The notes under the pieces were generated by a model. That model was not told the DNA's origin and did not search any database. It was given only the letters and a program-made list of their open reading frames with translations. The translations under genes were made by a program, and so were the position numbers. From Brevinema andersonii (lineage in GTDB: Bacteria > Spirochaetota > DYKD01): a stretch of 64,000 nucleotides of DNA. The number at the start of each line of letters is the position of its first letter. Position 1 is the stretch's first letter. Shown here piece by piece: positions 1 to 64,000 of the stretch. The stretch is from NCBI GenBank assembly GCA_020722765.1, contig DYKD01000004.1, positions 10,250-74,249 of the forward strand. The letters are read 5' to 3'.

Positions 1-43
1 ATGATCTGTACTCAAGTCAAATTTAAAAAGATATACTTGCATG

Positions 44-250
44 CTATTTCCTGAAAGTCAAGAACCTTTTAACCGCGTGATAATCGGCTTCAGACCAAAA
101 ATAACGCTGAATCGCAAACGCTAGCAATGCCACTTGGACAGAAATTACAACCTCACCGACAGAAGCCACGCCAAAAGTGAATGCAGTGAGAACACCGATC
201 GGAAATAGAAAAGTTATTGCCATAACTAAAATAGCATGTGGGACTCTCAT
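44..250 (-). CDS. Small membrane protein downstream of tape measure gene
   Basis: 68 aa, two hydrophobic stretches; start overlaps the tape measure stop (TAATG coupling). Confidence 0.6.
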   Translation of the reverse strand: MRVPHAILVMAITFLFPIGVLTAFTFGVASVGEVVISVQVALLAFAIQRYFWSEADYHAVKRFLTFRK

Positions 251-3200
251 TAGACACCTCTCGATCCTAATACCCGACGATTGAACCTAGCGCCGAGTTT
301 ATTTACAAAGACGTCACCATACTTCTTCGAGCCCAAAAATTGTTCAATGGATTCTTCATCCAACACATTTACAACGGTCATCTTTAATTCAGGCGATACT
401 GCAGGAGTAGGGATGGTGACTTTAGGCACAGTACCTCCGGTTTTCATTTGCATTTTAACGGGCGCAACGCCGCTTAAAACCTTCTCTGGTGCAGCTCCCT
501 GAAACTTTACCAAGTCTTGCAGCGCGTAGAAAAAGTCGGGGCCAAAGAAGCTCACGGTCGGGCGGTTAACTACAAACTCGCCAGGCTCTAGCATCGCGGG
601 AACTATATCACCTCGACCAGTACCAGGAACAGGGCCGCCAATCTGGAAGGGTTTCTTCCATTGCCATATAAGCCATTGAATGGGTCCTAACTTAGGTGCT
701 GCTGGGTATTTACCGGTCGCTACTGCATCAGCTAACTCTCGCATTAGAGCATCATACTCCTCAGGCCAGGTACCCCCAGCAAAGATGTCTTTAAATTCGG
801 GGTAAATTCTCTTAGTGAGGTAGTGAGCTACACCTCTTGCCATTACTTCTTCAGGCGACGCTAGGTACTCTATGTATTCAGCTGGGCTCTGTGGGAACGT
901 TTTCTCTAAGTATGCTTTAACTTTTGCGGAATCAATAACGGGCAGGAAACCAGCGAGAGGCCTGCCCGATTCTTGTAGGGAGTGTATCGTCTCGTGAATC
1001 AAGACATTCGCAAATTGACTTTGTATCCCCGCAGGCTCGCGCTCAGCTATAAACTCTCTCGCCGGAAATTTCGACCCCTGCAACTGCATAACGATTTGAT
1101 CAGATTCTGGAATGTAATATGACCCGGGAGAAATGCTGCTTTTGAGATATTCACGTGGGTCTTTGAATCTATCTGTTCTTCCTAAAGCCTCGGCAATATA
1201 CGTTGTAGCCGCAGGATTGTTTTCTTGGAAGAATTCAGCGGCACGTCGAATGCCGGTCTTAGCCTCTTCAATATATGATCTAACCTCAGGACTAGCTTCG
1301 GCTAACTCCAAGTTCCACGTTTTCTCGAGCTCAGGAAGAATGTTGAGGGGCTCAATAGCCCACGCCTCAGTTGGACCGAACCAATCTAAAATATTCTCGA
1401 CTAAGCCTCCATGCTGCATTCCTCTGAAAAAGCTAAAAATGCCACTGAAGAAGCTGCCTATGCCACTGAAGATGCTACTGAAGAAGTTGCCTATGCTACT
1501 GAAAAAGCCACCGCCTCCTCCAGCTCCCATAGCAGCACCTGCGCCGCTAGCCATGCCCATTCCGCCATAAGAACCTGCGCCTCCTGCGAGTGGACCGAAA
1601 CCGAAGAACCCTTTGATTTTATCCCACAGAGAAAAGCTTTCCTTTGGTAGGCCTAGCTCAAGCTTAGGTAATCCAAGTTCTGACAGGCCCATCTCGGGTA
1701 ATCCAAGTGTTCCTTTTCCAAGTATTGTTTCGGCGTCAAAAGGTTCTGTAAAGATTTCATCCCAAAAAGACCCGTTTCTCTGTAACAAGTCTATATTAGG
1801 ATATAGTGTAGATGCTGCTGGCCCAACTTTCCCGGTGGCCATTGTGGGCTTAGGTCTTTGCATCTGTTTAAACATGGACAGCAGAGACGAAAACATCGAC
1901 ATATAAGTCAAGGCGAGCATCCACCAGGGCCAAGTCGTCTTTGTTTTCTTCACAATCGGCTCTGCTGTAGTTACTTGTCCTGGCCACGCGGGGAACCCTC
2001 TTGAAGTTAATGCTTCACCAATGAGACCACCTTTTTGGAAGAACACTTGGAAAGGAAATGAAAAGAGCCCCTTCCAAAACTGTCCGGCTAACGCGGCACG
2101 TTGAGCATATCCTTGAGCTACTTCTTGGGCATTCGCCAATTCTTTTTGGAGCCACTCTTGGTGTTTGCGTTGCGCTTCAGCAGCAACTGTTTGATTGAAC
2201 CAATCAGACCAACTAGCATATTGTTGGAAGCCAGGACCGTAGTACCCTTGGCCAATTCCAGCGTGTGGCTTAAATAGCTCATAGAGTGGTTCTAGTTGCT
2301 CCTCTAAGCCCTCGGAAAATTCTTCGAAGAAACCCCCGAAAAGGTCTTCAATAGGAAGCTCGAGAGTGCCTTCAAACAGGTCTCCTAAAGCAAGACCGCC
2401 TTCTTGTAACTTTTTCACTACAGGCAGGCTCAAAACATATTCACCAGGAGTTAACCAAACGGGTACAGAATCCGTCCCGCCTGAACCTTTAACAAACCCA
2501 CCTGTTTGCATCCCCATAGGAGAGAAACCAAAAGGAGAAAAACCAAGGGAAGCCCCACCATAAGTTGGTCTAGACATGCCGCCGAATAAGCCCAACAAAG
2601 AAGGTATAAAGCTGATTATCCCTTTAATAAAGTTAAAGATACCACTAAAGAACCCACCACTGAACAACCCTCCGAACAAGCCACCAGGTGTCTCGCTAGG
2701 AATTCCGCCAGGTGCGCCACCGAACGTTCTACTAGGCATGCCACCAAATGTGCTTCTTCCTATGCTGGGTGATCTAACTCCTCCGCCTCCTGTCTCAAGC
2801 TCTTCCAAGCTTTCAGCTACTCCTGCAATTCCTCCCTCTCCTTCTACCCCAAGTCCTCCCTCAAGTCCCGAAACTCCGGGAATAGCTGGACCTCCACCCA
2901 TCGCAGAAAGAATTCCTGCAGTGTTTTCCGCAGTGGCTCTTTGATAAGCTAAACTCTCAAGCTTATACTGCTTATCTTCAAGCTTAGCCTGCTTTTCCGC
3001 ATACTCTTTGCTGATCATTTCAGGTGGAATCCCGAGCAAGGAAGCAATGCCCCCCGTAACTTGTTCCATCGCTAACTCAGAAAGATTTCTGGCGGCCATT
3101 CGAGCTAAGCCTTCCGCGAGCTTGTTAATATATTCTTGAGGATCCTTCAATCGATGGAGAGCAAAGTCTGTGAATACATCCTCAAGGGTGCCTCGCATAC

Positions 3201-6200
3201 TCTCTAATGTACCGGTGAGCATTTCGCCTAATCTGTGAATGGGATCTTCTAACTTACTCGCGAAATCAGATAGGCCTTTCACCATCCCCCACCAGAAAGC
3301 GTCGCCAAGGGTCTTGATTGTTTCTTGATCTTTGATCATGCCAGCAGCAGCTCTGGACCAATTGGCATAAATCTTGGTGATCTCGATGTCAGCAATCGAA
3401 CCAATCGCTTTCCAAATATCTGCTGCAGTGGCTCCAAACATCGCCATGTGTTCCTGCAATTCGCTTAATTGCCGTTTAGTAGTTTCATGGCGCTGTGCTT
3501 GCATTTCATAAAATTTTGCGATGTTGTCGAAGGCTTCCTTCATGGTGAGGCCAGGAATCTTCGCCATCATCCTAATCAATGAATCAAACTGTTCAGGCCT
3601 CAGTTCGAATCCTGACGTGAGCGCTTCTTTAATAGCCTGCTCAAAGGTCTTGGCAATTTTATATGGGATACCGCCTTGCAGCCATTTAGTACCCAAAGCC
3701 ATTAACTTTTCATAGAATAACTCAAACAACTCAAAATTGGTTTCGATTTGTGTCTTTAAACGAGTAGGAGATAGAACATCGGAGAAAAGATAGTTGTAAA
3801 ACTTAGTCATTGATACGCCAGGCTTGGTCGCTAAATAGTCCAGCATCTTGAGCATGTCTTCGAAGTTTTGAACCGTCCAGTTCCTTTCGTCTTCGAACAT
3901 GGTCTTTCCGATCTCGAGCATTTCCTTACGGATCTTCGCATAGGAAACCTTTTGCTTCAAGAGAATGGACACATACAAATCAACAACTTGCTTATCAATG
4001 ATTGCACCAGTTTCTAGTAAGGCCTTTAAGGGCTCGGTGAGCATTTTGAAAAAGTCTGCTCTGGGTAGTTTGACCCTTAACCATACGTCAAACAACCTGC
4101 TGATGCTATCTTCAAACTGCTTAATCTCAGCTGGCTGTAAACGATTGTCACGGATTAAGCCATAGAAATCTGTAATCGCTTTTTTGACATATTCAGCACC
4201 TGGGCGACCTCTTCCAATCATCTCTACAATTTTTGCGTACCAAGCGTCAAACCCCTCCCAAACAATTGAAGGGACAACTTCGTGTTCAGCAGGGATTCTG
4301 ATACGCAAATCTCTGGGTATTTTAACCCCAGTACGAAATTGTAAAAACGCTTTCTTTACTTTTTCTAAATGCTTCAATGTGGAAGCCGGAATTTTCCCGA
4401 GCTTAACTCTATCAAGCCCAGCATTATATGCAGCTACAACCTTCATAAGCTTTTGCCAGGTTTCTTCATTGATGCCCTCAAGCTGGCTCAAATCAATACC
4501 TAATGCACGCATTAAGTCCAGCGTATGTCGAATAGCAATCTTAGTAGCTAACGCCCGGTTTTCAAAACCTTCAAGTTGTTCCGCCTTAACTCCGTACATT
4601 GCAGCGGTACTAGGCATAAATTGAAATGGGCCTCTTTCTCCCGATGTGCCGACTCTGCGAGGATTAAAACCACTCTCCACTTGTTCCATCGCCAACATCA
4701 ATGCGGTAAACGTTTCGCCATATGTCGAAGCTTGACGCACGGTTTCGTCAATCATAGCTTTAAGTTGTGTGCGTGTAACTGACGACATCGTGTGCAACAT
4801 CGACTGATAACGATTGAAGAAATCGCCTTGAGACTGAACAGCATCAGCGGCCCCTTGACGAAGGAGGTGCGTCCTGATCTCTAAATTCTTGCCCATAAAC
4901 TCGGTTATCGCATTTTCCATCTCCCTGTCTATCTGCATTAACTGGTTTTTCTTCGAAGCGACTTCATTGGCAAGCTCTGCGCTTCTCTTCCGTAGTTCAG
5001 CTTCTCTGTTTCTTAATTCAGCTGTCGGTCGTATACCTTCTTGTATCTCTTGCTCAAGGACTTGCCACTTAATGCGAATCTCTTCTTGTTCGAGTTTAGC
5101 CCTTTCTTCTGCTAGTTTGATTTCCTCGCGCACAGCAGCCTTCTTCCGTTCATATGCTGCACGTACCCGATCGACATCCGCGAGCTCACCACGTGCAAGC
5201 TTTGCACGCTCTTCTTCAATAACACTACTTGCCTCGGTTGTTTTTGTTTGTGCACTTAGTCGTTGTGATTCAATGTCGAGCAAATCAGCCGTATGAGACA
5301 TCCGGAACAATTTCGCCTGCTCTTCACCTTGTTGAATGGCCAGATTCAATTGCTCGTAATGGTTTTTAATCAACTTTACGCGAAGCTCATTGCGCGCCTG
5401 TTCCTCTTTGAGCTTCCTAGTCGCATCATCAGCGTGCATTGTAGTAAGTTTGGAAAGTTGATGGTAATATTCACGCTGCAAATTAATTTCTTCTTGTCTT
5501 AATTGCTCTCTCTTTAATAAGTATTGTCTTTGGGTGTCAAGTCTGAATTGCTCGGCGGTTGGAGGTGCGATCTTATAACTTAATTCCGTTTCTTTAGCTA
5601 AGTTCTCAATGTAACTTTTACGATATTCCGTCTCAGTTTTAAGAGCCTCCATAGCTGCGTCTGCAATCTCGCGGACCTTCTTGTCGGTCAAGGTCTTGTC
5701 AACCTTAATTCCCATCGACGCGAGAACGCTTTCAGCCATACCTGGGATTCTCATCTCAAAGAGGCCCTTAGCAAGACCCTCTCTGGCTCGCTTAACTTGT
5801 TCGTTGTCAGCCAAATTAAGAGTTCTAAACCAATCAGCGACTTCTGCGGGAACCAACTGTAGCAGTAAGTCGCGATTACCTTGTAACTGAATCAGGAACT
5901 CCTTACTATCAAAAATCTTAGCTCCTATTTCACCCCATTTCATACCATAAAGGTTAGGAGCAGCTAATTCCTCTCTGAGTTTGTCTTGTAAGGCCTTGAA
6001 AATCTTAACGTCTCCCCAATCTTGCTTCTGCCACGCCTCAACTTGTGCTCTCATTGGATTGGCGATCAGACTGCTCAATCTCCCAAAATACACATTTACT
6101 TCATTTGCTTGTGCAGCTCCAACGTCTTTAATCGCTTCGGTAATTAACTTCGTAGCTTCTAAATATTTCCGCTTTCCTTCTGCAGAGAGGGTTCTGGGGT

Positions 6201-9200
6201 CGATTTGCTCAAATAACTTCCTGCCCCAATCAGGGCCAAACTGTACGGCTCTAGTATCACCTAAATCAAAGAGATCCCAAATTGACTTCCCCTTCACCAT
6301 CCAATAAGCTTTCTGGTATGCTTTGGTGAGGTTCTCCATCGAGGACATGGTACGTGTTCTAGCTGCGACTAGAGCGTTACCATATAATTCTTCAAGCTCT
6401 TTGTTGTGAGCCGCAGCTTTTCCGATGCCCGCGTACATCGAAACCATGTTTCTCGAGAGTGTCAAGAATGTGGCATATTTTTCGCGCAAAGTTCCAACGG
6501 TAACCGCGTGATTTTCAACAGCTTTATCAGCCACACCCATCGTTGCGAGCCATTTGACCATCGCTTCACGCTGTTCTTCAGTAGCAACCTCCCTCGGGGC
6601 TCCTTTCGCGATAGCTGCTTCAACGGCTTCTTGCGCGGCTACGATTTCAGCGGTCGCGTGATACGCAGAAACCGCGCGTTGTTCAATTTTACCTAATTGC
6701 TCCGTGAACTTAGCAGTTGCACTTTCAGACTTCTCAACTATGCTATCAAGAGTCTCGCCCCAAGCATTTTTAATAGCCACAAACGCACCAACTATCACAG
6801 ACGCGATGATCATGAACTTACCGGCGGGAGTTAACCAGAATGCATACAGAGCTTGACCAAGAGATGCAAAACCACCAATCACCGCAGCAAATAACGCCTT
6901 CAACCCTGCAACAAGACCACCCACAGAAAACACAGCTAGCAATTTACCAATTTTTCCAAAAGCACCCGCAATCCCAGAAAGAAGTGATCCAATAGACCCT
7001 AGTTGGGCAGTTACTTTTGTAACAACTTTTGAAAATATATCCCAAGATCCCAGTTGACCAGAAACAAGCTTTAAAATGCCGAGGAGTGTAAACGCGTGCA
7101 GCGAGGCATTGATAAATGTCTGCACAAAACCTGGGAAAACTTCTCTTTCGCGCACCTCTCCTCGAATCTCTGTAAGAGGAGCTCCACGAAGCACACCTGT
7201 AATTATTGTAGTGCCCTTCTCCGCGATTTTGGAGAACTTTTCAATCACTCCGTCCATCATGTCCGCCATTGTTCTGACAAGACGGACGGTGGAGACCATA
7301 ACAGTGTGGACGACTGTAAATACGGGAAATAATGCAGATTGAATGAACGAAGCGATACGACGTATATTGGAAGCAACAGTTTGGGTCATTCTTGACGCCT
7401 GCTCTTCACCCGCCCCAACTGAAGCCATGCGTAACCTAGTGATTTCCGAATCAATTTTATCCATGTTGAGAAGTAACGGGGCGAGAGCACGTCCACCAAC
7501 CATGCCAAAGTCTTCGAAGATTCTACCCAATTCTTCGAAGCTTTTACCAGACGCTTTCACAATTTTGCTCATCTCTCGCAGCATATCCATAGCAGTCATC
7601 TTACGTACTTCAGGTCCTGCTAGCTTTTCATAAACTTTTAGGGGAATTCCCATATGCTCAGCAAGAAGTACAAATGACTGTGCGACTTCCAACGGCTGCT
7701 TCGCCATATGCTGTAAGACTTTAGCAAAGCCACGTCCTGCGCGAGAGCCCTTAACCATATTATCATTCATAATACCGATTAAGGCGGACAACTCGTAAAA
7801 ATTCAACCCTAAACTGTCAGCTGCGGCGATTGAGTAACGATAACTCTGATTTAATTCATTAATTTCAACCTGGTGGTCTTTAAACACTTGAGACATAACA
7901 TCTGAGATAATACGAAACTTGGTGGCCATCTCGATGTTCGGTTCAATAGAGTCTTTCAACACATTATAAAGACCGGCAACAATTTTTGTCGTCTCTCCAA
8001 CGTCACCCTCAGTAGCCCGAATTAAAGCCATCACTGGTTGTAGGGCGGCTAACGCCTCCTGTGCACTAAGTCCTGCGGAACCTAACTGGTACAGTGACTC
8101 GGCTGCAAACTTCGCGTCAACACCAAATCTAACCATCCCCTCAAAAATAGCATGCCTCGCGAGCCCTTCCAACCTTTCGTAGTTCGTAACAATCTCGCCG
8201 GACTGTTCACGCATCGTACGGACCGCTCTTTCAATTTGATGCTGTGCTTCCACAAGGTTATTGAAAGTTTCAGTTACCTTATTAAAGATGCCCCAGAAGA
8301 GCATCATTGATGTATACCATCTTACTTGATACAGGAACAGATCGGCAAAATTGTCCTTTGCGGTTCTAACGGCGTTAGTCATTCTTTCCCACAAAGAAAG
8401 AACGTTACTCGTTACCGTTTCAGATTCCCTCATTAAGCCCGACAATTTTCTAACTTCCGCAGCATTCGCTTCAGCGTCACGTGTTGTCGCGGCATAAATC
8501 TTACGGGCTCGTTCTAACGCGTTACGCATCTCCTCATAAAAAGCTACTCTAGCGGTACGTTCCGCAAAAATCCCCCTCCTACCTAACATCTCGGGAGATG
8601 TTGCTTTTTCGATTAAACGCGACAGTTCATCAGAAATACCGTGGATGCTATCTCTCGCTCTCTGAGACTGTTGGACCCATTTAACATCCCAATCAAGGAG
8701 TGCGACTTTCCTAGTCTCTGAATCTAACTTTTCGAAAACGCCTTTAAGAAATGTGTATTGTTCTTCCAAACTCGCGCCAGTTTTAGGAGCTCGAATGCCC
8801 AGATTAAACAATTCATTGATTCTTGAAAATGTCTCTATCAAAGCGGGAATCTCTTGTTCATTGATCCGACTTCTAAATACCGCAAGTTGTTCCCGGAGTA
8901 AGGCAAGCCCTTGGGTTATATCACCTCCAAAAAGCTTTACGAGGATATCTTGAGCTGTAGCAATGGGCTGCTTGACTCTCGCAAACATTCCGCCTTCTGC
9001 GGCACCTGTTGTGCGCCAAGCAGCTCCAACTAAAGACTGAATAGCAATTTCCCGCGCGCTAGCTAAGGTTTCACGAACTGTTTCACGACCCCCCGAAATA
9101 GCTGGACCTAAGCCCTTCCTCATAGCGAGGTCGGCTTCTCTCCACTTGGCGCCTAATTGCTCGAGTGCCGCTAGCTCACGGCTATGAATATCAGCTAACA

Positions 9201-12200
9201 AGAGTTCATCGGTTGCAACGGCGTTAATTGTGCGGTGATAGTCTGAAACGACGCCTCTTAAAGCACCGAAGATGTTGACAAGCCCTGACTGGGCAGTGGC
9301 TAACTCCTCGGCGCTCAATGCCCCTGATTTTATCTCCGCAAAGGTAGCTTCAATGTTTAACATCATGCCTTGAATTTCAGACCACAGTTCGGCAAATGAG
9401 CGAACAGGTTGGCCTCCTGTCTTAATGGCTTCTTCGTTAAACTTAGCAACCTTCTGATCCAGATCTTCGGTTGTATAACCTACATGTTTGAGACTGTTTA
9501 GTATTTGGTCGATGTTTTGTTTAGCTGCAGCTAAAAATTGGGGATAGATTGCTAATGGTTCGCCCGCCCTTTTAGCAGAATGACCAAAAACTTGTAAGTT
9601 ATTGTTTAATTCTACAAATGCATCTACAATGGTCCGTGTGGCACGCTGTGGACCTTCACCAAATTCACCGCCACCAACACTACCCATCAATTTAGAGGTG
9701 ATAGCTCCAGCTTTTTGACCAATCTCACTCTCACCACTAGATAATGCGGTCGCAACACCTCGTACACCCTCTACAACTTTTTCCTTTTGTTCGAGGAGTT
9801 TTTGTAGTTTGACGGCCGTTAATTCATCAAACGTTTTAGCAACCGCTGGTTTCGTAGTGGCAATAGTAGATTCAATGCCTGCGACTTCCTCTTCAGCTGA
9901 CACTAAGGCCTCTTCCTTTCCGGGCACGACTTTCGCAGGCTCTTTGGCTCTTCCTGGAGCAGCGGCGACCTTCAAGCGTTGACGCGATTCAGCTTCTACA
10001 CGTCTACTATACGCCCTCTCTAAAATTTCTTCGTAACGAGAGAGTTTATCTAATGCTGCGATGGCTGGAGTGATTTCGGCGATCGACGCTTGTAGGTCGA
10101 TAACACCCCCAGCTGCAGGGACTGCACTCCTAGCAATGGTTTCAGAGTGAGTTCTTATCTTCCTCTTAACAAGATCAAGAACACTTTGAATTTTTGATGC
10201 TGACCATGACTCGACGCGTTTCGACCACCGTTGAAAGAATTCTCCCATTCCAGTTTCGATGTCACGAACTTCCAACATCGACCTAAATGCACCCTTCATT
10301 CCACCAGCTGAAAGTATTTCTCCTTCTGGTTGAGCGAGATATGAAGGTGCTGCTAAAGGTTTACCCCAAGCAAGAGAGGAGAATTCGCCTTGCGCGACAA
10401 TGCCGCGTGCTTCCCTAACTCGGGCTTCTAGTACTTGTGAGAGCTTTTCGTTTAACCTGTTAGTAGCAGCTCTTACAAAGCTCACATACTTCTCACCAAA
10501 ACCCGATTGCTCAACTTCTTTTAAATATTGTATGCTAGCCTGTTGAATTTGTTGGATTTTACTACCCGAAAGCTTTGCGATCCAGGATTGTGTACCACCT
10601 ACTTCACTGCCAAACAAGATTTGACCAACACCTTTTGACAGAAACCCTTCCTTCGAAATGTCGACTGGAAGTTTCATCATTTCCTTGAAAGCGGAGTAAA
10701 CTACCTGCGGATCCTCTGATAATAGGGCGGTGCGGATCGTCCTGCCAAACTCTCGGAAATGACCGCGCAGTGTTTTCTTGGCACTGTCCATCAACAAGTC
10801 TAATCTTGCAGCAAGTTCGGCTTGCCCCACATCAGTCTCAGCCATACCAGATTTAACAGATTTGCGGAAGATCTCAAAGGACTGTGCGGTTACTTCAGCG
10901 TTAAGTTTTGCCTGCTGTAACGCAAGATTAATTCCCGCTGTCTTTGGGTGTGCAGCGTCACCAGCTGCTACTATCGCGACTCTCAGCTTCTCCATCAATT
11001 CGGCTAGTTTTTGCACAGAACCTAAAGCGGGTTGAAAGAATCTGTGGGTTGCCTCCGGAGCGTCTTTAAGGGACTTGAGTGCGAAGTTCATTGCAGCAGC
11101 AAAATTTTTGGTGTAATTAGCCGCTCGCTCAATTAATTCAAAACGGCCAGTCCCAAACATTTCTGCTACTGTAAGCTGTTTTTCAGGTTTAGGTGGGAGA
11201 AGGATTTCTGTGTACTCGCGCGCGAATTCAGGACCTTCAGGGATAAAAGCTCTTCGGCCAATTTTACGCGACATGGTCGTCATCCATGCATCAAAAGACA
11301 TTGCGACATCTTCGGCAGATGGTGGCGTGAAGAGCCTACGAATTAAATCTGGTAGCGTACCAGTTGGGGGTTGTACAGACTTACCAATTAAACTGGTCAT
11401 GTAGTCACCCCAGTCCTGATATGCCTTTTTAAGGCTTTCTATCGCTGGGATGTGTGCGCCATAAATACGAGCAACGTATTTATCGTATTCGGCCCGATGT
11501 TTTTCAAATCTAATTGATTCAGTGGCTGGAAGCCCAAACTCTACACCTTCAGCAGCAAGTCGGACTAATTCGTGACTCTTGTTGAGCATAAACTGGACAT
11601 TGCGACCAGCGTCGCCCGCAGCTCTACTATACTGAGTCATTCTAGATGCTAACTCACTGAGGGCTTGAGCGACATTAAAAAATTTCCACATTGGCATCAA
11701 ACTTGTGTGAAGTTTAGCAAGGGCTTCGGTCGCGCGCTCTACATTAAACTCACGGGTGAACGCAGCTCTAACAGCCGTCTTGTATTCCTCAATAATTGGA
11801 GCTGGAGTAGTAGCGGTAACACCTGGCCGCTCCCCGATTGCTAAAAGTTGAGCTTCTACTTTTTCTATTTTTTCGGGTGTACTTTTGGGTGTAAGTCGTC
11901 TGCGTATCTTCCGTGCCTCGGCTTGAGCTTCTTCCACTCCGACACCAAATTTCTTTAAGACTGTGAAGGCTTGTTTAAGTTGTGTGGTGTCAACACGAAA
12001 ATCTAACCTAAGTCCTTTTTCAAACTCAGATTTTACCTTTCTGAATTCGTTCCTTAACTTTTCAAGACCTGCAACGTCTTCTTTCTTTCCATAGGCGGTC
12101 ATCTTCAGTAGTTGTTGGTCGATCTGCTCCAAAGCGGATTGAGTCTCGCTTAGACTACTAACAGTGATTTCTTTCTTCAAGACGTCTTCGAGCTGCTGCA

Positions 12201-14745
12201 TAAACGGACGTAACCTAAACACAGCAGCAAATTGAGCGGCTTCACGGTTTACTTTCGTAAAACCTTCTCCCATTGCGCTAGTGACCGCGGCAAGCTTATC
12301 TAAATGAGATTCTAGCGCTGGCGCATTCTTAATGGGTTCCGCACCAAAGGCACTTAAATATTCAGGCGTTTTGCCAACCAAAGATTCGAAGCGGGTGAAA
12401 AACGCACCTTGTTTGAATGCGTCGAAGAACTGATTTACACGCTCGGTTGCAAACTTAAAAGTGTCCACTACAGGTTGTACGAATTTTGCAGACTCTCCAA
12501 ACCGTTTCATATCAAGGTGTGCCTGAGCGACAGCGTTTGCTAATTCCCTTTTAACATAACCGGTAGCATTGTCGATTTGAGTTTGTAAGTCTTTGGTGAA
12601 TTCATAGAACTCAGGACCAGCAGTGATCTTCTCGCCTCTCTTTATAGTGCTTACTTGAGCTAGGATTTCTTGCGCAGAAGGAACTTGTCCGGGTTGAGCT
12701 GCTCCCCTCCACAAGTGTATGAATTTTTCAATTCTATCGTGGAGTACATCTATACCCTCACCAATTGTGCTCCACCCTTGATAAGTCCTTTTTTGAGCTG
12801 CTCCGACCACATCAAGCGCCGAAGCTGTCTCCATAAGAGTATGGAGAAACTGTTCGGAGGGTACTCTTCTACCAGCAAATATAGCATCAAATATCTCGGT
12901 GCCGAACTCAGTCTCTAAGTAATCACGGAATTGTGCGCCCTCAGCCCCAAAAACTTGCTCAAACGAAGTGAAGGTTTTCTTAATGCGATCCGAGAAGGCA
13001 GCAGTTGGTGGTTCTTCGATAGGAGGCAAAATTGTAATGCCCTCTTTTTTAGCCTCTTTGAGTTGTAGGGCTTTTTGCCGTGCCTCACTTAACTGGGCGA
13101 CAGTCTGGCCTAATTTACCTACTAATGCGACCTGTCTCGCGTATGGTTTTTCTAAACTGGAAATGGCTTGCTCTTCTTTTGAAGCTAACGTGGTGATTTC
13201 AGCGACCATCCCATGTAATTCATCAACGCCTTTGCGCAGCTGACTTATGTACGTGGTAAGCTCTTGTACCCTTAAGGGACGCAAATCAATAGCCCCAGCT
13301 TTAGCAGGAACTTCAGCAATTTCTCGCTTAAGTCGTTGCAGTTCAGTTGTTGCAAAGTGCAACGGCGCTCTAATTTTCTCCTCTTCAGCTGGAATTAAAG
13401 TTTTGGTGATTCGTTCACGGGCTTTCGTCAGCCTACTTAGGGCTTCGGAATGGCGGATGAACTCTTGAGATAAAGTAAACATCGCTTCCTTTTCTCGTTC
13501 AAGGGCCCGTTGTTTCGCCCGTAACGACCGGGTGATAGCTCCAATGGGTTTACTTTCTAACTGTGAAACCTCAAGTGTCGCTGCAGGTTCAGCTGGAATA
13601 CTTTCGGTAATTGATGCAAATTTAGTTTTAAGCTCTTTAACCTTAGCTGCAACGTTGCTCAACCGTTTTACTGTAGCATCAATTTCACTTTGAAACGCGG
13701 GACTACCAATAGCTGCTTTTTGTAGCAAACTCAAAGTTTGAGGGCTTTCAAAGACGGGCAAAATTCCTTTTTCAAGGACAGACCGAAGTTCGTTTCTCAA
13801 CGTTTCAAGGTCTTTCTTGCGTTGCACTAATTCCCTAGCAGCTTGCTGATAACCTTTACTACCTTTTGTGGTCTCAATGAAAACCTGGAGTCCTTTCTCG
13901 CTGATTTGAGGAATGCGTTCTGCGATTTGGGCTTCAAATCGCTCAACGTCACGCAAGAACACGTCTTGCATCTTATTAAGCTGTTCCTGCCATTTGGGCA
14001 ACCACGCGACTATATCTCTTTCAGAAGTAAACCGCGGTAATAACGGTTGCGTTCCTCCAGACAAGACACGGACGTGTTTGAAAAGCTTTTCTTCCAAAAC
14101 CTTATACAAATTAGAGGATTGAATTTTCGCTTCTAATTGTTGTGTCTGTGCTACAAACGTGTCCAGCTGGTGATATAGGCGGCCCATATCCCGTAGAGTA
14201 GTTTCTAAAGCCTCTCGTTCTTGCTTTAGTGAAGCGAGCTGTTCAAGTTGTTTAGCACCTCTTCGTGTAGTAGCGGGTCCTACTGTGGCAGCTGCACTTA
14301 GTGTTTTCTCGTACCTAGCTTGCTCCTTCTCAATCTGGCTTGCAAGTTCAGATACCTTACGCGCGACATTTTTGTAGGACTTCTCAATCGCAGCGGTTAC
14401 TTGCGTAGACACTGTTTGAGAAGTGCGAAGCATGCTAAGCATGCCTTTTTCGACTTCTTTAATGTGGTTAAGGGTATAAGTGAGTGACTGAGTGATCCCC
14501 GTTTGAGGGATTTGTACCTTTGTGGAGAAGTTAACGAGACTTTGCAGCCTTTTTTCAACTTCGCCGATAACTGAAATGCTTTTTTCGAAGGTGGCAGGTG
14601 TGAGAGCAGTCCCCAGATGCCCAGATAAAGATTTACTGATTTTTTGGAAAGTTGTGTTAAGACGAGACTCCGTATCAGCGGCCCGTTTTAACAGGTCGTT
14701 GAATGGAGTAAAATCGATATCTAACTTAAATCGCAGGTCTGCCAT
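250..14745 (-). CDS. Giant tape measure protein (4831 aa) with TP901-type core, lytic transglycosylase and zincin-like domains
   Basis: Follows tail tube and chaperones; helical Ala/Glu/Lys-rich; core AESLYQLGSAG...NMVKGSRAGRG; SLT motifs ESGFNP..GPFQFMPSTA..AAYNAG (~4350-4740); HETIH at 982-996; GTDSVPVWLTPGEYV and GDIVPAMLEPGEFVV motifs. Confidence 0.92.
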   Translation of the reverse strand: MADLRFKLDIDFTPFNDLLKRAADTESRLNTTFQKISKSLSGHLGTALTPATFEKSISVIGEVEKRLQSLVNFSTKVQIPQTGITQSLTYTLNHIKEVEKGMLSMLRTSQTVSTQVTAAIEKSYKNVARKVSELASQIEKEQARYEKTLSAAATVGPATTRRGAKQLEQLASLKQEREALETTLRDMGRLYHQLDTFVAQTQQLEAKIQSSNLYKVLEEKLFKHVRVLSGGTQPLLPRFTSERDIVAWLPKWQEQLNKMQDVFLRDVERFEAQIAERIPQISEKGLQVFIETTKGSKGYQQAARELVQRKKDLETLRNELRSVLEKGILPVFESPQTLSLLQKAAIGSPAFQSEIDATVKRLSNVAAKVKELKTKFASITESIPAEPAATLEVSQLESKPIGAITRSLRAKQRALEREKEAMFTLSQEFIRHSEALSRLTKARERITKTLIPAEEEKIRAPLHFATTELQRLKREIAEVPAKAGAIDLRPLRVQELTTYISQLRKGVDELHGMVAEITTLASKEEQAISSLEKPYARQVALVGKLGQTVAQLSEARQKALQLKEAKKEGITILPPIEEPPTAAFSDRIKKTFTSFEQVFGAEGAQFRDYLETEFGTEIFDAIFAGRRVPSEQFLHTLMETASALDVVGAAQKRTYQGWSTIGEGIDVLHDRIEKFIHLWRGAAQPGQVPSAQEILAQVSTIKRGEKITAGPEFYEFTKDLQTQIDNATGYVKRELANAVAQAHLDMKRFGESAKFVQPVVDTFKFATERVNQFFDAFKQGAFFTRFESLVGKTPEYLSAFGAEPIKNAPALESHLDKLAAVTSAMGEGFTKVNREAAQFAAVFRLRPFMQQLEDVLKKEITVSSLSETQSALEQIDQQLLKMTAYGKKEDVAGLEKLRNEFRKVKSEFEKGLRLDFRVDTTQLKQAFTVLKKFGVGVEEAQAEARKIRRRLTPKSTPEKIEKVEAQLLAIGERPGVTATTPAPIIEEYKTAVRAAFTREFNVERATEALAKLHTSLMPMWKFFNVAQALSELASRMTQYSRAAGDAGRNVQFMLNKSHELVRLAAEGVEFGLPATESIRFEKHRAEYDKYVARIYGAHIPAIESLKKAYQDWGDYMTSLIGKSVQPPTGTLPDLIRRLFTPPSAEDVAMSFDAWMTTMSRKIGRRAFIPEGPEFAREYTEILLPPKPEKQLTVAEMFGTGRFELIERAANYTKNFAAAMNFALKSLKDAPEATHRFFQPALGSVQKLAELMEKLRVAIVAAGDAAHPKTAGINLALQQAKLNAEVTAQSFEIFRKSVKSGMAETDVGQAELAARLDLLMDSAKKTLRGHFREFGRTIRTALLSEDPQVVYSAFKEMMKLPVDISKEGFLSKGVGQILFGSEVGGTQSWIAKLSGSKIQQIQQASIQYLKEVEQSGFGEKYVSFVRAATNRLNEKLSQVLEARVREARGIVAQGEFSSLAWGKPLAAPSYLAQPEGEILSAGGMKGAFRSMLEVRDIETGMGEFFQRWSKRVESWSASKIQSVLDLVKRKIRTHSETIARSAVPAAGGVIDLQASIAEITPAIAALDKLSRYEEILERAYSRRVEAESRQRLKVAAAPGRAKEPAKVVPGKEEALVSAEEEVAGIESTIATTKPAVAKTFDELTAVKLQKLLEQKEKVVEGVRGVATALSSGESEIGQKAGAITSKLMGSVGGGEFGEGPQRATRTIVDAFVELNNNLQVFGHSAKRAGEPLAIYPQFLAAAKQNIDQILNSLKHVGYTTEDLDQKVAKFNEEAIKTGGQPVRSFAELWSEIQGMMLNIEATFAEIKSGALSAEELATAQSGLVNIFGALRGVVSDYHRTINAVATDELLLADIHSRELAALEQLGAKWREADLAMRKGLGPAISGGRETVRETLASAREIAIQSLVGAAWRTTGAAEGGMFARVKQPIATAQDILVKLFGGDITQGLALLREQLAVFRSRINEQEIPALIETFSRINELFNLGIRAPKTGASLEEQYTFLKGVFEKLDSETRKVALLDWDVKWVQQSQRARDSIHGISDELSRLIEKATSPEMLGRRGIFAERTARVAFYEEMRNALERARKIYAATTRDAEANAAEVRKLSGLMRESETVTSNVLSLWERMTNAVRTAKDNFADLFLYQVRWYTSMMLFWGIFNKVTETFNNLVEAQHQIERAVRTMREQSGEIVTNYERLEGLARHAIFEGMVRFGVDAKFAAESLYQLGSAGLSAQEALAALQPVMALIRATEGDVGETTKIVAGLYNVLKDSIEPNIEMATKFRIISDVMSQVFKDHQVEINELNQSYRYSIAAADSLGLNFYELSALIGIMNDNMVKGSRAGRGFAKVLQHMAKQPLEVAQSFVLLAEHMGIPLKVYEKLAGPEVRKMTAMDMLREMSKIVKASGKSFEELGRIFEDFGMVGGRALAPLLLNMDKIDSEITRLRMASVGAGEEQASRMTQTVASNIRRIASFIQSALFPVFTVVHTVMVSTVRLVRTMADMMDGVIEKFSKIAEKGTTIITGVLRGAPLTEIRGEVREREVFPGFVQTFINASLHAFTLLGILKLVSGQLGSWDIFSKVVTKVTAQLGSIGSLLSGIAGAFGKIGKLLAVFSVGGLVAGLKALFAAVIGGFASLGQALYAFWLTPAGKFMIIASVIVGAFVAIKNAWGETLDSIVEKSESATAKFTEQLGKIEQRAVSAYHATAEIVAAQEAVEAAIAKGAPREVATEEQREAMVKWLATMGVADKAVENHAVTVGTLREKYATFLTLSRNMVSMYAGIGKAAAHNKELEELYGNALVAARTRTMSSMENLTKAYQKAYWMVKGKSIWDLFDLGDTRAVQFGPDWGRKLFEQIDPRTLSAEGKRKYLEATKLITEAIKDVGAAQANEVNVYFGRLSSLIANPMRAQVEAWQKQDWGDVKIFKALQDKLREELAAPNLYGMKWGEIGAKIFDSKEFLIQLQGNRDLLLQLVPAEVADWFRTLNLADNEQVKRAREGLAKGLFEMRIPGMAESVLASMGIKVDKTLTDKKVREIADAAMEALKTETEYRKSYIENLAKETELSYKIAPPTAEQFRLDTQRQYLLKREQLRQEEINLQREYYHQLSKLTTMHADDATRKLKEEQARNELRVKLIKNHYEQLNLAIQQGEEQAKLFRMSHTADLLDIESQRLSAQTKTTEASSVIEEERAKLARGELADVDRVRAAYERKKAAVREEIKLAEERAKLEQEEIRIKWQVLEQEIQEGIRPTAELRNREAELRKRSAELANEVASKKNQLMQIDREMENAITEFMGKNLEIRTHLLRQGAADAVQSQGDFFNRYQSMLHTMSSVTRTQLKAMIDETVRQASTYGETFTALMLAMEQVESGFNPRRVGTSGERGPFQFMPSTAAMYGVKAEQLEGFENRALATKIAIRHTLDLMRALGIDLSQLEGINEETWQKLMKVVAAYNAGLDRVKLGKIPASTLKHLEKVKKAFLQFRTGVKIPRDLRIRIPAEHEVVPSIVWEGFDAWYAKIVEMIGRGRPGAEYVKKAITDFYGLIRDNRLQPAEIKQFEDSISRLFDVWLRVKLPRADFFKMLTEPLKALLETGAIIDKQVVDLYVSILLKQKVSYAKIRKEMLEIGKTMFEDERNWTVQNFEDMLKMLDYLATKPGVSMTKFYNYLFSDVLSPTRLKTQIETNFELFELFYEKLMALGTKWLQGGIPYKIAKTFEQAIKEALTSGFELRPEQFDSLIRMMAKIPGLTMKEAFDNIAKFYEMQAQRHETTKRQLSELQEHMAMFGATAADIWKAIGSIADIEITKIYANWSRAAAGMIKDQETIKTLGDAFWWGMVKGLSDFASKLEDPIHRLGEMLTGTLESMRGTLEDVFTDFALHRLKDPQEYINKLAEGLARMAARNLSELAMEQVTGGIASLLGIPPEMISKEYAEKQAKLEDKQYKLESLAYQRATAENTAGILSAMGGGPAIPGVSGLEGGLGVEGEGGIAGVAESLEELETGGGGVRSPSIGRSTFGGMPSRTFGGAPGGIPSETPGGLFGGLFSGGFFSGIFNFIKGIISFIPSLLGLFGGMSRPTYGGASLGFSPFGFSPMGMQTGGFVKGSGGTDSVPVWLTPGEYVLSLPVVKKLQEGGLALGDLFEGTLELPIEDLFGGFFEEFSEGLEEQLEPLYELFKPHAGIGQGYYGPGFQQYASWSDWFNQTVAAEAQRKHQEWLQKELANAQEVAQGYAQRAALAGQFWKGLFSFPFQVFFQKGGLIGEALTSRGFPAWPGQVTTAEPIVKKTKTTWPWWMLALTYMSMFSSLLSMFKQMQRPKPTMATGKVGPAASTLYPNIDLLQRNGSFWDEIFTEPFDAETILGKGTLGLPEMGLSELGLPKLELGLPKESFSLWDKIKGFFGFGPLAGGAGSYGGMGMASGAGAAMGAGGGGGFFSSIGNFFSSIFSGIGSFFSGIFSFFRGMQHGGLVENILDWFGPTEAWAIEPLNILPELEKTWNLELAEASPEVRSYIEEAKTGIRRAAEFFQENNPAATTYIAEALGRTDRFKDPREYLKSSISPGSYYIPESDQIVMQLQGSKFPAREFIAEREPAGIQSQFANVLIHETIHSLQESGRPLAGFLPVIDSAKVKAYLEKTFPQSPAEYIEYLASPEEVMARGVAHYLTKRIYPEFKDIFAGGTWPEEYDALMRELADAVATGKYPAAPKLGPIQWLIWQWKKPFQIGGPVPGTGRGDIVPAMLEPGEFVVNRPTVSFFGPDFFYALQDLVKFQGAAPEKVLSGVAPVKMQMKTGGTVPKVTIPTPAVSPELKMTVVNVLDEESIEQFLGSKKYGDVFVNKLGARFNRRVLGSRGV

Positions 14746-15434
14746 TATGTTATTTCAATGGGTAGCCCGTCTAATTGCAAGCCACGTAAAGCTGCCTCAT
14801 CATCTAATTTGGTAAAATTAGAACTATCTGGAGCGCTTTCATCTCCTTCAAGCTTGGCCCCATGTATTGAAGCTTGGAATTTCATCCTGTCTGACAAGTA
14901 CGTTGAAATTGCTGCACCTAAAGCACTCACTTGCACTTTAGGCAAATCTAAAATTTGGTCGGGAAACCAACCACATTCAACTGCGAACATCGCGATTGCG
15001 TGGCTAAACAGATCTTTGTGCATATCTTCAATAGTAGTCATGTATTCATTAGCGGTCTTAATTTCATCAGGCGTAGGTGCAATGTAATTCCAAACATCAA
15101 GAAAGGTAGATTCTATGGACTCGGAATCAAGCCTTTCTTCAACGTCTGATTTGGATATGCCTAGAGCTAGAGCAACGAAGTCTAACACGACTTCGTCATC
15201 GGAGAAGACCTCGTTGAGGTCAGGACTTTTTGAGAATGCAGTCTCGAGCAAATCCCACAGTTGTAGCTCGAGACGCCAAGAGGGGGGAACCTGATAGTAA
15301 ATGAGGTTGCCGTTTACGTCTTCGACCGAATGGCGCTCAACGAGGAATGACTTCCAACTAATGTGTTTGTTCGCCGGCTGGTTTGATGTCGGTCGAGTCA
15401 AGCGCCGTTTGGGGTCCAGGTTGTGTTGTACCAA
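14745..15434 (-). CDS. Tail assembly chaperone, downstream part (gpT-like)
   Basis: Directly upstream of TMP; C-terminal ECGWFPDQILDLP resembles gpT-like motifs; TTG start with GGAGG 8 nt upstream; overlaps the upstream chaperone. Confidence 0.7.
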   Translation of the reverse strand: MVQHNLDPKRRLTRPTSNQPANKHISWKSFLVERHSVEDVNGNLIYYQVPPSWRLELQLWDLLETAFSKSPDLNEVFSDDEVVLDFVALALGISKSDVEERLDSESIESTFLDVWNYIAPTPDEIKTANEYMTTIEDMHKDLFSHAIAMFAVECGWFPDQILDLPKVQVSALGAAISTYLSDRMKFQASIHGAKLEGDESAPDSSNFTKLDDEAALRGLQLDGLPIEIT

Positions 15435-15816
15435 TCATGCCACCTCCAGGAAACGGGAAGGGTAAACCACCCAGACGCAGATTCCATTTTTCCGAATATT
15501 TCTGGACAAATGGTATGATGAACTCAAAAATCGCGTCACCATCAAACTTGCTATCAACATCTTCCTCGGAAATTCCAAGAATCTTGCTGACAACAAGGGT
15601 TATTTTTTCGGGCGCTTGGGTTGTAAGGTACTCCATAAGAGCAATCCCTGGGGCTCGGTCGGTGTGCCCAAAAAGATCTTCAGGAATACTCGCAAGAGCT
15701 GTCCCGATAATCTTCAGGATTTCCCTCTCCTTACCCCAGGGAAGCTTTAGTCTGACTTCGACCGCCTGTCCGTCGATGTCATGAATGGTAATTTTGTCTT
15801 GTGCTTGAGTTGTCAT
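15358..15816 (-). CDS. Tail assembly chaperone (gpG-like)
   Basis: Between tail tube and TMP; start moved to MTTQAQ at 15816 because GGAGG precedes it. Confidence 0.7.
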   Translation of the reverse strand: MTTQAQDKITIHDIDGQAVEVRLKLPWGKEREILKIIGTALASIPEDLFGHTDRAPGIALMEYLTTQAPEKITLVVSKILGISEEDVDSKFDGDAIFEFIIPFVQKYSEKWNLRLGGLPFPFPGGGMIGTTQPGPQTALDSTDIKPAGEQTH

Positions 15817-15848
15817 AGGCCTCCAAGACCTCCTCATTTTAATTTACT

Positions 15849-18287
15849 TTAGCTGGCCGTTTTTTCAACAACCACTTTGAATAGTTGTTTACCAACTTCC
15901 AGTGTGTTGCCACCCCAGTCTTTGCAAGTGCGAGTAGAGTTATCCCACGGAACCATAGCGTTAAAGGTGTAAGGCAGTTTGTGGTGAGTGTCACCGAAGT
16001 TAAACTCAACCGCGCCATCACCTTGCGCTTGCCAGATGTACACATTAATGGTCCAACCATACGGGGTTTGGTGCACGAGCTTCAGCGCAACGTTGCTGAA
16101 CGAGATCTGTCCGCCGAAATCGAGGATTTCGGTGTTGGACGCCGAAGAAGTAATGCCCGCACCCAATGCGTACATCAGGTTGTTGACGTTCCATTCGCAT
16201 TCTGGACTGTTGCATCACCCTTTTATAGGGCGTTCCCACACTCAGTCTCTGCAAGTGAGCCGAAAGTCTCACGAAATCTCGAAAAGATCTTGCCTTTAAT
16301 GTCCTGACGCCGCCTCCCCAAAGGCAACGCAAGAATTAAGTCTGCTTGAGATCTTTGCTGGCCCTCTAAATGGTCGTAAACTGCTTCTAGGATTCTTTTC
16401 ACTTTACGTCCTTTAACATAACGCGCTGGCTGATCCAAGATCCCAAAAACATCTGAAGCCGATTCAAGGCGGAGAACTGGGGTGATATGTGGATTACCTG
16501 CTCCATTAGTCAACCTCCAAATAGAAAGTTTCCCATTCCGCACGACTTCATATAAAGCTTGAGGGTCGATTTTCGTGATACTTGAAACAATCTTCGACTC
16601 TTCTTGAGCGTTGGCATCCAGATGAAAATCATACTTCCACTTATAAGCAAAGCACTTAAAAACGGGTTGTCCCATCCATTCAAGAAAATCACGAATGTAT
16701 TCGTTTGCAATATCAGTTTGAAACATGGAGCCCTTCCACAGCTGCTTTCTTGCTTGAATTCCATGGTTTTTTAATTGCAGAACGATGCGGTCAACATCGT
16801 CTTCACTAAACCCGTGGGTACAAATAGCGCAAGCATTTTTTGAAATCCACCCATCACCACAATATGCCACGTTAGCAACTAAAGGGGTAAGGTTGAAATC
16901 TTTCGGTAAACACTTGTGGCTATTTTCATCGTACCAACGTTTACGAAACTCAGCAAGAACCGACTTGTTGTATGCTTCCAATTGGTAAACTGTTTTGCCT
17001 ACAGAAAACCCGTCTTTCTGAGGAGCGATGCAAGCGTAAGTTTTCCATCCTAAGTCAGTGAAAAACTCACGCACTTCCTCAAAATACTGCTTATGAGTAG
17101 TTGCAAAACGTACTTGAGGAGAAGGCATCTTTGTGACATGAATGTCGCTAAAAATTAGTCCTTCTAAGATCTCAAAAGCACGTTGTTCCATTTTCATCCT
17201 TTTGCGTTCGCCATTAATTAGTGGAAATTAACTTTTCTAACGCTTTCCAGCGTAGCGGGACCGAATGTTCAATCCCGGAGATTTTCAGGGTCGCTGTTTC
17301 CTGTGTCGCAAATTGCGCAATTAAGGTTTTAGGTGATGTAAATTGTTGAAATCATTAACAATTTACTTTGTTACCGTAGGTCTTTTAATCCCCTACTTCT
17401 GCACATTTCTGTGCAGCCCAGACTATATCTTCCCTTTCGGGGGCGGTGCTCGTGTCCGGCTTATTGGTTTCCTGGTCCTCACCGGTTAGTCGTTGAACCT
17501 TCTCTTCTACAGTGTTCAGGATTCGAAGAGCTCGGCTGCTGATTGCCCTCGGCTTCACGTTAGGGTGTTCCAGCAATTCTCCGCCTTTTTTTGACCGAGG
17601 CTGAAATTTGTACTCCACACCTTTGAAAAAGGACTTTCCCAAATAAGGAAGTAAACCCTCTAAAACTTGATACATTTTTTCGTTCATTTTCAACCTCGGG
17701 GGATTCCCAAAATAATTAAAATCCCTGAAATCAAGTGTGTTACCCTAGGAGCTCTTTATCTCCTAGTTCTGTACATTACTGTACAGTTCAGACTATGTCT
17801 TTCCCGTCTCCTCGGGAGGCGGCACTCGTGGGAGTAATTACTGCCATATCTTTCGACTTAGGCTCGACTCCTAGTCGTTGAACCTTCCAGAGAGTTTCCC
17901 CTCTAGCTTGGCTGCACGTTGTCCTTTGGCCGGGATTCATTATCAATTCCAAAGGATGTTCATGCAATTCACCGCCTTCATTCTTCATCACTGCATTAAC
18001 TGGAGAACAGTGATGCGATGCCACGTGTTCCTTGAAACCCCACTTATACGCCATTACTGTTCCTTTCAGTCATTTTGTTTTTGTTGTTGTTTGTTGGCGT
18101 TTAAAAAGTGTAATGATTTCAAGAAGTTATTTTTAACATCCTCCTTAGTTCGAGTGGATGATAGGACTGCTCCGGACTCTACTGCCCCTACGTCGACGGT
18201 GGGCGTTGTGCCAGAAGGTCCGATGTAAAGAACACACGGACCAATCGACATACGGTTTGTGTCGAATTGTGGCAGATTGTAGGGCAT
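15849..18287 (-). CDS. Major tail (tube) protein, spliced; exons 18136-18287, ~17719-17731, ~17272-17333, 15849-16197 (about 191 aa)
   Basis: Joining gives one open frame of 576 nt: ...TRTKEDV/FQG(F or S)/PKTLIAQFATQETATLKISGI/EWNVNNLMYALGAG...; lies between tail terminator and chaperones. Confidence 0.85.
16198..17271 (-). mobile_element. Group I intron 3 of tail tube gene, carries LAGLIDADG ORF
   Basis: P1 CGGGAU/GUCCCG with U.G at the 5' splice site; P10 CAUUCG/CGAAUG; P3 UUUCCAC/GUGGGAA; P7 GACUG/CAGUC; terminal G at 16198. Confidence 0.88.
16223..17197 (-). CDS. Intron-encoded LAGLIDADG homing endonuclease or maturase
   Basis: Motifs ILEGLIFSD and VANVAYCGDG, plus LTP and ICTHGFS typical of the LAGLIDADG_2 type; first motif lacks the DG glycine. 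Confidence 0.8.
   Translation of the reverse strand: MKMEQRAFEILEGLIFSDIHVTKMPSPQVRFATTHKQYFEEVREFFTDLGWKTYACIAPQKDGFSVGKTVYQLEAYNKSVLAEFRKRWYDENSHKCLPKDFNLTPLVANVAYCGDGWISKNACAICTHGFSEDDVDRIVLQLKNHGIQARKQLWKGSMFQTDIANEYIRDFLEWMGQPVFKCFAYKWKYDFHLDANAQEESKIVSSITKIDPQALYEVVRNGKLSIWRLTNGAGNPHITPVLRLESASDVFGILDQPARYVKGRKVKRILEAVYDHLEGQQRSQADLILALPLGRRRQDIKGKIFSRFRETFGSLAETECGNAL
17334..17718 (-). mobile_element. Group I intron 2 of tail tube gene (boundaries +/- 3 nt)
   Basis: P1 GGGAUUU/GAAUCCC; P2 CCGAGGUUGAAA/UUUCAGCCUCGG; P AAUUGCUGGAA; Q AAUCAGCAGCC; R GUUCAACGACUA; S AAGAUAUAGUCUG; P9 CUGCACA-GAAA-UGUGCAG. Confidence 0.85.
17732..18135 (-). mobile_element. Group I intron 1 of tail tube gene
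   Basis: P3 AGGCGG/CCGCCU; P AAUUGCAUGAA; Q CGUGCAGCC; R GUUCAACGACUA; S AAGACAUAGUCUG; P9 CUGUACA-GUAA-UGUACAG; 5' exon ends GAUGU, which can pair with GCAUC at 18017-18021; terminal G at 17732. Confidence 0.85.
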
Positions 18288-18374
18288 ATTCCTTTCCTCC
18301 CCTAACTTAATAAGCTTGCGAGGCTCGCCATTTAAATTGTCAGTGTTTTGGAGGAACGGTGCCCGATCTTATTG

Positions 18375-18572
18375 TTATTGTTGCTGTTGTGTGAGGCTGC
18401 ACTGTTTTCCGCACTTGCGACATAAAGTCACTACACGTTGAGCTTCTTCGATGAACACGTAGTGGTCTTTATATTTCATGCGTAGTACTTTAAGGTCGGA
18501 GGTTAGATAACCCAATATAGCCTCGCAGCTAGGGCACCTCCAAGGTAGGTCTTTAACTTCATGATCGCTCAT
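18375..18572 (-). CDS. Small zinc-ribbon protein (Mu Com-like pattern)
   Basis: WRCPSCEAILG...LCRKCGK, 65 aa. Confidence 0.6.
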   Translation of the reverse strand: MSDHEVKDLPWRCPSCEAILGYLTSDLKVLRMKYKDHYVFIEEAQRVVTLCRKCGKQCSLTQQQQ

Positions 18573-18585
18573 CTAATGAGTCTCC

Positions 18586-18999
18586 TTATGCAAAGAATCC
18601 GTACGCTTGTACACGGAAATTACTGCTATATAACAGTTCGTTGGGATCCATATCTTGAGATCCGTGATCTAAAATTTTGAATCCTACACGAGCGTTTGTA
18701 ACATTAGGAACATCGTACCATTCATTATCAAAAATATTCTTCATGTACTCGTAGATCTTATCAGTTTCACCAAAGTTTTTTGTTGAATAGATCCACACTT
18801 CATAGATTGGCATCACTCGTGTGTTGTATCTGTGGTCACGTGGTGATGGTTGCCGCTGAAAGCAGATGCATGGGTAGGATGGGTTTTTGATGGCAGCAAG
18901 ATATGTAGGATATACCCGAGCTCCAACCAAAGCGGAAACGTTTGGGTTGTCAATCAACTGTCTACGAAATGCAGCGTCAATGGACTCTAAGTAACTCAT
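18586..18999 (-). CDS. Tail terminator / tail completion protein (DUF3168-like)
   Basis: LVGARVYP...YPCICF pattern, size and position before tail tube. Confidence 0.75.
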   Translation of the reverse strand: MSYLESIDAAFRRQLIDNPNVSALVGARVYPTYLAAIKNPSYPCICFQRQPSPRDHRYNTRVMPIYEVWIYSTKNFGETDKIYEYMKNIFDNEWYDVPNVTNARVGFKILDHGSQDMDPNELLYSSNFRVQAYGFFA

Positions 19000-19343
19000 T
19001 CACTAAACGGGTCCCCTATTTTATCCAACGCTCTCTCGAACACAGGATGTGGTTTAATGTACCTAGTACCACGAATGACATATTTTGCGTGAGGTGCAAC
19101 CTTTTCATCAAAGTATACCTCACATGAAATACCATCTGGGCTGGCTTCGAGTTTGGTCTTTAATGAATTACGCAACCTACCCGTCTTGAAACCCAACACT
19201 TCTTCAGACTGTTTCACAGAAGAAGTGCCGAGCATTCTTTTGACTGTGTCAACATAACGTTTTGCCCATTGATGCCCGCGTGCAGCTAAATTGCGCGCGT
19301 GCACTGTAATTTCGGCTTCGAGTTGCTTTGTGAATTCACTCAT
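18996..19343 (-). CDS. Neck protein, HK97 gp10-like
   Basis: KTGRLRNS...APHAKYVIRGTRYIKPHPVFERA. Confidence 0.8.
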   Translation of the reverse strand: MSEFTKQLEAEITVHARNLAARGHQWAKRYVDTVKRMLGTSSVKQSEEVLGFKTGRLRNSLKTKLEASPDGISCEVYFDEKVAPHAKYVIRGTRYIKPHPVFERALDKIGDPFSE

Positions 19344-21718
19344 CTTTTATTCGTTTTCCTTAATTTCTTTGTAAGCTCAGTTGTTGTTGCAGAGGTTAGA
19401 AAAGGTGGAAACATCAACGTTTCGTCTGGCACCAGCTTACGCAAAATGTTTTTCACCTCATTCACTGGCCTATACAATGGATGTCCTTCTGGGACATCCT
19501 GGGCGCTGCTCTCAAACAGAGCGCGTGAAAACCTCAAATACATTTTTGCGAGCTCGATTTTCGCGAGCGTGAACTTTGAATAAAGATTGACAGCTTTTTC
19601 CAAATGTTCAACCGCCGCTTTAGTGTCGCCCATTTCCGAGTAATGGAGCGCCAAGTTGAAATACGGTTTAGGGTCCCTTGGGTCCCTATGCATAGCTCTT
19701 TTGTTAAGCTTAATGTAGTATTTAAGCTTGTCTTGCAGTCGCTCTGTTAAGAACCCAAAATGGTTGATGACACCTTTCGCGCGAATTATCTGCCGGTTGC
19801 GAATCTTGCCGATAGAGTCCTCGATAGTTTCATGAATCAAACCCGAAAAATAAATGTCGGGACGATTTTGGTATAAACGCATAACTTCTGTAAAAACATC
19901 AGGCCTATTCTTCTGGACGTTGTTGACGTTGAACATTGCCGCGGTTGGATGTGACTCGACCATAAATGTAATTTCAGGAGGTGATGAATACATTTCATCA
20001 ACATCCATCACCCAGATGTAGGCGCTCGTTGATTTTCTTGCGAGCCAGTTACGCATATCAGAATAATCTTCGGTCCATTCACGTTCAAAAATTTTGGCAC
20101 CCCACCGCTTTAACACGTCAACCGCTTCAGAACCAGGAGCAACACGTACTACTATCTCATCAGCGACAGTAGCATGACTTTCTAAGAAGATTTGCACTTT
20201 GTGTGAAGGTTCGTGTTCAGTCATAATATTCAAACTAACTGTGTACTTATCTGAACCCTGCCACTCAGATATAAGAATATTGTTTTGGTTGGTTAAATGT
20301 GAGTAATCTGTTCCTCCCACTAACTCCACAACCGGGTTCGGATCAAGAGCTTCATAGTACCGCCTTTTCTTCTCCCTAAGATCAGGGTCTATATATCCAT
20401 AATGAAGGATGTGAACGTTTACTGGCGCGGAACTAACTGCGGGAATATTTGGGACCCTACTGCAATGCAGGGAGGTCCCAGGCGTTCCCCTAAAATACTT
20501 CATGTTAGGTAGCACTTTAACCATGAAGACCGCTGATGCGGGTGGATAATTCACATGGTATGTATTTGGTGAATTCCACAAATGGATAAATCTACCGACA
20601 AATGCGTAAACTCCAGGAATTGGAGTATTTGCGAGTCGTTGCAAGTATTCCCTAGTGACCTTTTCCTCGAGAAACTCGTCATGATCAAGTACAACCATCC
20701 ACTCCACACCCTGCTTGAATGATATCTCATACAGTTTTGCGCGCTGATCAACTTCGACCTCATCGGACATTAAAGTGTAAGTGAATTTACCTGGGTAATT
20801 TTCTTGCAGCCAACCTTCCATATCCCAACCGCTGTCATCATCAACGATATTGATGATGTCGAAAAGAGAAGCGTGACGCTTCATCCACGCTTCGAGCTGC
20901 TCACGGCTACATTTAACACGAGTATTTCCTGAGATTGAGCGTTCTTTAAACTCACCACAACATTTCTCAACAACTTGCAATCTATTGTAAGTGCCAGAGT
21001 CCATAGAGTCTTGCAAAGATTTCGAGCCGTGATGGAAGACAAACGTGCTTCTGTCGACAAAACATGAGTAACCCATTTGGTTTACTCGTGCACATAAATC
21101 TACGTCCTCATTCCCATTTACAAAGCGTTCATCAAACCCACCAAGCTTCTCCCATATATCTCTACGAATCATGAAACAAAATCCTGAAACAACACCAGCG
21201 TAAATCCACTTTCCGATATTCTCCGCGTGCACACGTTCCGCGAATTCATCAAGTGCATCAAGCGGTATTGGGGAATCTGCTTTTACCAATTGATGAGACA
21301 TAACGTAGTTACTACACGGCGCTACAATCGCAGGCTCAGGCGCGGGTCTATCTGGATCCTTCAACAAGGTTTCATAACAACGAATCAGCTGCTTCAGCCA
21401 CTTCTTAGGCACTCGAGTGTCATTATTGAGCACTACAATAAACTCACCTTTCGCAAACGACGCGCCCATATTAACGTTGGCCGCATAATGTGTATGTCCT
21501 GTGGTGTTATGAATAAACCTAAAATTTGCGTACGTTTGGTCCCAAGCTTCCATCGCAACAACTGTGCCGTCGTCAACGTCGCCTCCAGTACCACACACAA
21601 TAATTTCAAATACAACATCCTCGGTTTTATGTAATGTGTTAAGCAATTCCGTAGTGTATTGCAGTCCTCCATGAACAGGAATGACAATGGAAACTTTGGG
21701 ATTCATATATTCCTCCAA
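19340..21718 (-). CDS. Multi-domain GT2 glycosyltransferase with C-terminal TPR
   Basis: Three GT-A-like units (VSIVIPVH..LNNDT..GGFDE..EDVD; LDHDE..HYGY; WVMDVDE..IHE..HFGF) then TPR-like DPKPYFNLALHY. Confidence 0.85.
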   Translation of the reverse strand: MEEYMNPKVSIVIPVHGGLQYTTELLNTLHKTEDVVFEIIVCGTGGDVDDGTVVAMEAWDQTYANFRFIHNTTGHTHYAANVNMGASFAKGEFIVVLNNDTRVPKKWLKQLIRCYETLLKDPDRPAPEPAIVAPCSNYVMSHQLVKADSPIPLDALDEFAERVHAENIGKWIYAGVVSGFCFMIRRDIWEKLGGFDERFVNGNEDVDLCARVNQMGYSCFVDRSTFVFHHGSKSLQDSMDSGTYNRLQVVEKCCGEFKERSISGNTRVKCSREQLEAWMKRHASLFDIINIVDDDSGWDMEGWLQENYPGKFTYTLMSDEVEVDQRAKLYEISFKQGVEWMVVLDHDEFLEEKVTREYLQRLANTPIPGVYAFVGRFIHLWNSPNTYHVNYPPASAVFMVKVLPNMKYFRGTPGTSLHCSRVPNIPAVSSAPVNVHILHYGYIDPDLREKKRRYYEALDPNPVVELVGGTDYSHLTNQNNILISEWQGSDKYTVSLNIMTEHEPSHKVQIFLESHATVADEIVVRVAPGSEAVDVLKRWGAKIFEREWTEDYSDMRNWLARKSTSAYIWVMDVDEMYSSPPEITFMVESHPTAAMFNVNNVQKNRPDVFTEVMRLYQNRPDIYFSGLIHETIEDSIGKIRNRQIIRAKGVINHFGFLTERLQDKLKYYIKLNKRAMHRDPRDPKPYFNLALHYSEMGDTKAAVEHLEKAVNLYSKFTLAKIELAKMYLRFSRALFESSAQDVPEGHPLYRPVNEVKNILRKLVPDETLMFPPFLTSATTTELTKKLRKTNKR

Positions 21719-21750
21719 GGCTTTTATTTTAATTATTTTAAAAGGTTATG

Positions 21751-22326
21751 TTAACCTGGATTTTCGACTAGATAGAAAGTCCATCCTTTCGAACTAAATA
21801 GAAGAGGGGCGCGGTGAACATCGTAGCATACCCCACTAAAACCATTGTCGAGAGATGCGCTCTCTCCTAAACGGGGCTCGAAGTCCTCAACATAGACTCT
21901 CATGTGCCTGCCACGAATCCAGCCAGGGATACCAACATCCCCTCTAACAGCTGTTGGTATCACCTCTTGTACACTACATAAGTATGGCCCGTAGTTGGTT
22001 GTTGTTAGAACTGGCTGACCTTGACCGTCAACAGCTTTAATGTTGATGTTAAAGCTGCTCCAGGAGGGAGTCAGTGAAGTGATTTGTTTGTAGGAATTTT
22101 GTGAAACTTTCACACCACTTCCTAAAAAGTTAACGCTCTCATTTATACTTTGGTCGTTTTCATCGATTCCAGCAACACCTAAATTACCTGACGTAGTTAT
22201 CGCTGCGACTGTTATTTCAAGGTATGCGGCGACGGATGGATTGATAATAGTAGGAACTCCAGCGGTCCAGTTGGACACTACATCTGAACTTTCACGATAA
22301 AACGTAATCTTATGAGTATATTGCAT
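21751..22326 (-). CDS. Probable head closure / head-tail adaptor protein
   Basis: Position after connector; beta-rich; function inferred from synteny only. Confidence 0.5.
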   Translation of the reverse strand: MQYTHKITFYRESSDVVSNWTAGVPTIINPSVAAYLEITVAAITTSGNLGVAGIDENDQSINESVNFLGSGVKVSQNSYKQITSLTPSWSSFNINIKAVDGQGQPVLTTTNYGPYLCSVQEVIPTAVRGDVGIPGWIRGRHMRVYVEDFEPRLGESASLDNGFSGVCYDVHRAPLLFSSKGWTFYLVENPG

Positions 22327-22922
22327 TAAATGAAGTCTCTTGGGCCTCTACGTGCGAACGTGTTTAGAACCACTAGAACATCCATTCCAAGAAATGATAA
22401 TATACTGCCAGCGGTTTCAAACTTTTTGATAATCACTCCGCCTGTATCGATGGACGCGACGTTTGCAATGCCTCGATTGCGAAAAATTTGACCGCCAATT
22501 TCGAGCGTCAACCACTGGAGTGTGTTCCATTCCTTATCGCTTTCAGTGTAGCCCGCGGTGTATTCAACTAATACACTTTGAGGGAATGCTGTACAATAAT
22601 TCCCGTAACTATCGTAAATGCGACCGTCTTTGAAAAACTTAATCTCGTCTAAGTCTCGCGCAACTCCAGTCGTGTCAGTGACATCAGAAAAATAAGTAAT
22701 TCCGTGAACAGCGGTGAGAGGAAACTCAGAAACTGTTATCCAAAACGGGTTGTAACATGTTACACGTTCGACGTACCTATCAGACACTAAGCTCCGGTTA
22801 CAATAACTCTTAATGTAAGCTTCAGAAGAGTCAAGACATACTTGCAATACATCATCAAGACCAGATACATCAGAAACGTTCATGTATTCTTTGAATACAG
22901 TAAGTCCTACAATTGCCATCAC
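22326..22922 (-). CDS. Head-tail connector (gp6-like)
   Basis: FKEYM..IKSYCNR..VEYTAGY; directly after the capsid gene. Confidence 0.8.
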   Translation of the reverse strand: MMAIVGLTVFKEYMNVSDVSGLDDVLQVCLDSSEAYIKSYCNRSLVSDRYVERVTCYNPFWITVSEFPLTAVHGITYFSDVTDTTGVARDLDEIKFFKDGRIYDSYGNYCTAFPQSVLVEYTAGYTESDKEWNTLQWLTLEIGGQIFRNRGIANVASIDTGGVIIKKFETAGSILSFLGMDVLVVLNTFARRGPRDFI

Positions 22923-22949
22923 CCTCTCACCTCTACAAGCAATTTGACC

Positions 22950-22988
22950 AAAAAAATAGGGGAAAGCTCAAAAAGAAACTTTCCCCTA
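22950..22988 (-). terminator. Intrinsic terminator after capsid gene
   Basis: 10-bp inverted repeat TAGGGGAAAG/CTTTCCCCTA followed by a T7 run on the minus strand. Confidence 0.8.
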
Positions 22989-23010
22989 ATGACTAACGTC
23001 AATGATCGTC

Positions 23011-24399
23011 TTACAACACGGCTAAGTTGTAACCGATAGAGACGACATATTCCGTAGAGGTATTATAAAGCGGGACAAAATCCAGCCGCTGGTGACAAAC
23101 CATGAGATGGTTATCATCCTCGGGGATGTCCTTTACCTTTACAGTGATAGCTCTACGATCACCAAAGACCCACGAAGGTGTGTGGACCAGCATGATGATG
23201 GTCTTATTGGTTGTAGTACCACTATAGACACCCGTTGTATCTAGGTCTTGGCGTACAAACTCACTGACGATAATCGGGATGTTGTCGAACTTCCCGAGTT
23301 CGCCTTTGAGGATAGTCGCGTCAGGGCCGTACTCGTTAAGCTTGAGAACTTCACCGACGCCAAGCATCTGATGATATCCAGCGATCGAGGTAACCCAGGC
23401 AAGATCTTTAGGATCTGTACCATACCTACCCATTTTCGATCTCATGCTACGAAGTAGTCCAGCCCCTTGAGCATAGGTGCCGCCTCCAGTCCAGCTAGCA
23501 AGATTGACTTTCGCGTTTGCGGAACAGCAGTAACGATATCCGTCCCACGCTTTCCGAACGTCGGTAGACCCAGGAACGTCACCAGTGTCAATGGTTCCCG
23601 ATTTTTGACCATTAATAGCAGCGGTTTCTTGCGCATTACCCATCGCGCGAGACATGCTATCTTTCAAGAACGGTAGCACGGGAACGATCGAATCTTCGGT
23701 GATTTCTTCTGAGAAGTAAACCAGGGCGCCAATCTTCTTAGCATCTAACGTCACACCCATTGAAGTCGGCCGTGACGCTGTAGGACGACCCTCAGGTGAA
23801 TTCGATGTAATAGTTTCACCAACAAGGTACGCAGTGATATCTGTACCTCCATGTACAGGCAGTTTGTATTGTGGTGTCGGCATTTCAATCCGACGATGTA
23901 ATGCGGCAACCTTCAGCGCTAGGCGCACTCTATCGATCAAATCAGCAGAAAAGCCTAGCGGAATAAAATCCGCGCCATAGTGAGTGGTTGGTGTCGGCAT
24001 GGTAGGACCAGCACCACCAAAAGAGTCGGCTTTCAAGAGCGGGTGATCCAACAGTCTCTTGTAGATCTTCAAAGACTGAGGAGGCCTATCCAGCATCTGA
24101 GATACTAAATAGACGTCGTCATTCGCCCTTTGCAGGCTTTTAATCGATTCGTCTTCAGTGGAAGTATCGATGACTTTTTGCACCGCTTCCCACCGCTGAT
24201 CAAGCGAATGTGATTTGATCATTTCGTGAGCGTCTTTTTCGTCAAAACGCCCTTTACGTTCTCCAGGAGTCCCTTTTTGAACCTCATTAAGGGCGTCAGA
24301 GATCATTCGTTTTACGGTCTCTTCGTCCTTACTTTTTGACAGGTCGCTGATAAGATTGCCGATGATTTGTTTGGCCTTTTCGAGATTTTCTTTAGCCAT
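23011..24399 (-). CDS. Major capsid protein (HK97 fold)
   Basis: FIP..S..LID, VTLDAKKIGALVYFSEEITEDS, AAINGQ, G.FDNIPIIVSE. Confidence 0.93.
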   Translation of the reverse strand: MAKENLEKAKQIIGNLISDLSKSKDEETVKRMISDALNEVQKGTPGERKGRFDEKDAHEMIKSHSLDQRWEAVQKVIDTSTEDESIKSLQRANDDVYLVSQMLDRPPQSLKIYKRLLDHPLLKADSFGGAGPTMPTPTTHYGADFIPLGFSADLIDRVRLALKVAALHRRIEMPTPQYKLPVHGGTDITAYLVGETITSNSPEGRPTASRPTSMGVTLDAKKIGALVYFSEEITEDSIVPVLPFLKDSMSRAMGNAQETAAINGQKSGTIDTGDVPGSTDVRKAWDGYRYCCSANAKVNLASWTGGGTYAQGAGLLRSMRSKMGRYGTDPKDLAWVTSIAGYHQMLGVGEVLKLNEYGPDATILKGELGKFDNIPIIVSEFVRQDLDTTGVYSGTTTNKTIIMLVHTPSWVFGDRRAITVKVKDIPEDDNHLMVCHQRLDFVPLYNTSTEYVVSIGYNLAVL

Positions 24400-25538
24400 T
24401 ACGCTTCACCTCCAGTAGATTTAGGCGCACTTTCCGCGGCTTTTTCAGCTCCTTGGTGAGAAGCACCAGCGGGAAGGCCAAGTGTTGGCCGAAGAGCTTC
24501 GAAAAATTCAGCCAAGCTTTTAAGTACTTCAGCCTGTTCATCGAATTGTTTCTGTAGCTCATCGAACCGATCGGCAACAAGTTGCTCAGCAACGGACTTC
24601 GTGCTCTCGAGCAGCCTCGCTTCAAGAGCAGGAGCCATATCATCTAAGCGCTTCGTAATCTCATTCAACGCACCTTCCACCGCCTTGAGACGGCTTTTGA
24701 TCCCCTCTAAAACCGGATCATACCCCTCAATGTCCTTATTAGGCGACGGATTAGGATATGGATATTCTTCACCCGCAGCACGGAGGACTTCGGCTTTAAT
24801 GGCGCGACAGATTGCAACTAAGCGCTCGTCAACATCTTGAGGCATATGAGGCATATCCTGGAGGGCCGCAATAAGCTTGTCAACCATAGCTGCAATTGCT
24901 TTTGCTTTTTCCTTATCCATTGTAGATTTATTCCCCCCTTCAATGGTGTTGACGACTTCTGTGTCGCCGTTGCTCATATTTTGCCCTTGAGTTTCTTTCG
25001 AAGTCTCGAGGGCTTTGGATAAATAATAATGCAGCGTTCTTGCATGAGGATTTGCAGGAACCGAGACTAAGGAAATCTCGAAAATCTTAAATCCTTTGAT
25101 GATCGTGATCATTCGATTGAGAGTCTTGTCGAACTGCTCATCATAATCCGTCACCACTCCACGAAAACTAAATTTAGAAATCACACCTTCGGTGATCTTT
25201 TTCCAAATTTCATCTTCATGGCTAGAAATTAAGACTTTCACGAATAAACCCGAGTCTTTAGGATACGCTTCCAGTACTTTACCGATCGGGCGGTCTGCGT
25301 CATGATTATACAGGACGGTAGTGTAATGAAGGAGGTCCTTAGCGGCCCCCTCCAGAGCCTCGCGAGTAATCACTTCGTACTGCGAATCAATGACATCAGC
25401 AACCGCCGCAAATCCGGTTACTATACGTTTAAGCTCGCCTGTCTCATCGAAAGTGTCAACCTGCTTTTCGATGTCAAACAAGGCATCCTGAAACTCGAAG
25501 CCCTCAATTTTGAGAGCTAAATTTCCATCGATCGGCAT
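24399..25538 (-). CDS. HK97-type prohead protease with C-terminal coiled-coil scaffold
   Basis: VLYNHD..PIG, KFSFRG, EISLVSVPANP. Confidence 0.9.
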   Translation of the reverse strand: MPIDGNLALKIEGFEFQDALFDIEKQVDTFDETGELKRIVTGFAAVADVIDSQYEVITREALEGAAKDLLHYTTVLYNHDADRPIGKVLEAYPKDSGLFVKVLISSHEDEIWKKITEGVISKFSFRGVVTDYDEQFDKTLNRMITIIKGFKIFEISLVSVPANPHARTLHYYLSKALETSKETQGQNMSNGDTEVVNTIEGGNKSTMDKEKAKAIAAMVDKLIAALQDMPHMPQDVDERLVAICRAIKAEVLRAAGEEYPYPNPSPNKDIEGYDPVLEGIKSRLKAVEGALNEITKRLDDMAPALEARLLESTKSVAEQLVADRFDELQKQFDEQAEVLKSLAEFFEALRPTLGLPAGASHQGAEKAAESAPKSTGGEA

Positions 25539-25612
25539 TTGAAATCCTCCAAAAACGCCACATTTGGCTCATGATTAATTTTGTCCCACAATCATACTAA
25601 ATGGGTCATAAT

Positions 25613-28258
25613 TCACTCCGCTTCACCTACATTCCCAGTTACTCGCAAAGTCCATATGTTAGTATTCTCGTCCTCTTCAAGTAAGTACAAACCTTTCCAC
25701 TTACTTGTTTTAACCTGAAACTTCTTCAAATGAGGATCATCAATCAACAATAACATGCTGCCTTTTACAACTCTTTCAACAGTAACTGGTATTTGTCGGT
25801 TGGGGTTTAAGATTGACCCAGGAGGTAAATCACCCGTCGTATCCATCAAGTGTTTGTCTTTAATTTTTTGCATGGTTCCAACTACTGACATAGACGTTGG
25901 ATCGTTGTTGAATACAAAAAGGTAGGCGAAGTTATCCATATCGATCCACAAATCGTAAAGCTCAGCACTAGCACCGACCCTAACATGTAGTGGACCACGC
26001 CATACCCTATGATTTAAGACAAACTTACGTTCAACTCCTAATTTCAAGACGGCTTGGTCGTCTTCCTTAGAAGCCCTAGAAACGGGTTTGAATCCCTTAT
26101 CGTAATCGATCGCCACTTTGAATTTCTTAATGGCTTCTACTAAGCTATCACGAACCTTCAATGCAGCCTTAGAATCTTTAACATTCCAATATTGAAATTC
26201 GTGAGGAATTTGGTCACGAACGTACTTAGGCAATGCTGAAATATGGTATGGGGTTATTCTCCCTTTTTGGACTGCGCGTCGTGATAAAATGTAAGGCTCG
26301 TTGTCATTCGGCTTGATCATCAACCACATCGTTGGTGTCCTAATTTCAACCTCTTCAGCGGGAGGCAAAGCAGCGAGTGAAATAGTTTGATCAAAACCAA
26401 ATTCAACACCTTCAGGCAAAATCACTTCACCCAACGTACAAGTAATTTCGTTGCCATCAAGAACGTAATTATTTATTGGATCTTCAACGTCGAACACGCG
26501 TTGTAAGAATTCCGGGATAGAAACAAAACCTTTTTTGAGGTCTGACGTTAGTTGTCTAAAAACGAGGCGTTGAACCTTGTTCCGCCATTTATCACAATGA
26601 ACCCAGTATTCATGGAAGTACCCAGAACGATATCCATACTCAACGGTCCCTTTAGCTGCAATATAAAATACTCCTGGAAATTGTTCTGTTGCACCTACAC
26701 CCCCACGTTCAACCACGCCTTCGAAAGTTAGCCACTCAATTGGTTCAGGCTCTTTTAATTGAACCATAATTGAGGTGGCTTTCTTCAAACCACCGCGCGT
26801 CTGTCTCGCTTTAAATTCCCCAGTCACCGCATTGAACTTCCAGAGACGGTCGTCCTTTGCCCACTTCTCTGCCATCGCTTCAGTAGTGACTGGAGCGTCA
26901 ACGATGCCTGGCATAGGATTGTCTAGAGTGTACCCCAATAAGTACTGATTTTTGACATGTTCTATCCTAAAGTCACAATGAACAGATTTTCCACGCCAGT
27001 GATAATGCATAACAAACTTATGTACTAAATTTTCCTCAGGATATTGCTCCCAAATGTTCGTTTGTTTGACTAATTCAAATGGAATAAAATCATCCAAATC
27101 TTTCATTTGAATTAGTTGTGCGTCTCTGCCTATTTTCATCAAAGTTGTGACAGTATCCGCACTCTCATTAGCATTTGCTATAGTACGATTTTCATACACT
27201 TTGGGTTCATATAATGCGAGTGAAATTTTTCCTGCGTCATCTTTGTGGACGAAAAGGGTGTGAAACTTTACCGTGATAATATCCCCAATTTCCGCAGCGA
27301 CGCCGGTATTAAAAGTCTTGCCGACCTCTAAAAATTGAGTTTTAGAATTCGGCAACACCCTTAATTTACTTTCATCAACATCTTCTAATTCGGAAGGTAA
27401 AACTTCAACCCCAATTTTATATTGCCAAGTTTTCTTTTGTCCTTTTATCAACCGAGAGTCCAAAACGACGCAATGAGCCTCAGCATACTTTTTAAATTTC
27501 ACCATATCTGAGGTGCGACCATCCAACTCAAACTTGTATCCATCCCATCTTTTTATCATAGCCCCCTCAAGATTATCAAACCTAAGGAGGTTGTTTATAA
27601 CTCTACGAACTTGTGTTGATCCAGATACAATAGGTGTGGGTACTAAGTTAAAGCCGGGATGAATGTTGGATAATAACGATTGTTTGATCGGAAATTTTTC
27701 CTCAATCAAGGCCCAACGTTGCTTATACAGTTGCTTGTGAATGTCTTGTCCATCAAACCAAACACAATCATGCAAATTCCAGACATACTCACTATCTTGG
27801 GTGGGACTTTTTGTATGCAGTTCACCAGAAACAACCTCCCTACCTTGATGGACGAGCTTGCCCCCTTGTTTAATCCATTTTTCAACCTCCCCGATTAAAA
27901 TGTAATCAGTTTTTGGGAATGTGGATTCAGCAATTTTGATTAAGTGCGGGAACTTATCGGTTACGTCACTACCATCTTCGGTGAAGACAGTGAAGTTGCC
28001 ATCTTTGTCTCTGTGCAATGAACATGATACGCCATCAAACTTCCCTTGAATAGCGATGAATAAGTCCGAAAGCCTTAAACGTGAAGCCCAATTACGCAAA
28101 TACTGAAATAATTGTTCGAGAGAAAAAACTTCTGCTTCCCTATAAGCGGATATTGAGAGGGTAGTCTTGAGAGGGAAAAAGAAGTGGCCAGGACCTAACA
28201 GTTTGTCTTGTTTTTGCTGTAATTGGGCGTCCCTTAAATTTTGTTTGCTACTCTTCAT
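25613..28258 (-). CDS. ATP-dependent DNA ligase with C-terminal LigD 3'-phosphoesterase-like domain(s)
   Basis: Motif I QGKFDG, LIGEV, LHDCV, EGAMIK, MVKFKK, OB-like GKTFNT; then HYHWRGKSVHCDFRIE...WLTFEG resembling the LigD PE HxDFRLE motif. Confidence 0.8.
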   Translation of the reverse strand: MKSSKQNLRDAQLQQKQDKLLGPGHFFFPLKTTLSISAYREAEVFSLEQLFQYLRNWASRLRLSDLFIAIQGKFDGVSCSLHRDKDGNFTVFTEDGSDVTDKFPHLIKIAESTFPKTDYILIGEVEKWIKQGGKLVHQGREVVSGELHTKSPTQDSEYVWNLHDCVWFDGQDIHKQLYKQRWALIEEKFPIKQSLLSNIHPGFNLVPTPIVSGSTQVRRVINNLLRFDNLEGAMIKRWDGYKFELDGRTSDMVKFKKYAEAHCVVLDSRLIKGQKKTWQYKIGVEVLPSELEDVDESKLRVLPNSKTQFLEVGKTFNTGVAAEIGDIITVKFHTLFVHKDDAGKISLALYEPKVYENRTIANANESADTVTTLMKIGRDAQLIQMKDLDDFIPFELVKQTNIWEQYPEENLVHKFVMHYHWRGKSVHCDFRIEHVKNQYLLGYTLDNPMPGIVDAPVTTEAMAEKWAKDDRLWKFNAVTGEFKARQTRGGLKKATSIMVQLKEPEPIEWLTFEGVVERGGVGATEQFPGVFYIAAKGTVEYGYRSGYFHEYWVHCDKWRNKVQRLVFRQLTSDLKKGFVSIPEFLQRVFDVEDPINNYVLDGNEITCTLGEVILPEGVEFGFDQTISLAALPPAEEVEIRTPTMWLMIKPNDNEPYILSRRAVQKGRITPYHISALPKYVRDQIPHEFQYWNVKDSKAALKVRDSLVEAIKKFKVAIDYDKGFKPVSRASKEDDQAVLKLGVERKFVLNHRVWRGPLHVRVGASAELYDLWIDMDNFAYLFVFNNDPTSMSVVGTMQKIKDKHLMDTTGDLPPGSILNPNRQIPVTVERVVKGSMLLLIDDPHLKKFQVKTSKWKGLYLLEEDENTNIWTLRVTGNVGEAE

Positions 28259-29399
28259 TCATTTCACCCTCATCTAGCTCTTCATCATGCTCATCTAATA
28301 CATCGTCGGGGTCGTGTTGAATAAGATCAGTGTTGAATGACCTAACAAGATCAAGGCTACATACACCGATATAACTTGTAAAGGGAGAGAGACCAGAGTC
28401 TTCGACTTTGGAAAAACGATATCTAACAGAGTCTGGAAATCTCGCAATAAACGCTGAGTAAATTTTCTCTTCTAACTCAACACTCAAACCGGCTCTTAGC
28501 AAAACATCAACATCATTCTTGGTTGCCCCTCGAGTAGCAATTCCCCCAACAAAGTACAAATAAGGCTTAACTAAACATAAATCGTCAAATTGATAATTCA
28601 GTTGCACCGTCCACAATGGGTCGAGCTTTTTAAGCACTAAATCATATGCTACATCCACACCCTCTAACTGTTCCATCGAAACAGGTTTATATTTATTCCA
28701 CTCTTCTCGAGGAAATTGCCGCAAGATTCGAAAATACATAACCTTGATAAGTTGGCGCCCACCAATGTCAGTTAACCAAATGTGACCCCTATTAACGTCA
28801 ATTAGCACTGCCTGCTCAACAACCACAACTTCCTTGGGAATATAAGAAACGATATCCTCAACAAAAATCCATGGACCCATCTCTTCACCTGAAGATGCGA
28901 AGCCTGGTGATCGCATAGCACGACCCAAAGGTCTATCAAGGGAATCCCAATTCTGGGGCACCTCTAAGCCCCTTCGCATCAGTTCCTTTTCAACTAAATG
29001 ATGCCAGTTCCACAACTGTTCTTGCTGTGTGATAGTTACGTCTTTAAGATGTATCACTTCCCACACAGAATGTAGTTGGTTGTGCAACTTCACCAATTCA
29101 GACTTACTTAAATCACTTAACCTAGATGGAATAATTTTGGCGAAACGTTCAACGAACTGTTCGATTTCAGGGTAGGAAACTCTATCAAGCTCATCATGAA
29201 CCCTAAACCTAATACCGCGACGGACCATCTCAGTAGCAATGATTTTATGGCGAATGATGAGATTCTTAAGTTTGGGGTTGGAGACGTCGTTTTTCCTAAA
29301 ATATGGGGCGGCTAGTTGGTGAGCTCGAAAATGTAAGTTTAAAAGTTCACTATCCGGAACTTTTCTAATAGAAGCAGGGGTAATTTGGTTGAATCTCAT
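28248..29399 (-). CDS. Pol-beta superfamily nucleotidyltransferase with N-terminal helical repeats
   Basis: YFVGGIATRGATKNDVDVLLR (hG[G/S]...DxD); repeats ELLNLH..H..EMVRRG and ELVKLH..H..ELMRRG. Confidence 0.7.
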   Translation of the reverse strand: MRFNQITPASIRKVPDSELLNLHFRAHQLAAPYFRKNDVSNPKLKNLIIRHKIIATEMVRRGIRFRVHDELDRVSYPEIEQFVERFAKIIPSRLSDLSKSELVKLHNQLHSVWEVIHLKDVTITQQEQLWNWHHLVEKELMRRGLEVPQNWDSLDRPLGRAMRSPGFASSGEEMGPWIFVEDIVSYIPKEVVVVEQAVLIDVNRGHIWLTDIGGRQLIKVMYFRILRQFPREEWNKYKPVSMEQLEGVDVAYDLVLKKLDPLWTVQLNYQFDDLCLVKPYLYFVGGIATRGATKNDVDVLLRAGLSVELEEKIYSAFIARFPDSVRYRFSKVEDSGLSPFTSYIGVCSLDLVRSFNTDLIQHDPDDVLDEHDEELDEGEMNEE

Positions 29400-29412
29400 C
29401 TACTGGTCTCTA

Positions 29413-30732
29413 CTATTCACCTTCCTCCGCTTCACCTGAAACGCCCGTTCCTTCTGGGACATTACCAGGTCTCCAATCAATTGATGAAGGAGCTCTATTA
29501 GGCGAAGGTTCTTGTCCTGACTCAGATGCTGGCTTCGAGCCAGGAAACACATCACCGTTTTCTACCGGAGGCAATCCAAGAAGTGCGCGCGCTTCATTGA
29601 GCGTCATTAGTTTTGCTTCGGACAATCTTGAAACAATTCTTGAATTAGCTGAAAGTTTGATTACGTTCACTGGAGCAGTGGAAGTATCAAAGGCGCCCAT
29701 AACTAACCGATCATTACGCTTAATTACTTGTGAGTCAATAATCGCGGAAACCTTTCTTAACTTAGGAGCTATGGTGCTATCATAAAAGATAGCCTGTGCA
29801 ACACGGGCCGTAGAATAATTGGCACTATCAGGAACTCCAGCTAAAATTGGCGGAACTCCCATACCAACAAATAGTGCATCTCGCACCGCTTTTCTCATTT
29901 CTGGGAATGACGCCTCTTGTGGTGTAGCAGCGATCTGCTTGAAATCCATTCCGTCTTCTAAAATAGCAACATGAAATGCATTCTTGCGCCCTCTGTGCCG
30001 TTCCTCCCACTTCGAAATTAAACGATTATACACTGCGTCACTTAAAATTCTAGGAGTCGTAATAACACCACCAGGTGTAGCATCATTTGCGAAAAATCTC
30101 GCATTGTATTCATTCGCAGCCCAATCTAATTGCAGTTGGGTCCAAATTGGCTGTAAGCAACCTAAACCCCAATACTCGTTAGTTGGGTTTGCGTAACGAA
30201 AATGTACAATTTCTTTAGGTTCGTAACGTATGGTTTGGTTCGAAACACGGTACTCATATGCCTCAACATATCGAGTTGGATGTGGAATAATTCTCATCCC
30301 AGTAGGGTCGAGGAAATAAATTTCTGAGATATATCCCGATTCATTGTACACAAGCTCCCAGAACGCGTTACCAATCAACTCTAAAACTAAAAATGTATTC
30401 TCCAACAAATCAGTGAATGTCATATGTGGGTTAGGTTGAGTCACGAGACGCCACATATAGTGGTCCTCAGATACTATATGTCGTCCTTTTCGGGTATACA
30501 ACACAAATGGGACCGATGCTGCGGTATTCGCGATTAAGTAAACTGCAGCGTATACCCACGGGTTCGATGTGTATTGCAATAAAAGGGAATTAAAGTCAAT
30601 GGGTGGATTGTAGTACTCGTAAAATAAATCGCGAGCCGCTCTACCAGCGGGAGGTTGTGCGGAACCGCTTTGTACAACTATCTTTTTGTTAACGGGTTGG
30701 AGGGCTTTACAAACGTCAATTAAAAGTGCCAT
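29413..30732 (-). CDS. Portal protein (HK97 family)
   Basis: WVYAAV..IA, QPNPHMT, GNAFW, EIVHFR, FFANDATPGG, GVPP, MTLNEAR..LGLPP. Confidence 0.95.
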   Translation of the reverse strand: MALLIDVCKALQPVNKKIVVQSGSAQPPAGRAARDLFYEYYNPPIDFNSLLLQYTSNPWVYAAVYLIANTAASVPFVLYTRKGRHIVSEDHYMWRLVTQPNPHMTFTDLLENTFLVLELIGNAFWELVYNESGYISEIYFLDPTGMRIIPHPTRYVEAYEYRVSNQTIRYEPKEIVHFRYANPTNEYWGLGCLQPIWTQLQLDWAANEYNARFFANDATPGGVITTPRILSDAVYNRLISKWEERHRGRKNAFHVAILEDGMDFKQIAATPQEASFPEMRKAVRDALFVGMGVPPILAGVPDSANYSTARVAQAIFYDSTIAPKLRKVSAIIDSQVIKRNDRLVMGAFDTSTAPVNVIKLSANSRIVSRLSEAKLMTLNEARALLGLPPVENGDVFPGSKPASESGQEPSPNRAPSSIDWRPGNVPEGTGVSGEAEEGE

Positions 30733-30808
30733 TATTTTCCCATTTAATTGAATACAAAAACTTGTCCCGTTTTTAATTTGACGGCCCCATTTAAAATGGG
30801 ATCAGAAT

Positions 30809-33322
30809 TTAGCGCAACGAAACAAATCTGATTTGGGGCTCTCTAGCAAGACCTTTAACCGCAATATAAATCGCGTCAATTAAATCAGCGGTAGTTAAGG
30901 GGAAGCTGACCATTTCATTAATGAAATCGTTATGTAAATCACGACGTATTAACAGTTTGTGACACCGAATAAGGTTTGACAAGAATTCAACGCGAGATTC
31001 CTTTGAACCACCAGTCCTGACTTTCACAATCGGTAAAATCACATCTAATTCCTCTAAATATTCATGAAAATATGTTTGTAGCGCAAATGCTTCGATTTGA
31101 ATAGCTATCGCGTGCGGAAATTTCTGGTAAAACGAAAGGACGATGTCGCGTTGATCGGCAAGCCTCAGATTTTTTCGTACCAAATATTCTAAAACGTACG
31201 CCCTTTGTGTGCCCCTTTCTTGGCCAACCGCAGCGATGGCAAAAGCGCTGTGTCTGTCAGTTTTTTCTAAGCCCGGAGCACACAAGTCAACCCCAATTAA
31301 AACATCTAAACGCTCATAGGCTACTTCATGAGGCTCATAATATGAAAGATCAAAATCCTCAATTGTAATGTAATCCCCTCCGCCTGTAAAAGTCACGTCA
31401 TTTTGGTATTGGAGACGAAAAACGTCTGGGCCGTACATAGCTTCGATCTGCTGCAACTTCTCGAGAGGAAACATCTCTTCCCAAAATGATGTGCCATCTG
31501 GATTAATTGCGGGCTGGATAAGCGATCTCCAGCCCCCTTGCGACTCTTCGAGCTCTAGCAACTTGTGGTAAAGATCGTCACGATGATACGATGTGCCTAT
31601 TACATGAGCAGCAGTTTCATGAGAAATGCTCAACGTAGGCATAGCAACAAACCTAAACCAATCCCAAATTTTTCGACGTAGGGAGGGAGAATCACGCGAC
31701 TCAACATCAACTACATCATCAAAAATAATAACGTCGAAGTGCTTACCAGCAAGAGTTGATCCAACGCCTAAAGCGGTGAACGTCGCCTCCGCCATCGACT
31801 GGCTTCTCATCAAAGTAACTTCCACGTTGTTCCATTTCATTGCTTTGTCTGGCTGGATTAAATCCGGCCACACCGCACGAAGACGTTGGTTAGTTTCGAG
31901 AATGTTTTTAATTTTACTGACGAAGCTGCTAGACAAAAGGGATGATTTTGAAATGATACCTATACGAATGTTGGGGTTACGCAACGCACGCCAAATCGAG
32001 TAGTAATGACCACACACTGTTGAATTATGACTTATCGCACCGTTAGCTAGAAAGGTACCATCCATGGTAGATAGATCAACGGTTAGACCCTTCGTCTTGC
32101 GTACCGACTTCACATACTGTAGGAAATGAGGGAAGCGGAATAAAAAAGTAAAGTTATACAGTTTGGGGACAATGTGAATGTTTTCTTTGACGAATCTCTC
32201 CGCCAATAACGGTTTGTCCTCGTAATTTTTTTGACAGTCTTTTTCGAGGCGAATTTTAATAATAGGCAAAACAAATGGGTCCCTCTGAATTTCTGCCGCT
32301 AACAGTCTCGCGAGCTCAGCAATCTGGCTCTCAGTATAATCACACCGATCAGTATGTCCACGGAGAAAGTTGTGAAAGCTTCTGCGAAGTTTAGCAGATT
32401 TCTGCAGTAGTTTATATCCAATCCTCGTCAAGGGAAATCCCAAGTTTAAAAACCATTTCTGCACTTCGATCGCTTGTTGCTCGGTAAATTTAACATACTG
32501 ATTATACCACCAAAAAGTGTGAGCAATTGTTCTTGTTGCAGATAGTGAGCACTCCCTAAGGCATACAGGTATTAGAGGGCTGTCGAAATTCCTGGATTTT
32601 AAGAAATCCAGGAACTTAGGCGGGATTGATTTCCACTCTTTGTGATTGAAAAATCTCCAAAGAGGGATCGCCATTTTCTGACGTGCTCTCGGTTGATGCC
32701 AGATCTTCTCCCAACCCTCTGGAAAGTTGAGCCAAAAGAATGCTAAAGCAGAATACCACAATGCGGGAGGAACGTTGAATGGATTATCAGAGCTGTCAAC
32801 AAATTTCCGCCAATCACACCTAAACACGATTCTGTCATGTTCAGTAAGAAATCGGGCCTCACGAAACTTAAGATGAAACCCATTCCAAATCAGCCACCTA
32901 TGTTCTGGGGTGCATCTTAAGACGTAGCCATCTTCGGTTTCGATTTCGAGTATATCATCAAGCCCATTAGAGTAAAGTTGTGTAGCCCTAGTCTCTCCCA
33001 GGCAAGACTCTAAGATGAAATCAGTTGAGGTCGTAAAAGGAAGGGTTGTTTCACAAGGAAGGGCTTCTTTGATATACTTTAGTCCCTGCGGTGTAGGAAT
33101 TAAAGTATCGTCAGCGACACACTTCCAAGACCCCCGAGGACCTAAAATTAAGGTCCTCGGGTGAGTCATTTGGAATTCGATCCACTGATTGTGGAATGGT
33201 TGCAGGACTGTATCTAGGAAAGCGGCACAAAAGAAATCAAACCTTTCTTCACCAGCTATGCGAAGAAGCTTTATTTCCTCCTTTTTTATGGGTGCAAGCT
33301 TAAACTTATTCAATGAAGTCAT
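30809..33322 (-). CDS. terL: Terminase large subunit with intein
   Basis: Walker A GPRGSWK/S split by intein; GKHFDVIIFDD; IGT; LQYQN; nuclease GVDL and DLIDA. Confidence 0.92.
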   Translation of the reverse strand: MTSLNKFKLAPIKKEEIKLLRIAGEERFDFFCAAFLDTVLQPFHNQWIEFQMTHPRTLILGPRGSWKCVADDTLIPTPQGLKYIKEALPCETTLPFTTSTDFILESCLGETRATQLYSNGLDDILEIETEDGYVLRCTPEHRWLIWNGFHLKFREARFLTEHDRIVFRCDWRKFVDSSDNPFNVPPALWYSALAFFWLNFPEGWEKIWHQPRARQKMAIPLWRFFNHKEWKSIPPKFLDFLKSRNFDSPLIPVCLRECSLSATRTIAHTFWWYNQYVKFTEQQAIEVQKWFLNLGFPLTRIGYKLLQKSAKLRRSFHNFLRGHTDRCDYTESQIAELARLLAAEIQRDPFVLPIIKIRLEKDCQKNYEDKPLLAERFVKENIHIVPKLYNFTFLFRFPHFLQYVKSVRKTKGLTVDLSTMDGTFLANGAISHNSTVCGHYYSIWRALRNPNIRIGIISKSSLLSSSFVSKIKNILETNQRLRAVWPDLIQPDKAMKWNNVEVTLMRSQSMAEATFTALGVGSTLAGKHFDVIIFDDVVDVESRDSPSLRRKIWDWFRFVAMPTLSISHETAAHVIGTSYHRDDLYHKLLELEESQGGWRSLIQPAINPDGTSFWEEMFPLEKLQQIEAMYGPDVFRLQYQNDVTFTGGGDYITIEDFDLSYYEPHEVAYERLDVLIGVDLCAPGLEKTDRHSAFAIAAVGQERGTQRAYVLEYLVRKNLRLADQRDIVLSFYQKFPHAIAIQIEAFALQTYFHEYLEELDVILPIVKVRTGGSKESRVEFLSNLIRCHKLLIRRDLHNDFINEMVSFPLTTADLIDAIYIAVKGLAREPQIRFVSLR
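32024..33121 (-). mobile_element. Intein in TerL Walker A (366 aa)
   Basis: Begins CVADDTLI; block B LRCTPEHRW; ends TVDLS..FLANGAISHN followed by Ser. Confidence 0.9.
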
Positions 33323-33893
33323 TTGTGTGCAATACCCAAATCACTTCATCAATGCGGTCCTGCAAATCAACGGATTGAATAATGTGAAATGGTAGATGCA
33401 AGTCACATAACATCCCCAATATTATGTAGTGCATCATAGTTGCATTGTATTGTAATGTATTACGCACCCCATCATCCTCGATCGCAAATCGCCCAGTAGG
33501 AACGAAGAAATGGAAGTGATACATTAAACGTGCGTAATCCACACACGCTTGATAATACTGTTTGAGAAAGTCCTGCGACTTGCTTTCTCTCCCTAAACTA
33601 CTCAATGTGTAGCTGAACATGTCAATCGAAGTGCGGTCGGCAAGAAAGGGGGCTTGAATGAACTTCTCTTCCATCGACTTCTTTTCAAACAACCTTTTTT
33701 GGAACTTAAGCGCCAAATCAGCATCAGTACCAAAAGTTGGTGGAGTCGCTAAGCCCATACCCTTTAACACGTCACGTACCACGCCTAGCACTGCTGGTAC
33801 CTCCAATTGCCTACTGACTTCTTTGACTAACGTCGTCTTACCAGTACCCTCCGCACCTGAAAATCCAATTCCGAGTTTCCACTTAATCTTCAT
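33306..33893 (-). CDS. P-loop nucleotide kinase-like protein (AAA_28 / dNMP kinase type)
   Basis: GAEGTGKTT, ADRTSID, EDDGVR. Confidence 0.75.
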   Translation of the reverse strand: MKIKWKLGIGFSGAEGTGKTTLVKEVSRQLEVPAVLGVVRDVLKGMGLATPPTFGTDADLALKFQKRLFEKKSMEEKFIQAPFLADRTSIDMFSYTLSSLGRESKSQDFLKQYYQACVDYARLMYHFHFFVPTGRFAIEDDGVRNTLQYNATMMHYIILGMLCDLHLPFHIIQSVDLQDRIDEVIWVLHTNDFIE

Positions 33894-34458
33894 AAACGCT
33901 TCCTTTCCCTCCCAGAGTTTCTTCGAGAACCGTCGCGATATGTGCAGGTTCTGGAGTCTTACGATTAGCGGCCTTCATGAATTCATTGACAAACTTATTA
34001 ACATCAACACGACCCTTTAATTTGAAGAATTCTAATGAGTTATCGCCCTCCTCTTGACCAAACCCATACGCTCGTTTGAGTTCAAGGATCAATCTTAGTG
34101 TTTCTAACAACTCTCTCCAGGTTTTTGGCCTTAATTGTGATACGTTAAGAGAATCACCCACGATTTTTTCAAGTACAGCAATGATTTGTTGTGCTGTTAA
34201 AGCTGGCTGCAATTCGTCAACAACCGCATCCACAACCGCATCTACGACCTGAGATGAAACCGCTTGTGGAACCGACACTTGCATCTTTTTCTTAAAATCA
34301 ACCCAAGAATGGTATCCACAAGTGCACTTACAATTTTTTGATTTCCAATACTTTAAAGTATTAGGGCTGACGTTCAGCTTAATGGCGATTGATTCAAGAG
34401 ACATCCCTTGACAATACATTTCAAATGCTGTTTTGTGTAATTCAACGGTTGGCGTCAT
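33883..34458 (-). CDS. Probable terminase small subunit
   Basis: N-terminal HTH AFEMYCQGMSLESIAIKLNVSPNTLKYWK; near terL. Confidence 0.7.
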   Translation of the reverse strand: MTPTVELHKTAFEMYCQGMSLESIAIKLNVSPNTLKYWKSKNCKCTCGYHSWVDFKKKMQVSVPQAVSSQVVDAVVDAVVDELQPALTAQQIIAVLEKIVGDSLNVSQLRPKTWRELLETLRLILELKRAYGFGQEEGDNSLEFFKLKGRVDVNKFVNEFMKAANRKTPEPAHIATVLEETLGGKGSVYED

Positions 34459-34485
34459 CAGAAAGTTTTCTACTCCTTAAAACAC

Positions 34486-34716
34486 CTATCCATCTAGCTG
34501 GGCTAAACTAACACCGAAAATGATCGTTGCTTCCTTAGCACTACAACAATTATCACTTAGAAGAGTGTCACCAACATTCACAATATATGAAATCTTAGTC
34601 GCAGGGCACCTTAAAAACACGTAATCCTGTTTGCGAGATACATTAAGCTCCTCATGCACCTCACCACAGAACGGACAAAGCCATTTGTAAAACCTGCTGA
34701 AATTCGCGTCGAGTAT
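34486..34716 (-). CDS. Small CPFC zinc-finger protein missing from the ORF track, probable ATA start
   Basis: 76-aa open frame with WLCPFCGEVH..LRCP fills the recA-terS gap; AAGGAGG 8 nt before ATA. Confidence 0.6.
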   Translation of the reverse strand: MLDANFSRFYKWLCPFCGEVHEELNVSRKQDYVFLRCPATKISYIVNVGDTLLSDNCCSAKEATIIFGVSLAQLDG

Positions 34717-34737
34717 AGATTGTGCCTCCTTTATGGA

Positions 34738-35766
34738 TCACTCAACCGTCGTGTCATCCTCTTCCTCACTAACGCCTATTACCTCACTACTGTCTACGCT
34801 TAGATCAAGGGTTTTCGCCATCGCCTCCGCCACCCATGAATCAACTTGTTCACGATGCGCCTCATAGTATTCCCTAAATGAAGACGATTGAAACTTACCA
34901 CCTAAAGGGTCGGTATACCATCCGCCTTTCTTTACTAAAATGTTAGCTTGTGTTAAAACATCAAGCATCGGCGTTATAGAATCGATACCAGAATCAAAGC
35001 GGATGATAAACTGGCATTCTCGCAAAGGAGGGGCTAACTTATTACGAAGGATTTTGGCTTTGCATTTAATACCAACAGTAGTTTGCCCTTGCTTAACATA
35101 TGCCATCCTAGCAACTTGGATAATCAATGGCGAATGGAACGTCGTTGGTTGCTTTGCAAGCCAGGTTAAAGGACTGCCATATCCCATTGTCATGATTTTT
35201 GTGCGTGGTTGATGAACTAAGATTAAGGCGCAACGACTTTTAGCTAAAGGTAATGTAATTCTACGAAAAGCGAAACTTAAATACCTCGCATGGGTTCCCG
35301 GCTTGAGAGACTCTCCAGCTCGTAAACTTAAATCGGACTCACTTGCTAAAGCAGAGCACGTATCAAGTGCGATGCATGCTAAACGTTTTGGATCCTTCTT
35401 GAGAGTATCTAATACTTTCTCGATTAGAGGTACAATATCCTCGAGCTGGACATCTTCGAACTTGATAAGAGAGTCAACATCAAGCCCGATCAGCTTTGCA
35501 CGTTCAGTTTCTAGTGAAACCTCACTATCAATTAGGATCGCAAGACCTCCTACCTTTTGGACCTGAGTTAGGATGGAGTAAACAAGCGAACTTTTGCCTA
35601 CCCCAGGCTCTCCCACTATACTAGTAGGACGCCCTACTGGGATTCCACCTCTACCAGTAGCAAGGTCGAGAGTAAAGACCCCCGTTGGAATAAACTCTTT
35701 AATGTTGGCGAGACATTCAGGGGAATTTACATCGACAGCCCCAAGCTCTTTACGAAAGTCAATCAT
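34738..35766 (-). CDS. recA: RecA/UvsX-like recombinase
   Basis: IPTG..LD.A.G.GGIP.GR, GEPGVGKS, IDSE, NKLAPP.R, KKGGWY. Confidence 0.92.
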   Translation of the reverse strand: MIDFRKELGAVDVNSPECLANIKEFIPTGVFTLDLATGRGGIPVGRPTSIVGEPGVGKSSLVYSILTQVQKVGGLAILIDSEVSLETERAKLIGLDVDSLIKFEDVQLEDIVPLIEKVLDTLKKDPKRLACIALDTCSALASESDLSLRAGESLKPGTHARYLSFAFRRITLPLAKSRCALILVHQPRTKIMTMGYGSPLTWLAKQPTTFHSPLIIQVARMAYVKQGQTTVGIKCKAKILRNKLAPPLRECQFIIRFDSGIDSITPMLDVLTQANILVKKGGWYTDPLGGKFQSSSFREYYEAHREQVDSWVAEAMAKTLDLSVDSSEVIGVSEEEDDTTVE

Positions 35767-35818
35767 TTAACATTCCTTCACTGCAATCACTGCAACGAGG
35801 TGTATATCAAACCAAAAT

Positions 35819-35854
35819 CTGAAGGTAGGCACCCGTTATGGTGCCTACCTTCAG
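35819..35854 (-). terminator. Hairpin after SSB gene (terminator or processing stem)
   Basis: Perfect 15-bp inverted repeat CTGAAGGTAGGCACC/GGTGCCTACCTTCAG followed by ATTTTGGTTT on the minus strand. Confidence 0.7.
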
Positions 35855-35877
35855 CTGTGTTATTAAGATGTTAATAC

Positions 35878-36654
35878 CTACTGAAGATCGTCAAGATCAA
35901 CTTCCTCGGCCGCAACACTTGCGGCTAGCCTCCTCAGCTCCTCATTCACTTGTGTACCAGATTTCTCAAGAGATGTCTGAGGATTGGCTCTACCTTCGAT
36001 TTGCTTGACGAGCTCGGGCGGAAATAAAGCCTTTTGCTCTTCATACGTTTTAATTTGGTCCTTAGCGATCGCATCAAGGTCGTGCATTTGACCAAGTAAG
36101 TCTTTGCTCGCGATAGCAGAAGGGTTACGCTCGAGGCGAACGTTATACCTGTTACCAGGGTTTTTTGTAATAACTACATTAAACCCTTCATCAGGATCAA
36201 CGAAATTTTCGCCGCTTACATAAAGTTGAAACACTTGCCCGAACACAGTAAAACTTAAAGGCAAGATTTTAACGACAGGTTCTCTCGCATGGACATCATA
36301 AGCGTTGACCCAGAAAATACGGCTCACTTTCATCAACCGAGCCGCCTCCTGATCTTCTTTGCTGGGTGACATCGACAAGAAAGCGATCGCCTCATCGACA
36401 AAACACTTGAGGTTGGGGTCCTCGCTGCGGCTACAGATGACAACACGATTCCGATCTCCGCCACCCACTCTAAAATGATTTCTCACTTCGCGGAACCATA
36501 AGCCACCCTCTCGCGAAGACGGTAAAATACGAACAGTGTTTACCCCATCTGGGAGCTTCATGAAACGTCCTTCGACCGCGGCACGAACATCAGCTAGTTT
36601 GCGCAAGCTCTCAGGATCCAGTTTCTCTTTCAGTGTGTCCAAGAAATTTGCCAT
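35878..36654 (-). CDS. Single-stranded DNA-binding protein (T4 gp32-like)
   Basis: G.NTVRILP, H..C..C ligands, DPDEGFN, acidic C-terminus; adjacent to recA. Confidence 0.8.
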   Translation of the reverse strand: MANFLDTLKEKLDPESLRKLADVRAAVEGRFMKLPDGVNTVRILPSSREGGLWFREVRNHFRVGGGDRNRVVICSRSEDPNLKCFVDEAIAFLSMSPSKEDQEAARLMKVSRIFWVNAYDVHAREPVVKILPLSFTVFGQVFQLYVSGENFVDPDEGFNVVITKNPGNRYNVRLERNPSAIASKDLLGQMHDLDAIAKDQIKTYEEQKALFPPELVKQIEGRANPQTSLEKSGTQVNEELRRLAASVAAEEVDLDDLQ

Positions 36655-36691
36655 ACAGTCCTCCTTTTACCAGTCACGTTGTTTTGTTTTT

Positions 36692-37153
36692 TTACCAGTC
36701 ATGCTGTTCATAAGCTAACTGTTTTCTTTGTGCAATTGCGAGATTAACAAGTCCATCACGTTTAAACCATAAGCTAGTCGTTATAGACGCGATTAAATCC
36801 GTTATATAAATTAAGCGTGATAGCTTATCATTTAATTTAGCATATTCTTCGTTGTCTTGCAACGCTATTTCCACAATTCTATTAGAAACATATGAAGTAT
36901 TTTTCGCGGCCTTGACAAGTGTAGGGCCTGCAACCCTTCTCATTTCACGTTCGATGCCGCGTTTGTGAAACTCAAGATCAGCTTTTTGCGCGAGCCAATA
37001 TTGAGCAATCGCGGGCAACGTCTCCAAATCTGAACTGGTCTCGACGATCGATGCGTCCTTCTTGAGTGCTTCCTTTAAGTCCTGCGCCTTCTCAAGAAAC
37101 TCAACATCGCTCAATTCAAGACTGCCAACTAATTCATGGACGATGTTTTTCAT
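36692..37153 (-). CDS. Probable recombination mediator (UvsY-like)
   Basis: Helical protein ending KRDGLVNLA..R; next to SSB and recA; start at MKNIV overlaps the queC end. Confidence 0.5.
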   Translation of the reverse strand: MKNIVHELVGSLELSDVEFLEKAQDLKEALKKDASIVETSSDLETLPAIAQYWLAQKADLEFHKRGIEREMRRVAGPTLVKAAKNTSYVSNRIVEIALQDNEEYAKLNDKLSRLIYITDLIASITTSLWFKRDGLVNLAIAQRKQLAYEQHDW

Positions 37154-38903
37154 AAGCAATAGGATCCCTTGCGTTATTAAGGTCAAATGCTTCTAAACGC
37201 TCAACACAACTACCACATCTTCCACAAGCGAGTTCACCGCCTTTATAACAAGTCCAAGTCAAAGCGTATGGCACGCCGATAGACAACCCTCTCCTTAGAA
37301 TTTCCGTTTTGTCAATGTCAATAAAAGGTGCCCAGATTTCAACGGGATAGTAATGACCAATCTTGAAGACTTCTCGCAGCGCATCTACATATTCTTTTCT
37401 ACAATCAGGGTAAATACTATTGCTGACGAGAAGTCCAGAGCCTGACCCTGCCACGAAATTATGATTCTCATCAACCTCGAGGTCAAATACAAAGGCGGGC
37501 TCATCTTCGACAATGTCAATGATTTCAACCATCCTTGATTCCCCAAAGGCGTTCATACTCTTTTTGAAGTCCTTTCTGCAAGAAATATAAAAAATGCCTT
37601 GGGAGTTTACATTGACTCCTACAGAGAAGCCCAAAACAGTACAAAGCCAGCAAACTTGCTCCTTCAAGGAGGGGGATTTAGTAACAAATTGAAATCCGGA
37701 TTCTGTCGTTTGGCAACCATCCCCTTTTATTAAAGTTTCAAGGAGTACTTGAAAGTTTATTTGCAGGCTGGTGAACTCGGCTGGAATTTCTTTCACTTCA
37801 GCTCGATTTCCACACATTCGGAAAACGTTAGTAGTAGGACCTGAGAACCAAATCATGTCTGGTCCTTCAGTAGGCCGAAAACCCCAAGCTTTGGCCACCG
37901 AAAGAATTTCTTCAAAATTACCTGGATTTTTTTCCTTACTTTGACTGATTCCAACACGAAAAGAATTCGCGCGTGGATCTGTTCCACTCCCAATGTTACC
38001 CTCAGTTAAATACCATGCTAATAACTTTGTGAAGTCGGTGCGACTGACATAACGGGACACCTTATTAGTTTCTTTAAACCAAATGTGTTTATCGTCATAA
38101 TCGAGCTGCTTGTGGTCAGGGCAAAATTGGAGTAGGTCAATAGACTCATTCGAGGAAGTTTCAAAACCATCCAATAAACCAGGGAACCCCCGAGCGGGGG
38201 TAAGAAGCCAATCACCAATCTTTAAATCTCTCGCCGGAATTTCCTCGACTGTTTTTTTCCAACCCCTGTGTTGATGGAAATCGGACCGAATTACGCGAAA
38301 CACCTTATGGTTAGAGGTCAACCGCAAATTACGGCCACCTCTAACCACCAAAGACAAAATGTCACTTCGCAACCCCACATCAACTTTTCTTAACACCTTT
38401 CGAAACGATAGTTCTCCCGTCGAAAGATTTTGTGAAAGCACAAAATCGCCTTCTTGCAAATCAATCACTTTCTTCTTACCCTTTTCGGTTGTCACCCACT
38501 CATCATGGGGAATGCAATGGTCACCTGCGTGGGCTGCGAATGAGACGGTGTCAAAGCCTATACTTGTTGCGTATCCATACGCGATACTTAACATAATCGT
38601 ATTACGTCCAGGCACAACGGTGGTCCTCATGGTTTCATCTCTATAATGCCCCTCAGGTACCGCAATTTGTGGGGTAGTTAAAGCCGAACCTTGAAGCAAG
38701 GCGGCTACTTTTGGCATCTCGAGGACTATGTGGCCCACCTTGTAAAACTTGCTAAGAGCAGACGCACATTGCAACTCTTTGCCGTGACGTTGCCCATAAA
38801 ACACCGATAAAGTCGTTACTTGCTCAAATGTTTGCCTCGCGAATGCCAGCAAAGTTGCTGAATCCATTCCACCGCTTAACAATACTACACACTTCTTCCC
38901 CAT
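37134..38903 (-). CDS. queC: 7-cyano-7-deazaguanine synthase QueC with intein
   Basis: SGGMDS, YGQRH..E, VPGRN, YPDCR, TWTCY..CGRCGSC.ER; start reassigned to 38903 (GGAGG upstream); 223 aa after intein removal. Confidence 0.93.
   Translation of the reverse strand: MGKKCVVLLSGGMDSATLLAFARQTFEQVTTLSVFYGQRHGKELQCASALSKFYKVGHIVLEMPKVAALLQGSALTTPQIAVPEGHYRDETMRTTVVPGRNTIMLSIAYGYATSIGFDTVSFAAHAGDHCIPHDEWVTTEKGKKKVIDLQEGDFVLSQNLSTGELSFRKVLRKVDVGLRSDILSLVVRGGRNLRLTSNHKVFRVIRSDFHQHRGWKKTVEEIPARDLKIGDWLLTPARGFPGLLDGFETSSNESIDLLQFCPDHKQLDYDDKHIWFKETNKVSRYVSRTDFTKLLAWYLTEGNIGSGTDPRANSFRVGISQSKEKNPGNFEEILSVAKAWGFRPTEGPDMIWFSGPTTNVFRMCGNRAEVKEIPAEFTSLQINFQVLLETLIKGDGCQTTESGFQFVTKSPSLKEQVCWLCTVLGFSVGVNVNSQGIFYISCRKDFKKSMNAFGESRMVEIIDIVEDEPAFVFDLEVDENHNFVAGSGSGLLVSNSIYPDCRKEYVDALREVFKIGHYYPVEIWAPFIDIDKTEILRRGLSIGVPYALTWTCYKGGELACGRCGSCVERLEAFDLNNARDPIAYEKHRP
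37419..38516 (-). mobile_element. Intein in QueC with LAGLIDADG endonuclease (366 aa)
   Basis: HAGDH/CIPHDE start; LTSNHK; LLAWYLTEG and LIKGDG; VFDLEV..HNF..LLVSN/S end. Confidence 0.9.
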
Positions 38904-38913
38904 AAAGACCTCC

Positions 38914-39552
38914 TCAAGCGGTAACTTCCGATTTCGTTTCTGTACCACTGAAACAACAATCACCACCGTTGCGATATGCTGTGACACACTCACTCATCGC
39001 AGCGAAACCATTTCTGACTCCTTCCCCTGAATGATAAAATGAGTGAGTATGTGCCCAAGGAATCCCATACAACCGTATAGCGTCTGTAATTGCTTCCTTA
39101 CTTGAAGACAAGAACAGAAACTGCCAGTTGTACTTTGTTTCTTGGTGACTTATCATATCGAAAATGTGTGACCGATGAAATTCAACGCTCGAGTTCTCCT
39201 GTCCGTCAGTAATGATGGCAAAAATGACTCGACTAGGCCGACACCGTTCAGGCATTTCTGCAAGGCGATGGCCGACCGAAATAATAGTCCGACCTATTGC
39301 ATCGAGTAATGCAGTCGAGCCTCGTGGTTGATAAGACCCAACAGTTAGAAGCGGAACCACTTCAATAGGCTTAAAATCATAAAGCATTTCAAACTCGTGG
39401 TCGAACTGTACAAAGGTCACGGTCGCTTTTCCGCGAATGATCTTTTGCTCATTAATGAAGTTATTGAAACCTTTAACCGCATCACTCTTGACCGGCCACA
39501 TCGACCCTGAACGATCGAGTACTACAACTAAATGAGTGTAATTTGGATCCAT
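38914..39552 (-). CDS. vWA domain protein
   Basis: MIDAS LDRSGSM, RGSTALLDA, ITDGQENSS. Confidence 0.9.
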   Translation of the reverse strand: MDPNYTHLVVVLDRSGSMWPVKSDAVKGFNNFINEQKIIRGKATVTFVQFDHEFEMLYDFKPIEVVPLLTVGSYQPRGSTALLDAIGRTIISVGHRLAEMPERCRPSRVIFAIITDGQENSSVEFHRSHIFDMISHQETKYNWQFLFLSSSKEAITDAIRLYGIPWAHTHSFYHSGEGVRNGFAAMSECVTAYRNGGDCCFSGTETKSEVTA

Positions 39553-39635
39553 TCATAACTCCTTTCTATCCAACCTTTATCCAAAAGCAAGAAAACAAAC
39601 CAAGTGAAAGGGTGTAAACACGAATTATTACCCAA

Positions 39636-40091
39636 TCAAAACCTTCCAGTGCTACCAACCCCATTTTCACCTCTTGCGTGCTCAGGCAGGAAGTCTACTA
39701 CTTCTATTGACTCGCCGACTGGTACTGGAATAGGAACAAGTTGTACAACCCGTTCACCTTTCTTAATAGAGAGGACTTCGTCCCCAACGTTGGTGATAAA
39801 CGGTTGCACAAGACCACGATACCCTGTATCGTAAATGGATTGGCATAGTAACCCTTTCGATCGCCATGAACTACGAGGCACAATGTGACCGTGCCAACCT
39901 TCAGGAATAGCAATTTTAATACCACAATCTAATTTAACTGTTTGACCTGGTGAAAGGGTATAATCCTGAGCGGAAAACAGATCATACCCTGCGTCATCGT
40001 GGTGCTTCTTAAACGGAGCAGCCGAATGAGGATATACAAGCTGTACAAGTAGTTTGAACTGGCTCATTATTTGTTTCCACCTCATCACCAC
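39636..40091 (-). CDS. dut: Trimeric dUTPase
   Basis: AGYDL, PRSS, DTGYRG, GERVVQ, RGENGVGSTG. Confidence 0.92.
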   Translation of the reverse strand: MVMRWKQIMSQFKLLVQLVYPHSAAPFKKHHDDAGYDLFSAQDYTLSPGQTVKLDCGIKIAIPEGWHGHIVPRSSWRSKGLLCQSIYDTGYRGLVQPFITNVGDEVLSIKKGERVVQLVPIPVPVGESIEVVDFLPEHARGENGVGSTGRF

Positions 40092-40127
40092 ATAAATTAA
40101 AGTATAGAGTGTAGAGACCCATTAGAG

Positions 40128-41576
40128 TTAGATCACGACCTCCTCAATTCTCTTGATCAAAGCGTCGCGACCTTGATCCAATAATTTCATTATATCAAAC
40201 AATTTCTCACTCCAACCTGCGAGAGCATACACGTTCTCCTCGGGAAATTGCAGTGTGCCATAACCTTGTAAGTCGAAACTAAACATTTTAGGTTCACATT
40301 GAAAACGCGTGCAATATTTCTTGAATTCTCGTTTTAAGTCATTACCTATCCACGCCTGCATGTCAGACAAGACAAAGATTCTGTCGTAGGCTTTGTTAAG
40401 AGCCCTAAAGATACACCTAAAATCGGTGCCATCCCACTTTGCGTGTTTCCTGATAAAGTTAATCGACCTAAAAATGTCCTCTTCGGGGTCAAGCTTCAAG
40501 TGCTTAGCGTCTTCCGAGAAAATCAGGAGGTCAGCGTTACTAGAATGAGTCAACGCAACCGCGAACATCGATCCAATATCGAAAGGCTTCCCAGACATGG
40601 AACCAGAACAGTCGAGGGCTACTAGACTCTCTCCTGGAAATGTCGGGACGTTTGACATAGAGATGCTCGCGGCGACGGAGATAGCGCTTTTAATCTCGTT
40701 TAAGATTCCTCGGTCTGTCAGACATTCCTCTAACTTTTTATATGCGGTGTGGAACCTAAAAGGTAGGACTAATGAACTAGAAATTAGTTCCTTATTGACC
40801 AACATCGTGAGAGCATCATTCAGAACCTCAGGAGCTTGTTCGTAAATGTTCCGCAAGTTACGCAACAACGCGAAATAGCCCAATCTACCAGTTCGGATTA
40901 ACTCTCTCCATGTTACCGCTTTAAGTGCTCGTTTTTCCTCTTCAGTAGACGACTGTTGTCCTACCCGAGTCATCATCGATTCCCAAGTACTTGCCGAACG
41001 CAATTTTCCAACGACTAGAGCCTTTAGAGCTTGTCCATTCCTCTCATTGGGTTTGGGTCGCACTAAGTTGACTACATCAACGAGCGAAACTTGATGCTTT
41101 TCACCACGATATTTTGCTAACTGGTAGGAATCGAATTTGTCGAAGGCTTGTGCCAAACCCTTCTTTAAGGCATTAGGAATCGGCCTTCTGTACTTCCTCA
41201 AATAGTATGACATAATTTCTGACATGTCATCGGGGCGGCGTACAACAAGATTGAAAAATCTTTTTGCCCATTCTTGCCCTTTACCTCTAACTAAGAACGC
41301 GACCTCACCAGCAAGAACGTGAGACACAGTACGCATCCCAAATTCGTTTCGTGCGAAGACCGCGACCTTAGCCACAAACAGTGGATCATCAACCTTGTAA
41401 ATGAGATCCACGAGACTTGCAAGGCTCTCCGTTGAAGACCGATAATACTGGTCTTCAACGAATGAGGTTAACGCTTGAGATGCTAGTGCTAACTTAGGCG
41501 AAACCGTGTAGGCTTGCCCACCAGCAAGATTTGTAGTCACGAACTTCTTCTTAAACTTTAAGTTGAATCTCGACAT
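40128..41576 (-). CDS. rsr: Ro60 / TROVE-domain RNA-binding protein
   Basis: TTNLAGG.AY, FARNEFGMR, YQLAKY, TWE, ALLRNLRN, LPFRF, vWA DCSGSM, GTD, LSDMQ. Confidence 0.92.
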   Translation of the reverse strand: MSRFNLKFKKKFVTTNLAGGQAYTVSPKLALASQALTSFVEDQYYRSSTESLASLVDLIYKVDDPLFVAKVAVFARNEFGMRTVSHVLAGEVAFLVRGKGQEWAKRFFNLVVRRPDDMSEIMSYYLRKYRRPIPNALKKGLAQAFDKFDSYQLAKYRGEKHQVSLVDVVNLVRPKPNERNGQALKALVVGKLRSASTWESMMTRVGQQSSTEEEKRALKAVTWRELIRTGRLGYFALLRNLRNIYEQAPEVLNDALTMLVNKELISSSLVLPFRFHTAYKKLEECLTDRGILNEIKSAISVAASISMSNVPTFPGESLVALDCSGSMSGKPFDIGSMFAVALTHSSNADLLIFSEDAKHLKLDPEEDIFRSINFIRKHAKWDGTDFRCIFRALNKAYDRIFVLSDMQAWIGNDLKREFKKYCTRFQCEPKMFSFDLQGYGTLQFPEENVYALAGWSEKLFDIMKLLDQGRDALIKRIEEVVI

Positions 41577-41577
41577 G

Positions 41578-42249
41578 TCACTGACTCCTTAACCGCAACT
41601 TTTCGAAACCAAGTTGCTCGATTACACCAGCATGCTTCGCGAGGATATCATTAATAATTTCCAGCGCACATTGTAATAACGAACTCAAATATTTTGTAGA
41701 TTTATAACGGAAGCTGTGAGAGCCCATCTCAGCTTGAGAGATTAATTCTTGGACGTAGTTATGTAATTCAAGGGCAGCACGAAGCATGTACTGGTTCCCT
41801 AAATACTCCACTTCCTCGACCAGCTTCTTGACACATTGTAAAGTGTCGGCCATCGCAACAATAAATCCTTCTTTGCCCTCCTTTTTAGCAGAAGCCCACA
41901 ACCCAGGGATCCAAGGGAGATCCAACTGCGTGGCTAACAACTCCATGGAAGTTTTGCTTACTTCCTCTAAAAGGCTTCTAAGCTTTGGGTGGAAATATTT
42001 GACGGTTCGAGGAATATCCGCGGATAGAACCTCATCAAAATCATGTACTAAAGCGAACGTCAATGCTTTACCGAGGTCAAGGTTCTCTCCATTCGCGATG
42101 CATTTTTCACCTATCACTAAGGTCAACACACAAACCTGGAAGGTGTGGTCGCTGACTGATTCAGGCTTAATAAGATATAAACCCGAGTACCTATTTATTG
42201 CACCAGCTTGAAGGACAGGAGAAAAAATTAGGCTTTTGAAGTCGGACAC
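41578..42249 (-). CDS. HD-domain phosphohydrolase (YfbR-like 5'-deoxynucleotidase family)
   Basis: RY..ESVSDH..HDFDE..DIP..K..AD. Confidence 0.85.
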   Translation of the reverse strand: MSDFKSLIFSPVLQAGAINRYSGLYLIKPESVSDHTFQVCVLTLVIGEKCIANGENLDLGKALTFALVHDFDEVLSADIPRTVKYFHPKLRSLLEEVSKTSMELLATQLDLPWIPGLWASAKKEGKEGFIVAMADTLQCVKKLVEEVEYLGNQYMLRAALELHNYVQELISQAEMGSHSFRYKSTKYLSSLLQCALEIINDILAKHAGVIEQLGFEKLRLRSQ

Positions 42250-42275
42250 GTTCTGCCTTACTCAGCGTATCTAGC

Positions 42276-42341
42276 GTCGGGAGAAACCCGCGATGACTCG
42301 TTTCGCCACAAATCGAAGTAAGTCATAGCTCACTACCCAAC
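42276..42341 (-). ncRNA. Candidate minimal Y RNA-like element
   Basis: Intergenic; ends pair (GUUGGG/CCCGAC), inner stem AUGACUU/GAGUCAU, UUACUUCG motif; one gene upstream of Ro60. Confidence 0.5.
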
Positions 42342-42366
42342 TACTTGGTATGAATAGATTGAACGA

Positions 42367-42684
42367 TTAAATAGGTGGGAGAAAAAACCGGAAAGGTTTA
42401 ACCCGGCCGTGGGTTTCCAAACGAAAAAAGAAAAACCAAGGAGCAGCCTTAACCCTTTCCATTACTTCCCACCATGTTTCCCAAAAATTAAAATTCCGGA
42501 GAAAACAAAGAGCGTCACGGCTTCTGCCGCTAGAGTCTTTTGTTTTAAGCAGTGACTCATTATCATCTGCTCGCGTGGGCTTTTCAGCCACGCAGTCGGC
42601 CAAACCTAATGGTAACGGTTTGGCAAGTACTGTCTCCATGATAGATCGAAGTAACGCTCTTTTCACTACCGGAATTGTGTTCAT
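42367..42684 (-). CDS. Hypothetical protein
   Basis: 105-aa ORF coupled to the upstream ORF (ATGA overlap); odd Phe/Trp-rich C-terminal half. Confidence 0.4.
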   Translation of the reverse strand: MNTIPVVKRALLRSIMETVLAKPLPLGLADCVAEKPTRADDNESLLKTKDSSGRSRDALCFLRNFNFWETWWEVMERVKAAPWFFFFRLETHGRVKPFRFFLPPI

Positions 42685-42884
42685 GGGTTAACCCAAAACT
42701 CTGAAGCTAGTGGCACCCTAACCCAATTATTGATGTCAGCCTTCCTATTACTAGTCAACTCCTTTACTAAAACGTCCTTCCTGATACGCATTGTCACACT
42801 TTTGTCTGGCTGATAATCCACTAACAGTAATAAAGTACCATCGGGAAGGTACTTAATTCGTAGCTGCGGTTGATACTGTAACAT
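42681..42884 (-). CDS. Hypothetical protein
   Basis: 67-aa ORF on the coding strand. Confidence 0.5.
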   Translation of the reverse strand: MLQYQPQLRIKYLPDGTLLLLVDYQPDKSVTMRIRKDVLVKELTSNRKADINNWVRVPLASEFWVNP

Positions 42885-42986
42885 CGATTAATAGTTAAAA
42901 GCGAAAAAACTTTATCAGATATTTCATTACTATTGCTCATACGCTGTTAAAATTGTACTGCATTCGTCAGGAAGCAACGTCAATAT

Positions 42987-43208
42987 TTACCCTGGTGAAA
43001 TTTCGCCCTTTCTGACTAATTCATCACATATCTCCACGATCAACCCATAATCTAAAGCAAGGTCCTTCATGATGTCGCTTGGAAAAATTTTTTCACCCCG
43101 GTGCTCCTCAAAGTAACATTTTATTTCCTCTTTAGCTTGCTCTCGAGGCACATTTCTGATTTTCAGAGACTTTGGCTTTGGCTTTTTCACTCGCATGAAA
43201 GTTATCAC
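42987..43208 (-). CDS. Small winged-helix-like protein
   Basis: IFPSDIMKDLALDYGLIVEICDELVRKGEI; first gene after the sigma70 promoter. Confidence 0.55.
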   Translation of the reverse strand: MITFMRVKKPKPKSLKIRNVPREQAKEEIKCYFEEHRGEKIFPSDIMKDLALDYGLIVEICDELVRKGEISPG

Positions 43209-43247
43209 CTTCCATCACGTCGTTCATTTTCTTTTGTTTTTTATTTT

Positions 43248-43276
43248 ATTATATAATAAGTAATTGCAATAGTCAA
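43248..43276 (-). promoter_or_regulatory. Sigma70-type promoter
   Basis: TTGACT-17 nt-TATAAT in an AT-rich intergenic gap. Confidence 0.85.
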
Positions 43277-43351
43277 CACAAAAATTAATGAAACATAAAA
43301 TTCAAATGTCATGATGTTGAAATAGCTTCAGCGTCAATTAAAAACAAGTGT

Positions 43352-43924
43352 CTACCTCCCACTATTGATCAAGCTCATAAGTTCCGCCCGCGCGGCTAGA
43401 CCTCTTTCAGTCACCTCCAAGAATACCCCAGTCAAACTACTAGTAACCATAACAGATTGCTGTTTCTCCACACCCCGACATCTCATACACAGATGCTGAG
43501 CTTCGATGACACACGCCGCACCTAAAGGGTCGATCAACTGATTAATCGCCTGGGTCACTTGTTGGCCGATACGTTCTTGAATCTGTAGCCTGCGGGCGTA
43601 CATATCTAAAATGCGTGCGAGTTTTGAAATGCCAATAATGCGCCCATTAGGAATGTAACCGATGTGTGCTCTCCCTGAAAAACTGAGCAAATGGTGCTCG
43701 CACGTCGAGTAAAACTCGACGTTTTTCAAAAGAACGAGCTCATTATATCCATCAGCATCAAAGGTCGTGACCAGGTCTTCAGGATTTAACTTATAACCAC
43801 CAAACATCTCCTCCCAAGACTGAACGACCCTTCTTGGAGTCTCCAACAATCCTTCTCTATTAGGGTCTTCGCCAATGTAAGACAAAAACTCCCTAATGTA
43901 TTCCTCCATCCTCGCGTTTGCCAT
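43352..43924 (-). CDS. folE: GTP cyclohydrolase I
   Basis: [33 protein letters not shown]. Confidence 0.95.
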
Positions 43925-43926
43925 GT

Positions 43927-45747
43927 TTATCCTCCGATATATGATTCACCGTGCTTAGAAAAAACGTTAATAACTTTTTCGACTGGCCCCCGGAAATATG
44001 GAAATTGAGTTATTACAAAAATAGAAGCGTCACGTATCTCCTGCATCTCTCTCAAAACCTGCATCCGCCCTGCGTTGTCAAGGCCGTCAAAGACCTCATC
44101 GAGCACTAGAAGATTCGTTTGCCACCCTGATACAGCTTCAAGCGTCGCTCGAAGCCCGAAACAAATCGACAAACATAACCTACGCGTTTGCCCAGAACTC
44201 AATGTTGTTAAGTTTACGTCTTTGCCGTTATAAGATAGACGAGCGCTGATTCTCGAGGCATCTTTAGGTGGAAATTCAAACACAACACTGACACCCTCGT
44301 GCCATAATCGATGAAGCCACTTGTTAGTATTTACAGTCAATAAATCTAGTGTTTGAGTCAATGCATACGCGATTACTCCTCTCGGGCCAAAACCATCTAG
44401 CCAATATTTTAAGGAGTCCAAATAACTTTGCGTTGTTTGCAAAAAGTACTGAGATTCCATCAATTTCAGGTTTAGGTCGCGTGTTGTTGCGTCGATTTGG
44501 TCACACGTCGCATGCAGTTTACTGGTTGTAGAGTGCAAGCTACGCAACTCTTGGTTGATAGCTGCGCTTCTCTTGACGAGGTACTCTCTCTTTTGCTCCA
44601 ATTCGTGAATGTTAGATACAACCCGATTTTGTTTCTCGATTAACTCTTGTAACCCTGCATTGGCTCTTTCGAACGCTTCTCCAACATCTTTAAGGTCGTC
44701 AAGTTGCTTTTTATATTCCTTTTTATAATCCACAACACATTCTGCGGCCTCATTCATCTTTTTCGAATGCATTTCTGGGGGAACGGGTTGTTCACATTCA
44801 GGACACACAGAGGGGAAATTCTTCCATTTTTCGTAGTTTTTTGTTGCTAACTCCAAATTAGCGCGCAACTCAAAGACCTTGCTTTGTGCCTCGTCCTTTT
44901 TAGCCCGTGCATTTTTGCAGAGATCGTGTGCGTCTTCAATACTTGCTGCGATGTTTTGTACGAGATCCCTCCGACTCAACAAATCATGATCGATTTCTTC
45001 AATCTCGTTGTAATTGTTTTGCAAATCACTTTCAAGAACATTGACCCTATCTGTTATAGTTTGTAGTTGCTCCTTAATACTTTCAGTTGATGGTAACGTT
45101 TGTAAGGTTTGTTGGTAAGAAGCTTCATCCCTGACCAGCTGGTCTTTAAAACCACTAAAAGTCGAAAAGACGTCCTTCACTCGTTCACGCGCAACCCCAA
45201 ACTGCTTCAACTGAGGCAGAACGTCGATTAAAATTTGTTTTCTCTTGGAGTCAGTTTCAAATGAAAATGAATTTTTCATGGAGGTTTCGGTAATAAACAC
45301 AAGTTGCGAAAACAAGTCGAACGAAATCCCCAAGCTCCCTTCAATCAAACGTTGTGTCAATGAGTTGCTTGAGAGAGTCTTTTCCTCGCCTCCTCGAAAA
45401 AATCGCACTTTATTTTTAAAGTCGGAATGTTGCCGATATCTTAAAACACTGTAACTTTCTTCACCGATTGTATAACAAACTTCGACGCTACAATCCTCCT
45501 TGCGCGACCAGCAAACAACATCATCTCCTGATACATCGCGTCCGCTAAGGTGAGGAAATTTTCCAAATAATGCCCACGCAATAGCTAAAAAAAGCGAAGA
45601 CTTGCCCGCACCGTTTGACTCGATCGAGTCAAGGTCTCCCTCAAGCTTGCCTTGTACCAAACACACGCCGCCTTCATCAAGGCGAATTGTAAAGTCTTCA
45701 AATGAACGAAAATTTCGCGCGTGAACCTGATTGAAAATAACCCTCAT
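43927..45747 (-). CDS. sbcC: SbcC/Rad50-like ATPase
   Basis: [13 protein letters not shown], zinc hook CPEC, LSSGQ, LDEVFD. Confidence 0.9.
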
Positions 45748-46703
45748 TCACTGTCCTCGAGGAAGCTTGATCCCAACGCTTCAATGTCAGGATCTAACTT
45801 TTGTTGTCGTGCGAATTGGGTAATTAATTCGTCGATGTTACTTTCACATGCAACGTGAGGAGCATTCCCTTCATGCGCCACATGTTTAAAAACCCAAGAA
45901 GACGCACCTTTCTCTTGTAAAACTTTGACTATTAATTCTAGATTGTCTCCAGAAGACAAGGCTATTTTGACGTTTTTATCTTTTAAGTCCTTGCCTTTAA
46001 TATCCTCAAAAGTTCCTTCAACAAAACGCTCCGCAATTGGAGATAACATCATTTTTAACTCGCTACCACCTTCCCACAACCACATGAACTTTTCTTGCCC
46101 AGCTTCTGCAAACGAGTGCTGCCACGGTGATCCAACATTTATAACGGTTGTCTCCCTCCACGTCAAAATCTGGGGTTTATGTAGGTGTCCGTTAAACACG
46201 AGACGAAATCTTTCAAGGTGCTCGAACTTAATGGAGGATTTAGCTGGTACATGCTCGTTCAGGCGTAAAGAGTGTATCATTTGATGCATGAATAATGCTT
46301 CGCCCTTAAATTCAGGAGTCTCTGTTATTTCCAGAAAAATCCTTTCGGGAAGTGATGGCATAAACCACATATTGTTGAAAGTTTGAGGCGTCTCGATAAT
46401 AAGGTCAGCGTAATTCCTAAACGCTCGAATGGTCGATATGGGTTTTTCGAAAAACACCTGATCATGATTGCCTGACAACAAAATGGTCTTAAAATTTATT
46501 GGATGATCAAAAAAGTCAAGGACTTCCAATAAACATTCCCACTTCACAGAATCAGGAGAGTCAAAAATATCGCCGATTACTACCAACGTGCCTCCTTTTA
46601 GGAAGTCCGTAACAAAACCGGCCCATTCACGAAACGTTTCCAAATTACGTGGTGTGACGTGTAAGTCACCCGTAATTAAAAATGGGAAAGCAAACAAAAT
46701 CAC
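45744..46703 (-). CDS. sbcD: SbcD/Mre11-like nuclease
   Basis: GDLH, GDIFD, GNHD, GHLH, GSP.Q..F.E. Confidence 0.9.
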   Translation of the reverse strand: MILFAFPFLITGDLHVTPRNLETFREWAGFVTDFLKGGTLVVIGDIFDSPDSVKWECLLEVLDFFDHPINFKTILLSGNHDQVFFEKPISTIRAFRNYADLIIETPQTFNNMWFMPSLPERIFLEITETPEFKGEALFMHQMIHSLRLNEHVPAKSSIKFEHLERFRLVFNGHLHKPQILTWRETTVINVGSPWQHSFAEAGQEKFMWLWEGGSELKMMLSPIAERFVEGTFEDIKGKDLKDKNVKIALSSGDNLELIVKVLQEKGASSWVFKHVAHEGNAPHVACESNIDELITQFARQQKLDPDIEALGSSFLEDSE

Positions 46704-46721
46704 TCCTTAAAAACATTAAAC

Positions 46722-46751
46722 AAAACAAGGAGAAGGTCTTCTCCTTGTTTT
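46722..46751. terminator. Possibly bidirectional terminator
   Basis: AAAACAAGGAGAA-GGTC-TTCTCCTTGTTTT inverted repeat with T runs on both strands. Confidence 0.7.
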
Positions 46752-46784
46752 TGTTCTTTGATAGGTTACATATAGACGTACACC

Positions 46785-47150
46785 TTACTTGCGTCTATAC
46801 CCTCTCCTCATAGCCTGTTTAACTAAAGTGTCGGTCTTAGGCTCAATTGTCTGTGTTACAGTTGTAGACAGCTGGCGCACTTGTGCCTCATCTGGACAAG
46901 CTCGTGCCGCTAGAGCAAGACCAAAACTCAATGACACGTTAACAACGTTCAGCATCGCGATGACTTCTTCATCACTAAACCCGCTATTAACCATGTCATT
47001 CAGTTCTGATGCTCTTGCTTGCAACGCAACGATAGAACTGTTCAACAAGTCCGAAACAACGCCAGGGTTCTTACAATACACACTACACCCCACTAGCCCG
47101 GCTAAAGATAGGGACAGCACCAGCAACCCAACAACAATTTTTTTGAACAT
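46785..47150 (-). CDS. Lipoprotein
   Basis: Signal peptide MFKK-hydrophobic core-LVGC lipobox. Confidence 0.7.
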   Translation of the reverse strand: MFKKIVVGLLVLSLSLAGLVGCSVYCKNPGVVSDLLNSSIVALQARASELNDMVNSGFSDEEVIAMLNVVNVSLSFGLALAARACPDEAQVRQLSTTVTQTIEPKTDTLVKQAMRRGYRRK

Positions 47151-47180
47151 ATACTGTTCCTCCTTGTTTTTTATAATTGC

Positions 47181-48911
47181 TTAAACGCTTGACGCTTCAA
47201 CCGCCTCTAAGCAAGCTTGTACTGCGTTAGTGATGTCATTCTTGCTCGGTGCGATTAAATCAGTCATATGTGGGCTAAAATCACCAAACTTGGGCGGTAG
47301 TTGCCACGGATGGCAAACTAAAGTCGGTTTCTGTAAATAAAGTGATAAACACGCGATGGATGAATGGATGCAAACGACGAGTTTGCAATTCATCATCGCC
47401 TTGGCGACATCAAGGAAGGGGCGTCCTCTTAGATCGACACTGTTCGAGATATAAAACTCCCCAGGAAGTCCAACGGTGTAAATTTTTCTGCCGAACACTG
47501 ACCAATCGACGTGCTTCATCGAAGCAACTTTTTTCCAAATGTTTCTTGTCTCGGGGTGAACGACAAGAGCATTCTCGGGCGTGTCAATTAATTTAGAGCT
47601 ATTCATCAAGAACAACAACTCTTTAGGATACCTAAATCCATTCTCCCAAGTCAAGTCATAATCGCTGAATGAGAGGTCTGCTTCAATGGCGTTGAACTGG
47701 TCTAAATAATTATTGAAAAAAGCTTTGCGAGCGTTAAGATCCTGCGGTGTTGTTAGGTCCTTTTTTATAATTATTTCAAGCGGATAGAAGTGTGTTAAAA
47801 ACTGTGCGACTGTCTCTGAAAACGTGCCTGTAATCCAATAAATTTTATTGACTCCCTCTTCCAGGATGAGTTTATTGAAAAAGGGGATCATGTGGAATGC
47901 GTCCCCATATAGTAAACCACCAAGAATCACTTTCGCTGTCTTGCCTCTCGTAGAAACTGATTCCAAAGCGGGTTCTTTTTTATCCTCTTCTAGCTCAACA
48001 ACATCATGCTGGACGATGTCGGTGGGTGGAAAGTCTGCGTTTGTCGAGACTGTCTCAGGCTCTGGTCCCCAATTGAAATTGCGTCCCAAAAGCTTTGAAA
48101 GCTCGACGTTGTATGGACGGAAAAAGTCGTACAGTCGTTTCTCGATATCAGGATTGATTGGTTGAGGGATATTCCATGTATTCTCATGTCCGAAAGTGTG
48201 GATCGCGTCCCACCAATGCTCAATCGGAGAAAAATTATACCTTGACACATTGATAAAATCGCAGACTTGATCCAGCACCTTCTGTGGATCATCAAAGAAG
48301 TCCTCGCTCTTTATGATGAGAAACTGTTCGAGCGGGAACCATTGTAACCAATGCTTAAGGTACACAACATACTTCCCACGCTCCAAGTATGAGTAAAGCT
48401 GGTAATTTCGACTTTTAGATGGTTGGTCAAATGATGCTGGGTCGAGTCTGCCCGACATTCTCTCGGGCTCAAGCTCGACAGCTTCTTCGAATGTGCTAAC
48501 TGTCTCATCGCCACCTTTAACAACCATCCAAAAGTTTTCATAGGCGCGCTTCACAGGGTCACAAAACATCGCAATAAACTTTTGTTGCGGATTTATGTGC
48601 CAAATTCGTTCAGCCGCTTTTAAGTGACTGATATGATCTATGGACCCATCGATGTTGAAAGTGCCCTTAGGATGCTTATACGTGCCCCTTATTCTAGGAA
48701 GAGTTTCTTCTTCACTTTTCCAATGCCAAGAAAACAAGTGCGATTCCTTGATCAAATCGTGAGGATAAAAACTTGGATGCCTCCTCAAATTATAAAACAG
48801 TGAGGACGTGCCTGCACGAGGAGAAGCGATCATGCACGCCTCAGGCAGAAAAATAGTATCTTCCTGCGGTTTGAAAAAATCAGCGTTTTTAGGTTTCATT
48901 TTCTTTGCCAT
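47181..48911 (-). CDS. Sulfotransferase fused to GT9-like glycosyltransferase domain
   Basis: SPRAGTSSL (5'-PSB), KE.H.F, DPVKRAY, YLERGKY..LK.W; C-terminal GD..H..P, DLRG, CIHSSIACL. Confidence 0.75.
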   Translation of the reverse strand: MAKKMKPKNADFFKPQEDTIFLPEACMIASPRAGTSSLFYNLRRHPSFYPHDLIKESHLFSWHWKSEEETLPRIRGTYKHPKGTFNIDGSIDHISHLKAAERIWHINPQQKFIAMFCDPVKRAYENFWMVVKGGDETVSTFEEAVELEPERMSGRLDPASFDQPSKSRNYQLYSYLERGKYVVYLKHWLQWFPLEQFLIIKSEDFFDDPQKVLDQVCDFINVSRYNFSPIEHWWDAIHTFGHENTWNIPQPINPDIEKRLYDFFRPYNVELSKLLGRNFNWGPEPETVSTNADFPPTDIVQHDVVELEEDKKEPALESVSTRGKTAKVILGGLLYGDAFHMIPFFNKLILEEGVNKIYWITGTFSETVAQFLTHFYPLEIIIKKDLTTPQDLNARKAFFNNYLDQFNAIEADLSFSDYDLTWENGFRYPKELLFLMNSSKLIDTPENALVVHPETRNIWKKVASMKHVDWSVFGRKIYTVGLPGEFYISNSVDLRGRPFLDVAKAMMNCKLVVCIHSSIACLSLYLQKPTLVCHPWQLPPKFGDFSPHMTDLIAPSKNDITNAVQACLEAVEASSV

Positions 48912-48914
48912 TAA

Positions 48915-49865
48915 TCACAGCTCCCGAAGTCCGTATTTTTCCAAATTCTGAATCAGATCAATCCACCTACCCCTGAAATGGGCAAAGGTAGCGTTTTGTT
49001 CAATCCACTCTCTCGGATTGAATCGATCTCGAGTTTCCCACACCTCTCTTATTGCTTCTACAAATTGATCCAAATCCGCATAATAAGGTACTACTCGACC
49101 AACAGTTTCACTACCAACATCACTCTCAAAAAGTCCAACGTTAGTTACTACCATCGGTAGGTTACAACTCATCGCCTCAAGACACGCATATGCATTACCT
49201 TCAGAGCAGCTGATATGAATGAACATGTCGGCGCGCTGGAACTTGGCGGGTTCCTCACCTATTTCAGCATTTAAAAATTCAAACTGGAACTCGGGTAAAC
49301 GCTTCGCAATCTCTCTTACTTTGAAATCCCCTTTTCGCCACTCATTAGCAACATGTACTATGATTGGCTTTGCGTTATTGTTTTTCTTAGGGGTAAACAC
49401 GTCGTGGTCGATCCCATGAAGCAGAATCGGAGCGTCATCACGTCCATGATAATCCACTAATTCCCTCTTCGCTCCTGTTGAACAAGCAACAGGTAAAACG
49501 TTGGGTTTCCCTTTTACAGCAGGACGTTTCTCTCTACCAGGAATTCCCCACATTCTAACTTGTGACTCTTCATAAGGAGGATCAGGATGGTCTCTCGGTT
49601 CAGGAATCCATTGCCACCTCTGCCACACAGCAACCCAAGTACCATGACAAACTGATATAATGGGAGACCTATCAGGAATGTTAAGGCCGTGACCACCATC
49701 AACAATAAACAAAGTTTTAGGAAGATAAGCACCTCGATATTCATGATCAACCAACAATTGGGCACCCACCGCTCTCTCGAGGTACATTGAGTATTTCTCC
49801 ACACCGCCCTTATAACCGTCCCTACGACGGTGAGCGCTGATATGAATAATTCTTTCTGGATTCAC
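48915..49865 (-). CDS. GT4 (GT-B) glycosyltransferase
   Basis: GGVE, HGT, HGID..F.P, KG, EGNAYACLEAMSCNLPMV. Confidence 0.85.
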   Translation of the reverse strand: MNPERIIHISAHRRRDGYKGGVEKYSMYLERAVGAQLLVDHEYRGAYLPKTLFIVDGGHGLNIPDRSPIISVCHGTWVAVWQRWQWIPEPRDHPDPPYEESQVRMWGIPGREKRPAVKGKPNVLPVACSTGAKRELVDYHGRDDAPILLHGIDHDVFTPKKNNNAKPIIVHVANEWRKGDFKVREIAKRLPEFQFEFLNAEIGEEPAKFQRADMFIHISCSEGNAYACLEAMSCNLPMVVTNVGLFESDVGSETVGRVVPYYADLDQFVEAIREVWETRDRFNPREWIEQNATFAHFRGRWIDLIQNLEKYGLREL

Positions 49866-49892
49866 GCTAAACTCCGGATGCGACAGACTAGG

Positions 49893-50099
49893 TTAAGCCC
49901 TGTCGTCCTGCCATTCGACAGCTTGAAATGCGCCGCATTCAACACAAACAAAACCACTCCTGGTGATGAAAAACTGAACACACCCGCAATTGCATTCCCA
50001 CATCTCGATAAACTCGGCACCAAAATCAACAGGATTCAGGTTTGCTTTGCGTCGCTTTGAGAGATCGATGACTTTCCCGCCACCGTTTTGATTCTTCAT
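49893..50099 (-). CDS. Small zinc-ribbon protein
   Basis: WECNCG...CVECG. Confidence 0.55.
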   Translation of the reverse strand: MKNQNGGGKVIDLSKRRKANLNPVDFGAEFIEMWECNCGCVQFFITRSGFVCVECGAFQAVEWQDDRA

Positions 50100-50135
50100 A
50101 ATAGTTGGCCTTTAGACGTACTACGGAAAACGTAC

Positions 50136-50819
50136 TCAAGCTGCCATTCCTTCCAAATTCAGCTCATCAATTCTATCTCTATATTTTTCATAACAACGCC
50201 GTAAATTCCTATCATGTAGCTCCCAATCTATAGGACCCGTAGCGGCCGAATTGTGAACACAAAGCCCACCAAGAACCGCGAGGCGATACCCATGAGCTTT
50301 CATGTCCAAACTGAGCATCAGCTCTTCATGCCATCGGAACCCGAACGCTTCGTCATAATACAATCCTATATTACGAAACGCTAGAAAAAATCCTGTAAGG
50401 TAATCAACATAACCTCCACGGTTACAATGCACATGTGAATGTATATCCATCCACTGTTTGATAAGACCACCCTGTTGTCCGATCATTCCCACTTTAGGTT
50501 CAGCGTCGAAGAAATCTATACACCTTTGATACCATCCAGGGAAGACGATCACATCATCATCAATCTGAAAAATAAATTCACTAGTAGCTCGCTTAAAAGC
50601 AACGTTTCGTGCAACAACACCAATGTTTTTCTCCATATGAATTGGTGTTACATTGAATGGTTTTGTATCGAGCCATTCCTTTGTACCATCACTTGACGCA
50701 TTATTGACTACCAGAATGTCGCAAGAAGTTGGTAAACTTTTCGAAATAGCTTCTAAACACGCTCTTAGTCTGTTCAATCGATTGTACGTCAGTACAACTA
50801 CCGTCGCGCGGTTGGACAT
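50136..50819 (-). CDS. GT2 glycosyltransferase
   Basis: VVVLTYNR, VVNNASSDGT, ARN, IDDD. Confidence 0.88.
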   Translation of the reverse strand: MSNRATVVVLTYNRLNRLRACLEAISKSLPTSCDILVVNNASSDGTKEWLDTKPFNVTPIHMEKNIGVVARNVAFKRATSEFIFQIDDDVIVFPGWYQRCIDFFDAEPKVGMIGQQGGLIKQWMDIHSHVHCNRGGYVDYLTGFFLAFRNIGLYYDEAFGFRWHEELMLSLDMKAHGYRLAVLGGLCVHNSAATGPIDWELHDRNLRRCYEKYRDRIDELNLEGMAA

Positions 50820-51516
50820 TGTCTTCTTCTCCTTGCTCGAGTTCTTTTACTTTCACAACCACAATTGAACCATATCTACCTTCAATCTCATAATAAAGAT
50901 TATCCTTGCAAAAATCGTAAACGACCCGTATCGGTCCCTCAAACCTGATAGAGCCGCGGATTAAATCCATGCAATCATGAAACGCAATCCTTCCACCTGG
51001 AACTACTTTATCACACCAATTGAGATAGTCATTCCTACAAGCATCGTAAGCATGATCACCATCTATAAAAAGCAGCTCTACATCCAAATCGAACTCTTTA
51101 GCAGCCTCTTTTGAACTCATTTTACTGGGCTTCACGAAGTCGGAGACACCGCATGTTTGCAAATTGGAAACGAGTTTGTCAAATACATCTACTCCTTCCA
51201 TAAATGCCCCGCCACTATAATCATCAAAAGTGAAGACTGGTATTTTGGGCCCACTTATAGAACCTAGAGCAAGTGCAACTGTTGATTTTCCATAATATGA
51301 CCCAATTTCAACGATTGCTCTATTTCCACTCCTACACAATGAAGCGAGATAGGCTAAGAAATTATCTTCATCATTAAATAAACAACCTTGAACGAGGGAA
51401 GTTGTTTCAACCACGTTCAAGGACTTTTCGTAATTTATTTTTGGAATGTGCTGACAGAAATCGCAGACAGCGGGGTCTATAATTGCGCAACTAGTTGTGC
51501 ATTCAGGTACGGTCAT
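50701..51516 (-). CDS. Class I SAM methyltransferase (Methyltransf_24-like)
   Basis: VEIGSYYGKST, LLFIDGDH.Y, PGG.IAFHD. Confidence 0.88.
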   Translation of the reverse strand: MTVPECTTSCAIIDPAVCDFCQHIPKINYEKSLNVVETTSLVQGCLFNDEDNFLAYLASLCRSGNRAIVEIGSYYGKSTVALALGSISGPKIPVFTFDDYSGGAFMEGVDVFDKLVSNLQTCGVSDFVKPSKMSSKEAAKEFDLDVELLFIDGDHAYDACRNDYLNWCDKVVPGGRIAFHDCMDLIRGSIRFEGPIRVVYDFCKDNLYYEIEGRYGSIVVVKVKELEQGEEDNVQPRDGSCTDVQSIEQTKSVFRSYFEKFTNFLRHSGSQ

Positions 51517-51530
51517 TGCTTGCTCTCCTT

Positions 51531-52193
51531 CTACCTCACTTTCTTCAAATATCCATTTGGATTAAATGTGGCAAAAAACTTTTCACGCGAATGATCAATA
51601 ACAAAATCAGGGTGCGATTGAATCCACTCTTCGATTGCTTCAAATGGTCCAGGTCCATAATCGGGTTCTACAGGATGCCCATTGACATTAGAGTCTTCAA
51701 CGATCAAGTAACTATTCACCGTAACAATCGGACTCCATAAGTTCATCTCTTTCAGTACATGATCTTTCTTGTGATCTGTATCCAAATCAACTAATACCCT
51801 CAACTTCAATTGTGTGACTTCCTGCTTGACACGTTCGACAATTGCAGGGTCGATGGACGATCCTTTAATATAGGTAATACGCGGATGTTTAGGCCTATTT
51901 GTGACTACATCGCTTGTAATATTGTAATCACTGTTAGTATCAATAGAGTAAACCTTCCCGTGTCCGAGTAGATCCAACATGTGTGCGAAGAACAAAGTAC
52001 TGCCGCCATGAGCAGTGCCCGCCTCTACAATTAGGTCGGGTTTAATCTCAAAGATAATCTCTTGGAATATCCACATGTCTAATGGACACTTCCAAGTTTG
52101 ATAGCCAAACCAAGAGGTACCCGATCTCTCACCCCAAGTTTGGTCCGCGCTATCATAAAACAGTTTAACAAACTCGGCCGCAACAGGATGCAT
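51531..52193 (-). CDS. CmcI / rhamnosyl O-methyltransferase family protein
   Basis: KCPLD.W.FQEII..KPD.I.EAG...GGS, LD.DH...HVL.E, YLIVED, FNPNGYLK. Confidence 0.88.
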   Translation of the reverse strand: MHPVAAEFVKLFYDSADQTWGERSGTSWFGYQTWKCPLDMWIFQEIIFEIKPDLIVEAGTAHGGSTLFFAHMLDLLGHGKVYSIDTNSDYNITSDVVTNRPKHPRITYIKGSSIDPAIVERVKQEVTQLKLRVLVDLDTDHKKDHVLKEMNLWSPIVTVNSYLIVEDSNVNGHPVEPDYGPGPFEAIEEWIQSHPDFVIDHSREKFFATFNPNGYLKKVR

Positions 52194-52223
52194 CGTTTTT
52201 CCTCCTTCAGTGAATGCTCCCTC

Positions 52224-53090
52224 TTATCCCTCAAACTGGGATGTATCAATCCATTTTTGGCTTATCACCGTCCACCAATCTTCAGCTAAGCCCGTTAAAA
52301 CATATTTGAATGGCAACCATCCATAGCCCTTATCGCCCCATTTAGTGCCCCAAGAATTTCTAATAAGAAGCGCCCCAGTTTGTTTATTACCATCGCGTGT
52401 ATTCACAATCTCTTTTGCCATATCATAACCAACAGCCATCACTGCATGTCCTCCGACAACATCTTCCTTTGGCGCGGGAAATGGTATTTCACCGTTCGCT
52501 TCAGCATCATCGAGGCAAGTATAACAAGTAAAACCGAAAATCGAAGGAAAGCCGGCTCTTAAATATGCAAGAACAAGATTAAGGGTCTTACTTGAATCTT
52601 GACCTGCGGGATCAAGGCGAAGATACCTTATCGTTTTAAAATTATCTGCAAACGCATAACAAAATGCTGGTGGCTCCTCGTCGAAATTCTGAGTATTATA
52701 AGGCCAGTATTCTTCGGGAGGAACTCCAAACATCACCATCGCACCCATCGTAGCCCTAAGTGAAGCGCCAGTATCACCGCTTAACTTAAGAAGCTTGCGA
52801 GTGACCTTATAAAGAAATAGTCGAGACATATCGATGTGCTTTTGGGCGTTTGTTGCACGACGTTCATGAAACTCAACTATTCCAACACCCGCGTTGGCAG
52901 TACAAGAACCAATCTCTCCTTGGTCTTCGATGGGTGAGCACCATTTTCTCAAATCAACAGATTCTGGGACATGATGTGAAGACAATGAAATACCAGCTTT
53001 TTGTAAAAGGGGTTTTACTTCAGGTGAATTGGAGGTGTAATCACGAATATCTTTGAAATCTGGAATCCAACCAAGGGAATACTTAAACAT
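52224..53090 (-). CDS. Papain-like C1 cysteine peptidase
   Basis: DQG.IGSCTANA, GGHAVMAVGYD, IRNSWG..WG..GY. Confidence 0.93.
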   Translation of the reverse strand: MFKYSLGWIPDFKDIRDYTSNSPEVKPLLQKAGISLSSHHVPESVDLRKWCSPIEDQGEIGSCTANAGVGIVEFHERRATNAQKHIDMSRLFLYKVTRKLLKLSGDTGASLRATMGAMVMFGVPPEEYWPYNTQNFDEEPPAFCYAFADNFKTIRYLRLDPAGQDSSKTLNLVLAYLRAGFPSIFGFTCYTCLDDAEANGEIPFPAPKEDVVGGHAVMAVGYDMAKEIVNTRDGNKQTGALLIRNSWGTKWGDKGYGWLPFKYVLTGLAEDWWTVISQKWIDTSQFEG

Positions 53091-53113
53091 GAAGTGCTCC
53101 TTATTTGACGTAG

Positions 53114-53329
53114 TTAATGCAAGATTAATGGACGTGAATCAAAAAATAGTGTGGGAATTGCGAAATACCTCCCGTTGAGAAACACAAACTGATCGCAATG
53201 TTCGAGCGGGTCATCTGCCTCTTCATACTTATCAAGTGTGATTGGAACCCCGCCTTTAAGCAAAACAAAATGTGTTGGTTTGTTTTTACAGTATCTTTCC
53301 CCCAATTTTTGCTCCTTCCAATAATTCAT
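53114..53329 (-). CDS. Hypothetical protein
   Basis: Fills the gap on the coding strand; start uncertain. Confidence 0.45.
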   Translation of the reverse strand: MNYWKEQKLGERYCKNKPTHFVLLKGGVPITLDKYEEADDPLEHCDQFVFLNGRYFAIPTLFFDSRPLILH

Positions 53330-53861
53330 CGAAAGTAAAAATTTTTGTTAAAGGTGCAGACAACGCGGCTTGTCCATTCGAGCGATCAACAAGAGCAAGG
53401 AATTGCACAATTGATACGTGCGGATACTTTTCTTTAATAGCTCGTTCAGCAAACCTCATTGTCGAACCTGAAGTAATAACGTCATCAACAATAGCTACTT
53501 TACTACTTGGGCAGATTATAGGTCCTTCAACGCTTCTAACCAATCCATACTTCTTGACAAACGGGCGTATAATCAAACCACCTAGTCCTTCTTTACAGCC
53601 TGCAGGACATGCCGCGACCATACTTGAAACTACTATACAACCACTAGTTTCGACGCCAGCGATTACGTTAACCCCAGGAAATAACGCAGACAGCAATAAG
53701 AAGGATGCGTAGTGCGCGGTGCGCACATCAAGGAATACAGGGCGGCAATCAATGTAGTAATTCGATTCGACGCCCGAATGAAGTTCAAAGTTATCGAAGT
53801 AAATAAAATTTTGCAGCGTGGTCTTAATGAAGTCGCGTGTCATTACGAAATTCCTGCCCAC
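53286..53861 (-). CDS. pyrE: Orotate phosphoribosyltransferase
   Basis: L.SG..S.YYIDCR, PRPP motif IVDDVITSGST, LVDR. Confidence 0.85.
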   Translation of the reverse strand: MGRNFVMTRDFIKTTLQNFIYFDNFELHSGVESNYYIDCRPVFLDVRTAHYASFLLLSALFPGVNVIAGVETSGCIVVSSMVAACPAGCKEGLGGLIIRPFVKKYGLVRSVEGPIICPSSKVAIVDDVITSGSTMRFAERAIKEKYPHVSIVQFLALVDRSNGQAALSAPLTKIFTFDELLEGAKIGGKIL

Positions 53862-54682
53862 GCTTTCGCGACGTCATAATCACTTGAGTATACATGAATG
53901 TCCCAACAACGCCAAGTACACGGACCTAATACAAAGTTGGCATTTTTTGGAAGCCATGGAAACGGGGAAAGAGACGCCATCAGATCATAGATGACTTCTT
54001 TAACCAGTTGAAATCCTCCCATATTTTCAGGCCATCCGTTTAGTGCATCCCAAGATCTGTAAGTAATATGATGGGTTAAATAGAAGTCCCCTAACCACGG
54101 GATGATCTGTAACGAGTAGTTAACTAAACACGGGGTTGTAATCCTTTTAGACTCGTCTTTAATCCATCCAGTACCCTGACATAATGGACATTCCGCCAAT
54201 GGGCTTTTATTTTTATTGCCATTACAACATAGCATGAACGGACACACTGTTCGATAATCAACGTCGTATTGTTTGGCATCAAATGGATCACCGATGCGAA
54301 TACATCCATGTGCATGACCTGGACCATTAACGGCAAGATAATTAGCGACCCATTCAATCATTGGGGCTAACCATTTACCATAAACATAATGAGCTTTACT
54401 ACCAGGAGGACCGTCTTCACGAATCAGATAATCAGCGAAATACTCCTCTATTTTAGAAACTGATGTTGGAGAGGGAAGTCCTTCTTTAGGCAGGGGGCAC
54501 AATGGGCGATGATGAGGATATTCAATCCAGCCAATGCCATCAATGGACTTCCGACATTCACCAGCTCGAGATCCTTCAGTTACTAGATACTCCCTGCCCT
54601 GAGTCATGATCGTTCTCAGTAAATGAAACCAACCTTCAGGCAGATCTCGACTATCTTCCACGTAAATTGGCTTGTTCTTCAT
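53843..54682 (-). CDS. Thymidylate synthase family protein (ThyA or dUMP hydroxymethylase) with Cys-rich insert
   Basis: YVYG, catalytic PCL, YRSWD...GWPEN, HVY. Confidence 0.8.
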   Translation of the reverse strand: MKNKPIYVEDSRDLPEGWFHLLRTIMTQGREYLVTEGSRAGECRKSIDGIGWIEYPHHRPLCPLPKEGLPSPTSVSKIEEYFADYLIREDGPPGSKAHYVYGKWLAPMIEWVANYLAVNGPGHAHGCIRIGDPFDAKQYDVDYRTVCPFMLCCNGNKNKSPLAECPLCQGTGWIKDESKRITTPCLVNYSLQIIPWLGDFYLTHHITYRSWDALNGWPENMGGFQLVKEVIYDLMASLSPFPWLPKNANFVLGPCTWRCWDIHVYSSDYDVAKAWAGIS

Positions 54683-54690
54683 AAACTTTC

Positions 54691-54789
54691 CTAACGTCTT
54701 TTTCCTTTTCCAGGAGTGTTCTTGCTTAACTTACGTTTCTGTTTTTCTTTCTTAACCTGCTTTTTACTCTTTTTCTTCTTTTTCCCCAT
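54691..54789 (-). CDS. 32-aa highly basic peptide (below the ORF-track cutoff)
   Basis: MGKKKKKSKKQVKKEKQKRKLSKNTPGKGKRR; fills the gap before thyA; GGTGGTG upstream. Confidence 0.5.
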   Translation of the reverse strand: MGKKKKKSKKQVKKEKQKRKLSKNTPGKGKRR

Positions 54790-55015
54790 ATTCACCACCA
54801 CAAAGCGGGCAACGGTTGACGCGAAGGAGTGAGCGAAACGGAAACAGACCGTATTTGCCCGCCGCTAATTTAACCCAAACTTTTCCATCTGGGATATCAT
54901 ATGGTCTATCGGTCAGCGCCTCAGGTTGTAAAGTCGGGAATGGCGATACATGATATGTTAAGTTAAAGCTTGGCAACTCAAGAGTCCACCCATCAGGAAT
55001 TTGCACTACTTTCAC
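54764..55015 (-). CDS. Hypothetical protein
   Basis: 83 aa with C-terminal CPLC. Confidence 0.55.
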   Translation of the reverse strand: MKVVQIPDGWTLELPSFNLTYHVSPFPTLQPEALTDRPYDIPDGKVWVKLAAGKYGLFPFRSLLRVNRCPLCGGEYGEKEEKE

Positions 55016-55550
55016 TTCCGTTCTCCACTTCTCTTAACCGCCAATCATTACATCCTTCGCAGGCGGGGTATAAACAAGTGTATTTACGCCGCAACTCGCA
55101 AAAGAATGGGCTTGTCCAAACTCTGTGGACGCCTCTATCACAAAGAAAGCCGCCGACGGGTAATTCATCTGGTTCTGGAAAAACGTTGTTGCGCGTAATG
55201 TAATCAAGATGACCCCATTGAAGTCTGTTCAAATGGGTTCTAAGTACTTCTGTGGGGTATGATTCAAGAGGCTTTTCACACTCTCGAGTTACTCCATTAT
55301 CCACATAAATTTGATTGATTCGTTCAATCAAATGTTTTGTTTCGTCATCAACTTCAATGGAGGGCGTGATTATGACCTTCTTGGCTTTTTTGGCTTTCTT
55401 TACTTTTTTGTCTTTCTTATCCCTCTGTACTTTTTCTTTTTTAACCTGTTTAACCTCCACAGCTTTATTTTCTTCTTTTTTGTGACCACGTTGCCGTGAT
55501 TCCTTCTTCGCTAAAGAGAAAATTGTCTTTAAAGCTTCCTTATAGTCCAT
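54993..55550 (-). CDS. Hypothetical protein, Lys-rich N-terminus and Cys-rich C-terminus
   Basis: 185-aa ORF coupled to its neighbours. Confidence 0.65.
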   Translation of the reverse strand: MDYKEALKTIFSLAKKESRQRGHKKEENKAVEVKQVKKEKVQRDKKDKKVKKAKKAKKVIITPSIEVDDETKHLIERINQIYVDNGVTRECEKPLESYPTEVLRTHLNRLQWGHLDYITRNNVFPEPDELPVGGFLCDRGVHRVWTSPFFCELRRKYTCLYPACEGCNDWRLREVENGSESSANS

Positions 55551-55969
55551 TACAAACCCCTGTAAACAAACGTCCTAAGGAATGTAAAAAATTCCTCGAG
55601 GTCCATGACCACTATAGGGTCGATTCTTGAGGCCTTCTTACTCGCAGCTCTTTTTAACACCAGCATCCAGAACGTATTTTCGAGCTTATTAGCTTTCGCT
55701 TGATCGATGTACTCTTTTATAGACCATGTTTCGTGGTTTTTGCACTCGATGCTAAACGGAAAGAGCTCCCTCACATGACCAAGCAATCGAATATCTACAC
55801 CTGGCTGACTAGAACCGCGTGACTCGATTAACTCGTCTTTACCCCAAGGAACATGAAGCAACTCGCTTATCTTACGACAAACAAGTTCTTGTAACGCGTT
55901 TCCTTTACGGACTTTTCCTCGGTGCGTTTGAGGTCCACTGTGCTTCTTGGGTGGTTGCTTCTTCACCAT
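55550..55969 (-). CDS. PD-(D/E)XK nuclease, Holliday junction resolvase-like
   Basis: KGNALQ, GVDI, FSIECKN.E.W..QA. Confidence 0.8.
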   Translation of the reverse strand: MVKKQPPKKHSGPQTHRGKVRKGNALQELVCRKISELLHVPWGKDELIESRGSSQPGVDIRLLGHVRELFPFSIECKNHETWSIKEYIDQAKANKLENTFWMLVLKRAASKKASRIDPIVVMDLEEFFTFLRTFVYRGL

Positions 55970-55997
55970 ACAAGAGCAGCGTCCTCGTTGCTATACA

Positions 55998-56318
55998 TTA
56001 GAACGAAAATCGAGGAGTTTCAATTGGGACTCTATGCCTCACAACGTAGTCTACCACACTCATGTCAGGATTAACTACTCCTGTTAGACCCAACCAAAAG
56101 AACACACAAAATAAAATGAGGAACACAAAACACGAAATTACACCTACTGAAGTCAACCAAGACCTTATGCTAGCAGGAGTTTCCTTCACTCCACGAAGTG
56201 TGATATAAATTCCACCCGCAACACCTAAGGCTGCGAAAACCGCGATCATTAAACAGATTGATCCGTTTAAGATCGAGGACCATCTCAACGCTTCAAGGAC
56301 ATCTGGTTGTGTTAACAT
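55998..56318 (-). CDS. Membrane protein (2 TM)
   Basis: Two hydrophobic segments. Confidence 0.6.
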   Translation of the reverse strand: MLTQPDVLEALRWSSILNGSICLMIAVFAALGVAGGIYITLRGVKETPASIRSWLTSVGVISCFVFLILFCVFFWLGLTGVVNPDMSVVDYVVRHRVPIETPRFSF

Positions 56319-56722
56319 GTTGCACCATAATAAGTTGCTCGGTTATTTGCGGTCTCTGAAACAGTGACCGATTTGACCCTTCCCGGAAATGCGTGTTGAA
56401 GTTCATTAAACAAGGTGCGGGCCATTACTTCCGCGGTAGGGGGTTCTTCAAATGTATATACTCGCTGCTCATGCAGCTGTAGGACTGACGTTAGTGGGTC
56501 CTTCTCTTGCAATAGAATCGCATGATCCCATTGATTGAGAACCACGTTCATCGCTTCCTTAAGTAATCCGAAATCATCGACCATCCCTTGATCATCAAGA
56601 GTCGCGGACATAATCTCAGCTTCAGCTACTCCAGAATGACCGTGCACAAACCTACAGTTGGCAGGATGACCCAATAGTCTGTGCGCGTACTCGAACGCTT
56701 GTTTTCTCCTTATTGTGTACAT
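56312..56722 (-). CDS. queD: 6-carboxytetrahydropterin synthase QueD
   Basis: AHRL..C..HGH, GMV.DF..LK, WDH, PTAE, V.ET. Confidence 0.93.
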   Translation of the reverse strand: MYTIRRKQAFEYAHRLLGHPANCRFVHGHSGVAEAEIMSATLDDQGMVDDFGLLKEAMNVVLNQWDHAILLQEKDPLTSVLQLHEQRVYTFEEPPTAEVMARTLFNELQHAFPGRVKSVTVSETANNRATYYGATC

Positions 56723-56768
56723 AATTTCCTCCAGGCTTAAATTAGATTGTTATGCAATGCGAGGTGCA

Positions 56769-57035
56769 TCAATCAACCCAAATAAAATAATAACCCTCAC
56801 ATCCTTCGGTCAATGAATCGGGCGAACTAGGATGTAGTGTACAAGCGAGGGGTCTATTAGGTTGATCGAAGATTGTGCAAGTTGCGGTGCCATCCTCTTC
56901 GATTTTAAGGTGCTTGCACACTACACCCTCTATTCTACTTACTTGAGTGCCTTTTAGGGCAGGTGCCTTGAGTAGGTTAGCTAAATGACAACACCGCCCA
57001 CATCTCTTACACTCACCCGAGCGAACCCAGGGCAC
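56769..57035 (-). CDS. YkgJ-like CxxCxxCC Fe-S/zinc protein
   Basis: CKRCGRCC...C.HL...C.I...RP..C..HP. Confidence 0.75.
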   Translation of the reverse strand: MPWVRSGECKRCGRCCHLANLLKAPALKGTQVSRIEGVVCKHLKIEEDGTATCTIFDQPNRPLACTLHPSSPDSLTEGCEGYYFIWVD

Positions 57036-57070
57036 TTTAATCCTTCCACCGTAAATACATTACTGTAAAT

Positions 57071-59488
57071 TTAAGCGCTCTCACTTTTATTCCACAACTT
57101 GTCCACATCCGCAAGATTTTGGATGTAAAAAGGTATAACTAGCTCTTGATGTAACAGATCATGACCAACGCTCACGTCAACTGGGAGGAAAAACCCAGAT
57201 TTTTTATCAATCGGCCTTCGGAGAATTGACCACATAACGGCTATCACTTTGGAAAGTTGGTCATTTGGCGCCTCAACAACAACCGCGTCATGTATTTGCA
57301 GGATAACCTTTGCGTTGGGTAGATGCTTCACAAACCACTGAGAGATTCGCCAGAGCGATAAATTTGTCCACATCGCGACACATGACTGAGGTCCAAAATT
57401 CAATGCTTCACGAACTACTCTAGCAACGTCTTGCTTATTGCCGAATCGTAGGTCAAAAAAGAAATGGCGTTCAAGGCCAAACCAATTGCGTATCACTCCT
57501 TTTTCGGTAGCACTCGCCTTAACTTCTTCCATATAGCGTTGAACTTTTGGAAAGGTCTTAAAGAACAAATCGTTTAAACGTTGCGCTTCAAATTCAGATA
57601 TACCCAACTGTCTCGCCAATAACGCGGTTGATGACCCATACACCTTTCCGAAAGCAATAAATTTTACTTGCTGCCGCATTTCGGGCGTTACATGCTCTCT
57701 ATCAACACCAAAAAAGAATGCTGCGTTATTAATATGGATGTCCACTGTAGGATCCAACCATTCATATTGACCTGAGAGAAATCCAAGCCAGCGTAACTCC
57801 GCCGCACTGAAATCACATTTAACGAGTGAGTAACCTGGTCTTGCGACGAAAAGCTCCAAGATAATGGATTTTCTAGGTAATGTTTGTAAAGCTGGGTCCG
57901 ATGCAGATAAACGTCCGGTCTTTTTTATATCAAAATTCGTGTGCACTCTATTGTTAACATCAACATAATGCTGAATGTTTTTGACGTAAGATGTGTGCAG
58001 CTTTTCTATTTTCTTTACTTCCAAAAGAGCTTTTATAAACGGGTATCGTTCCGCCATCGATTCCATTAATTCTTTACGAAAACTTGGTTTCCCCTTCTTT
58101 GTTCTACCAACGATTGGGATTCCAAGTTTAAGAAACACTTGAGCTAGTTGATCATTGGACCGGTGGTTGAATGCGTAACCTACTGCGTTATGCAAAATTT
58201 GTACCTTTGCATTGATTTCCTTCGTCAACTGATCGTCTACCAGGGAAAGCTTGGTTAAGTCTATACCTAAACCTGTTATTGACATTCCCGCGAGAGTCTT
58301 TAAAACGGGCACTAAATACTTGAATAAATTATTCTTTCTAGCTGGGTCTTCGAAATGTTTTTTCATTGCACTCCATACACGTACCGTATTTACTGCGTCA
58401 CAGGCCGAATATGGAATCCATTCATTAAGGTCAACCGAGTCATAATTCATGGTGTAAGGACCAATACCACTCAGGATACTCCCAAGAACGGGTAAACTTT
58501 TGGGCATATTCTCATCAATCAAGGTAAAGGCGTACATGACATCTACAACCACGTTTGGAGTATATCCATGCCTTTTCAAGAGAATATAGTCATACAACAG
58601 ATTAAATATACCACAACGCAAATTAAACTTTTGAAAAACAGGCAGCACATCCTCACGTGACGTAGAGTGCCCAATTCCGTTCAGGAGTTCCTCAGCGCCT
58701 AAACTTGTAGTGTAAAACTTGGTCGGACAATGGATTACATAGCCCTTGTCTTCATCACTTTCGAAAGAGAAGCTGATCATGAATAGTTCGGCTGTGTGAG
58801 GATTTGTACTTGTCGCTTCTGTGTCAATGAACATCAATTCATCACGATGTTCACTTAAAATTTTTTCGAGTTCGGGAATAGATCGTATGACCTCATACGT
58901 CCATGGCCTATATCTTGGTATTCCCTGCAAAAGATTGCGTGCGATCTCAATGTCATTAATTAACAGTGAAGCAAACGGCAAATCGCGTCGCAGCACAAAA
59001 GCGGGGTGTATTGAGGGAACTACTTGCAAATGCTGAATGCTCTCGCATTCCAAAACGTGAGAGCGCATCATCATAATTTGAACATCTGTATCAGGAAAGA
59101 AGGCGCGGGTAGGTTCTGCACCTAAAGCAAGAACGACTTTGGGATTCACTTTTCGTAATGAGTCCAATAAAGGACCACTAAAGAGAGCGACTTCACTTCG
59201 AGATGGAGCTCGATTGTTGGGAAGCTTGCACGGAATCAGGTTACCGACCCAGCACGCATCCCTATCAACGCCAGCAATTTCTAAACATTTATTTAAAACT
59301 TGGCCTGAAGGCCCAACAAAACACTGCCCAGCGAGAATTTCGTCCTCAGCTGGCGCGATACCAACAATCGCTAAGCCGCAAAAAGGCTTTGAAGGAAGTT
59401 GTGGAGGAACAACAGCGTTTGGTACGCTTTGCACTAGGAGCGATTGTAAATAAGCAAGATGTGGCAAGGAAGTACCTTCCCCATACAC
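57071..59488 (-). CDS. polA: Family A DNA polymerase with N-terminal UDG family 4-like domain and 3'-5' exonuclease
   Basis: UDG: IVGIAP..E, FVGPSG, HPAFVLR; exonuclease: IDTE, FNLLYD, YSACD; polymerase: TGRLS, DFSAAELR, R..VK..AFG.VYG, QIHD. Confidence 0.9.
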   Translation of the reverse strand: MYGEGTSLPHLAYLQSLLVQSVPNAVVPPQLPSKPFCGLAIVGIAPAEDEILAGQCFVGPSGQVLNKCLEIAGVDRDACWVGNLIPCKLPNNRAPSRSEVALFSGPLLDSLRKVNPKVVLALGAEPTRAFFPDTDVQIMMMRSHVLECESIQHLQVVPSIHPAFVLRRDLPFASLLINDIEIARNLLQGIPRYRPWTYEVIRSIPELEKILSEHRDELMFIDTEATSTNPHTAELFMISFSFESDEDKGYVIHCPTKFYTTSLGAEELLNGIGHSTSREDVLPVFQKFNLRCGIFNLLYDYILLKRHGYTPNVVVDVMYAFTLIDENMPKSLPVLGSILSGIGPYTMNYDSVDLNEWIPYSACDAVNTVRVWSAMKKHFEDPARKNNLFKYLVPVLKTLAGMSITGLGIDLTKLSLVDDQLTKEINAKVQILHNAVGYAFNHRSNDQLAQVFLKLGIPIVGRTKKGKPSFRKELMESMAERYPFIKALLEVKKIEKLHTSYVKNIQHYVDVNNRVHTNFDIKKTGRLSASDPALQTLPRKSIILELFVARPGYSLVKCDFSAAELRWLGFLSGQYEWLDPTVDIHINNAAFFFGVDREHVTPEMRQQVKFIAFGKVYGSSTALLARQLGISEFEAQRLNDLFFKTFPKVQRYMEEVKASATEKGVIRNWFGLERHFFFDLRFGNKQDVARVVREALNFGPQSCVAMWTNLSLWRISQWFVKHLPNAKVILQIHDAVVVEAPNDQLSKVIAVMWSILRRPIDKKSGFFLPVDVSVGHDLLHQELVIPFYIQNLADVDKLWNKSESA

Positions 59489-59491
59489 TGA

Positions 59492-60271
59492 TTAGAAACT
59501 TTCCTTTAGAATTTGCAAACCCTCAATGAACTTACGCTCATCAATTTTATCTTTTTCGAAATCTAGGTAGTCATGTGGCCCTTTTCCAATCGAGTACTTA
59601 GATACCCATGACGTGTCCAAAGAACTTACTAAGCCTGCTAAGCCTTTTAGTTCTCTAGGGTCAGGGAGACCTAACAAATGCACCTCCTTACGCCTCACAA
59701 ACCGCTTAACAGCTTTCAACAACTCAACTCGATTAGGACACGCTACCCTAGGAAGTCCAATGATATCAAAGGGATACCCAAACGAACGAATGATATGAAA
59801 ACATTTCATTCGTTCTCTATTATCTTGCCCCTGCAACACGATCATAAATTTAATATTGTACTTCCCACGATCAAAATATTTTGCGGGCAATCCTTCATAG
59901 AAACGCCGGGTAAGTCTAATGGTTTTTCCCAAATCATTAAGAGCGTCAGGCACAACAACAACGCTCGGTTGCAACTCTATGATTAACCCAATGTATGAAT
60001 CTAAGTTAATAGATTCCCGTAACTCGTAAGCTGAATTATCGAGATATAACTCGATGTTCTTATCCATACACTGGTAAACAAAATTTCGGTATTCCCAATC
60101 GTGCATCAAGTGCGACAACACGAAAAAGTAGTCACAAAACTGGATGCTCCAGCTAAGATTGCTTTTTGGTACTTCAAGCGCAATTTTCGGTAGGTTTTGC
60201 ATGACGGCCCAATGCCTCCAAGATAAACGCGCCTGCGTCCAGTTCGGGCAAGCGGCTAAATTCTTGAACAT
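59492..60271 (-). CDS. TGT-fold protein, candidate DpdA-like deazaguanine DNA transglycosylase
   Basis: LDNSAYE, PD, VLQG, HLLG, SLDTS motif order of TGT/DpdA barrels; folE, queD and queC in the same window. Confidence 0.6.
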   Translation of the reverse strand: MFKNLAACPNWTQARLSWRHWAVMQNLPKIALEVPKSNLSWSIQFCDYFFVLSHLMHDWEYRNFVYQCMDKNIELYLDNSAYELRESINLDSYIGLIIELQPSVVVVPDALNDLGKTIRLTRRFYEGLPAKYFDRGKYNIKFMIVLQGQDNRERMKCFHIIRSFGYPFDIIGLPRVACPNRVELLKAVKRFVRRKEVHLLGLPDPRELKGLAGLVSSLDTSWVSKYSIGKGPHDYLDFEKDKIDERKFIEGLQILKESF

Positions 60272-61046
60272 TCAAATCTCCAGGGTCTTTCCCTTGCGGC
60301 AATTGCTTAATACCGACAGTTCTAAAGGACCCCAAAGATTTGATTGAGCTCATTAACTCTTTTATTTTAACATCAGCATCAAAAGAAAGCACTACTTTTT
60401 TGCATGAAATACTTCTAATTATTTGCAATTGCTGTAATGAAATGAATTTCCCAAATATACAAATCCCCGTACTTGGCGCAGACTTAATAACATCAAATAC
60501 TCCCTCCATTATATAAAGCGTTTCAACTCCAGTACACACACTATCATAATTAAATACAAGCGAAGCTTTTACCACTTTATCACCGACAGCATAATTCAAA
60601 TACTTAGGTTTAATTAGATCACAAAGAAACCTCACTTGCAGGAACTTAACATCACCCTTGTATATTACTGGCACAACCACTGAAAGAGGTATATCAACAG
60701 TCCATCCCAAACTAAAATGTCTTATCGTTTTTTCAGGTACTTCTCGCGTGTTTAATAAATAATCCCAAACTGCAGACTCCATGATACCACTCGGAGGCCA
60801 CTTCAAAGGATACCACTTCAAACCTTTAGCTTTTGTTTCTTGCCCTACCTTGGGGATTAAAGTGAAAGAGGTCTTAACTAATTTTGGAAACCCATGACCT
60901 TTAAACTGACATCGATGACAATAATAAACGCTCTTGCTTGGGTTATAATACAAATGAAATTTAGTGTCCAAGCACATTGGACAATTAAAACGAATCTCAC
61001 CACTCGCGGTGTGTTTGTATTGTGTTTTCAAAGTCCACCTATACAA
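60174..61046 (-). CDS. DNA primase (zinc finger plus Toprim)
   Basis: CPMC..CHRC, KYLN, EGVFD, FDAD, KDP. Confidence 0.88.
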   Translation of the reverse strand: MYRWTLKTQYKHTASGEIRFNCPMCLDTKFHLYYNPSKSVYYCHRCQFKGHGFPKLVKTSFTLIPKVGQETKAKGLKWYPLKWPPSGIMESAVWDYLLNTREVPEKTIRHFSLGWTVDIPLSVVVPVIYKGDVKFLQVRFLCDLIKPKYLNYAVGDKVVKASLVFNYDSVCTGVETLYIMEGVFDVIKSAPSTGICIFGKFISLQQLQIIRSISCKKVVLSFDADVKIKELMSSIKSLGSFRTVGIKQLPQGKDPGDLNVQEFSRLPELDAGAFILEALGRHAKPTENCA

Positions 61047-61050
61047 TTAT

Positions 61051-62295
61051 TCAGAAACCATGAGCTTCCTTCCAAATAGATTTCGCGAAATCCACCTCAT
61101 ATAGAATTGAAATCTTCTTTTGGGTACGACGACTATCTGCGATATATAACCGCCTTAAATCTGGACGGCCGATAACTTCGTTAATGCTGACGACAAAATC
61201 AGAACTCCACGATTTACCATAGGACTCTGCGGCATTCTCTGACTCAATGAAGGGTTTCCTCTTACCTAATGCGTTGGATTGGGTAAGAAGTACTCCCGCC
61301 CAGTTGTTTTTGCCACAAATTCCACGAAGTTCAACCGCTGCGCTAATCAAACCAAATCTCGCGGTGTTATCGGCACCAACTACAGTACCTCTAAGCAAAT
61401 CAATGTAGTCGATGATGTACCCATCTACCTTCCTCCCAATTTTTTGCTCGATCTCTAAAATCTCGTTTTCAATCATAGACACTGTAGGCTGTCCAGAAGG
61501 GTATTCAACTACATAAACGTTCCCCTGCAGCTCGTTTCTCTTGGACATAATTATATCTCGAATTTCATCTCGATGTTCAGCGTATTGATCAAAATCAAAA
61601 TTGGCGATGGAGCTATCAACACGTTGCAGAAAAGCGGCACGAGAGATTTCCATAGTGAAATACACCACACATCGGTTATAGAACAGTGCTGCTCGAGCAA
61701 TCCACGCGGCGAATTGAGTTTTACCTGTTGATTTCAATCCAATGGTGAGCATCGTCTCACCAGGGTAGATACCACCTTTCAAAATTTTATCAAGCGTGTC
61801 GAAACCGGTTGGCATAGGATCTCCACGCAATGTTTCATCTCTTTGATCCCAACTCTCCCAAAACGACGCGATCGCCTTTTCTTTAACAGTTGAGGTGGCC
61901 CTGGCTTTCTGAAAGAGCTGGAAAATTTCTTCAAATTTTTCGTCCTGGTACAAAGAGACAGCGTCCATCAAAGCAGTTTTCAGGGCAGCGCCTTGTAGTA
62001 CGTGTTCAAGGTGGTACTCTAAAAATTGAGGAGACGAGACTGGTGGACAGCTTTGAACTAAGTCTAAAACGTGCTTGACGTGAGCTTCTGGTAGGTTGCT
62101 ATTGACTCGGATAAATTCGGACAACGATTCACGGGTAGGGATCTCGAGGAACTTCGTGTAATAACGTTGTGCCTCTTGCAGCAACAACTGGTTCTCTTTG
62201 GATGCTAGCCACTCCCAGCTCAGCCTAGAGAGAATGATGTGACCAAATCTCTCTTCAAAAATAGCACTTATAATCTCTTGTTCAATGACGGGCAC
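61051..62295 (-). CDS. dnaB: Replicative helicase, DnaB-like
   Basis: PTGF..LD..L.GG, GLKSTGKT, TMEI, IIDYIDL, TQSN, AES. Confidence 0.88.
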   Translation of the reverse strand: MPVIEQEIISAIFEERFGHIILSRLSWEWLASKENQLLLQEAQRYYTKFLEIPTRESLSEFIRVNSNLPEAHVKHVLDLVQSCPPVSSPQFLEYHLEHVLQGAALKTALMDAVSLYQDEKFEEIFQLFQKARATSTVKEKAIASFWESWDQRDETLRGDPMPTGFDTLDKILKGGIYPGETMLTIGLKSTGKTQFAAWIARAALFYNRCVVYFTMEISRAAFLQRVDSSIANFDFDQYAEHRDEIRDIIMSKRNELQGNVYVVEYPSGQPTVSMIENEILEIEQKIGRKVDGYIIDYIDLLRGTVVGADNTARFGLISAAVELRGICGKNNWAGVLLTQSNALGKRKPFIESENAAESYGKSWSSDFVVSINEVIGRPDLRRLYIADSRRTQKKISILYEVDFAKSIWKEAHGF

Positions 62296-62307
62296 GAGTT
62301 GGCATCC

Positions 62308-62685
62308 TCACTTCCTAGCATGTGACGCTAATATTTTCTTAGCAAGATTGCTAGGTTTACTTTGTGCTACTTTGATGTGCTTAATGCTTTGCCATTGGTA
62401 CTCAACTTCGTTGTGCAACCACTTTAAATTCAGCTCCCATGGCTGCGGAAACCTACCTAAAATCTGAGCGCACCAACGAACGAAGAATCGGAATGGAATT
62501 CCGATCTCCTTACAAAAATCTCGAGCGGGATATAAGGTTTGAGGAGATACATTAACAGGGCAAACGTGTTTTTGAAAATAGTCTTTCCACGCGTGCTTCA
62601 ATTCATAAATTAAAGCATTATCAGAAGTGTCTCCAACATCCCAACCGTTAAACTCGTCAAGTTCGAGAATTGGAGTCAGTTGCAT
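62308..62685 (-). CDS. Hypothetical protein
   Basis: 125-aa ORF upstream of the helicase. Confidence 0.6.
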   Translation of the reverse strand: MQLTPILELDEFNGWDVGDTSDNALIYELKHAWKDYFQKHVCPVNVSPQTLYPARDFCKEIGIPFRFFVRWCAQILGRFPQPWELNLKWLHNEVEYQWQSIKHIKVAQSKPSNLAKKILASHARK

Positions 62686-62691
62686 GTGTAT

Positions 62692-63198
62692 TTACAATTG
62701 GTGAGATTGTTCTTTCAAAACTTCAGCGCCGTAGAATTGTTCCGCAAATGATGGATCTTCCTTAATCAATTCCAAATATTTTCGCCGACACTCTTCACCA
62801 GAATCATAGAACTCGCAAGGGATTCCAAGCAATGTCAACACAACTTCACGATATGTGCACCATGGTACGTAAAAGGCGGCACTACCGTCTAAATACTCCA
62901 TTAAAAAGTAATCGACGTTGGGGTATGTCCTACAAGCTTCATGACGTCTCTCATAAGCAGAACACAACCCTTCAGCGGAGAGAAGAGTGCACGTAGCTAA
63001 GTTAAGTGTACTGATATCGATGCGCTTAGGGATCCACGGGTTAAGAAGAACCGCTGCGTCAGGTGTTAATTTTCGCCAATAACTCAAGTCGGTGCCAGCA
63101 CTATTAAGGCTTTTACAGCACCAACCTCCACAATTCTTACACTCTCGAACCAAAAACGCTTTAGCTTCCATCTGGCTGTATCCAAAAATCCCATTCAA
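62692..63198 (-). CDS. YkgJ-like CxxCxxxCC protein
   Basis: CKNCGGWCC...CTLL...C.AYE.R...CR.YP. Confidence 0.75.
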   Translation of the reverse strand: MNGIFGYSQMEAKAFLVRECKNCGGWCCKSLNSAGTDLSYWRKLTPDAAVLLNPWIPKRIDISTLNLATCTLLSAEGLCSAYERRHEACRTYPNVDYFLMEYLDGSAAFYVPWCTYREVVLTLLGIPCEFYDSGEECRRKYLELIKEDPSFAEQFYGAEVLKEQSHQL

Positions 63199-63472
63199 TT
63201 AAATTTTCACAAAGGAGTCCTTTTTTCATTTTCAAATCTGATATTGGCATCCCTAAGCAACGGACTCGATCATCACAAGTGCTGCACTTCTCACGATTAA
63301 ATCGTACAACAAATTTTAACTTACATCCAATACAAGTCTTGAACCAACAATTTAGCTCACGTCGTGTATAATCCGTAAAAGTTATAGAGTAACGCCAACC
63401 ACATCTAGTACATTCTGCCCAATAAATGGTGCACGTTTTCGCGGTTTGATCCTTCTCCGAATCAACAACCAC
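63161..63472 (-). CDS. Cys-rich zinc-binding hypothetical protein
   Basis: Three CxxC pairs. Confidence 0.6.
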   Translation of the reverse strand: MVVDSEKDQTAKTCTIYWAECTRCGWRYSITFTDYTRRELNCWFKTCIGCKLKFVVRFNREKCSTCDDRVRCLGMPISDLKMKKGLLCENLIEWDFWIQPDGS

Positions 63473-63500
63473 AGATTCCCTCTGACTGCTTTTTACAAAC

Positions 63501-64000
63501 TCAACTATCTACTGGGAAAAATTCGGGTAAAATGCGTGCGATACCTCTCTCATTAACGGTCAAATGAACGATCCAGAAACCCAGTGACGCAGATATTCTC
63601 CTACCGCGCATAAAAGGCGTTTGTCTTTGCATACATCCCGCTTGTATACAAAGGACATTTCTATAGTACAACATCTCGGCCTTATGATAGTGACCCATAA
63701 TCAACATATCAGGCCTATCTTGGTTCGCGAGCTCAGAGAGATATCTCTGTGGGCGGTACGATACTGCAAAGCACGAACGGTCTTCGCCGTGGAAAAGTCT
63801 CACGACCGCCTTATTGTTAGATTCAGGGTCCCCTAACGTGATATCTGCTTCCATGTGTCCCAAATATTCCAGATCTTTACGTTGCGCGCTGATCTTTCGT
63901 CCAGTGTTATTGCCAGCGCTCTTCCAAAAGGAACGGTCGTGATTCCCATCAATAAACATAGTCCTAATTTTTTCACGATACGGATAATGCTCAACACAAT
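63501..64000 (-). CDS. Calcineurin-like metallophosphoesterase (5' end outside window)
   Basis: GNHD, HG, GHYH; frame stays open to the window edge. Confidence 0.8.
   Translation of the reverse strand, partial: CVEHYPYREKIRTMFIDGNHDRSFWKSAGNNTGRKISAQRKDLEYLGHMEADITLGDPESNNKAVVRLFHGEDRSCFAVSYRPQRYLSELANQDRPDMLIMGHYHKAEMLYYRNVLCIQAGCMQRQTPFMRGRRISASLGFWIVHLTVNERGIARILPEFFPVDS

Follow-up and report, generated by a model that had tools for sequence, protein, structure and literature searches.

How can a gene that appears in the list of open reading frames only as fragments specify a complete tail tube protein? An earlier note on the window (the whole 64,000-nucleotide stretch of DNA that was analysed) had proposed that three closely spaced group I introns divide a tail tube gene into exons of 152, 13, 62 and 349 nt, which join into one 576-nt frame. 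These sizes and the joined frame were reproduced exactly, and the frame encodes a 191-aa product. The list indeed holds only pieces of the gene, ORFs of 73 aa (18066-18287) and 108 aa (15849-16175). We consider it probable that three selfish group I introns have invaded the tube gene of an uncultured phage of the siphovirus type. Each ribozyme would cut itself out after transcription, and ligation of the exons would yield a 576-nt mRNA for the 191-aa tube protein. The parts of the gene, all on the minus strand, are the following.

18136-18287, minus strand: exon 1, 152 nt; codons 1-50 and two bases of codon 51; matches residues 1-51 of homologues P0002-P0010
17732-18135, minus strand: intron 1, group I, 404 nt; no intact ORF; terminal G17732; RF00028 match at 18016-17769
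17719-17731, minus strand: exon 2, a micro-exon of 13 nt; last base of codon 51 and codons 52-55 (F-Q-G-F)
17334-17718, minus strand: intron 2, group I, 385 nt; opens with an in-frame TAA; ends in A17334; RF00028 match at 17639-17399
17272-17333, minus strand: exon 3, 62 nt; codons 56-75 and two bases of codon 76
16198-17271, minus strand: intron 3, group I by splice-site anatomy, 1074 nt; terminal G16198; no Rfam match
15849-16197, minus strand: exon 4, 349 nt; last base of codon 76 to the stop; 63-84% identical to P0002-P0010

The predicted spliced product and its identity

The spliced 191-aa product aligns with nine uninterrupted homologues (P0002-P0010, 66.5-84.7% identity) without a gap at any junction, and the spliced frame is likewise gap-free at all junctions when compared at the DNA level with 12 intronless loci. 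Among the related loci, 16 of 18 are uninterrupted over residues 1-184 or more, and the other two are cut by contig ends. An intact tube gene elsewhere in the genome, which the earlier note had named, together with a lack of spliced reads, as refuting its observation, was not found in the metagenome bin, which contains only a 39% paralogue. The relative G002 likewise has this paralogue next to an intact tube gene, and the paralogue was rejected as a spare tube gene because that relative retains both genes. Exon 4 had no tblastn match among 50,697 phage records, blastn of the whole region against phage records matched only intron core blocks of 50-115 nt, and a tube-profile scan of genome contigs confirmed no relative.

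At the sequence level, no Pfam family was matched, the sole PHROG match is weak (phrog_2175, 3.8e-7), and a profile search of the family against PDB sequences found nothing. An AF2 model of homologue P0002, which is 85% identical, reached a pLDDT of 90.7 with a 96-sequence alignment as input (35.1 with an earlier input of nine sequences). A Foldseek search of the PDB returned 22 matches at E<=0.001 with tail tube proteins on top; the best is 9n71_A (E 1.5e-8), and the siphophage tail tubes of YSD1, Chi, lambda (V) and SPP1 are also matched. In the BFVD structure search, 101 matches passed E<=0.001, and those that carry a name are major tail or tail tube proteins. The gene order is TerL, portal, protease, major head, adaptor, tail completion, tube gene, two small ORFs and a 4831-aa tape measure, which places the tube gene between head-tail connector genes and chaperones plus tape measure. 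The predicted fold and the genome position thus support the identification, made in the earlier note, of a tail tube protein, here a siphophage-type tail tube (major tail) protein of an uncultured phage.

All three insertion sites fall in a 75-nt span of coding sequence, where conservation of the protein is highest. The insertion region corresponds to a long beta-hairpin (residues 41-75) and its Q-G-x-P turn, and exon 2 encodes the Q-G of this turn. Across the 96 members of the tube family, the G is kept in 95, the P in 93 and the length of the turn in 95.

Introns 1 and 2 and the terminal A

The three group I cores described in the earlier note were recovered in part. Covariance models identified introns 1 (65.5 bits, E 2.3e-14) and 2 (65.1 bits), both above the RF00028 gathering score of 50 bits, and nothing else; insert 3 had no RF00028 match at E<=10, either in the 2.6-kb search or with the 331 nt at its 3' end. 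The core motifs quoted in that note likewise occur twice rather than three times, with a looser version in insert 3 (16254-16243 and 16216-16204).

The first two introns are related, and neither has a working endonuclease gene. Intron 1 has a fold z-score of -6.1. Its P1 pairs 18140-18134 with 18023-18017, with U18136.G at the splice site; this helix of 5-7 bp spans a 108-nt loop and alone is not above chance (2,516 of 20,000 shuffles). The P1 of intron 2 is a 7-bp helix that pairs 17725-17719, the final 7 nt of exon 2, with 17706-17700; it has the splice-site U.G and is present in the centroid fold. An adjoining guide (17712-17707) pairs with five of the first six bases of exon 3. The P2 loop of intron 2 may also hold a trace of a former endonuclease:

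17630-17693, minus strand: possible remnant of an endonuclease ORF start (tentative)

Its translation is identical to the N-terminus of the intron 3 endonuclease at 7 of 15 positions and similar at 13 of 15 (E 0.002, for a single comparison), and the remnant region was aligned at the DNA level as well.

The last base of intron 2 is A17334, a feature that the earlier note does not remark on. The nearest upstream G is 17353, and the 3' junction cannot slide. The P7 strands are the same as those of intron 1, and no changed G-binding site is visible. We infer from the sequence that all three introns splice in vivo, which the final A makes doubtful in the case of intron 2. With this last base, intron 2 might be unable to complete exon ligation, in which case the gene as assembled would be broken or mis-sequenced at one base: the copy in this phage would be defective, or the A at 17334 would stand in place of a G through an assembly or variant error. 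In the relevant part of PMC6545197, the terminal G of group I introns is called universally conserved and indispensable for the second step; intron 2 has lost its endonuclease ORF and looks degenerate, and the sequence comes from a metagenome bin. Against a broken gene, the other large ORFs of the module are all intact, including the 4831-aa tape measure, and the 7-bp P1 and the P10 guide of intron 2 match exactly this junction. In addition, the hexacoral mitochondrial intron ND5-717 also lacks the conserved terminal G, yet its exons are ligated in vivo according to the same part of PMC6545197; unlike intron 2, it is organellar rather than from a phage, giant, back-spliced and probably dependent on host factors. 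On balance, we regard a defective copy or a base error as unlikely.

A second peculiarity connects the two introns.

18111-18129, minus strand: 5' arm in intron 1, complementary to two downstream places
17334-17357, minus strand: 3' end of intron 2, a look-alike of the 3' splice site of intron 1 plus exon 2, found by intron-intron alignment

The arm (18129-18111) is complementary to 17357-17339 at 17 of 19 positions, a level reached by none of 300 shuffles, and to 17733-17719 at 12 of 15. In the look-alike, G17353 precedes a pseudo-exon of 19 nt, which is a decayed version of exon 2; the look-alike forms a direct repeat at 80%. Introns 1 and 2 might act as one unit that ligates exon 1 after G17353 and skips exon 2 and intron 2. 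The resulting product would be in frame and longer by two residues, and would be made either by itself or in addition to the four-exon one. The 17/19 complementarity spans G17353 and links intron 1, at its 5' end, with the 3' end of intron 2, the join keeps the frame, and PMC10136302 describes paired similar introns in Twort orf142 that skip an exon and are modelled there as a single large ribozyme. The skipped product would, however, replace the conserved Q-G-x-P turn, the match to the consensus is exact in exon 2 whereas the look-alike is decayed, and the bridging helix would pair the very G that must stay free to dock. Skipping of this kind appears quite improbable to us. A reading that combines both peculiarities has a somewhat better, still modest, chance: intron 2 would ligate its exons without a terminal G, and the 17/19 helix would make both ribozymes and the 13-nt exon one coordinated unit of folding and splicing, possibly with two in-frame outcomes.

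Intron 3 and its endonuclease

Intron 3 appears to be a different ribozyme from introns 1 and 2, and its assignment to group I follows from its splice sites. P1 pairs 17277-17269 with 17264-17256 (6-9 bp, with U.G at the splice site), and P10, contiguous with P1, pairs 17267-17262 with exon 4 bases 16197-16192 at all six positions. This contiguous arrangement was equalled by 2 of 100,000 shuffles, and the positions of P1, P10 and the terminal G coincide exactly with the borders that protein collinearity defines independently. Two synonymous codons create the P1 and P10 pairs, GGG for G75 and ATC for I76. Both are found only in the intron-bearing allele, whereas all 12 intronless loci have GGT, GGC or GGA and ATT. 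The following elements were delineated in the insert.

16223-17197, minus strand: LAGLIDADG homing endonuclease ORF, 324 aa, by Pfam and PHROG
16204-16272, minus strand: hand-built 3' half of the core, read by eye against the RF00028 consensus; no P9
16272-16255, minus strand: P6 hairpin (tentative)
16254-16243, minus strand: J6/7 and P7 (tentative)
16242-16234, minus strand: P3' (tentative)
16231-16217, minus strand: P8 (tentative)
16216-16204, minus strand: J8/7 and P7' (tentative)

In a free fold of the intron, P6, P8 and part of P7 of the hand-built core recur, and the intron appears to lack P9. The core model stays tentative because the free-energy fold of the intron with the ORF removed did not recover the full group I topology. 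The endonuclease matches Pfam LAGLIDADG_2 (PF03161) over residues 9-152 (E 2.7e-12, 47.4 bits against a cut-off of 25) and PHROG 11023 over residues 1-188 (E 1.2e-25), and the last ~115 nt of its ORF overlap the proposed 3' half of the ribozyme. Intron 3 may still be mobile, since it carries this homing enzyme. A set of 5.8 billion proteins contained no close relative of the endonuclease, only a self-match, and partners for covariation of the endonuclease or the introns were found neither in viral contigs with protein patterns nor with exact and degenerate DNA patterns. The ribozyme models are without covariation support because no intron-bearing relative was found at the three sites.

Insert 3 could also be an endonuclease gene cassette rather than a ribozyme, the two halves of the tube being made as separate polypeptides. 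It has no Rfam match, and the ORF occupies 975 of its 1074 nt. Against a cassette, the U.G-containing P1, the perfect 6-bp P10 and the terminal G lie exactly at the collinearity borders, and segments resembling conserved J6/7-P7 and J8/7-P7' are present. Exon 4 also lacks both a start codon and a ribosome site at residue 76; the 108-aa fragment begins at its first in-frame ATG. We consider a cassette very improbable. Two other classes of element were rejected for insert 3: an intein, because the exon frame meets a stop 19 codons into the insert, and a group II intron, there being no reverse transcriptase. The opening bases of the insert are also unlike those that we take to be typical of group II introns.

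Known split tube genes and the meaning of the locus

The earlier note implied that introns are rare in structural genes. This was overstated: Twort orf142, tube genes of Bacillus prophages and L059, a distant homologue of the same tube family with two group I introns at other sites, precede or parallel the present gene. Twort orf142 is a tail tube gene with three group I introns, a 23-nt exon and exon skipping (Landthaler and Shub 1999, as cited in PMC11878797 and PMC10136302). RF00028 matches the genome of Staphylococcus phage Twort at 16606-16892, 16973-17197 and 17248-17506, directly after the sheath gene. As these sources describe it, orf142 resembles the present gene in having three close group I introns, of which two similar ones flank a very short exon. 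Twort is, in contrast, a myovirus; its tube belongs to an unrelated family, and its introns are inserted at different sites and have only core blocks of 17-20 nt in common with those described here. The 13-nt micro-exon, the LAGLIDADG ORF in the third intron and the intron lacking a terminal G also distinguish the present gene from orf142.

Other systems share single features. A group I intron lies in the tail tube gene of the prophages of Bacillus weihenstephanensis KBAB4 and of B. cereus B4264, one intron against three here, a likeness drawn from the description in PMC2504315. Many introns of that survey are described as beginning with or soon reaching a stop codon, as intron 2 does. Bastillevirinae have two or three group I introns per gene, with partial Rfam matches split by endonuclease ORFs and exon skipping seen by nanopore sequencing; they resemble the tube gene in carrying several such introns in one phage gene, but in the account of PMC11878797 the introns are confined to genes of DNA metabolism and packaging, such as those for DNA polymerase and terminase. 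In the 23S rRNA of Coxiella burnetii, two group I introns flank a 34-nt exon, which is skipped (cited in PMC10136302); there, the host is an rRNA gene, the introns belong to different subgroups and the exon is longer. Exon 2, at 13 nt, is shorter than the exons cited for Twort (23 nt) and Coxiella (34 nt). We claim no record for the shortest exon, and by the coordinates given in PMC4853749, two 23S rRNA introns, whose class is not stated, would be separated by 14 nt.

The earlier note's proposal of a splicing gate on tail assembly found no support: a timing or quality gate is highly unlikely, given that 16 of 18 close relatives manage without any intron, that L059 has different introns at different sites and that such a pattern is typical of selfish mobile elements, while nothing in this sequence speaks for it and only the title of a T4 paper links splicing to translation and growth state. 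The introns are most likely clustered because homing enzymes and guide sequences are directed at conserved DNA, rather than for regulation. Together with L059, the locus suggests that the tube genes of this phage group have been invaded repeatedly.

With three selfish group I introns as the preferred reading, a highly expressed virion gene would rely on three predicted ribozymes, as known for Twort orf142 since 1999. The present gene would be a clean second case of a virion gene dependent on three ribozymes, and both its phage lineage and its tube family are unrelated to those of Twort. Its 13-nt exon is the whole 3' target of intron 1 and also the P1 substrate of intron 2, and for this reason is a compact, naturally occurring system in which to study how group I introns in tandem evade or exploit exon skipping. 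Should intron 2 indeed splice with its terminal A, it would be an exception, outside organelles, to a near-universal rule.

Exons and identity of the interrupted tail tube gene

The interrupted gene extends from 18287 to 15849 on the minus strand, where the ORF list holds only fragments of 73 aa (18066-18287), 108 aa (15849-16175) and 324 aa (16223-17197). A search with 115 residues of the last exon retrieved nine uninterrupted metagenomic homologues of 188-197 aa. These were used as a ruler to place the exon borders, and the exons were joined by coordinates in a script.

Exons and inserts of the tail tube gene
18287-18136, minus strand: exon 1, 152 nt
18135-17732, minus strand: intron 1, 404 nt
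17731-17719, minus strand: exon 2, 13 nt
17718-17334, minus strand: intron 2, 385 nt
17333-17272, minus strand: exon 3, 62 nt
17271-16198, minus strand: intron 3, 1074 nt
16197-15849, minus strand: exon 4, 349 nt

The four joined exons comprise 576 nt, or 191 codons. The predicted spliced product is 66.5-84.7% identical to the nine homologues with 0 gaps at the junctions, and the joined exons align base-for-base with 12 intronless loci at the DNA level; the exon sizes and the 576-nt frame proposed in the earlier note are therefore exact. Intron 1 falls within codon 51, intron 2 separates codons 55 and 56, and intron 3 falls within codon 76. All three sites lie in a long β-hairpin (strands 41-53 and 58-75) with a Q-G-x-P turn, where conservation across the family is highest.

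No Pfam match was obtained for the tube protein. A profile search of 1.84 billion representatives revealed 195 relatives at E≤0.001, and an AlphaFold2 model of the homologue P0002, with 96 relatives in the alignment, has a pLDDT of 90.7. In the PDB, Foldseek ranks tail tube proteins of siphophages first (Mystique, 9n71_A, 1.5e-8, followed by YSD1, Chi, lambda V and SPP1), and every BFVD match that carries a name is to a major tail or tail tube protein. The gene order is large terminase, portal, protease, major head, adaptor, tail-completion, tube gene, two small ORFs and a 4831-aa tape measure. Fold and gene order thus agree on the tail tube identity that had been proposed.

The tape measure ORF (250-14745, minus strand) is exceptionally long and implies a very long tail. 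In the large terminase ORF (30809-33322, minus strand, 837 aa), the terminase profile covers residues 434-829 only; residues 119-433 match Pfam Intein_splicing below the cut-off (E 5.4e-4) and are probably an intein. The structural module also encodes, between adaptor and tail-completion genes, a 792-aa protein with glycosyltransferase matches (19340-21718, minus strand). Directly 5' of the tube gene lies a small ORF with four cysteines that resembles a zinc ribbon (18375-18572, minus strand), as it does in the distant locus L059 (3414-3746). Four tube-family proteins (P0011, P0012, P0013 and P0024) harbor an in-frame insert of ~180 aa near residue 98 that looks like a surface decoration domain.

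Group I features of the three inserts

Introns 1 and 2 match Rfam RF00028 (gathering score 50) at 18016-17769 with 65.5 bits and at 17639-17399 with 65.1 bits, respectively. No further RF00028 match was observed in the gene region, intron 3 included, even at E≤10. Of the three group I inserts in the earlier reading, the first two are thus supported by RF00028 and the third is without a covariance-model match, though it bears a splice-site signature.

Intron 1 folds with a z of -6.1 against shuffles and ends in G17732. Its P1 pairs 18140-18134 with 18023-18017, enclosing a long internal hairpin; 2,516 of 20,000 shuffles are as good, so this pairing is uninformative. Intron 2 begins with an in-frame TAA. 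A 7-bp P1 joins the final seven bases of exon 2 to 17706-17700 and places a U.G pair at the splice site, and a guide just upstream of the latter strand (17712-17707) pairs with 5 of the first 6 bases of exon 3. The shuffle test is weak for this intron, 1,056 of 100,000 shuffles doing as well. Tentatively, intron 2 may retain the first 15 codons of an ORF related to the intron 3 endonuclease.

The borders of intron 3, set independently by protein collinearity, bear the full splice-site signature. P1 (6-9 bp, 17277-17269 with 17264-17256) has U.G at the site and directly adjoins a perfect 6-bp P10 between 17267-17262 and exon 4 bases 16197-16192, and the last base is G. When the first 45 nt were shuffled, pairing this good arose in only 2 of 100,000 cases. 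The synonymous codons GGG for G75 and ATC for I76, unique to the window allele among 13 compared, are exactly those that form the P1 and P10 pairs. Reading 16272-16204 by eye, we recognised versions of the conserved elements (P6, J6/7-P7, P3', P8 and J8/7-P7') that make up a candidate hand-built core, with no P9. The 324-aa ORF is a LAGLIDADG endonuclease (Pfam 2.7e-12; PHROG 11023, 1.2e-25, residues 1-188), and its tail continues through the proposed core. Matches to three tube-family fragments available as proteins only (P0151, P0153 and P0141) end at residue 76-77 or begin at 76, the site of intron 3, which hints at further split alleles elsewhere.

Introns and tube genes in related loci

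Uninterrupted tube genes are found in 16 of 18 related loci, the other two being cut by contig ends. More distant loci number 34, with 27 contiguous, six lacking the first 15-29 residues in their matches (L052-L056 and L060) and one, L059, split by introns. These six may contain additional introns or have divergent starts; L052, L055 and L060 gave no Rfam match at the gathering score. The distant homologue in L059 (3750-5170) contains two group I introns, each with a terminal G. The first interrupts codon 4-5 (Rfam 91 bits); the second follows codon 28, contains an HNH ORF and matches Rfam in two pieces (24.9 and 18.4 bits). In the source bin, a fourth group I intron (G000:C145:32276-32862, plus strand; L061 about 1777-2363; RF00028 65.1 bits) interrupts an ORF resembling an AAA-ATPase on another phage-like contig, which may be part of the same phage genome, and includes an HNH endonuclease ORF (L061 2033-2395).

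The bin was searched for an intact copy of the tube gene, and only exon pieces and one 39% paralogue were found. This intact 186-aa paralogue (G000:C72:6117-6677, minus strand; locus L009 1450-2010) is located outside the window, downstream of the tape measure. A related virus, G002, has its orthologue (51%) at the same relative place, ~19 kb from an intact tube gene. We rejected the paralogue as a spare tube gene because this relative keeps both; by such comparison it is a separate tail part.

The 3' end of intron 2 and known systems

Intron 2 ends in A17334, the nearest G being 19 nt upstream, and no sliding is possible at its junction with exon 3. Its last 24 nt align with the 3' splice site of intron 1 and exon 2. 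The 3' end is complementary at 17 of 19 positions to an arm close to the start of intron 1 (18129-18111), a level that none of 300 shuffles reached; at 12 of 15 positions the same arm also complements the 3' splice site of intron 1 itself plus exon 2. If exon 1 were joined after G17353, the frame would be kept but the turn destroyed, which is conserved among 96 relatives in its G (95/96), P (93/96) and length (95/96). Exon 2 is thus taken as the real exon. An intron without a terminal G is reported to yield ligated exons in vivo all the same (PMC6545197).

The record of Twort, a Staphylococcus phage, shows three RF00028 matches directly after the sheath gene; the window introns have 17-20-nt core blocks in common with the Twort introns, and nothing more. 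The tail tube gene of a Bacillus prophage is reported to contain a group I intron (PMC2504315). The triple-intron tail tube gene is real and well defined, and is of a kind known since 1999 rather than a new one. The suggestion that splicing gates tail assembly found no support. Intron 2, which lacks a terminal G, and the helix bridging introns 1 and 2 both merit experiment.

Follow-up and report, generated by a model that had tools for sequence, protein, structure and literature searches.

A terminal guanosine is near-universal in group I introns, and natural introns that end in another base are rare. In Coxiella, Raghavan et al. 2007 (J Bacteriol 189:6572) reportedly described a group I intron that lacks the terminal G. 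The Coxiella 23S rRNA gene resembles the locus described here in having a short exon flanked by a pair of group I introns, of which one is without its terminal G; it differs in being a bacterial rRNA gene whose two introns belong to different subgroups, with a 34-nt exon and an experimental demonstration, whereas ours is a phage protein gene with two introns of the same family, read from sequence alone. In the Coxiella intron the G is reportedly replaced by an A.

The terminal G serves the second step of group I splicing, as set out in PMC3984707. A related arrangement is found in orf142 of the Staphylococcus phage Twort, which carries three group I introns, of which the similar IA2 introns 2 and 3 flank a 23-nt exon, with both skipping and inclusion of that exon seen (PMC10136302, on Landthaler & Shub 1999); the same source mentions exon skipping for the Coxiella 23S rRNA intron pair. 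On the description given there, our locus would resemble orf142 in that three group I introns interrupt a single phage gene, that two of them are related, lack an ORF and flank a very short exon, and that cross-pairings could let these two introns act as one large intron. It would differ from orf142 in the length of the exon (13 rather than 23 nt), in the nature of the gene, which encodes a tail tube, in a downstream intron without a G at its productive 3′ site and in being known solely as DNA. Organellar group I/II mini-exons, as characterized in PMC10352661, are likewise exons of a few codons that supply conserved residues between two self-splicing introns. We give an even chance to the reading that a large phage has had its tail-tube gene invaded by three group I introns, all within 75 coding nt, and that the second of them is spliced after an A.

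Gene Layout and Phage Setting

The window (the whole 64-kb stretch of DNA analysed here) represents an intact module of a phage, complete with DNA polymerase, helicase, terminase, portal and head genes of its own, and its tail-tube gene is interrupted by three introns, the first two of which lie just 13 nt apart (Table 1). Exon 1 starts with the ATG at 18287 and ends in GAT GT, with U18136 as its final base; the final two bases complete a Val codon, and the micro-exon that follows encodes F-Q-G-F, the tip of a long beta-hairpin. The initial annotation had put this micro-exon at 11-13 nt, and it comes to exactly 13 nt. Exon 3 consists of PKTLIAQFATQETATLKISG followed by the first two bases of an Ile codon that is completed by exon 4, and under splice model A each of the four exons is intact and keeps the frame.

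Table 1. Features of the tail-tube locus in window coordinates; splice model A joins exon 3 directly after A17334.
Feature	Position	Strand	Basis
Exon 1, tail-tube gene	18136..18287	minus	ORF list; tblastn with intronless homolog residues 1-51; splice model A
Intron 1, group I, 404 nt, without ORF	17732..18135	minus	Rfam RF00028 core; boundaries from the homolog junction
Guide-like segment S1, near 5′ end of intron 1	18111..18129	minus	Inverted repeats I1 (17/19) and I3
Micro-exon, 13 nt	17719..17731	minus	Sequence; homologs have [FY]QGF here; splice model A
Intron 2, group I, 385 nt	17334..17718	minus	Rfam RF00028; folds; boundaries from homologs
Perfect 10-bp hairpin with 9-nt loop, intron 2 3′ tail	17338..17366	minus	Fold; inverted repeat I4, 100%
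Exon 3, 62 nt	17272..17333	minus	tblastn, 88% identity to homolog; splice model A
Intron 3, 1074 nt	16198..17271	minus	Boundaries from splice model A
LAGLIDADG endonuclease ORF in intron 3	17197..16223	minus	PF03161, 47.4 bits (cut-off 25); phrog_11023, E 1.2e-25
Exon 4, remainder of tail-tube protein and stop codon	15849..16197	minus	tblastn, 80% identity to homolog; splice model A

The protein is predicted to fold as a siphophage tail tube: an AlphaFold model of the intronless relative L003, built from 41 sequences, has a pLDDT of 81.9, and Foldseek ranks tail-tube proteins first among its PDB matches (24 at E <= 0.001, the best with E 3.4e-08). Two homologs (P0024, 29.9 bits; P0030, 28.4 bits; cut-off 27) match the Pfam family PF25681 (Phage_TTP_17), and a Pfam search of the window's exon ORFs and L003 returned no match. 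The gene lies between tail-completion and putative tape-measure genes, its upstream neighbour matching phrog_5 and the downstream 4831-aa ORF being assigned as the tape-measure gene from where it lies and how long it is. The other genes of the window that were examined, this giant ORF among them, are all open, and the phage probably needs its tail-tube gene.

Introns 1 and 2 both start with UAA, are alike in core, P7, P9, P9.1 and tail and are, as far as sequence defines them, ORF-less members of one family. Intron 1 ends conventionally in G17732 and its core (18016..17769) matches RF00028 at 65.5 bits (gathering score 50); by manual inference, its P1 would pair GAUGU with GCAUC at about 18021-18017. 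Intron 3 has a U at -1, a terminal G16198 and a P1 and P10 recognized by eye, and no group I match to it turned up in Rfam, including a search with a 501-nt piece at E up to 10.

The Junction Required by the Protein

The homolog set comprises 64 proteins recovered at E <= 1e-3 from 208 candidates, and 39/64 were aligned with L003 and L002 (n = 41). All 41 sequences have Q53, G54 and P56 unchanged, and neither a gap nor an insertion falls between these residues; in the intronless relatives, of which three are distinct, the segment is VYQGFPKT, VFQGFPKT or IFQGFPKT (L002 = L001 = L007; L003 = L008; L009). Splice model A yields a protein of 191 aa that is identical to L002 at 156/190 positions, with a single gap column overall and none at the junctions. 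Only the joining of U17719 to C17333 restores the conserved turn, and intron 2 must therefore end in A17334; each of the G-ending alternatives shifts the frame, loses the invariant Gly or adds 2 to 6 residues to the turn. Several other solutions were tried and rejected. With the micro-exon retained, G17353 leads to a stop at codon 63; G17359 and G17366 both lead into stop codons (by hand); 5′ splice sites shifted by one or two bases and combined with other 3′ sites yield no intron ending in G (by hand); and for ribosomal bypass or frameshifting across the 19 extra bases, no fitting signals were seen by eye.

Among the Gs, G17353 alone leaves the frame open, and it does so when U18136 is joined directly after it and the micro-exon is skipped. 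The resulting product is in frame, has 193 aa and is identical to L002 at 155/190 positions, with QQFTS replacing QGF; since it lacks the invariant Gly54 and its turn is two residues longer, it is unlikely as a working protein. The initial annotation had offered non-canonical 3′ splicing or skipping of the micro-exon. The former, with intron 2 spliced after A17334, appears best supported by the sequence, and the latter is mechanistically plausible (see below).

Architecture of Intron 2

Intron 2 looks intact, judging from its sequence. Its core (17639..17399) matches the full RF00028 model (1-253) at 65.1 bits (gathering score 50), its 5′ end is the UAA of its relatives, and P1 and P2 fold as expected, P2 pairing 17699-17688 with 17606-17595. 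RNAfold pairs G17725-U17718 with G17707-C17700 in P1 (the 3′ strand being 17707-17700 and the P10 strand 17712-17707) and places the wobble U17719.G17706 at the junction required by the homologs, where the initial annotation had also set the U.G pair, after 17719. The 16-nt stretch with the P7 5′ strand is 100% identical between introns 1 and 2 (repeat D5), and the P7 3′ strand is common to both. Intron 2 shows no change in P7 that would favour A, and this helix appears to be as in canonical relatives. At the omega G position, the base that precedes the homolog-defined 3′ exon is A17334, and the nearest G lies 19 nt upstream (G17353).

The guide of intron 2 had further been proposed to pair at 17333. 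This P10 with the start of exon 3 is present, and it is weak: it has six pairs and one bulge, scores -2.1 kcal/mol and ranks about 7th among the 85 positions scanned, the same guide pairing more strongly with 17370-17363 (-5.1 kcal/mol). After this energy scan we dropped P10 as strong evidence for the A17334 junction. J7/9 reads GGG in intron 2 versus GAA in intron 1, in L013, in L014 and in introns A and B of the phage G001 (see below), and just before its 3′ end intron 2 has the dinucleotide UC where intron 1 has UU; this covariation of P9.0, with one sequence as its basis, is a weak hint for the intron 2 end. The fit to the U17719|C17333 junction is thus good for P1 and weak for P10 and P9.0.

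The Hairpin and the Cryptic Site in the Intron 2 Tail

The arms of the hairpin in the intron 2 tail (17366-17357 / 17347-17338) end 4 nt upstream of A17334, and the fold of 17420-17320 has a z-score of -4.47, none of 200 shuffles being equally stable. G17353 sits in the hairpin loop, within a copy of the intron 1 3′ junction (17354-17340). The 15-nt junction pattern, with 12 fixed letters, has 2 occurrences in the window, both at this locus, against an expected 0.04, and 2 matches were reached in 0/100 shuffles; since the pattern was derived from these two sites, only the second match counts. Both the perfect 10-bp hairpin before the intron end and the mimic of the intron 1 3′ junction had been noted in the initial annotation, and both are borne out, as is every other sequence statement made there.

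The segment S1 of intron 1 has three partners, namely intron 1's own 3′ junction with the entire micro-exon, an internal strand of intron 1 and the intron 2 tail, and the duplexes (-14.3, -15.1 and -12.9 kcal/mol) are the top three in the 836-nt transcript. When 23-29-nt constructs were shuffled, -13.9 and -12.9 kcal/mol were reached by 1/2000 and 0/2000 shuffles. The G17353 site accounts for the last of these, pairing with S1 at 17/19 positions, 12 of them consecutive (-12.9 kcal/mol; 0/2000 shuffles). As this site both copies the intron 1 3′ junction and pairs with S1, skipping of the micro-exon is plausible as a side reaction.

The same pairing could be read as the main reaction, in which U18136 is productively spliced to G17353 so that a single excision takes out intron 1 together with the micro-exon and the greater part of intron 2, and both the micro-exon and the 3′ site belonging to intron 2 would be relics. 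Besides S1 and the open frame that is unique to G17353, this reading draws on the tail before G17353, which fits the family consensus once 10 nt are removed, on the intron 2 guide, which also pairs with the end of exon 1 (13 Watson-Crick pairs of 18 as found by the tool, and two further G.U pairs in our own reading of the arms, one of them U18136.G17706), and on the precedents for exon skipping by tandem group I introns in Twort orf142 and Coxiella 23S rRNA as given in PMC10136302. We nevertheless consider it unlikely: the skipped product breaks a turn whose Q, G and P are invariant in 41/41 homologs, the micro-exon still encodes FQGF in frame and the P1 and core of intron 2 are intact, which is unexpected for relics, and G17353 with its flank is enclosed in a very stable hairpin. 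We would put still less weight on introns 1 and 2 forming a programmed switch. The intron 1 guide is unusually long (~15 nt), and in such a switch it would choose between its own 3′ site and the copy in the intron 2 tail, intron 2 would ligate after its A, and two tail-tube isoforms (QGF and QQFTS) would arise in a ratio set by RNA folding, e.g., by closure of the hairpin.

Base 17334 in the Assembly and the Reads

In the assembly, the one sequence available for this position, the base at 17334 reads A. A search for runs covering 15800-18400 gave three from a single study, of which one, a DNA run (Logan contigs), contains the stretch, and no RNA run that does. The Logan contigs on the window end at 17330 and resume at 17347, leaving 17331-17346, and with it 17334, without cover; the contig word depth in the sample is ~13-15. 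The same run contains a second allele of the phage at 18093-18225, with 10 differences and a depth of 6.7 versus 15.4. No variant sequence of the stretch around 17334 was found in any collection searched, and the genome that carries the stretch has no second copy.

The assembly could have picked the A from among variants, or the A could be an error, with the functional allele ending in G and the intron being canonical. A G at 17334 would leave P1, P9.0, P10 and the junction unchanged with all else canonical, the difference between A and G is a transition, and a second allele is present in the same run (18093-18225). We hold this to be improbable, as A is what the available assembly shows, a word depth of ~13-15 makes errors of a single base rare and no variant of the stretch was seen in the collections searched.

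Proposed Splicing Pathway and Its Significance

The proposal as a whole, i.e., a three-intron tail-tube gene with intron 2 spliced after A17334, is in our estimate about equally likely to stand or to fall. Under it, intron 1 would splice canonically (U18136 ... G17732), after which intron 2 would act, its P1 forming seven pairs with the last seven bases of the micro-exon and U17719.G17706 lying at the cut. The micro-exon would then be joined to C17333, the scissile bond following A17334 instead of a G, and the choice of site might fall to a short P9.0, in which U17336 and C17335 pair with the J7/9 GGG, acting with the weak P10 and the hairpin, which would also hide the cryptic site G17353. Splicing from the intron 1 5′ site to G17353, with the micro-exon skipped, would be a likely by-product. 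We infer the splicing itself, the tolerance of A17334 in the G site and the order of these events from the sequence features described above. Counting against the proposal are the role of the terminal G in the second splicing step, a P7 with no change towards A, the weak P10 and the tails of the family, which point to G17353.

Provided that A17334 is real and intron 2 splices, it would be a second natural group I intron without a terminal guanosine, the Coxiella intron being the sole case found in a non-systematic literature search, and, within the same search, the first such intron in a phage protein gene known to us. It would also offer a compact natural system (~800 nt) for studying how a 3′ splice site is chosen without the guanosine contact and how two neighbouring ribozymes can have a 13-nt exon in common and still retain it. 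Should the A prove to be an assembly variant, we would have another case of dense intron invasion in phage structural genes.

Relatives of the Locus and Its Introns

Loci related to the tail-tube gene were found in IMG/VR (three) and in JGI metagenomes (four, with two repeat contigs and one fragment), all of them intronless at these sites; none was found in genome_contigs. A tblastn search with exon 4 gave no match among 50,697 phage records, and blastn of the locus against phages returned 54 records, all short core matches covering <= 4% of the query. Exact-protein look-up of 7 ORFs of the locus found 3 on record, all singletons from this contig. Searches for close relatives of intron 2 by DNA patterns gave 0, 9, 62 (in genome_contigs, mostly non-introns by eye) and >117 hits, none alike outside the core; 8 intron tails were parsed from these hits, which included no close relative in which conservation of the A could be tested. 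The 10-bp hairpin of intron 2 is absent from every relative seen.

This absence would fit a damaged copy of the gene, with an insertion of the 29-nt hairpin or a G-to-A change having disabled the intron 2 3′ site in a non-viable or complemented variant. Intron 2 does look old: its P2 contains a segment with 7/15 residues identical to the start of the intron 3 ORF (E 0.002), which looks like what is left of a LAGLIDADG gene since lost. We think such damage quite unlikely, given that the other genes examined in the window are open, the four exons are intact and in frame and the word depth is ~13-15.

The nearest members of the intron family that we found belong to G001, an 88-kb IMG/VR phage (loci L015 and L083), which has at least three introns in one structural-type gene, with exons of ~75 and 62 nt (by eye). 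Like introns 1 and 2, the G001 introns start with UAA and have the same P9/P9.1 and a GGUAACA tail; unlike intron 2, all three end in G ~12-13 nt after P9.1 and lack the hairpin. Six relatives with a clear tail, together with intron 1, share the end GUAACA-N(3-6)-UG right after P9.1, and with just the 5′ arm of the intron 2 hairpin deleted, the sequence up to G17353 becomes the G001 intron B tail. From this family consensus and the recreated tail, G17353 may be the ancestral 3′ end of intron 2.

Exon junctions of the tail-tube gene

Loci related to the tail-tube gene were gathered by its last exon and then by alignment search, which gave three in IMG/VR and four in the JGI metagenomes; tail-tube relatives were found neither in genome_contigs nor among 50,697 phage records. 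These loci represent three distinct full-length genes (L002, the same as L001 and L007; L003, the same as L008; and L009) and one fragment (L010). All three full-length relatives are uninterrupted, and they read TKEEVYQGFPKT, TKEEVFQGFPKT and SKEEIFQGFPKT across the junction site, with KISGIEWNVNN further along. A protein search of 208 candidates returned 64 homologs at E <= 1e-3; L003, L002 and 39 of the 64 were aligned (n = 41), the 25 left out including P0012, a fragment from the window itself, and P0002, a sequence identical to L003. In this alignment the turn positions Q53, G54 and P56 are invariant (41/41), and gaps or insertions between them occur in 0/41. Because the strands of a homolog structure model (pLDDT 81.9) are 41-53 and 58-75, the QGFP motif is predicted to make the tight turn in a long beta-hairpin. 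In one homolog (P0014, 246 aa), an insertion of about 70 residues follows a GAG motif, elsewhere than the introns of the window gene, and could be the read-through of an unrecognised insert.

Exon set of the tail-tube gene, its introns and the phage genes around it
Feature	Position	Strand	Basis or setting
Exon 1	18287-18136	minus	homolog junctions
Intron 1	18135-17732	minus	
Micro-exon	17731-17719	minus	homolog junctions
Intron 2	17718-17334	minus	
Exon 3	17333-17272	minus	homolog junctions
Intron 3	17271-16198	minus	
Exon 4	16197-15849	minus	homolog junctions
DnaB-like helicase, DNA polymerase, SbcCD, UvsX-like recombinase		minus	phage replication/recombination
Terminase, portal, head protease, major head protein		minus	phage packaging/head
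Head-tail adaptor, tail-completion protein		minus	phage
4831-aa ORF		minus	downstream of tail-tube gene

The tabulated exon set is, as predicted from the sequence, the only way to restore the conserved turn from the window; its spliced product has 191 aa, with 156/190 identical to L002 and one gap column overall, none of it at the junctions. The micro-exon of 11-13 nt that the initial annotation had placed between introns 1 and 2 is thus set at 13 nt by the intronless homologs, and the absence of a terminal G from intron 2, suggested there too, is borne out at the homolog-restoring junction. In introns 1 and 3, a U precedes the 5′ site and the last base is G (G17732 and G16198); in intron 2, U17719 likewise precedes the 5′ site, but the last base is A17334. 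In this sequence, as judged from the predicted exons, the one productive junction does lack a terminal G, which is rare. By its title, a 2007 study by Raghavan et al. reportedly describes one Coxiella intron without the canonical omega G, and the base replacing it is said to be A. The micro-exon itself is real and by now ordinary; mini-exons of fewer than about four codons are described as regular in mitochondrial genes (PMC10352661).

Only one public run contains the stretch, as DNA contigs, which stop at 17330 and resume at 17347, with position 17334 falling between. Two alleles of 18093-18225 (the exon 1 end and the intron 1 start) are present in the same run, with 10 differences and depths of 6.7 and 15.4; both run on into intron 1, and a second strain with intron 1 therefore coexists in the sample. 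That the working allele carries a G at the intron 2 end is, in our judgment, improbable.

Anatomy of intron 2 and possible origins of its tail

The whole Rfam group I model is covered by the cores of both intron 1 (18016..17769, 65.5 bits) and intron 2 (17639..17399, 65.1 bits), against a gathering score of 50. Intron 2 begins UAA, like intron 1 and the related introns of G001, an 88-kb IMG/VR phage. The P1 previously proposed for it is confirmed by the fold as a clean hairpin, in which the last seven micro-exon bases, together with the first base of the intron, pair with 17707-17700, topped by two U.G pairs, and a 12-bp P2 (17699-17688 with 17606-17595) follows directly. The 16 nt holding the P7 5′ strand (repeat D5) are identical between introns 1 and 2, and hence nothing points to remodelling of the guanosine site in intron 2. 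The tail runs through P9, P9.1, GGUAACAAA, the 10-bp hairpin and AUCA to the exon; the hairpin, perfect as first described, occupies 17366-17338 with a 9-nt loop, and the fold of 17420-17320 (z -4.47) is matched in stability by 0/200 shuffles. The suggested P10, between the guide bases immediately upstream of the P1 strand and the first seven exon bases, does form six pairs with one bulge, but is weak (-2.1 kcal/mol, about 7th among 85 positions), and the guide binds 17370-17363 more strongly (-5.1 kcal/mol). J7/9 is GGG in intron 2, GAA in intron 1, G001 introns A and B and two further loci with related introns (L013 and L014), and GAU in G001 intron C, while UC precedes the end of intron 2 and UU that of intron 1. 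In this single case, GGG and UC would be consistent with covariation of P9.0 in favour of the A17334 site.

The nearest intron relatives were found in IMG/VR contigs, and a close relative of intron 2 in none of the collections searched. G001 has at least three family introns within one gene, with exons of about 75 and 62 nt as read by eye from the sequence rather than by homolog comparison. Tails end GUAACA-N(3-6)-UG right after P9.1 in intron 1 and in 6/6 clear-tailed relatives, whereas intron 2 alone has a hairpin in its tail. If only the 5′ arm of this hairpin is removed, the tail becomes exactly the 13 nt found in G001 intron B, with G17353 last; if all of it is removed, 13 nt again remain, with UCA as the last three up to 17334. 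Either may be the true history, and the tail likeness is the strongest argument against an A end of long standing. The G001 introns lie in a structural-looking gene (L083, 900-2080), two of them scoring 96.2 and 48.5 bits in Rfam; a third copy, upstream and mutated in a P7 strand, is not reported by Rfam, and an opposite-strand ORF (717-1181) has, by eye, a LAGLIDADG-like motif. Among phage-database matches, the best for the intron 2 core (76.7% over 115 nt) is in Alteromonas phage vB_AmaP_AD45-P1 (L011, 66479-68744), in a thyX-type thymidylate synthase gene annotated as two CDS with HNH and GIY-YIG genes between, which may be another multi-intron gene.

G-ending alternatives and possible exon skipping

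The Gs of the intron 2 tail are 17375, 17374, 17366, 17359 and 17353, the next being G17319 within the conserved exon. With the micro-exon retained, G17353 shifts the frame to a stop at codon 63; if the 5′ site is also shifted upstream by one base, the frame stays open, but the turn gains six residues. By hand, G17359 and G17366 both reach stop codons, and a joint shift of both intron 2 sites is impossible because the border bases differ. The usable G named in the initial annotation, G17353, does open a frame (193 aa) when exon 1 is joined directly to it and the micro-exon skipped, but QGF becomes QQFTS, so that the invariant Gly is lost and the turn is two residues longer.

The likeness of this site to the intron 1 3′ junction, also remarked earlier, holds: 17354-17340 matches the last two bases of intron 1 and the micro-exon at 12/15 positions, and a 15-nt pattern built from the two sites' own 12 shared letters has two matches in the window where 0.04 would be expected. 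This copy of the junction is also complementary (17/19 positions, 12 consecutive) to 18129-18111, a segment near the intron 1 5′ end that occupies the place of the P10 strand in relatives. Scanned in 25-nt windows over the whole 836-nt transcript, this segment pairs best with a strand inside intron 1 (-15.1 kcal/mol), next with the 3′ junction of intron 1 and the entire micro-exon (-14.3), and then with the tail of intron 2 (-12.9), the fourth-best partner reaching -11.4; in shuffle tests on shorter constructs, the own-junction pairing (-13.9) was equalled by 1/2000 shuffles and the tail pairing (-12.9) by 0/2000. From these pairings, intron 1 would see G17353 much like its own G17732, which would make exon skipping mechanistically plausible. 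The intron 2 guide also pairs with the exon 1 end (13 Watson-Crick pairs of 18, computed), with two further G.U pairs by reading of the arms, including U18136.G17706. The Coxiella 23S rRNA gene similarly has two introns flanking a short exon (34 nt, against 13 nt here), and exon skipping is reported there (PMC10136302).

Most of the junction copy at G17353 is buried in the hairpin, which would counter skipping; with this, and with the lost Gly and lengthened turn, we regard the skipped product as unlikely to be the functional form. Of the splicing first proposed for intron 2, an A end thus fits the homologs and skipping is plausible as a mechanism, but not without loss of the invariant Gly. 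We hold it about evenly balanced whether intron 2 would truly ligate after A17334 while skipping to G17353 yields a by-product.

The phage segment and intron 3

All window genes lie on the minus strand and together make up a phage genome segment, in which the tail-tube gene, starting at 18287 and interrupted three times, is placed between the tail-completion gene and the 4831-aa ORF. The best PDB matches of the homolog model are siphophage tail-tube proteins (best E 3.4e-08, 24 at E <= 0.001), and two homologs pass the Pfam Phage_TTP_17 cut-off. Given these fold and family matches, the segment's own replication genes and the open state of all large ORFs examined in the window, a dead tail-tube gene is unlikely; damage to this gene copy we consider quite unlikely. 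The terminase large-subunit ORF (30809-33322, minus, 837 aa) has a PHROG match over residues 434-829 only, with about 430 N-terminal residues outside it.

Intron 3 (1074 nt) carries a LAGLIDADG endonuclease ORF at 17197..16223 (PF03161, 47.4 bits against 25; phrog_11023, E 1.2e-25). Since it gives no Rfam group I match even at E 10, its core may be compact or divergent and overlap with the 3′ part of the ORF. Its ends are group I-like, with a P1 of six pairs and U.G at the splice site, a perfect 6-bp P10, a terminal G and a P7-like pair near the 3′ end. The P2 region of intron 2 (17640-17693, minus) opens an ORF resembling the start of the intron 3 protein (7/15 of the first residues identical, E 0.002 in a single comparison; the DNA is alignable too), which looks like the remnant of a lost homing-endonuclease gene.

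Follow-up and report, generated by a model that had tools for sequence, protein, structure and literature searches.

A head-gene module of tailed viruses that joins an ATP-dependent DNA ligase to LigD-type phosphoesterase folds and a nucleotidyltransferase-like domain

Bacterial LigD combines a polymerase, a 3'-phosphoesterase (PE), and an ATP-dependent ligase, and its partner is Ku. The repair set of African swine fever virus (ASFV) consists of Pol X, an AP endonuclease, and an ATP-dependent ligase; Pol X and the ligase serve the short-patch repair of the viral genome, and the repair enzymes occur in ASFV particles. The known roles of phage proteins that travel in the head and enter the host with the DNA are anti-restriction, transcription, and host takeover; to our knowledge, the healing and sealing of DNA ends is not one of them. 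Ligase genes among portal, protease, and capsid genes, as described here, were also found in two archaeal cases. According to the available text of Philosof et al. (2017, PMC5434244), magroviruses carry an ATP-dependent ligase within the structural module; this ligase is presumed to belong to the same family as P0001. The archaeal virus ANMV-1 (KP703175) carries the same fused gene, labelled 'ATP-dependent DNA ligase', directly after the portal gene; it was homologous over 84% of P0001, and its N-terminus matched the nucleotidyltransferase part of P0002. In the available portions of the magrovirus and ANMV-1 reports, the ligase alone is named, and PE domains, nucleotidyltransferase, and protease fusions are unmentioned; our literature searches found these features of the module in no report.

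Like LigD, the two-gene locus analyzed here brings together an ATP-dependent ligase, a phosphoesterase of the PE fold, and a putative nucleotidyltransferase, with a predicted logic of heal, add, and seal. Unlike LigD, whose polymerase part is a primase-polymerase, the module had a minimal pol-beta/family-X-like domain; it contained two PE domains, one of them degenerate, and it was located among virus head genes, often fused to the prohead protease. No Ku (PF02735) match was found in the phage genome, which was 92% complete, and profile searches showed no LigD-type primase-polymerase (AEP) domain in P0001 or P0002. The module was therefore LigD-like in logic but not a LigD. With the ASFV set the module has in common a minimal part of family X type and an ATP ligase; ASFV, however, infects eukaryotes and encodes its enzymes in separate genes, and its set includes no PE domain and has no tie to capsid assembly genes. 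Polyvalent and MuF-linked effectors (Iyer et al. 2017, PMC5512222; 2022, PMC9503650) are, in the sections available, likewise multidomain enzymes beside or fused to the portal, MuF, or head protease; they have partner domains in common with the module (Dam methylase, 2H, and a Nudix-like logic), and both are thought to be packaged and injected. The domains named in the available text on polyvalent proteins include neither DNA ligase nor LigD-type PE; 'ligase' occurs in that paper 3 times, with the one passage available concerning RNA ligases, and 'LigD' does not occur (PMC5512222). We hold with moderate confidence that the locus encodes a capsid-associated unit that would heal and seal ends and nicks of viral DNA, at packaging or after ejection.

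Position of the two genes among the head genes

In the window, which is the whole stretch of 64,000 nucleotides analyzed, two open reading frames were located exactly where the first-pass annotation had placed two overlapping genes between portal and prohead protease:

28248..29399, minus strand: P0002, open reading frame of 383 amino acids
25613..28258, minus strand: P0001, open reading frame of 881 amino acids
29413..30732, minus strand: portal protein, upstream of the pair (PF04860, E 2.5e-66)
24399..25538, minus strand: prohead protease (P0005), downstream of the pair, with a coiled, scaffold-like C-terminal half (PF04586, 2e-12; PF14550, 2.4e-7; PHROG 80, 5.1e-27)
23011..24399: major capsid protein, after the protease (PF05065, 2.7e-10)
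22957..22988, minus strand: terminator-like hairpin (13-pair stem, then a T run) closing the terminase-portal-P0002-P0001-protease-capsid block

The junction read in the sequence showed an overlap of 11 nt, and the flanking Pfam matches agreed with the arrangement. From the terminase to the hairpin past the capsid gene, the coding strand had no site comparable to that hairpin and no strong terminator, which counted in favor of a capsid-associated unit; the separation of P0001 and P0002 from the protease in this phage, with no fusion, counted against it. The pair had also been taken to fill the slot of a MuF gene. Neither P0001 nor P0002 matched the MuF profile (PF04233), and a MuF gene was located directly upstream of the module in 7 of 44 related loci, so the idea of a plain MuF replacement was abandoned.

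Domains of P0002 and P0001

The two proteins were divided as follows (all on the minus strand):

28965..29399: P0002 residues 1-145, two helical repeats similar to the pyrimidine-dimer glycosylase (T4 EndoV / Pyr_excise) family
28602..28862: P0002 residues 180-266, beta-rich middle domain (AF2 pLDDT about 88-93)
28335..28577: P0002 residues 275-355, minimal pol-beta/family-X-type nucleotidyltransferase-like domain (G285-G286, D296-x-D298)
27074..28258: P0001 residues 1-395, ATP-dependent DNA ligase with adenylation and OB domains, motif I K73 (from PF01068, PHROG 114, and fold)
26543..27046: P0001 residues 405-572, PE1, LigD-type 3'-phosphoesterase with an inserted segment of ~40 aa and an intact H420/H427/D429/R431 site
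26039..26542: P0001 residues 573-740, beta-hairpin insert, 'WLMIKPND' strand, and conserved helical linker (from conservation)
25628..26032: P0001 residues 743-877, PE2, second PE fold, catalytically degenerate (from superposition and hhalign)

The N-terminal repeats of P0002 gave a borderline and partial match to PF03013 (23.2 bits, with the cut-off at 23, and E 9.2e-5, over positions 51-77 of the 81 in the profile), and 23 of 26 family members matched this profile at E<=0.1, the best at 6.3e-7. The repeats formed helical hairpins in the AF2 model; fold searches returned generic helical matches and nothing more for this part, and a PDB sequence search with its profile found no glycosylase. 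Judged from their sequence, the repeats seem to be devoid of the catalytic Glu and are probably a non-catalytic DNA-binding module. Family and fold searches with the middle domain gave no match.

The GG...DVD motif of P0002, for which a pol-beta-type enzyme had been proposed, corresponded to G285-G286...D296-V-D298. These four G/G/D/D residues were invariant in 26 close homologues, and the hG[GS]...DxD signature was present in the wider family, with the G and the DxD invariant in 34 of 34 diverse segments. When the domain profile was compared with PDB sequences, the best 60 matches were all family X polymerases, with pol beta at a marginal E of 0.011, and language-model neighbors carried NTP_transf_2/Polbeta labels at scores of 0.86-0.90, which served as a lead only. 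The domain had no Pfam match, its motif loop had low pLDDT in the AF2 model, and the fold-search lists of P0002 were taken up by the helical N-terminus. A candidate third carboxylate, D334, was invariant in the close homologues, and no acidic column was invariant across the wider family. The domain comprised only ~80-90 residues, with neither fingers nor thumb. The motif of the earlier call stood, and the C-terminal part of P0002 can be read with modest strength as a minimal pol-beta-type nucleotidyltransferase, given the marginal E value and the missing Pfam match.

The N-terminal part of P0001 was matched by PF01068 over residues 69-256 (E 3e-14; 53.6 bits, with the cut-off at 26.2) and by PHROG 114 (1.2e-11), and PF01068 was also matched by 28/31 and 35/36 relatives in two samples. 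Motif I was K73-F-D75-G76; K73, D75, G76, E124, E231, G232, K236, and K254 were at least 90% conserved, and motifs I, III, IV, and V aligned to those of LIG1. The model was similar to human LIG1 in Foldseek (E 2.9e-17), and superposition (VIA) of model residues 6-384 on this enzyme gave Z 24.3 with 317 aligned residues. The fold was closer to LIG1 and to T4 ligase (Z 22.2) than to the Mtb LigD ligase domain (Z 17.9; both VIA, model residues 1-393); the ASFV ligase AsfvLIG gave Z 19.1. Profile, motif conservation, and the adenylation and OB fold all agreed with the full set of ATP-ligase motifs that had been claimed for P0001, which strongly indicates a true ATP-dependent DNA ligase with predicted activity.

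The HCDFRIE sequence, previously taken as the sign of a LigD PE-like domain, was formed by P0001 residues 427-433, and the assignment was borne out by profile-profile comparison and by the conserved H-x6-HxDxR motif. H420, H427, D429, and R431 were invariant in 36/36 family PE1 segments, so that the metal-site residues of LigD, which we take to be H42, H48, D50, and R52 in P. aeruginosa LigD numbering, were kept. The top matches of the PE1 profile among PDB sequences were the archaeal PE domains 3P4H (0.019) and 3P43 (0.046), and hhalign aligned PE1 with four cellular LigD_N sequences at 93.9% (E 1.5e-7; control 0.2%) and with PE2 at 92%. The PF13298 LigD_N profile gave no match to P0001 at E<=0.1 and none in the genome scan, and was matched by only 2/31 and 5/36 relatives. 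In place of LigD His84 and Tyr88, presumably the phosphate-contact positions, PE1 had E505 and W509; W509 was invariant and the E505 position was mostly Glu in the family. Since both positions are replaced, the substrate of PE1 may differ from that of LigD.

No fold was assigned to residues 573-740, where Y656, R661, P677, P685, and W691 of the linker were invariant and where relatives had an inserted Dam methylase; the WLMIK strand may be read as the final strand of PE1. Beyond the linker, the suspected degenerate second PE copy near the C-terminus was confirmed by fold and by profile-profile match. Model residues 743-874 of PE2 superposed (VIA) on the archaeal LigD phosphoesterase 3P4H with Z 14.5 and rmsd 2.0 over 114/118 residues, and on 3N9B (P. 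aeruginosa LigD PE) with Z 12.7, and hhalign with the four cellular LigD_N sequences gave 96.0% (E 4.4e-9). The HxDxR motif was lost in the PE2 of the window (ELYDLWI) and in 32/40 family segments, and kept in 8/40.

Linkage, fusions, and distribution of the family

A survey of linkage or fusion with prohead proteases, as the first-pass annotation had proposed, was performed on 58 IMG/VR loci, 51 of them unique, and revealed that the linkage was conserved. In 36 of the unique loci, the P0002-like part and the ligase/PE protein formed one polypeptide; 11 loci had this part as a neighboring gene of its own, and in 4 it was not detected. The prohead protease was joined at the C-terminus in 12 loci, encoded by its own downstream gene in 23, and undetected in 16. 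The flanks examined in the 12 fusion loci contained no further protease open reading frame, and the His and Ser aligned to P0005 H79 and S124 were kept in all 12 fusions. The immediate upstream neighbor was a portal gene in 29 of 44 scanned loci, from four different portal families, or a MuF gene in the 7 already mentioned (36/44 together); the immediate downstream neighbor, scanned in 47, was S78 in 13, XkdF-type in 11, and of capsid families in about 8. In 7/51 unique loci, the PE and nucleotidyltransferase parts occurred without the ligase domain; sealing is therefore not a core activity common to all members. The fusion partners among 36 representatives sampled included Dam methylase (9), XkdF protease (7), 2H phosphoesterase (3), and UDG (2); in the available text of PMC9503650, this repertoire is described for phage proteins with presumed packaging and injection.

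The family is large, with 1,053 representatives matched by its profile at E<=1e-30. Among 50,697 records searched, no cultured phage had the core module, and because of this absence it has escaped proteomics so far. This uncharacterized module occurs widely among uncultured viruses of both bacteria and archaea. As part of the capsid-unit reading and with the same moderate confidence, we regard the two genes of the window as a split version of what is, in tailed viruses, a single conserved polyprotein of the head module.

Possible roles of the module

In the capsid-unit reading, the pair would share its expression with the neighboring genes for portal, protease, and capsid, and P0001 and P0002 would probably go into the procapsid; in relatives, their counterpart is itself an N-terminal extension of the prohead protease. 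P0002 would contribute the DNA-binding part and the minimal pol-beta-type nucleotidyltransferase, and P0001 the ATP-dependent ligase, the metal-dependent LigD-type 3'-phosphoesterase PE1, and the degenerate PE2. We infer that the target would be the ends and nicks of the virus's own DNA: blocked 3' ends would be cleaned, a nucleotide possibly added, and the ends sealed, during genome packaging or as soon as the DNA has been ejected into a new host. If charged with AMP while still in the producer cell, the ligase could close one nick without ATP. Genome circularization, suggested in the first-pass annotation, would be a further hypothetical role.

A plain phage ligase for replication, recombination, or repair, with end-cleaning accessories, encoded in the late operon and acting unpackaged in the cytoplasm, is a doubtful explanation that nevertheless has several points in its favor. 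P0001 was the sole PF01068 match on the 90-kb phage contig, which also counted against the capsid unit, and no NAD-dependent ligase was found on this contig; genes for PolA, a DnaB-like helicase, RecA, and SbcCD are present in the phage itself, which would therefore be expected to need a ligase. Three of four related large viral records, including one rated 100% complete, had no other ligase. Against this, the fourth had a second ligase elsewhere, as do magroviruses in the available text of PMC5434244; the place beside four different portal families was conserved, 12/51 loci had the module in one polypeptide with the only prohead protease that could be detected, and the 7 ligase-free loci kept the PE and nucleotidyltransferase parts.

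It is unlikely that the module acts in the producer cell only, at the portal or in the filling capsid, on nicks or damaged ends of DNA being packaged, and is not delivered onward. The same synteny and protease fusions would fit this explanation, as would the fact that in HK97-type assembly the fragments cut by prohead proteases usually exit the capsid before packaging. However, the fusions with Dam methylase, UDG, and 2H domains look like cargo with a presumed role at entry, as described in the available text of PMC9503650.

An RNA heal-and-seal system, for example one mending tRNAs cleaved by host anticodon nucleases, is very improbable. Weak matches to PF09414 RNA_ligase occurred in 3/31 and 2/36 family members, the 2H phosphoesterase fusions (3/36) would suit such a role, and LigD PE domains are also active on 3' ribonucleotides; but DNA ligases gave far higher fold scores (Z 17-24) than RNA ligases did (Z 8-11), a DNA-ligase-type OB domain was present, and profile searches of the pair and of 36 representatives showed no polynucleotide kinase domain. 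Equally improbable is a structural or scaffolding head protein made of inactivated enzyme folds, which the lost PE2 motif and the apparent lack of the catalytic Glu in the EndoV-like repeats would fit, since the ligase motifs, the PE1 H-x6-HxDxR (36/36), and the nucleotidyltransferase G/DxD (34/34) were conserved in distant relatives.

A further-reaching form of the capsid-unit reading is put forward tentatively. Uncultured tailed viruses that infect bacteria and archaea might, in their thousands, carry a self-contained DNA repair kit in the capsid. A module binding lesions or ends, a minimal nucleotidyltransferase similar to family X, a 3'-phosphoesterase, and a ligase adenylated in advance would make up this kit; it would be loaded through the prohead protease, delivered with the genome, and mend nicks, blocked ends, or breaks at entry before viral gene expression. 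The damage mended by such a kit might be environmental or caused by host nucleases. If this were true, LigD end joining and the particle-borne repair enzymes of ASFV would have a counterpart in phages.

The family also offers compact forms of ligase, phosphoesterase, and putative nucleotidyltransferase, with changed residues in the PE active site, that merit biochemical work. If the unit is packaged, these viruses would be shown to bring first aid for their own genome, and the unit would represent a new class of counter-defense against host nucleases and would explain the structural-module ligase of abundant marine archaeal viruses, unexplained since 2017.

Gene pair and phage contig

The window, with the gene pair, lay on a phage contig of 90,044 bp with a GC content of 43.5% vs 41.7% genome-wide, from a bacterial bin of 3.6 Mb (371 contigs, 92% complete). 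All long ORFs were on the minus strand. The overlapping genes proposed in the first-pass annotation matched, in coordinates and arrangement, two ORFs sharing 11 nt:

28248-29399, minus strand, P0002, 383-aa ORF
25613-28258, minus strand, P0001, 881-aa ORF

The pair followed the portal gene after 13 nt and was followed by the prohead protease gene after 74 nt; neither protein was fused to the protease in this phage. On the coding strand, the sole strong terminator-like hairpin was located downstream of the capsid gene, and promoter-like sites in the block (22) were not in excess of those in shuffled sequences (19.7, sd 4.4). A programmed frameshift fusing P0002 to P0001 was rejected, since no slippery run was present at the junction, only the short overlap.

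The 30 ORFs scanned over the 90-kb contig were all phage-like or unassigned, and no host flank was seen among them. They included portal, prohead protease, capsid and tail proteins and an endolysin, together with PolA, RecA, SbcCD-like proteins and a helicase of the DnaB-like type. The large terminase (window 30809-33322, minus strand, 837 aa) carried an intein-like insertion of ~370 aa; its PHROG match was confined to residues 434-829, and a sub-threshold intein-splicing match covered residues 119-433. One uninterrupted ORF of 4,831 aa (250-14745, minus strand) carried PF10145, a minor-tail/tape-measure domain, at residues 2208-2366 as well as an SLT transglycosylase domain; as a tape-measure protein it would be of exceptional length. 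The PolA (57071-59488, minus strand), a family A DNA polymerase, had a uracil-DNA-glycosylase-superfamily domain at its N-terminus (1.4e-18), and a TROVE (Ro60-like) domain protein (40128-41576, minus strand, 8.7e-18) was also encoded, as were a protein with a sulfotransferase domain and two glycosyltransferases, of which one had TPR repeats (47181-49865 and 19340-21718, minus strand). A free-standing LAGLIDADG homing endonuclease gene was found in the tail/head region (16223-17197, minus strand); such a gene has likewise been reported in magrovirus structural modules (Philosof et al., PMC5434244). Outside the window, the contig carried a TnpB/IS605 OrfB-type gene with a Cas12f1-like TNB domain (L080:6100-7266, 2.7e-25). 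The phage QueC gene (37134-38993, minus strand, 6e-60) was split by an intein (3.1e-12). Its presence suggests that the viral DNA is modified with 7-deazaguanine, and this may be relevant to the kind of DNA damage or host attack met by enzymes of the head module.

Domain composition of P0001 and P0002

The ATP-dependent ligase recognized at first reading in P0001 was borne out by Pfam, motif conservation and structure. PF01068 matched residues 69-256 at twice its curated threshold, and PHROG 114 matched the ligase as well. Motif I was K73-F-D-G, and in alignments of 31 and of 44 relatives the motif residues (I, III, IV and V) were conserved at 90% or more. In an AlphaFold2 model built from a 44-sequence input (mean pLDDT 85.1), residues 6-384 were superposed on human LIG1 with a Z score of 24.3 (rmsd 3.3 over 317 residues). 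The T4 DNA ligase (Z 22.2), the ASFV ligase (Z 19.1) and the ligase domain of M. tuberculosis LigD (Z 17.9) were also matched, and RNA ligases scored 8-11. Foldseek concurred on a DNA ligase fold (E 2.9e-17). The single sequence of P0001 gave only weak ligase matches among PDB sequences (E 0.014).

The Pfam LigD_N model did not match P0001, and four lines other than Pfam identified two LigD-type phosphoesterase domains, PE1 and PE2. For a profile made from 36 diverse segments of PE1 (residues 405-570), the top two PDB sequences were the archaeal phosphoesterases 3P4H (0.019) and 3P43 (0.046), at marginal E-values. In profile-profile comparisons with four cellular LigD_N domains taken from other genomes, PE1 reached 93.9% (E 1.5e-7) and PE2 96.0% (E 4.4e-9), these E-values being for single comparisons, and an unrelated control alignment reached 0.2%; with two canonical phage-family PE domains added, the values rose to 97.9% and 99.3%. 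PE1 and PE2 matched each other at 92%. The LigD PE-like assignment of the first-pass annotation was carried by the marginal PDB profile and the profile-profile comparisons, but not by Pfam. In P0038, a distant relative with three PE-type domains and no ligase, LigD_N matched only the third (1.4e-16).

The motif H420-x6-H427-x-D429-x-R431 was kept in 36 of 36 PE1 segments; in LigD phosphoesterases, the two His and the Asp bind the metal and the arginine is essential. Residues E505 and W509 stood at the positions aligned to LigD His84 and Tyr88. PE1 is probably active, though no textbook phosphoesterase, because the H-x6-HxDxR motif is intact while the His84 and Tyr88 positions are changed. The suspected degenerate second copy proved to be PE2, which was superposed (model residues 743-874) on the archaeal LigD-family phosphoesterase 3P4H with a Z score of 14.5 (rmsd 2.0, 114 of 118 residues) and on the P. 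aeruginosa LigD PE domain 3N9B with 12.7. The HxDxR signature was found in 8 of 40 PE2 segments of the family and was lost from PE2 of P0001. For residues 575-740, a language-model atlas search returned scores of 0.77-0.83, too low for use.

The C-terminal ~80 residues of P0002 contained the motif hhVGG-x9-DVDVL, in which the G and DxD were the only invariant columns over 34 diverse family segments; no invariant third carboxylate was found in these segments. When a profile of these segments was searched against PDB sequences, all of the 60 best matches were family X polymerases (pol beta 0.011-0.14, TdT about 0.2, pol lambda about 0.35), and the DxD fell on the catalytic aspartates of pol beta in the alignment. 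Language-model neighbours were labelled NTP_transf_2/Polbeta with scores of 0.86-0.90, which by the calibration of the tool is a lead only. No Pfam match was obtained for this part, the motif loop of the P0002 model was of low confidence, and Foldseek and VIA-align of the whole model returned only generic helical hairpins (best Z 8.1), uninformative on the nucleotidyltransferase-like domain. The profile of the whole P0002 family gave nothing meaningful against PDB sequences (a single match, E 0.26), and the single sequence gave no matches. A pol-beta-type fold is likely from the invariant G and DxD and the family X matches, although the best E-value was only 0.011 and Pfam gave no match. The domain was too small for a full polymerase.

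Residues 1-145 of P0002 formed two helical repeats with a borderline partial match to a pyrimidine-dimer glycosylase family, which was matched by 23 of 26 members at E≤0.1 (best 6.3e-7). These repeats were read as a putative DNA-binding remnant and not as an enzyme.

Architecture and spread of the family

A scan of IMG/VR, in which ORFs were called and iterated profiles were seeded from proteins of the window, gave 58 loci, 51 of them unique.

Composition of the 51 unique loci
P0002-like part in one polypeptide with the ligase/PE protein: 36
P0002-like part encoded by its own adjacent gene: 11
No P0002-like part found: 4
With a ligase domain: 44
Without a ligase domain: 7
With the PE pair: 51 (and all 58 loci)
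Ligase/PE region divided among two or three ORFs: 14
C-terminal fusion to a prohead protease domain: 12
Separate prohead protease gene downstream: 23
No prohead protease detected by the profile used: 16

The predicted core of the family is the PE pair with the nucleotidyltransferase, not the ligase, because seven loci were without the ligase. The synteny survey established the conserved linkage of the module to prohead proteases and its fusion with them in 12 of the 51 loci. No second protease ORF was detected in the flanks of these 12 fusions, and the aligned catalytic His and Ser of the protease were retained in all 12.

Immediate upstream neighbours (n=44, with L045, a duplicate of L043, removed from 45 ORFs) matched Phage_portal in 18 cases, Portal_Mu in 9, the SPP1 and P22 portals in one each, and Phage_Mu_F in 7. 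Immediate downstream neighbours (n=47, with L045 and L055, a duplicate of L054, removed from 49 ORFs) matched S78 in 13 cases, XkdF-type in 11 (overlapping with S78 in at least one case) and capsid families in about 8. Among the upstream ORFs of the 44 loci, two bore the Pfam label ATLF (lethal-factor-type metallopeptidase) and one a PI3/PI4-kinase label. Every fourth protein in the ranking of 146 new representatives was scanned, 36 in all; extra fused domains included a Dam-type methylase (9 proteins), XkdF protease (7), 2H phosphoesterase (3) and UDG (2), along with inteins. In two relatives (L019:3072-6854 and L039:2396-7648), a Dam-type N6-adenine methylase was inserted between PE1 and PE2 of one polypeptide.

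Word-indexed searches placed P0001 with 33 other sequence clusters and P0002 with 26, and the longest contigs of many P0002 clusters equalled in size those of P0001 clusters (e.g. 175249, 105788, 73990). Searched with a profile, 1.84 billion representatives yielded 4,799 matches at E≤1e-3, of which 1,053 reached E≤1e-30; the weaker ones may be ordinary ligases, because the profile includes the ligase domain. The top 150 representatives were all below 1e-129, many of them 1,000-2,300 residues long. The sole match of P0001 and P0002 in 50,697 phage records was to the uncultured archaeal virus ANMV-1, in which the portal gene was directly followed by an 866-aa "ATP-dependent DNA ligase" resembling the nucleotidyltransferase part of P0002 at its N-terminus and P0001 in the remainder. 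Queries with two distant members gave matches in 259 and 203 phage records; among the 30 listed for each, all except ANMV-1 corresponded to the methylase insert. The module was also present in bins labelled Dehalococcoidia, Thermotoga, Lentisphaera, Planctomycetota, Aenigmatarchaeota and Archaeoglobales (8 loci).

Proposed role of the module

These arrangements are most simply explained if a protein of the P0001/P0002 type enters the procapsid with the assembly machinery, because the module keeps its position next to portals of four unrelated families, recurs as an N-terminal extension of apparently the only head protease, and has fusion partners of the kind found in phage proteins that are packaged and injected. 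The fusion-partner argument has already been used for MuF, portal and protease fusions (Iyer et al., PMC9503650). Counting against this reading are the separate protease gene in this phage and the seven loci without a ligase domain.

The ligase of the module may serve in ordinary replication, as its only function or as a second one. This remains a candidate because it is the only ligase found on the 90-kb contig, as in most related records: in four related large viral records, a second ATP-dependent ligase was found in one only and an NAD-dependent ligase in none, and the single record rated complete had the head-module ligase only. No NAD-dependent DNA ligase was found in the 92% complete bin; another contig of the bin carried an ATP-dependent ligase ORF of 350 aa (C215). 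An archaeal host, raised by the missing NAD-dependent ligase, was rejected since the bacterial small SRP RNA scored above threshold and the archaeal match was sub-threshold only.

That head modules can contain a ligase is already known from Philosof et al. (PMC5434244), who reported the magrovirus structural-module ligase as a member of a distinct family found also in uncharacterised bacteria and gave no function. The main text of the polyvalent-protein survey (Iyer et al., PMC5512222) contains "ligase" three times, with one such passage on RNA ligases, and "LigD" not at all, and XkdF is mentioned only as a head peptidase in the relevant part of PMC7824862. Literature searches for LigD or phosphoesterase combined with phage head, portal or virion found nothing, as did those for the ANMV-1 ligase and for a heterodimeric DNA ligase in phage. 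In the literature searched, the PE domains, the pol-beta-like domain, the organisation as one gene or two, the fusions to the protease and the wide spread of the family appear undescribed. The original observation was confirmed, with its domain calls largely holding.

For a capsid-packaged module, 3' ends would be cleaned by the PE part, a single nucleotide would possibly be added by the nucleotidyltransferase, and ends or nicks would be sealed by the ligase, either while DNA is being packaged or once it has been ejected. We infer that a ligase already adenylated in the producer cell could perform one sealing event without ATP. The domains imply the same clean-add-seal logic as LigD or short-patch repair, and the module is akin both to LigD-like repair enzymes and to head-associated phage cargo. 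Virion packaging with an end-healing role is a reasonable candidate reading of these sequences.
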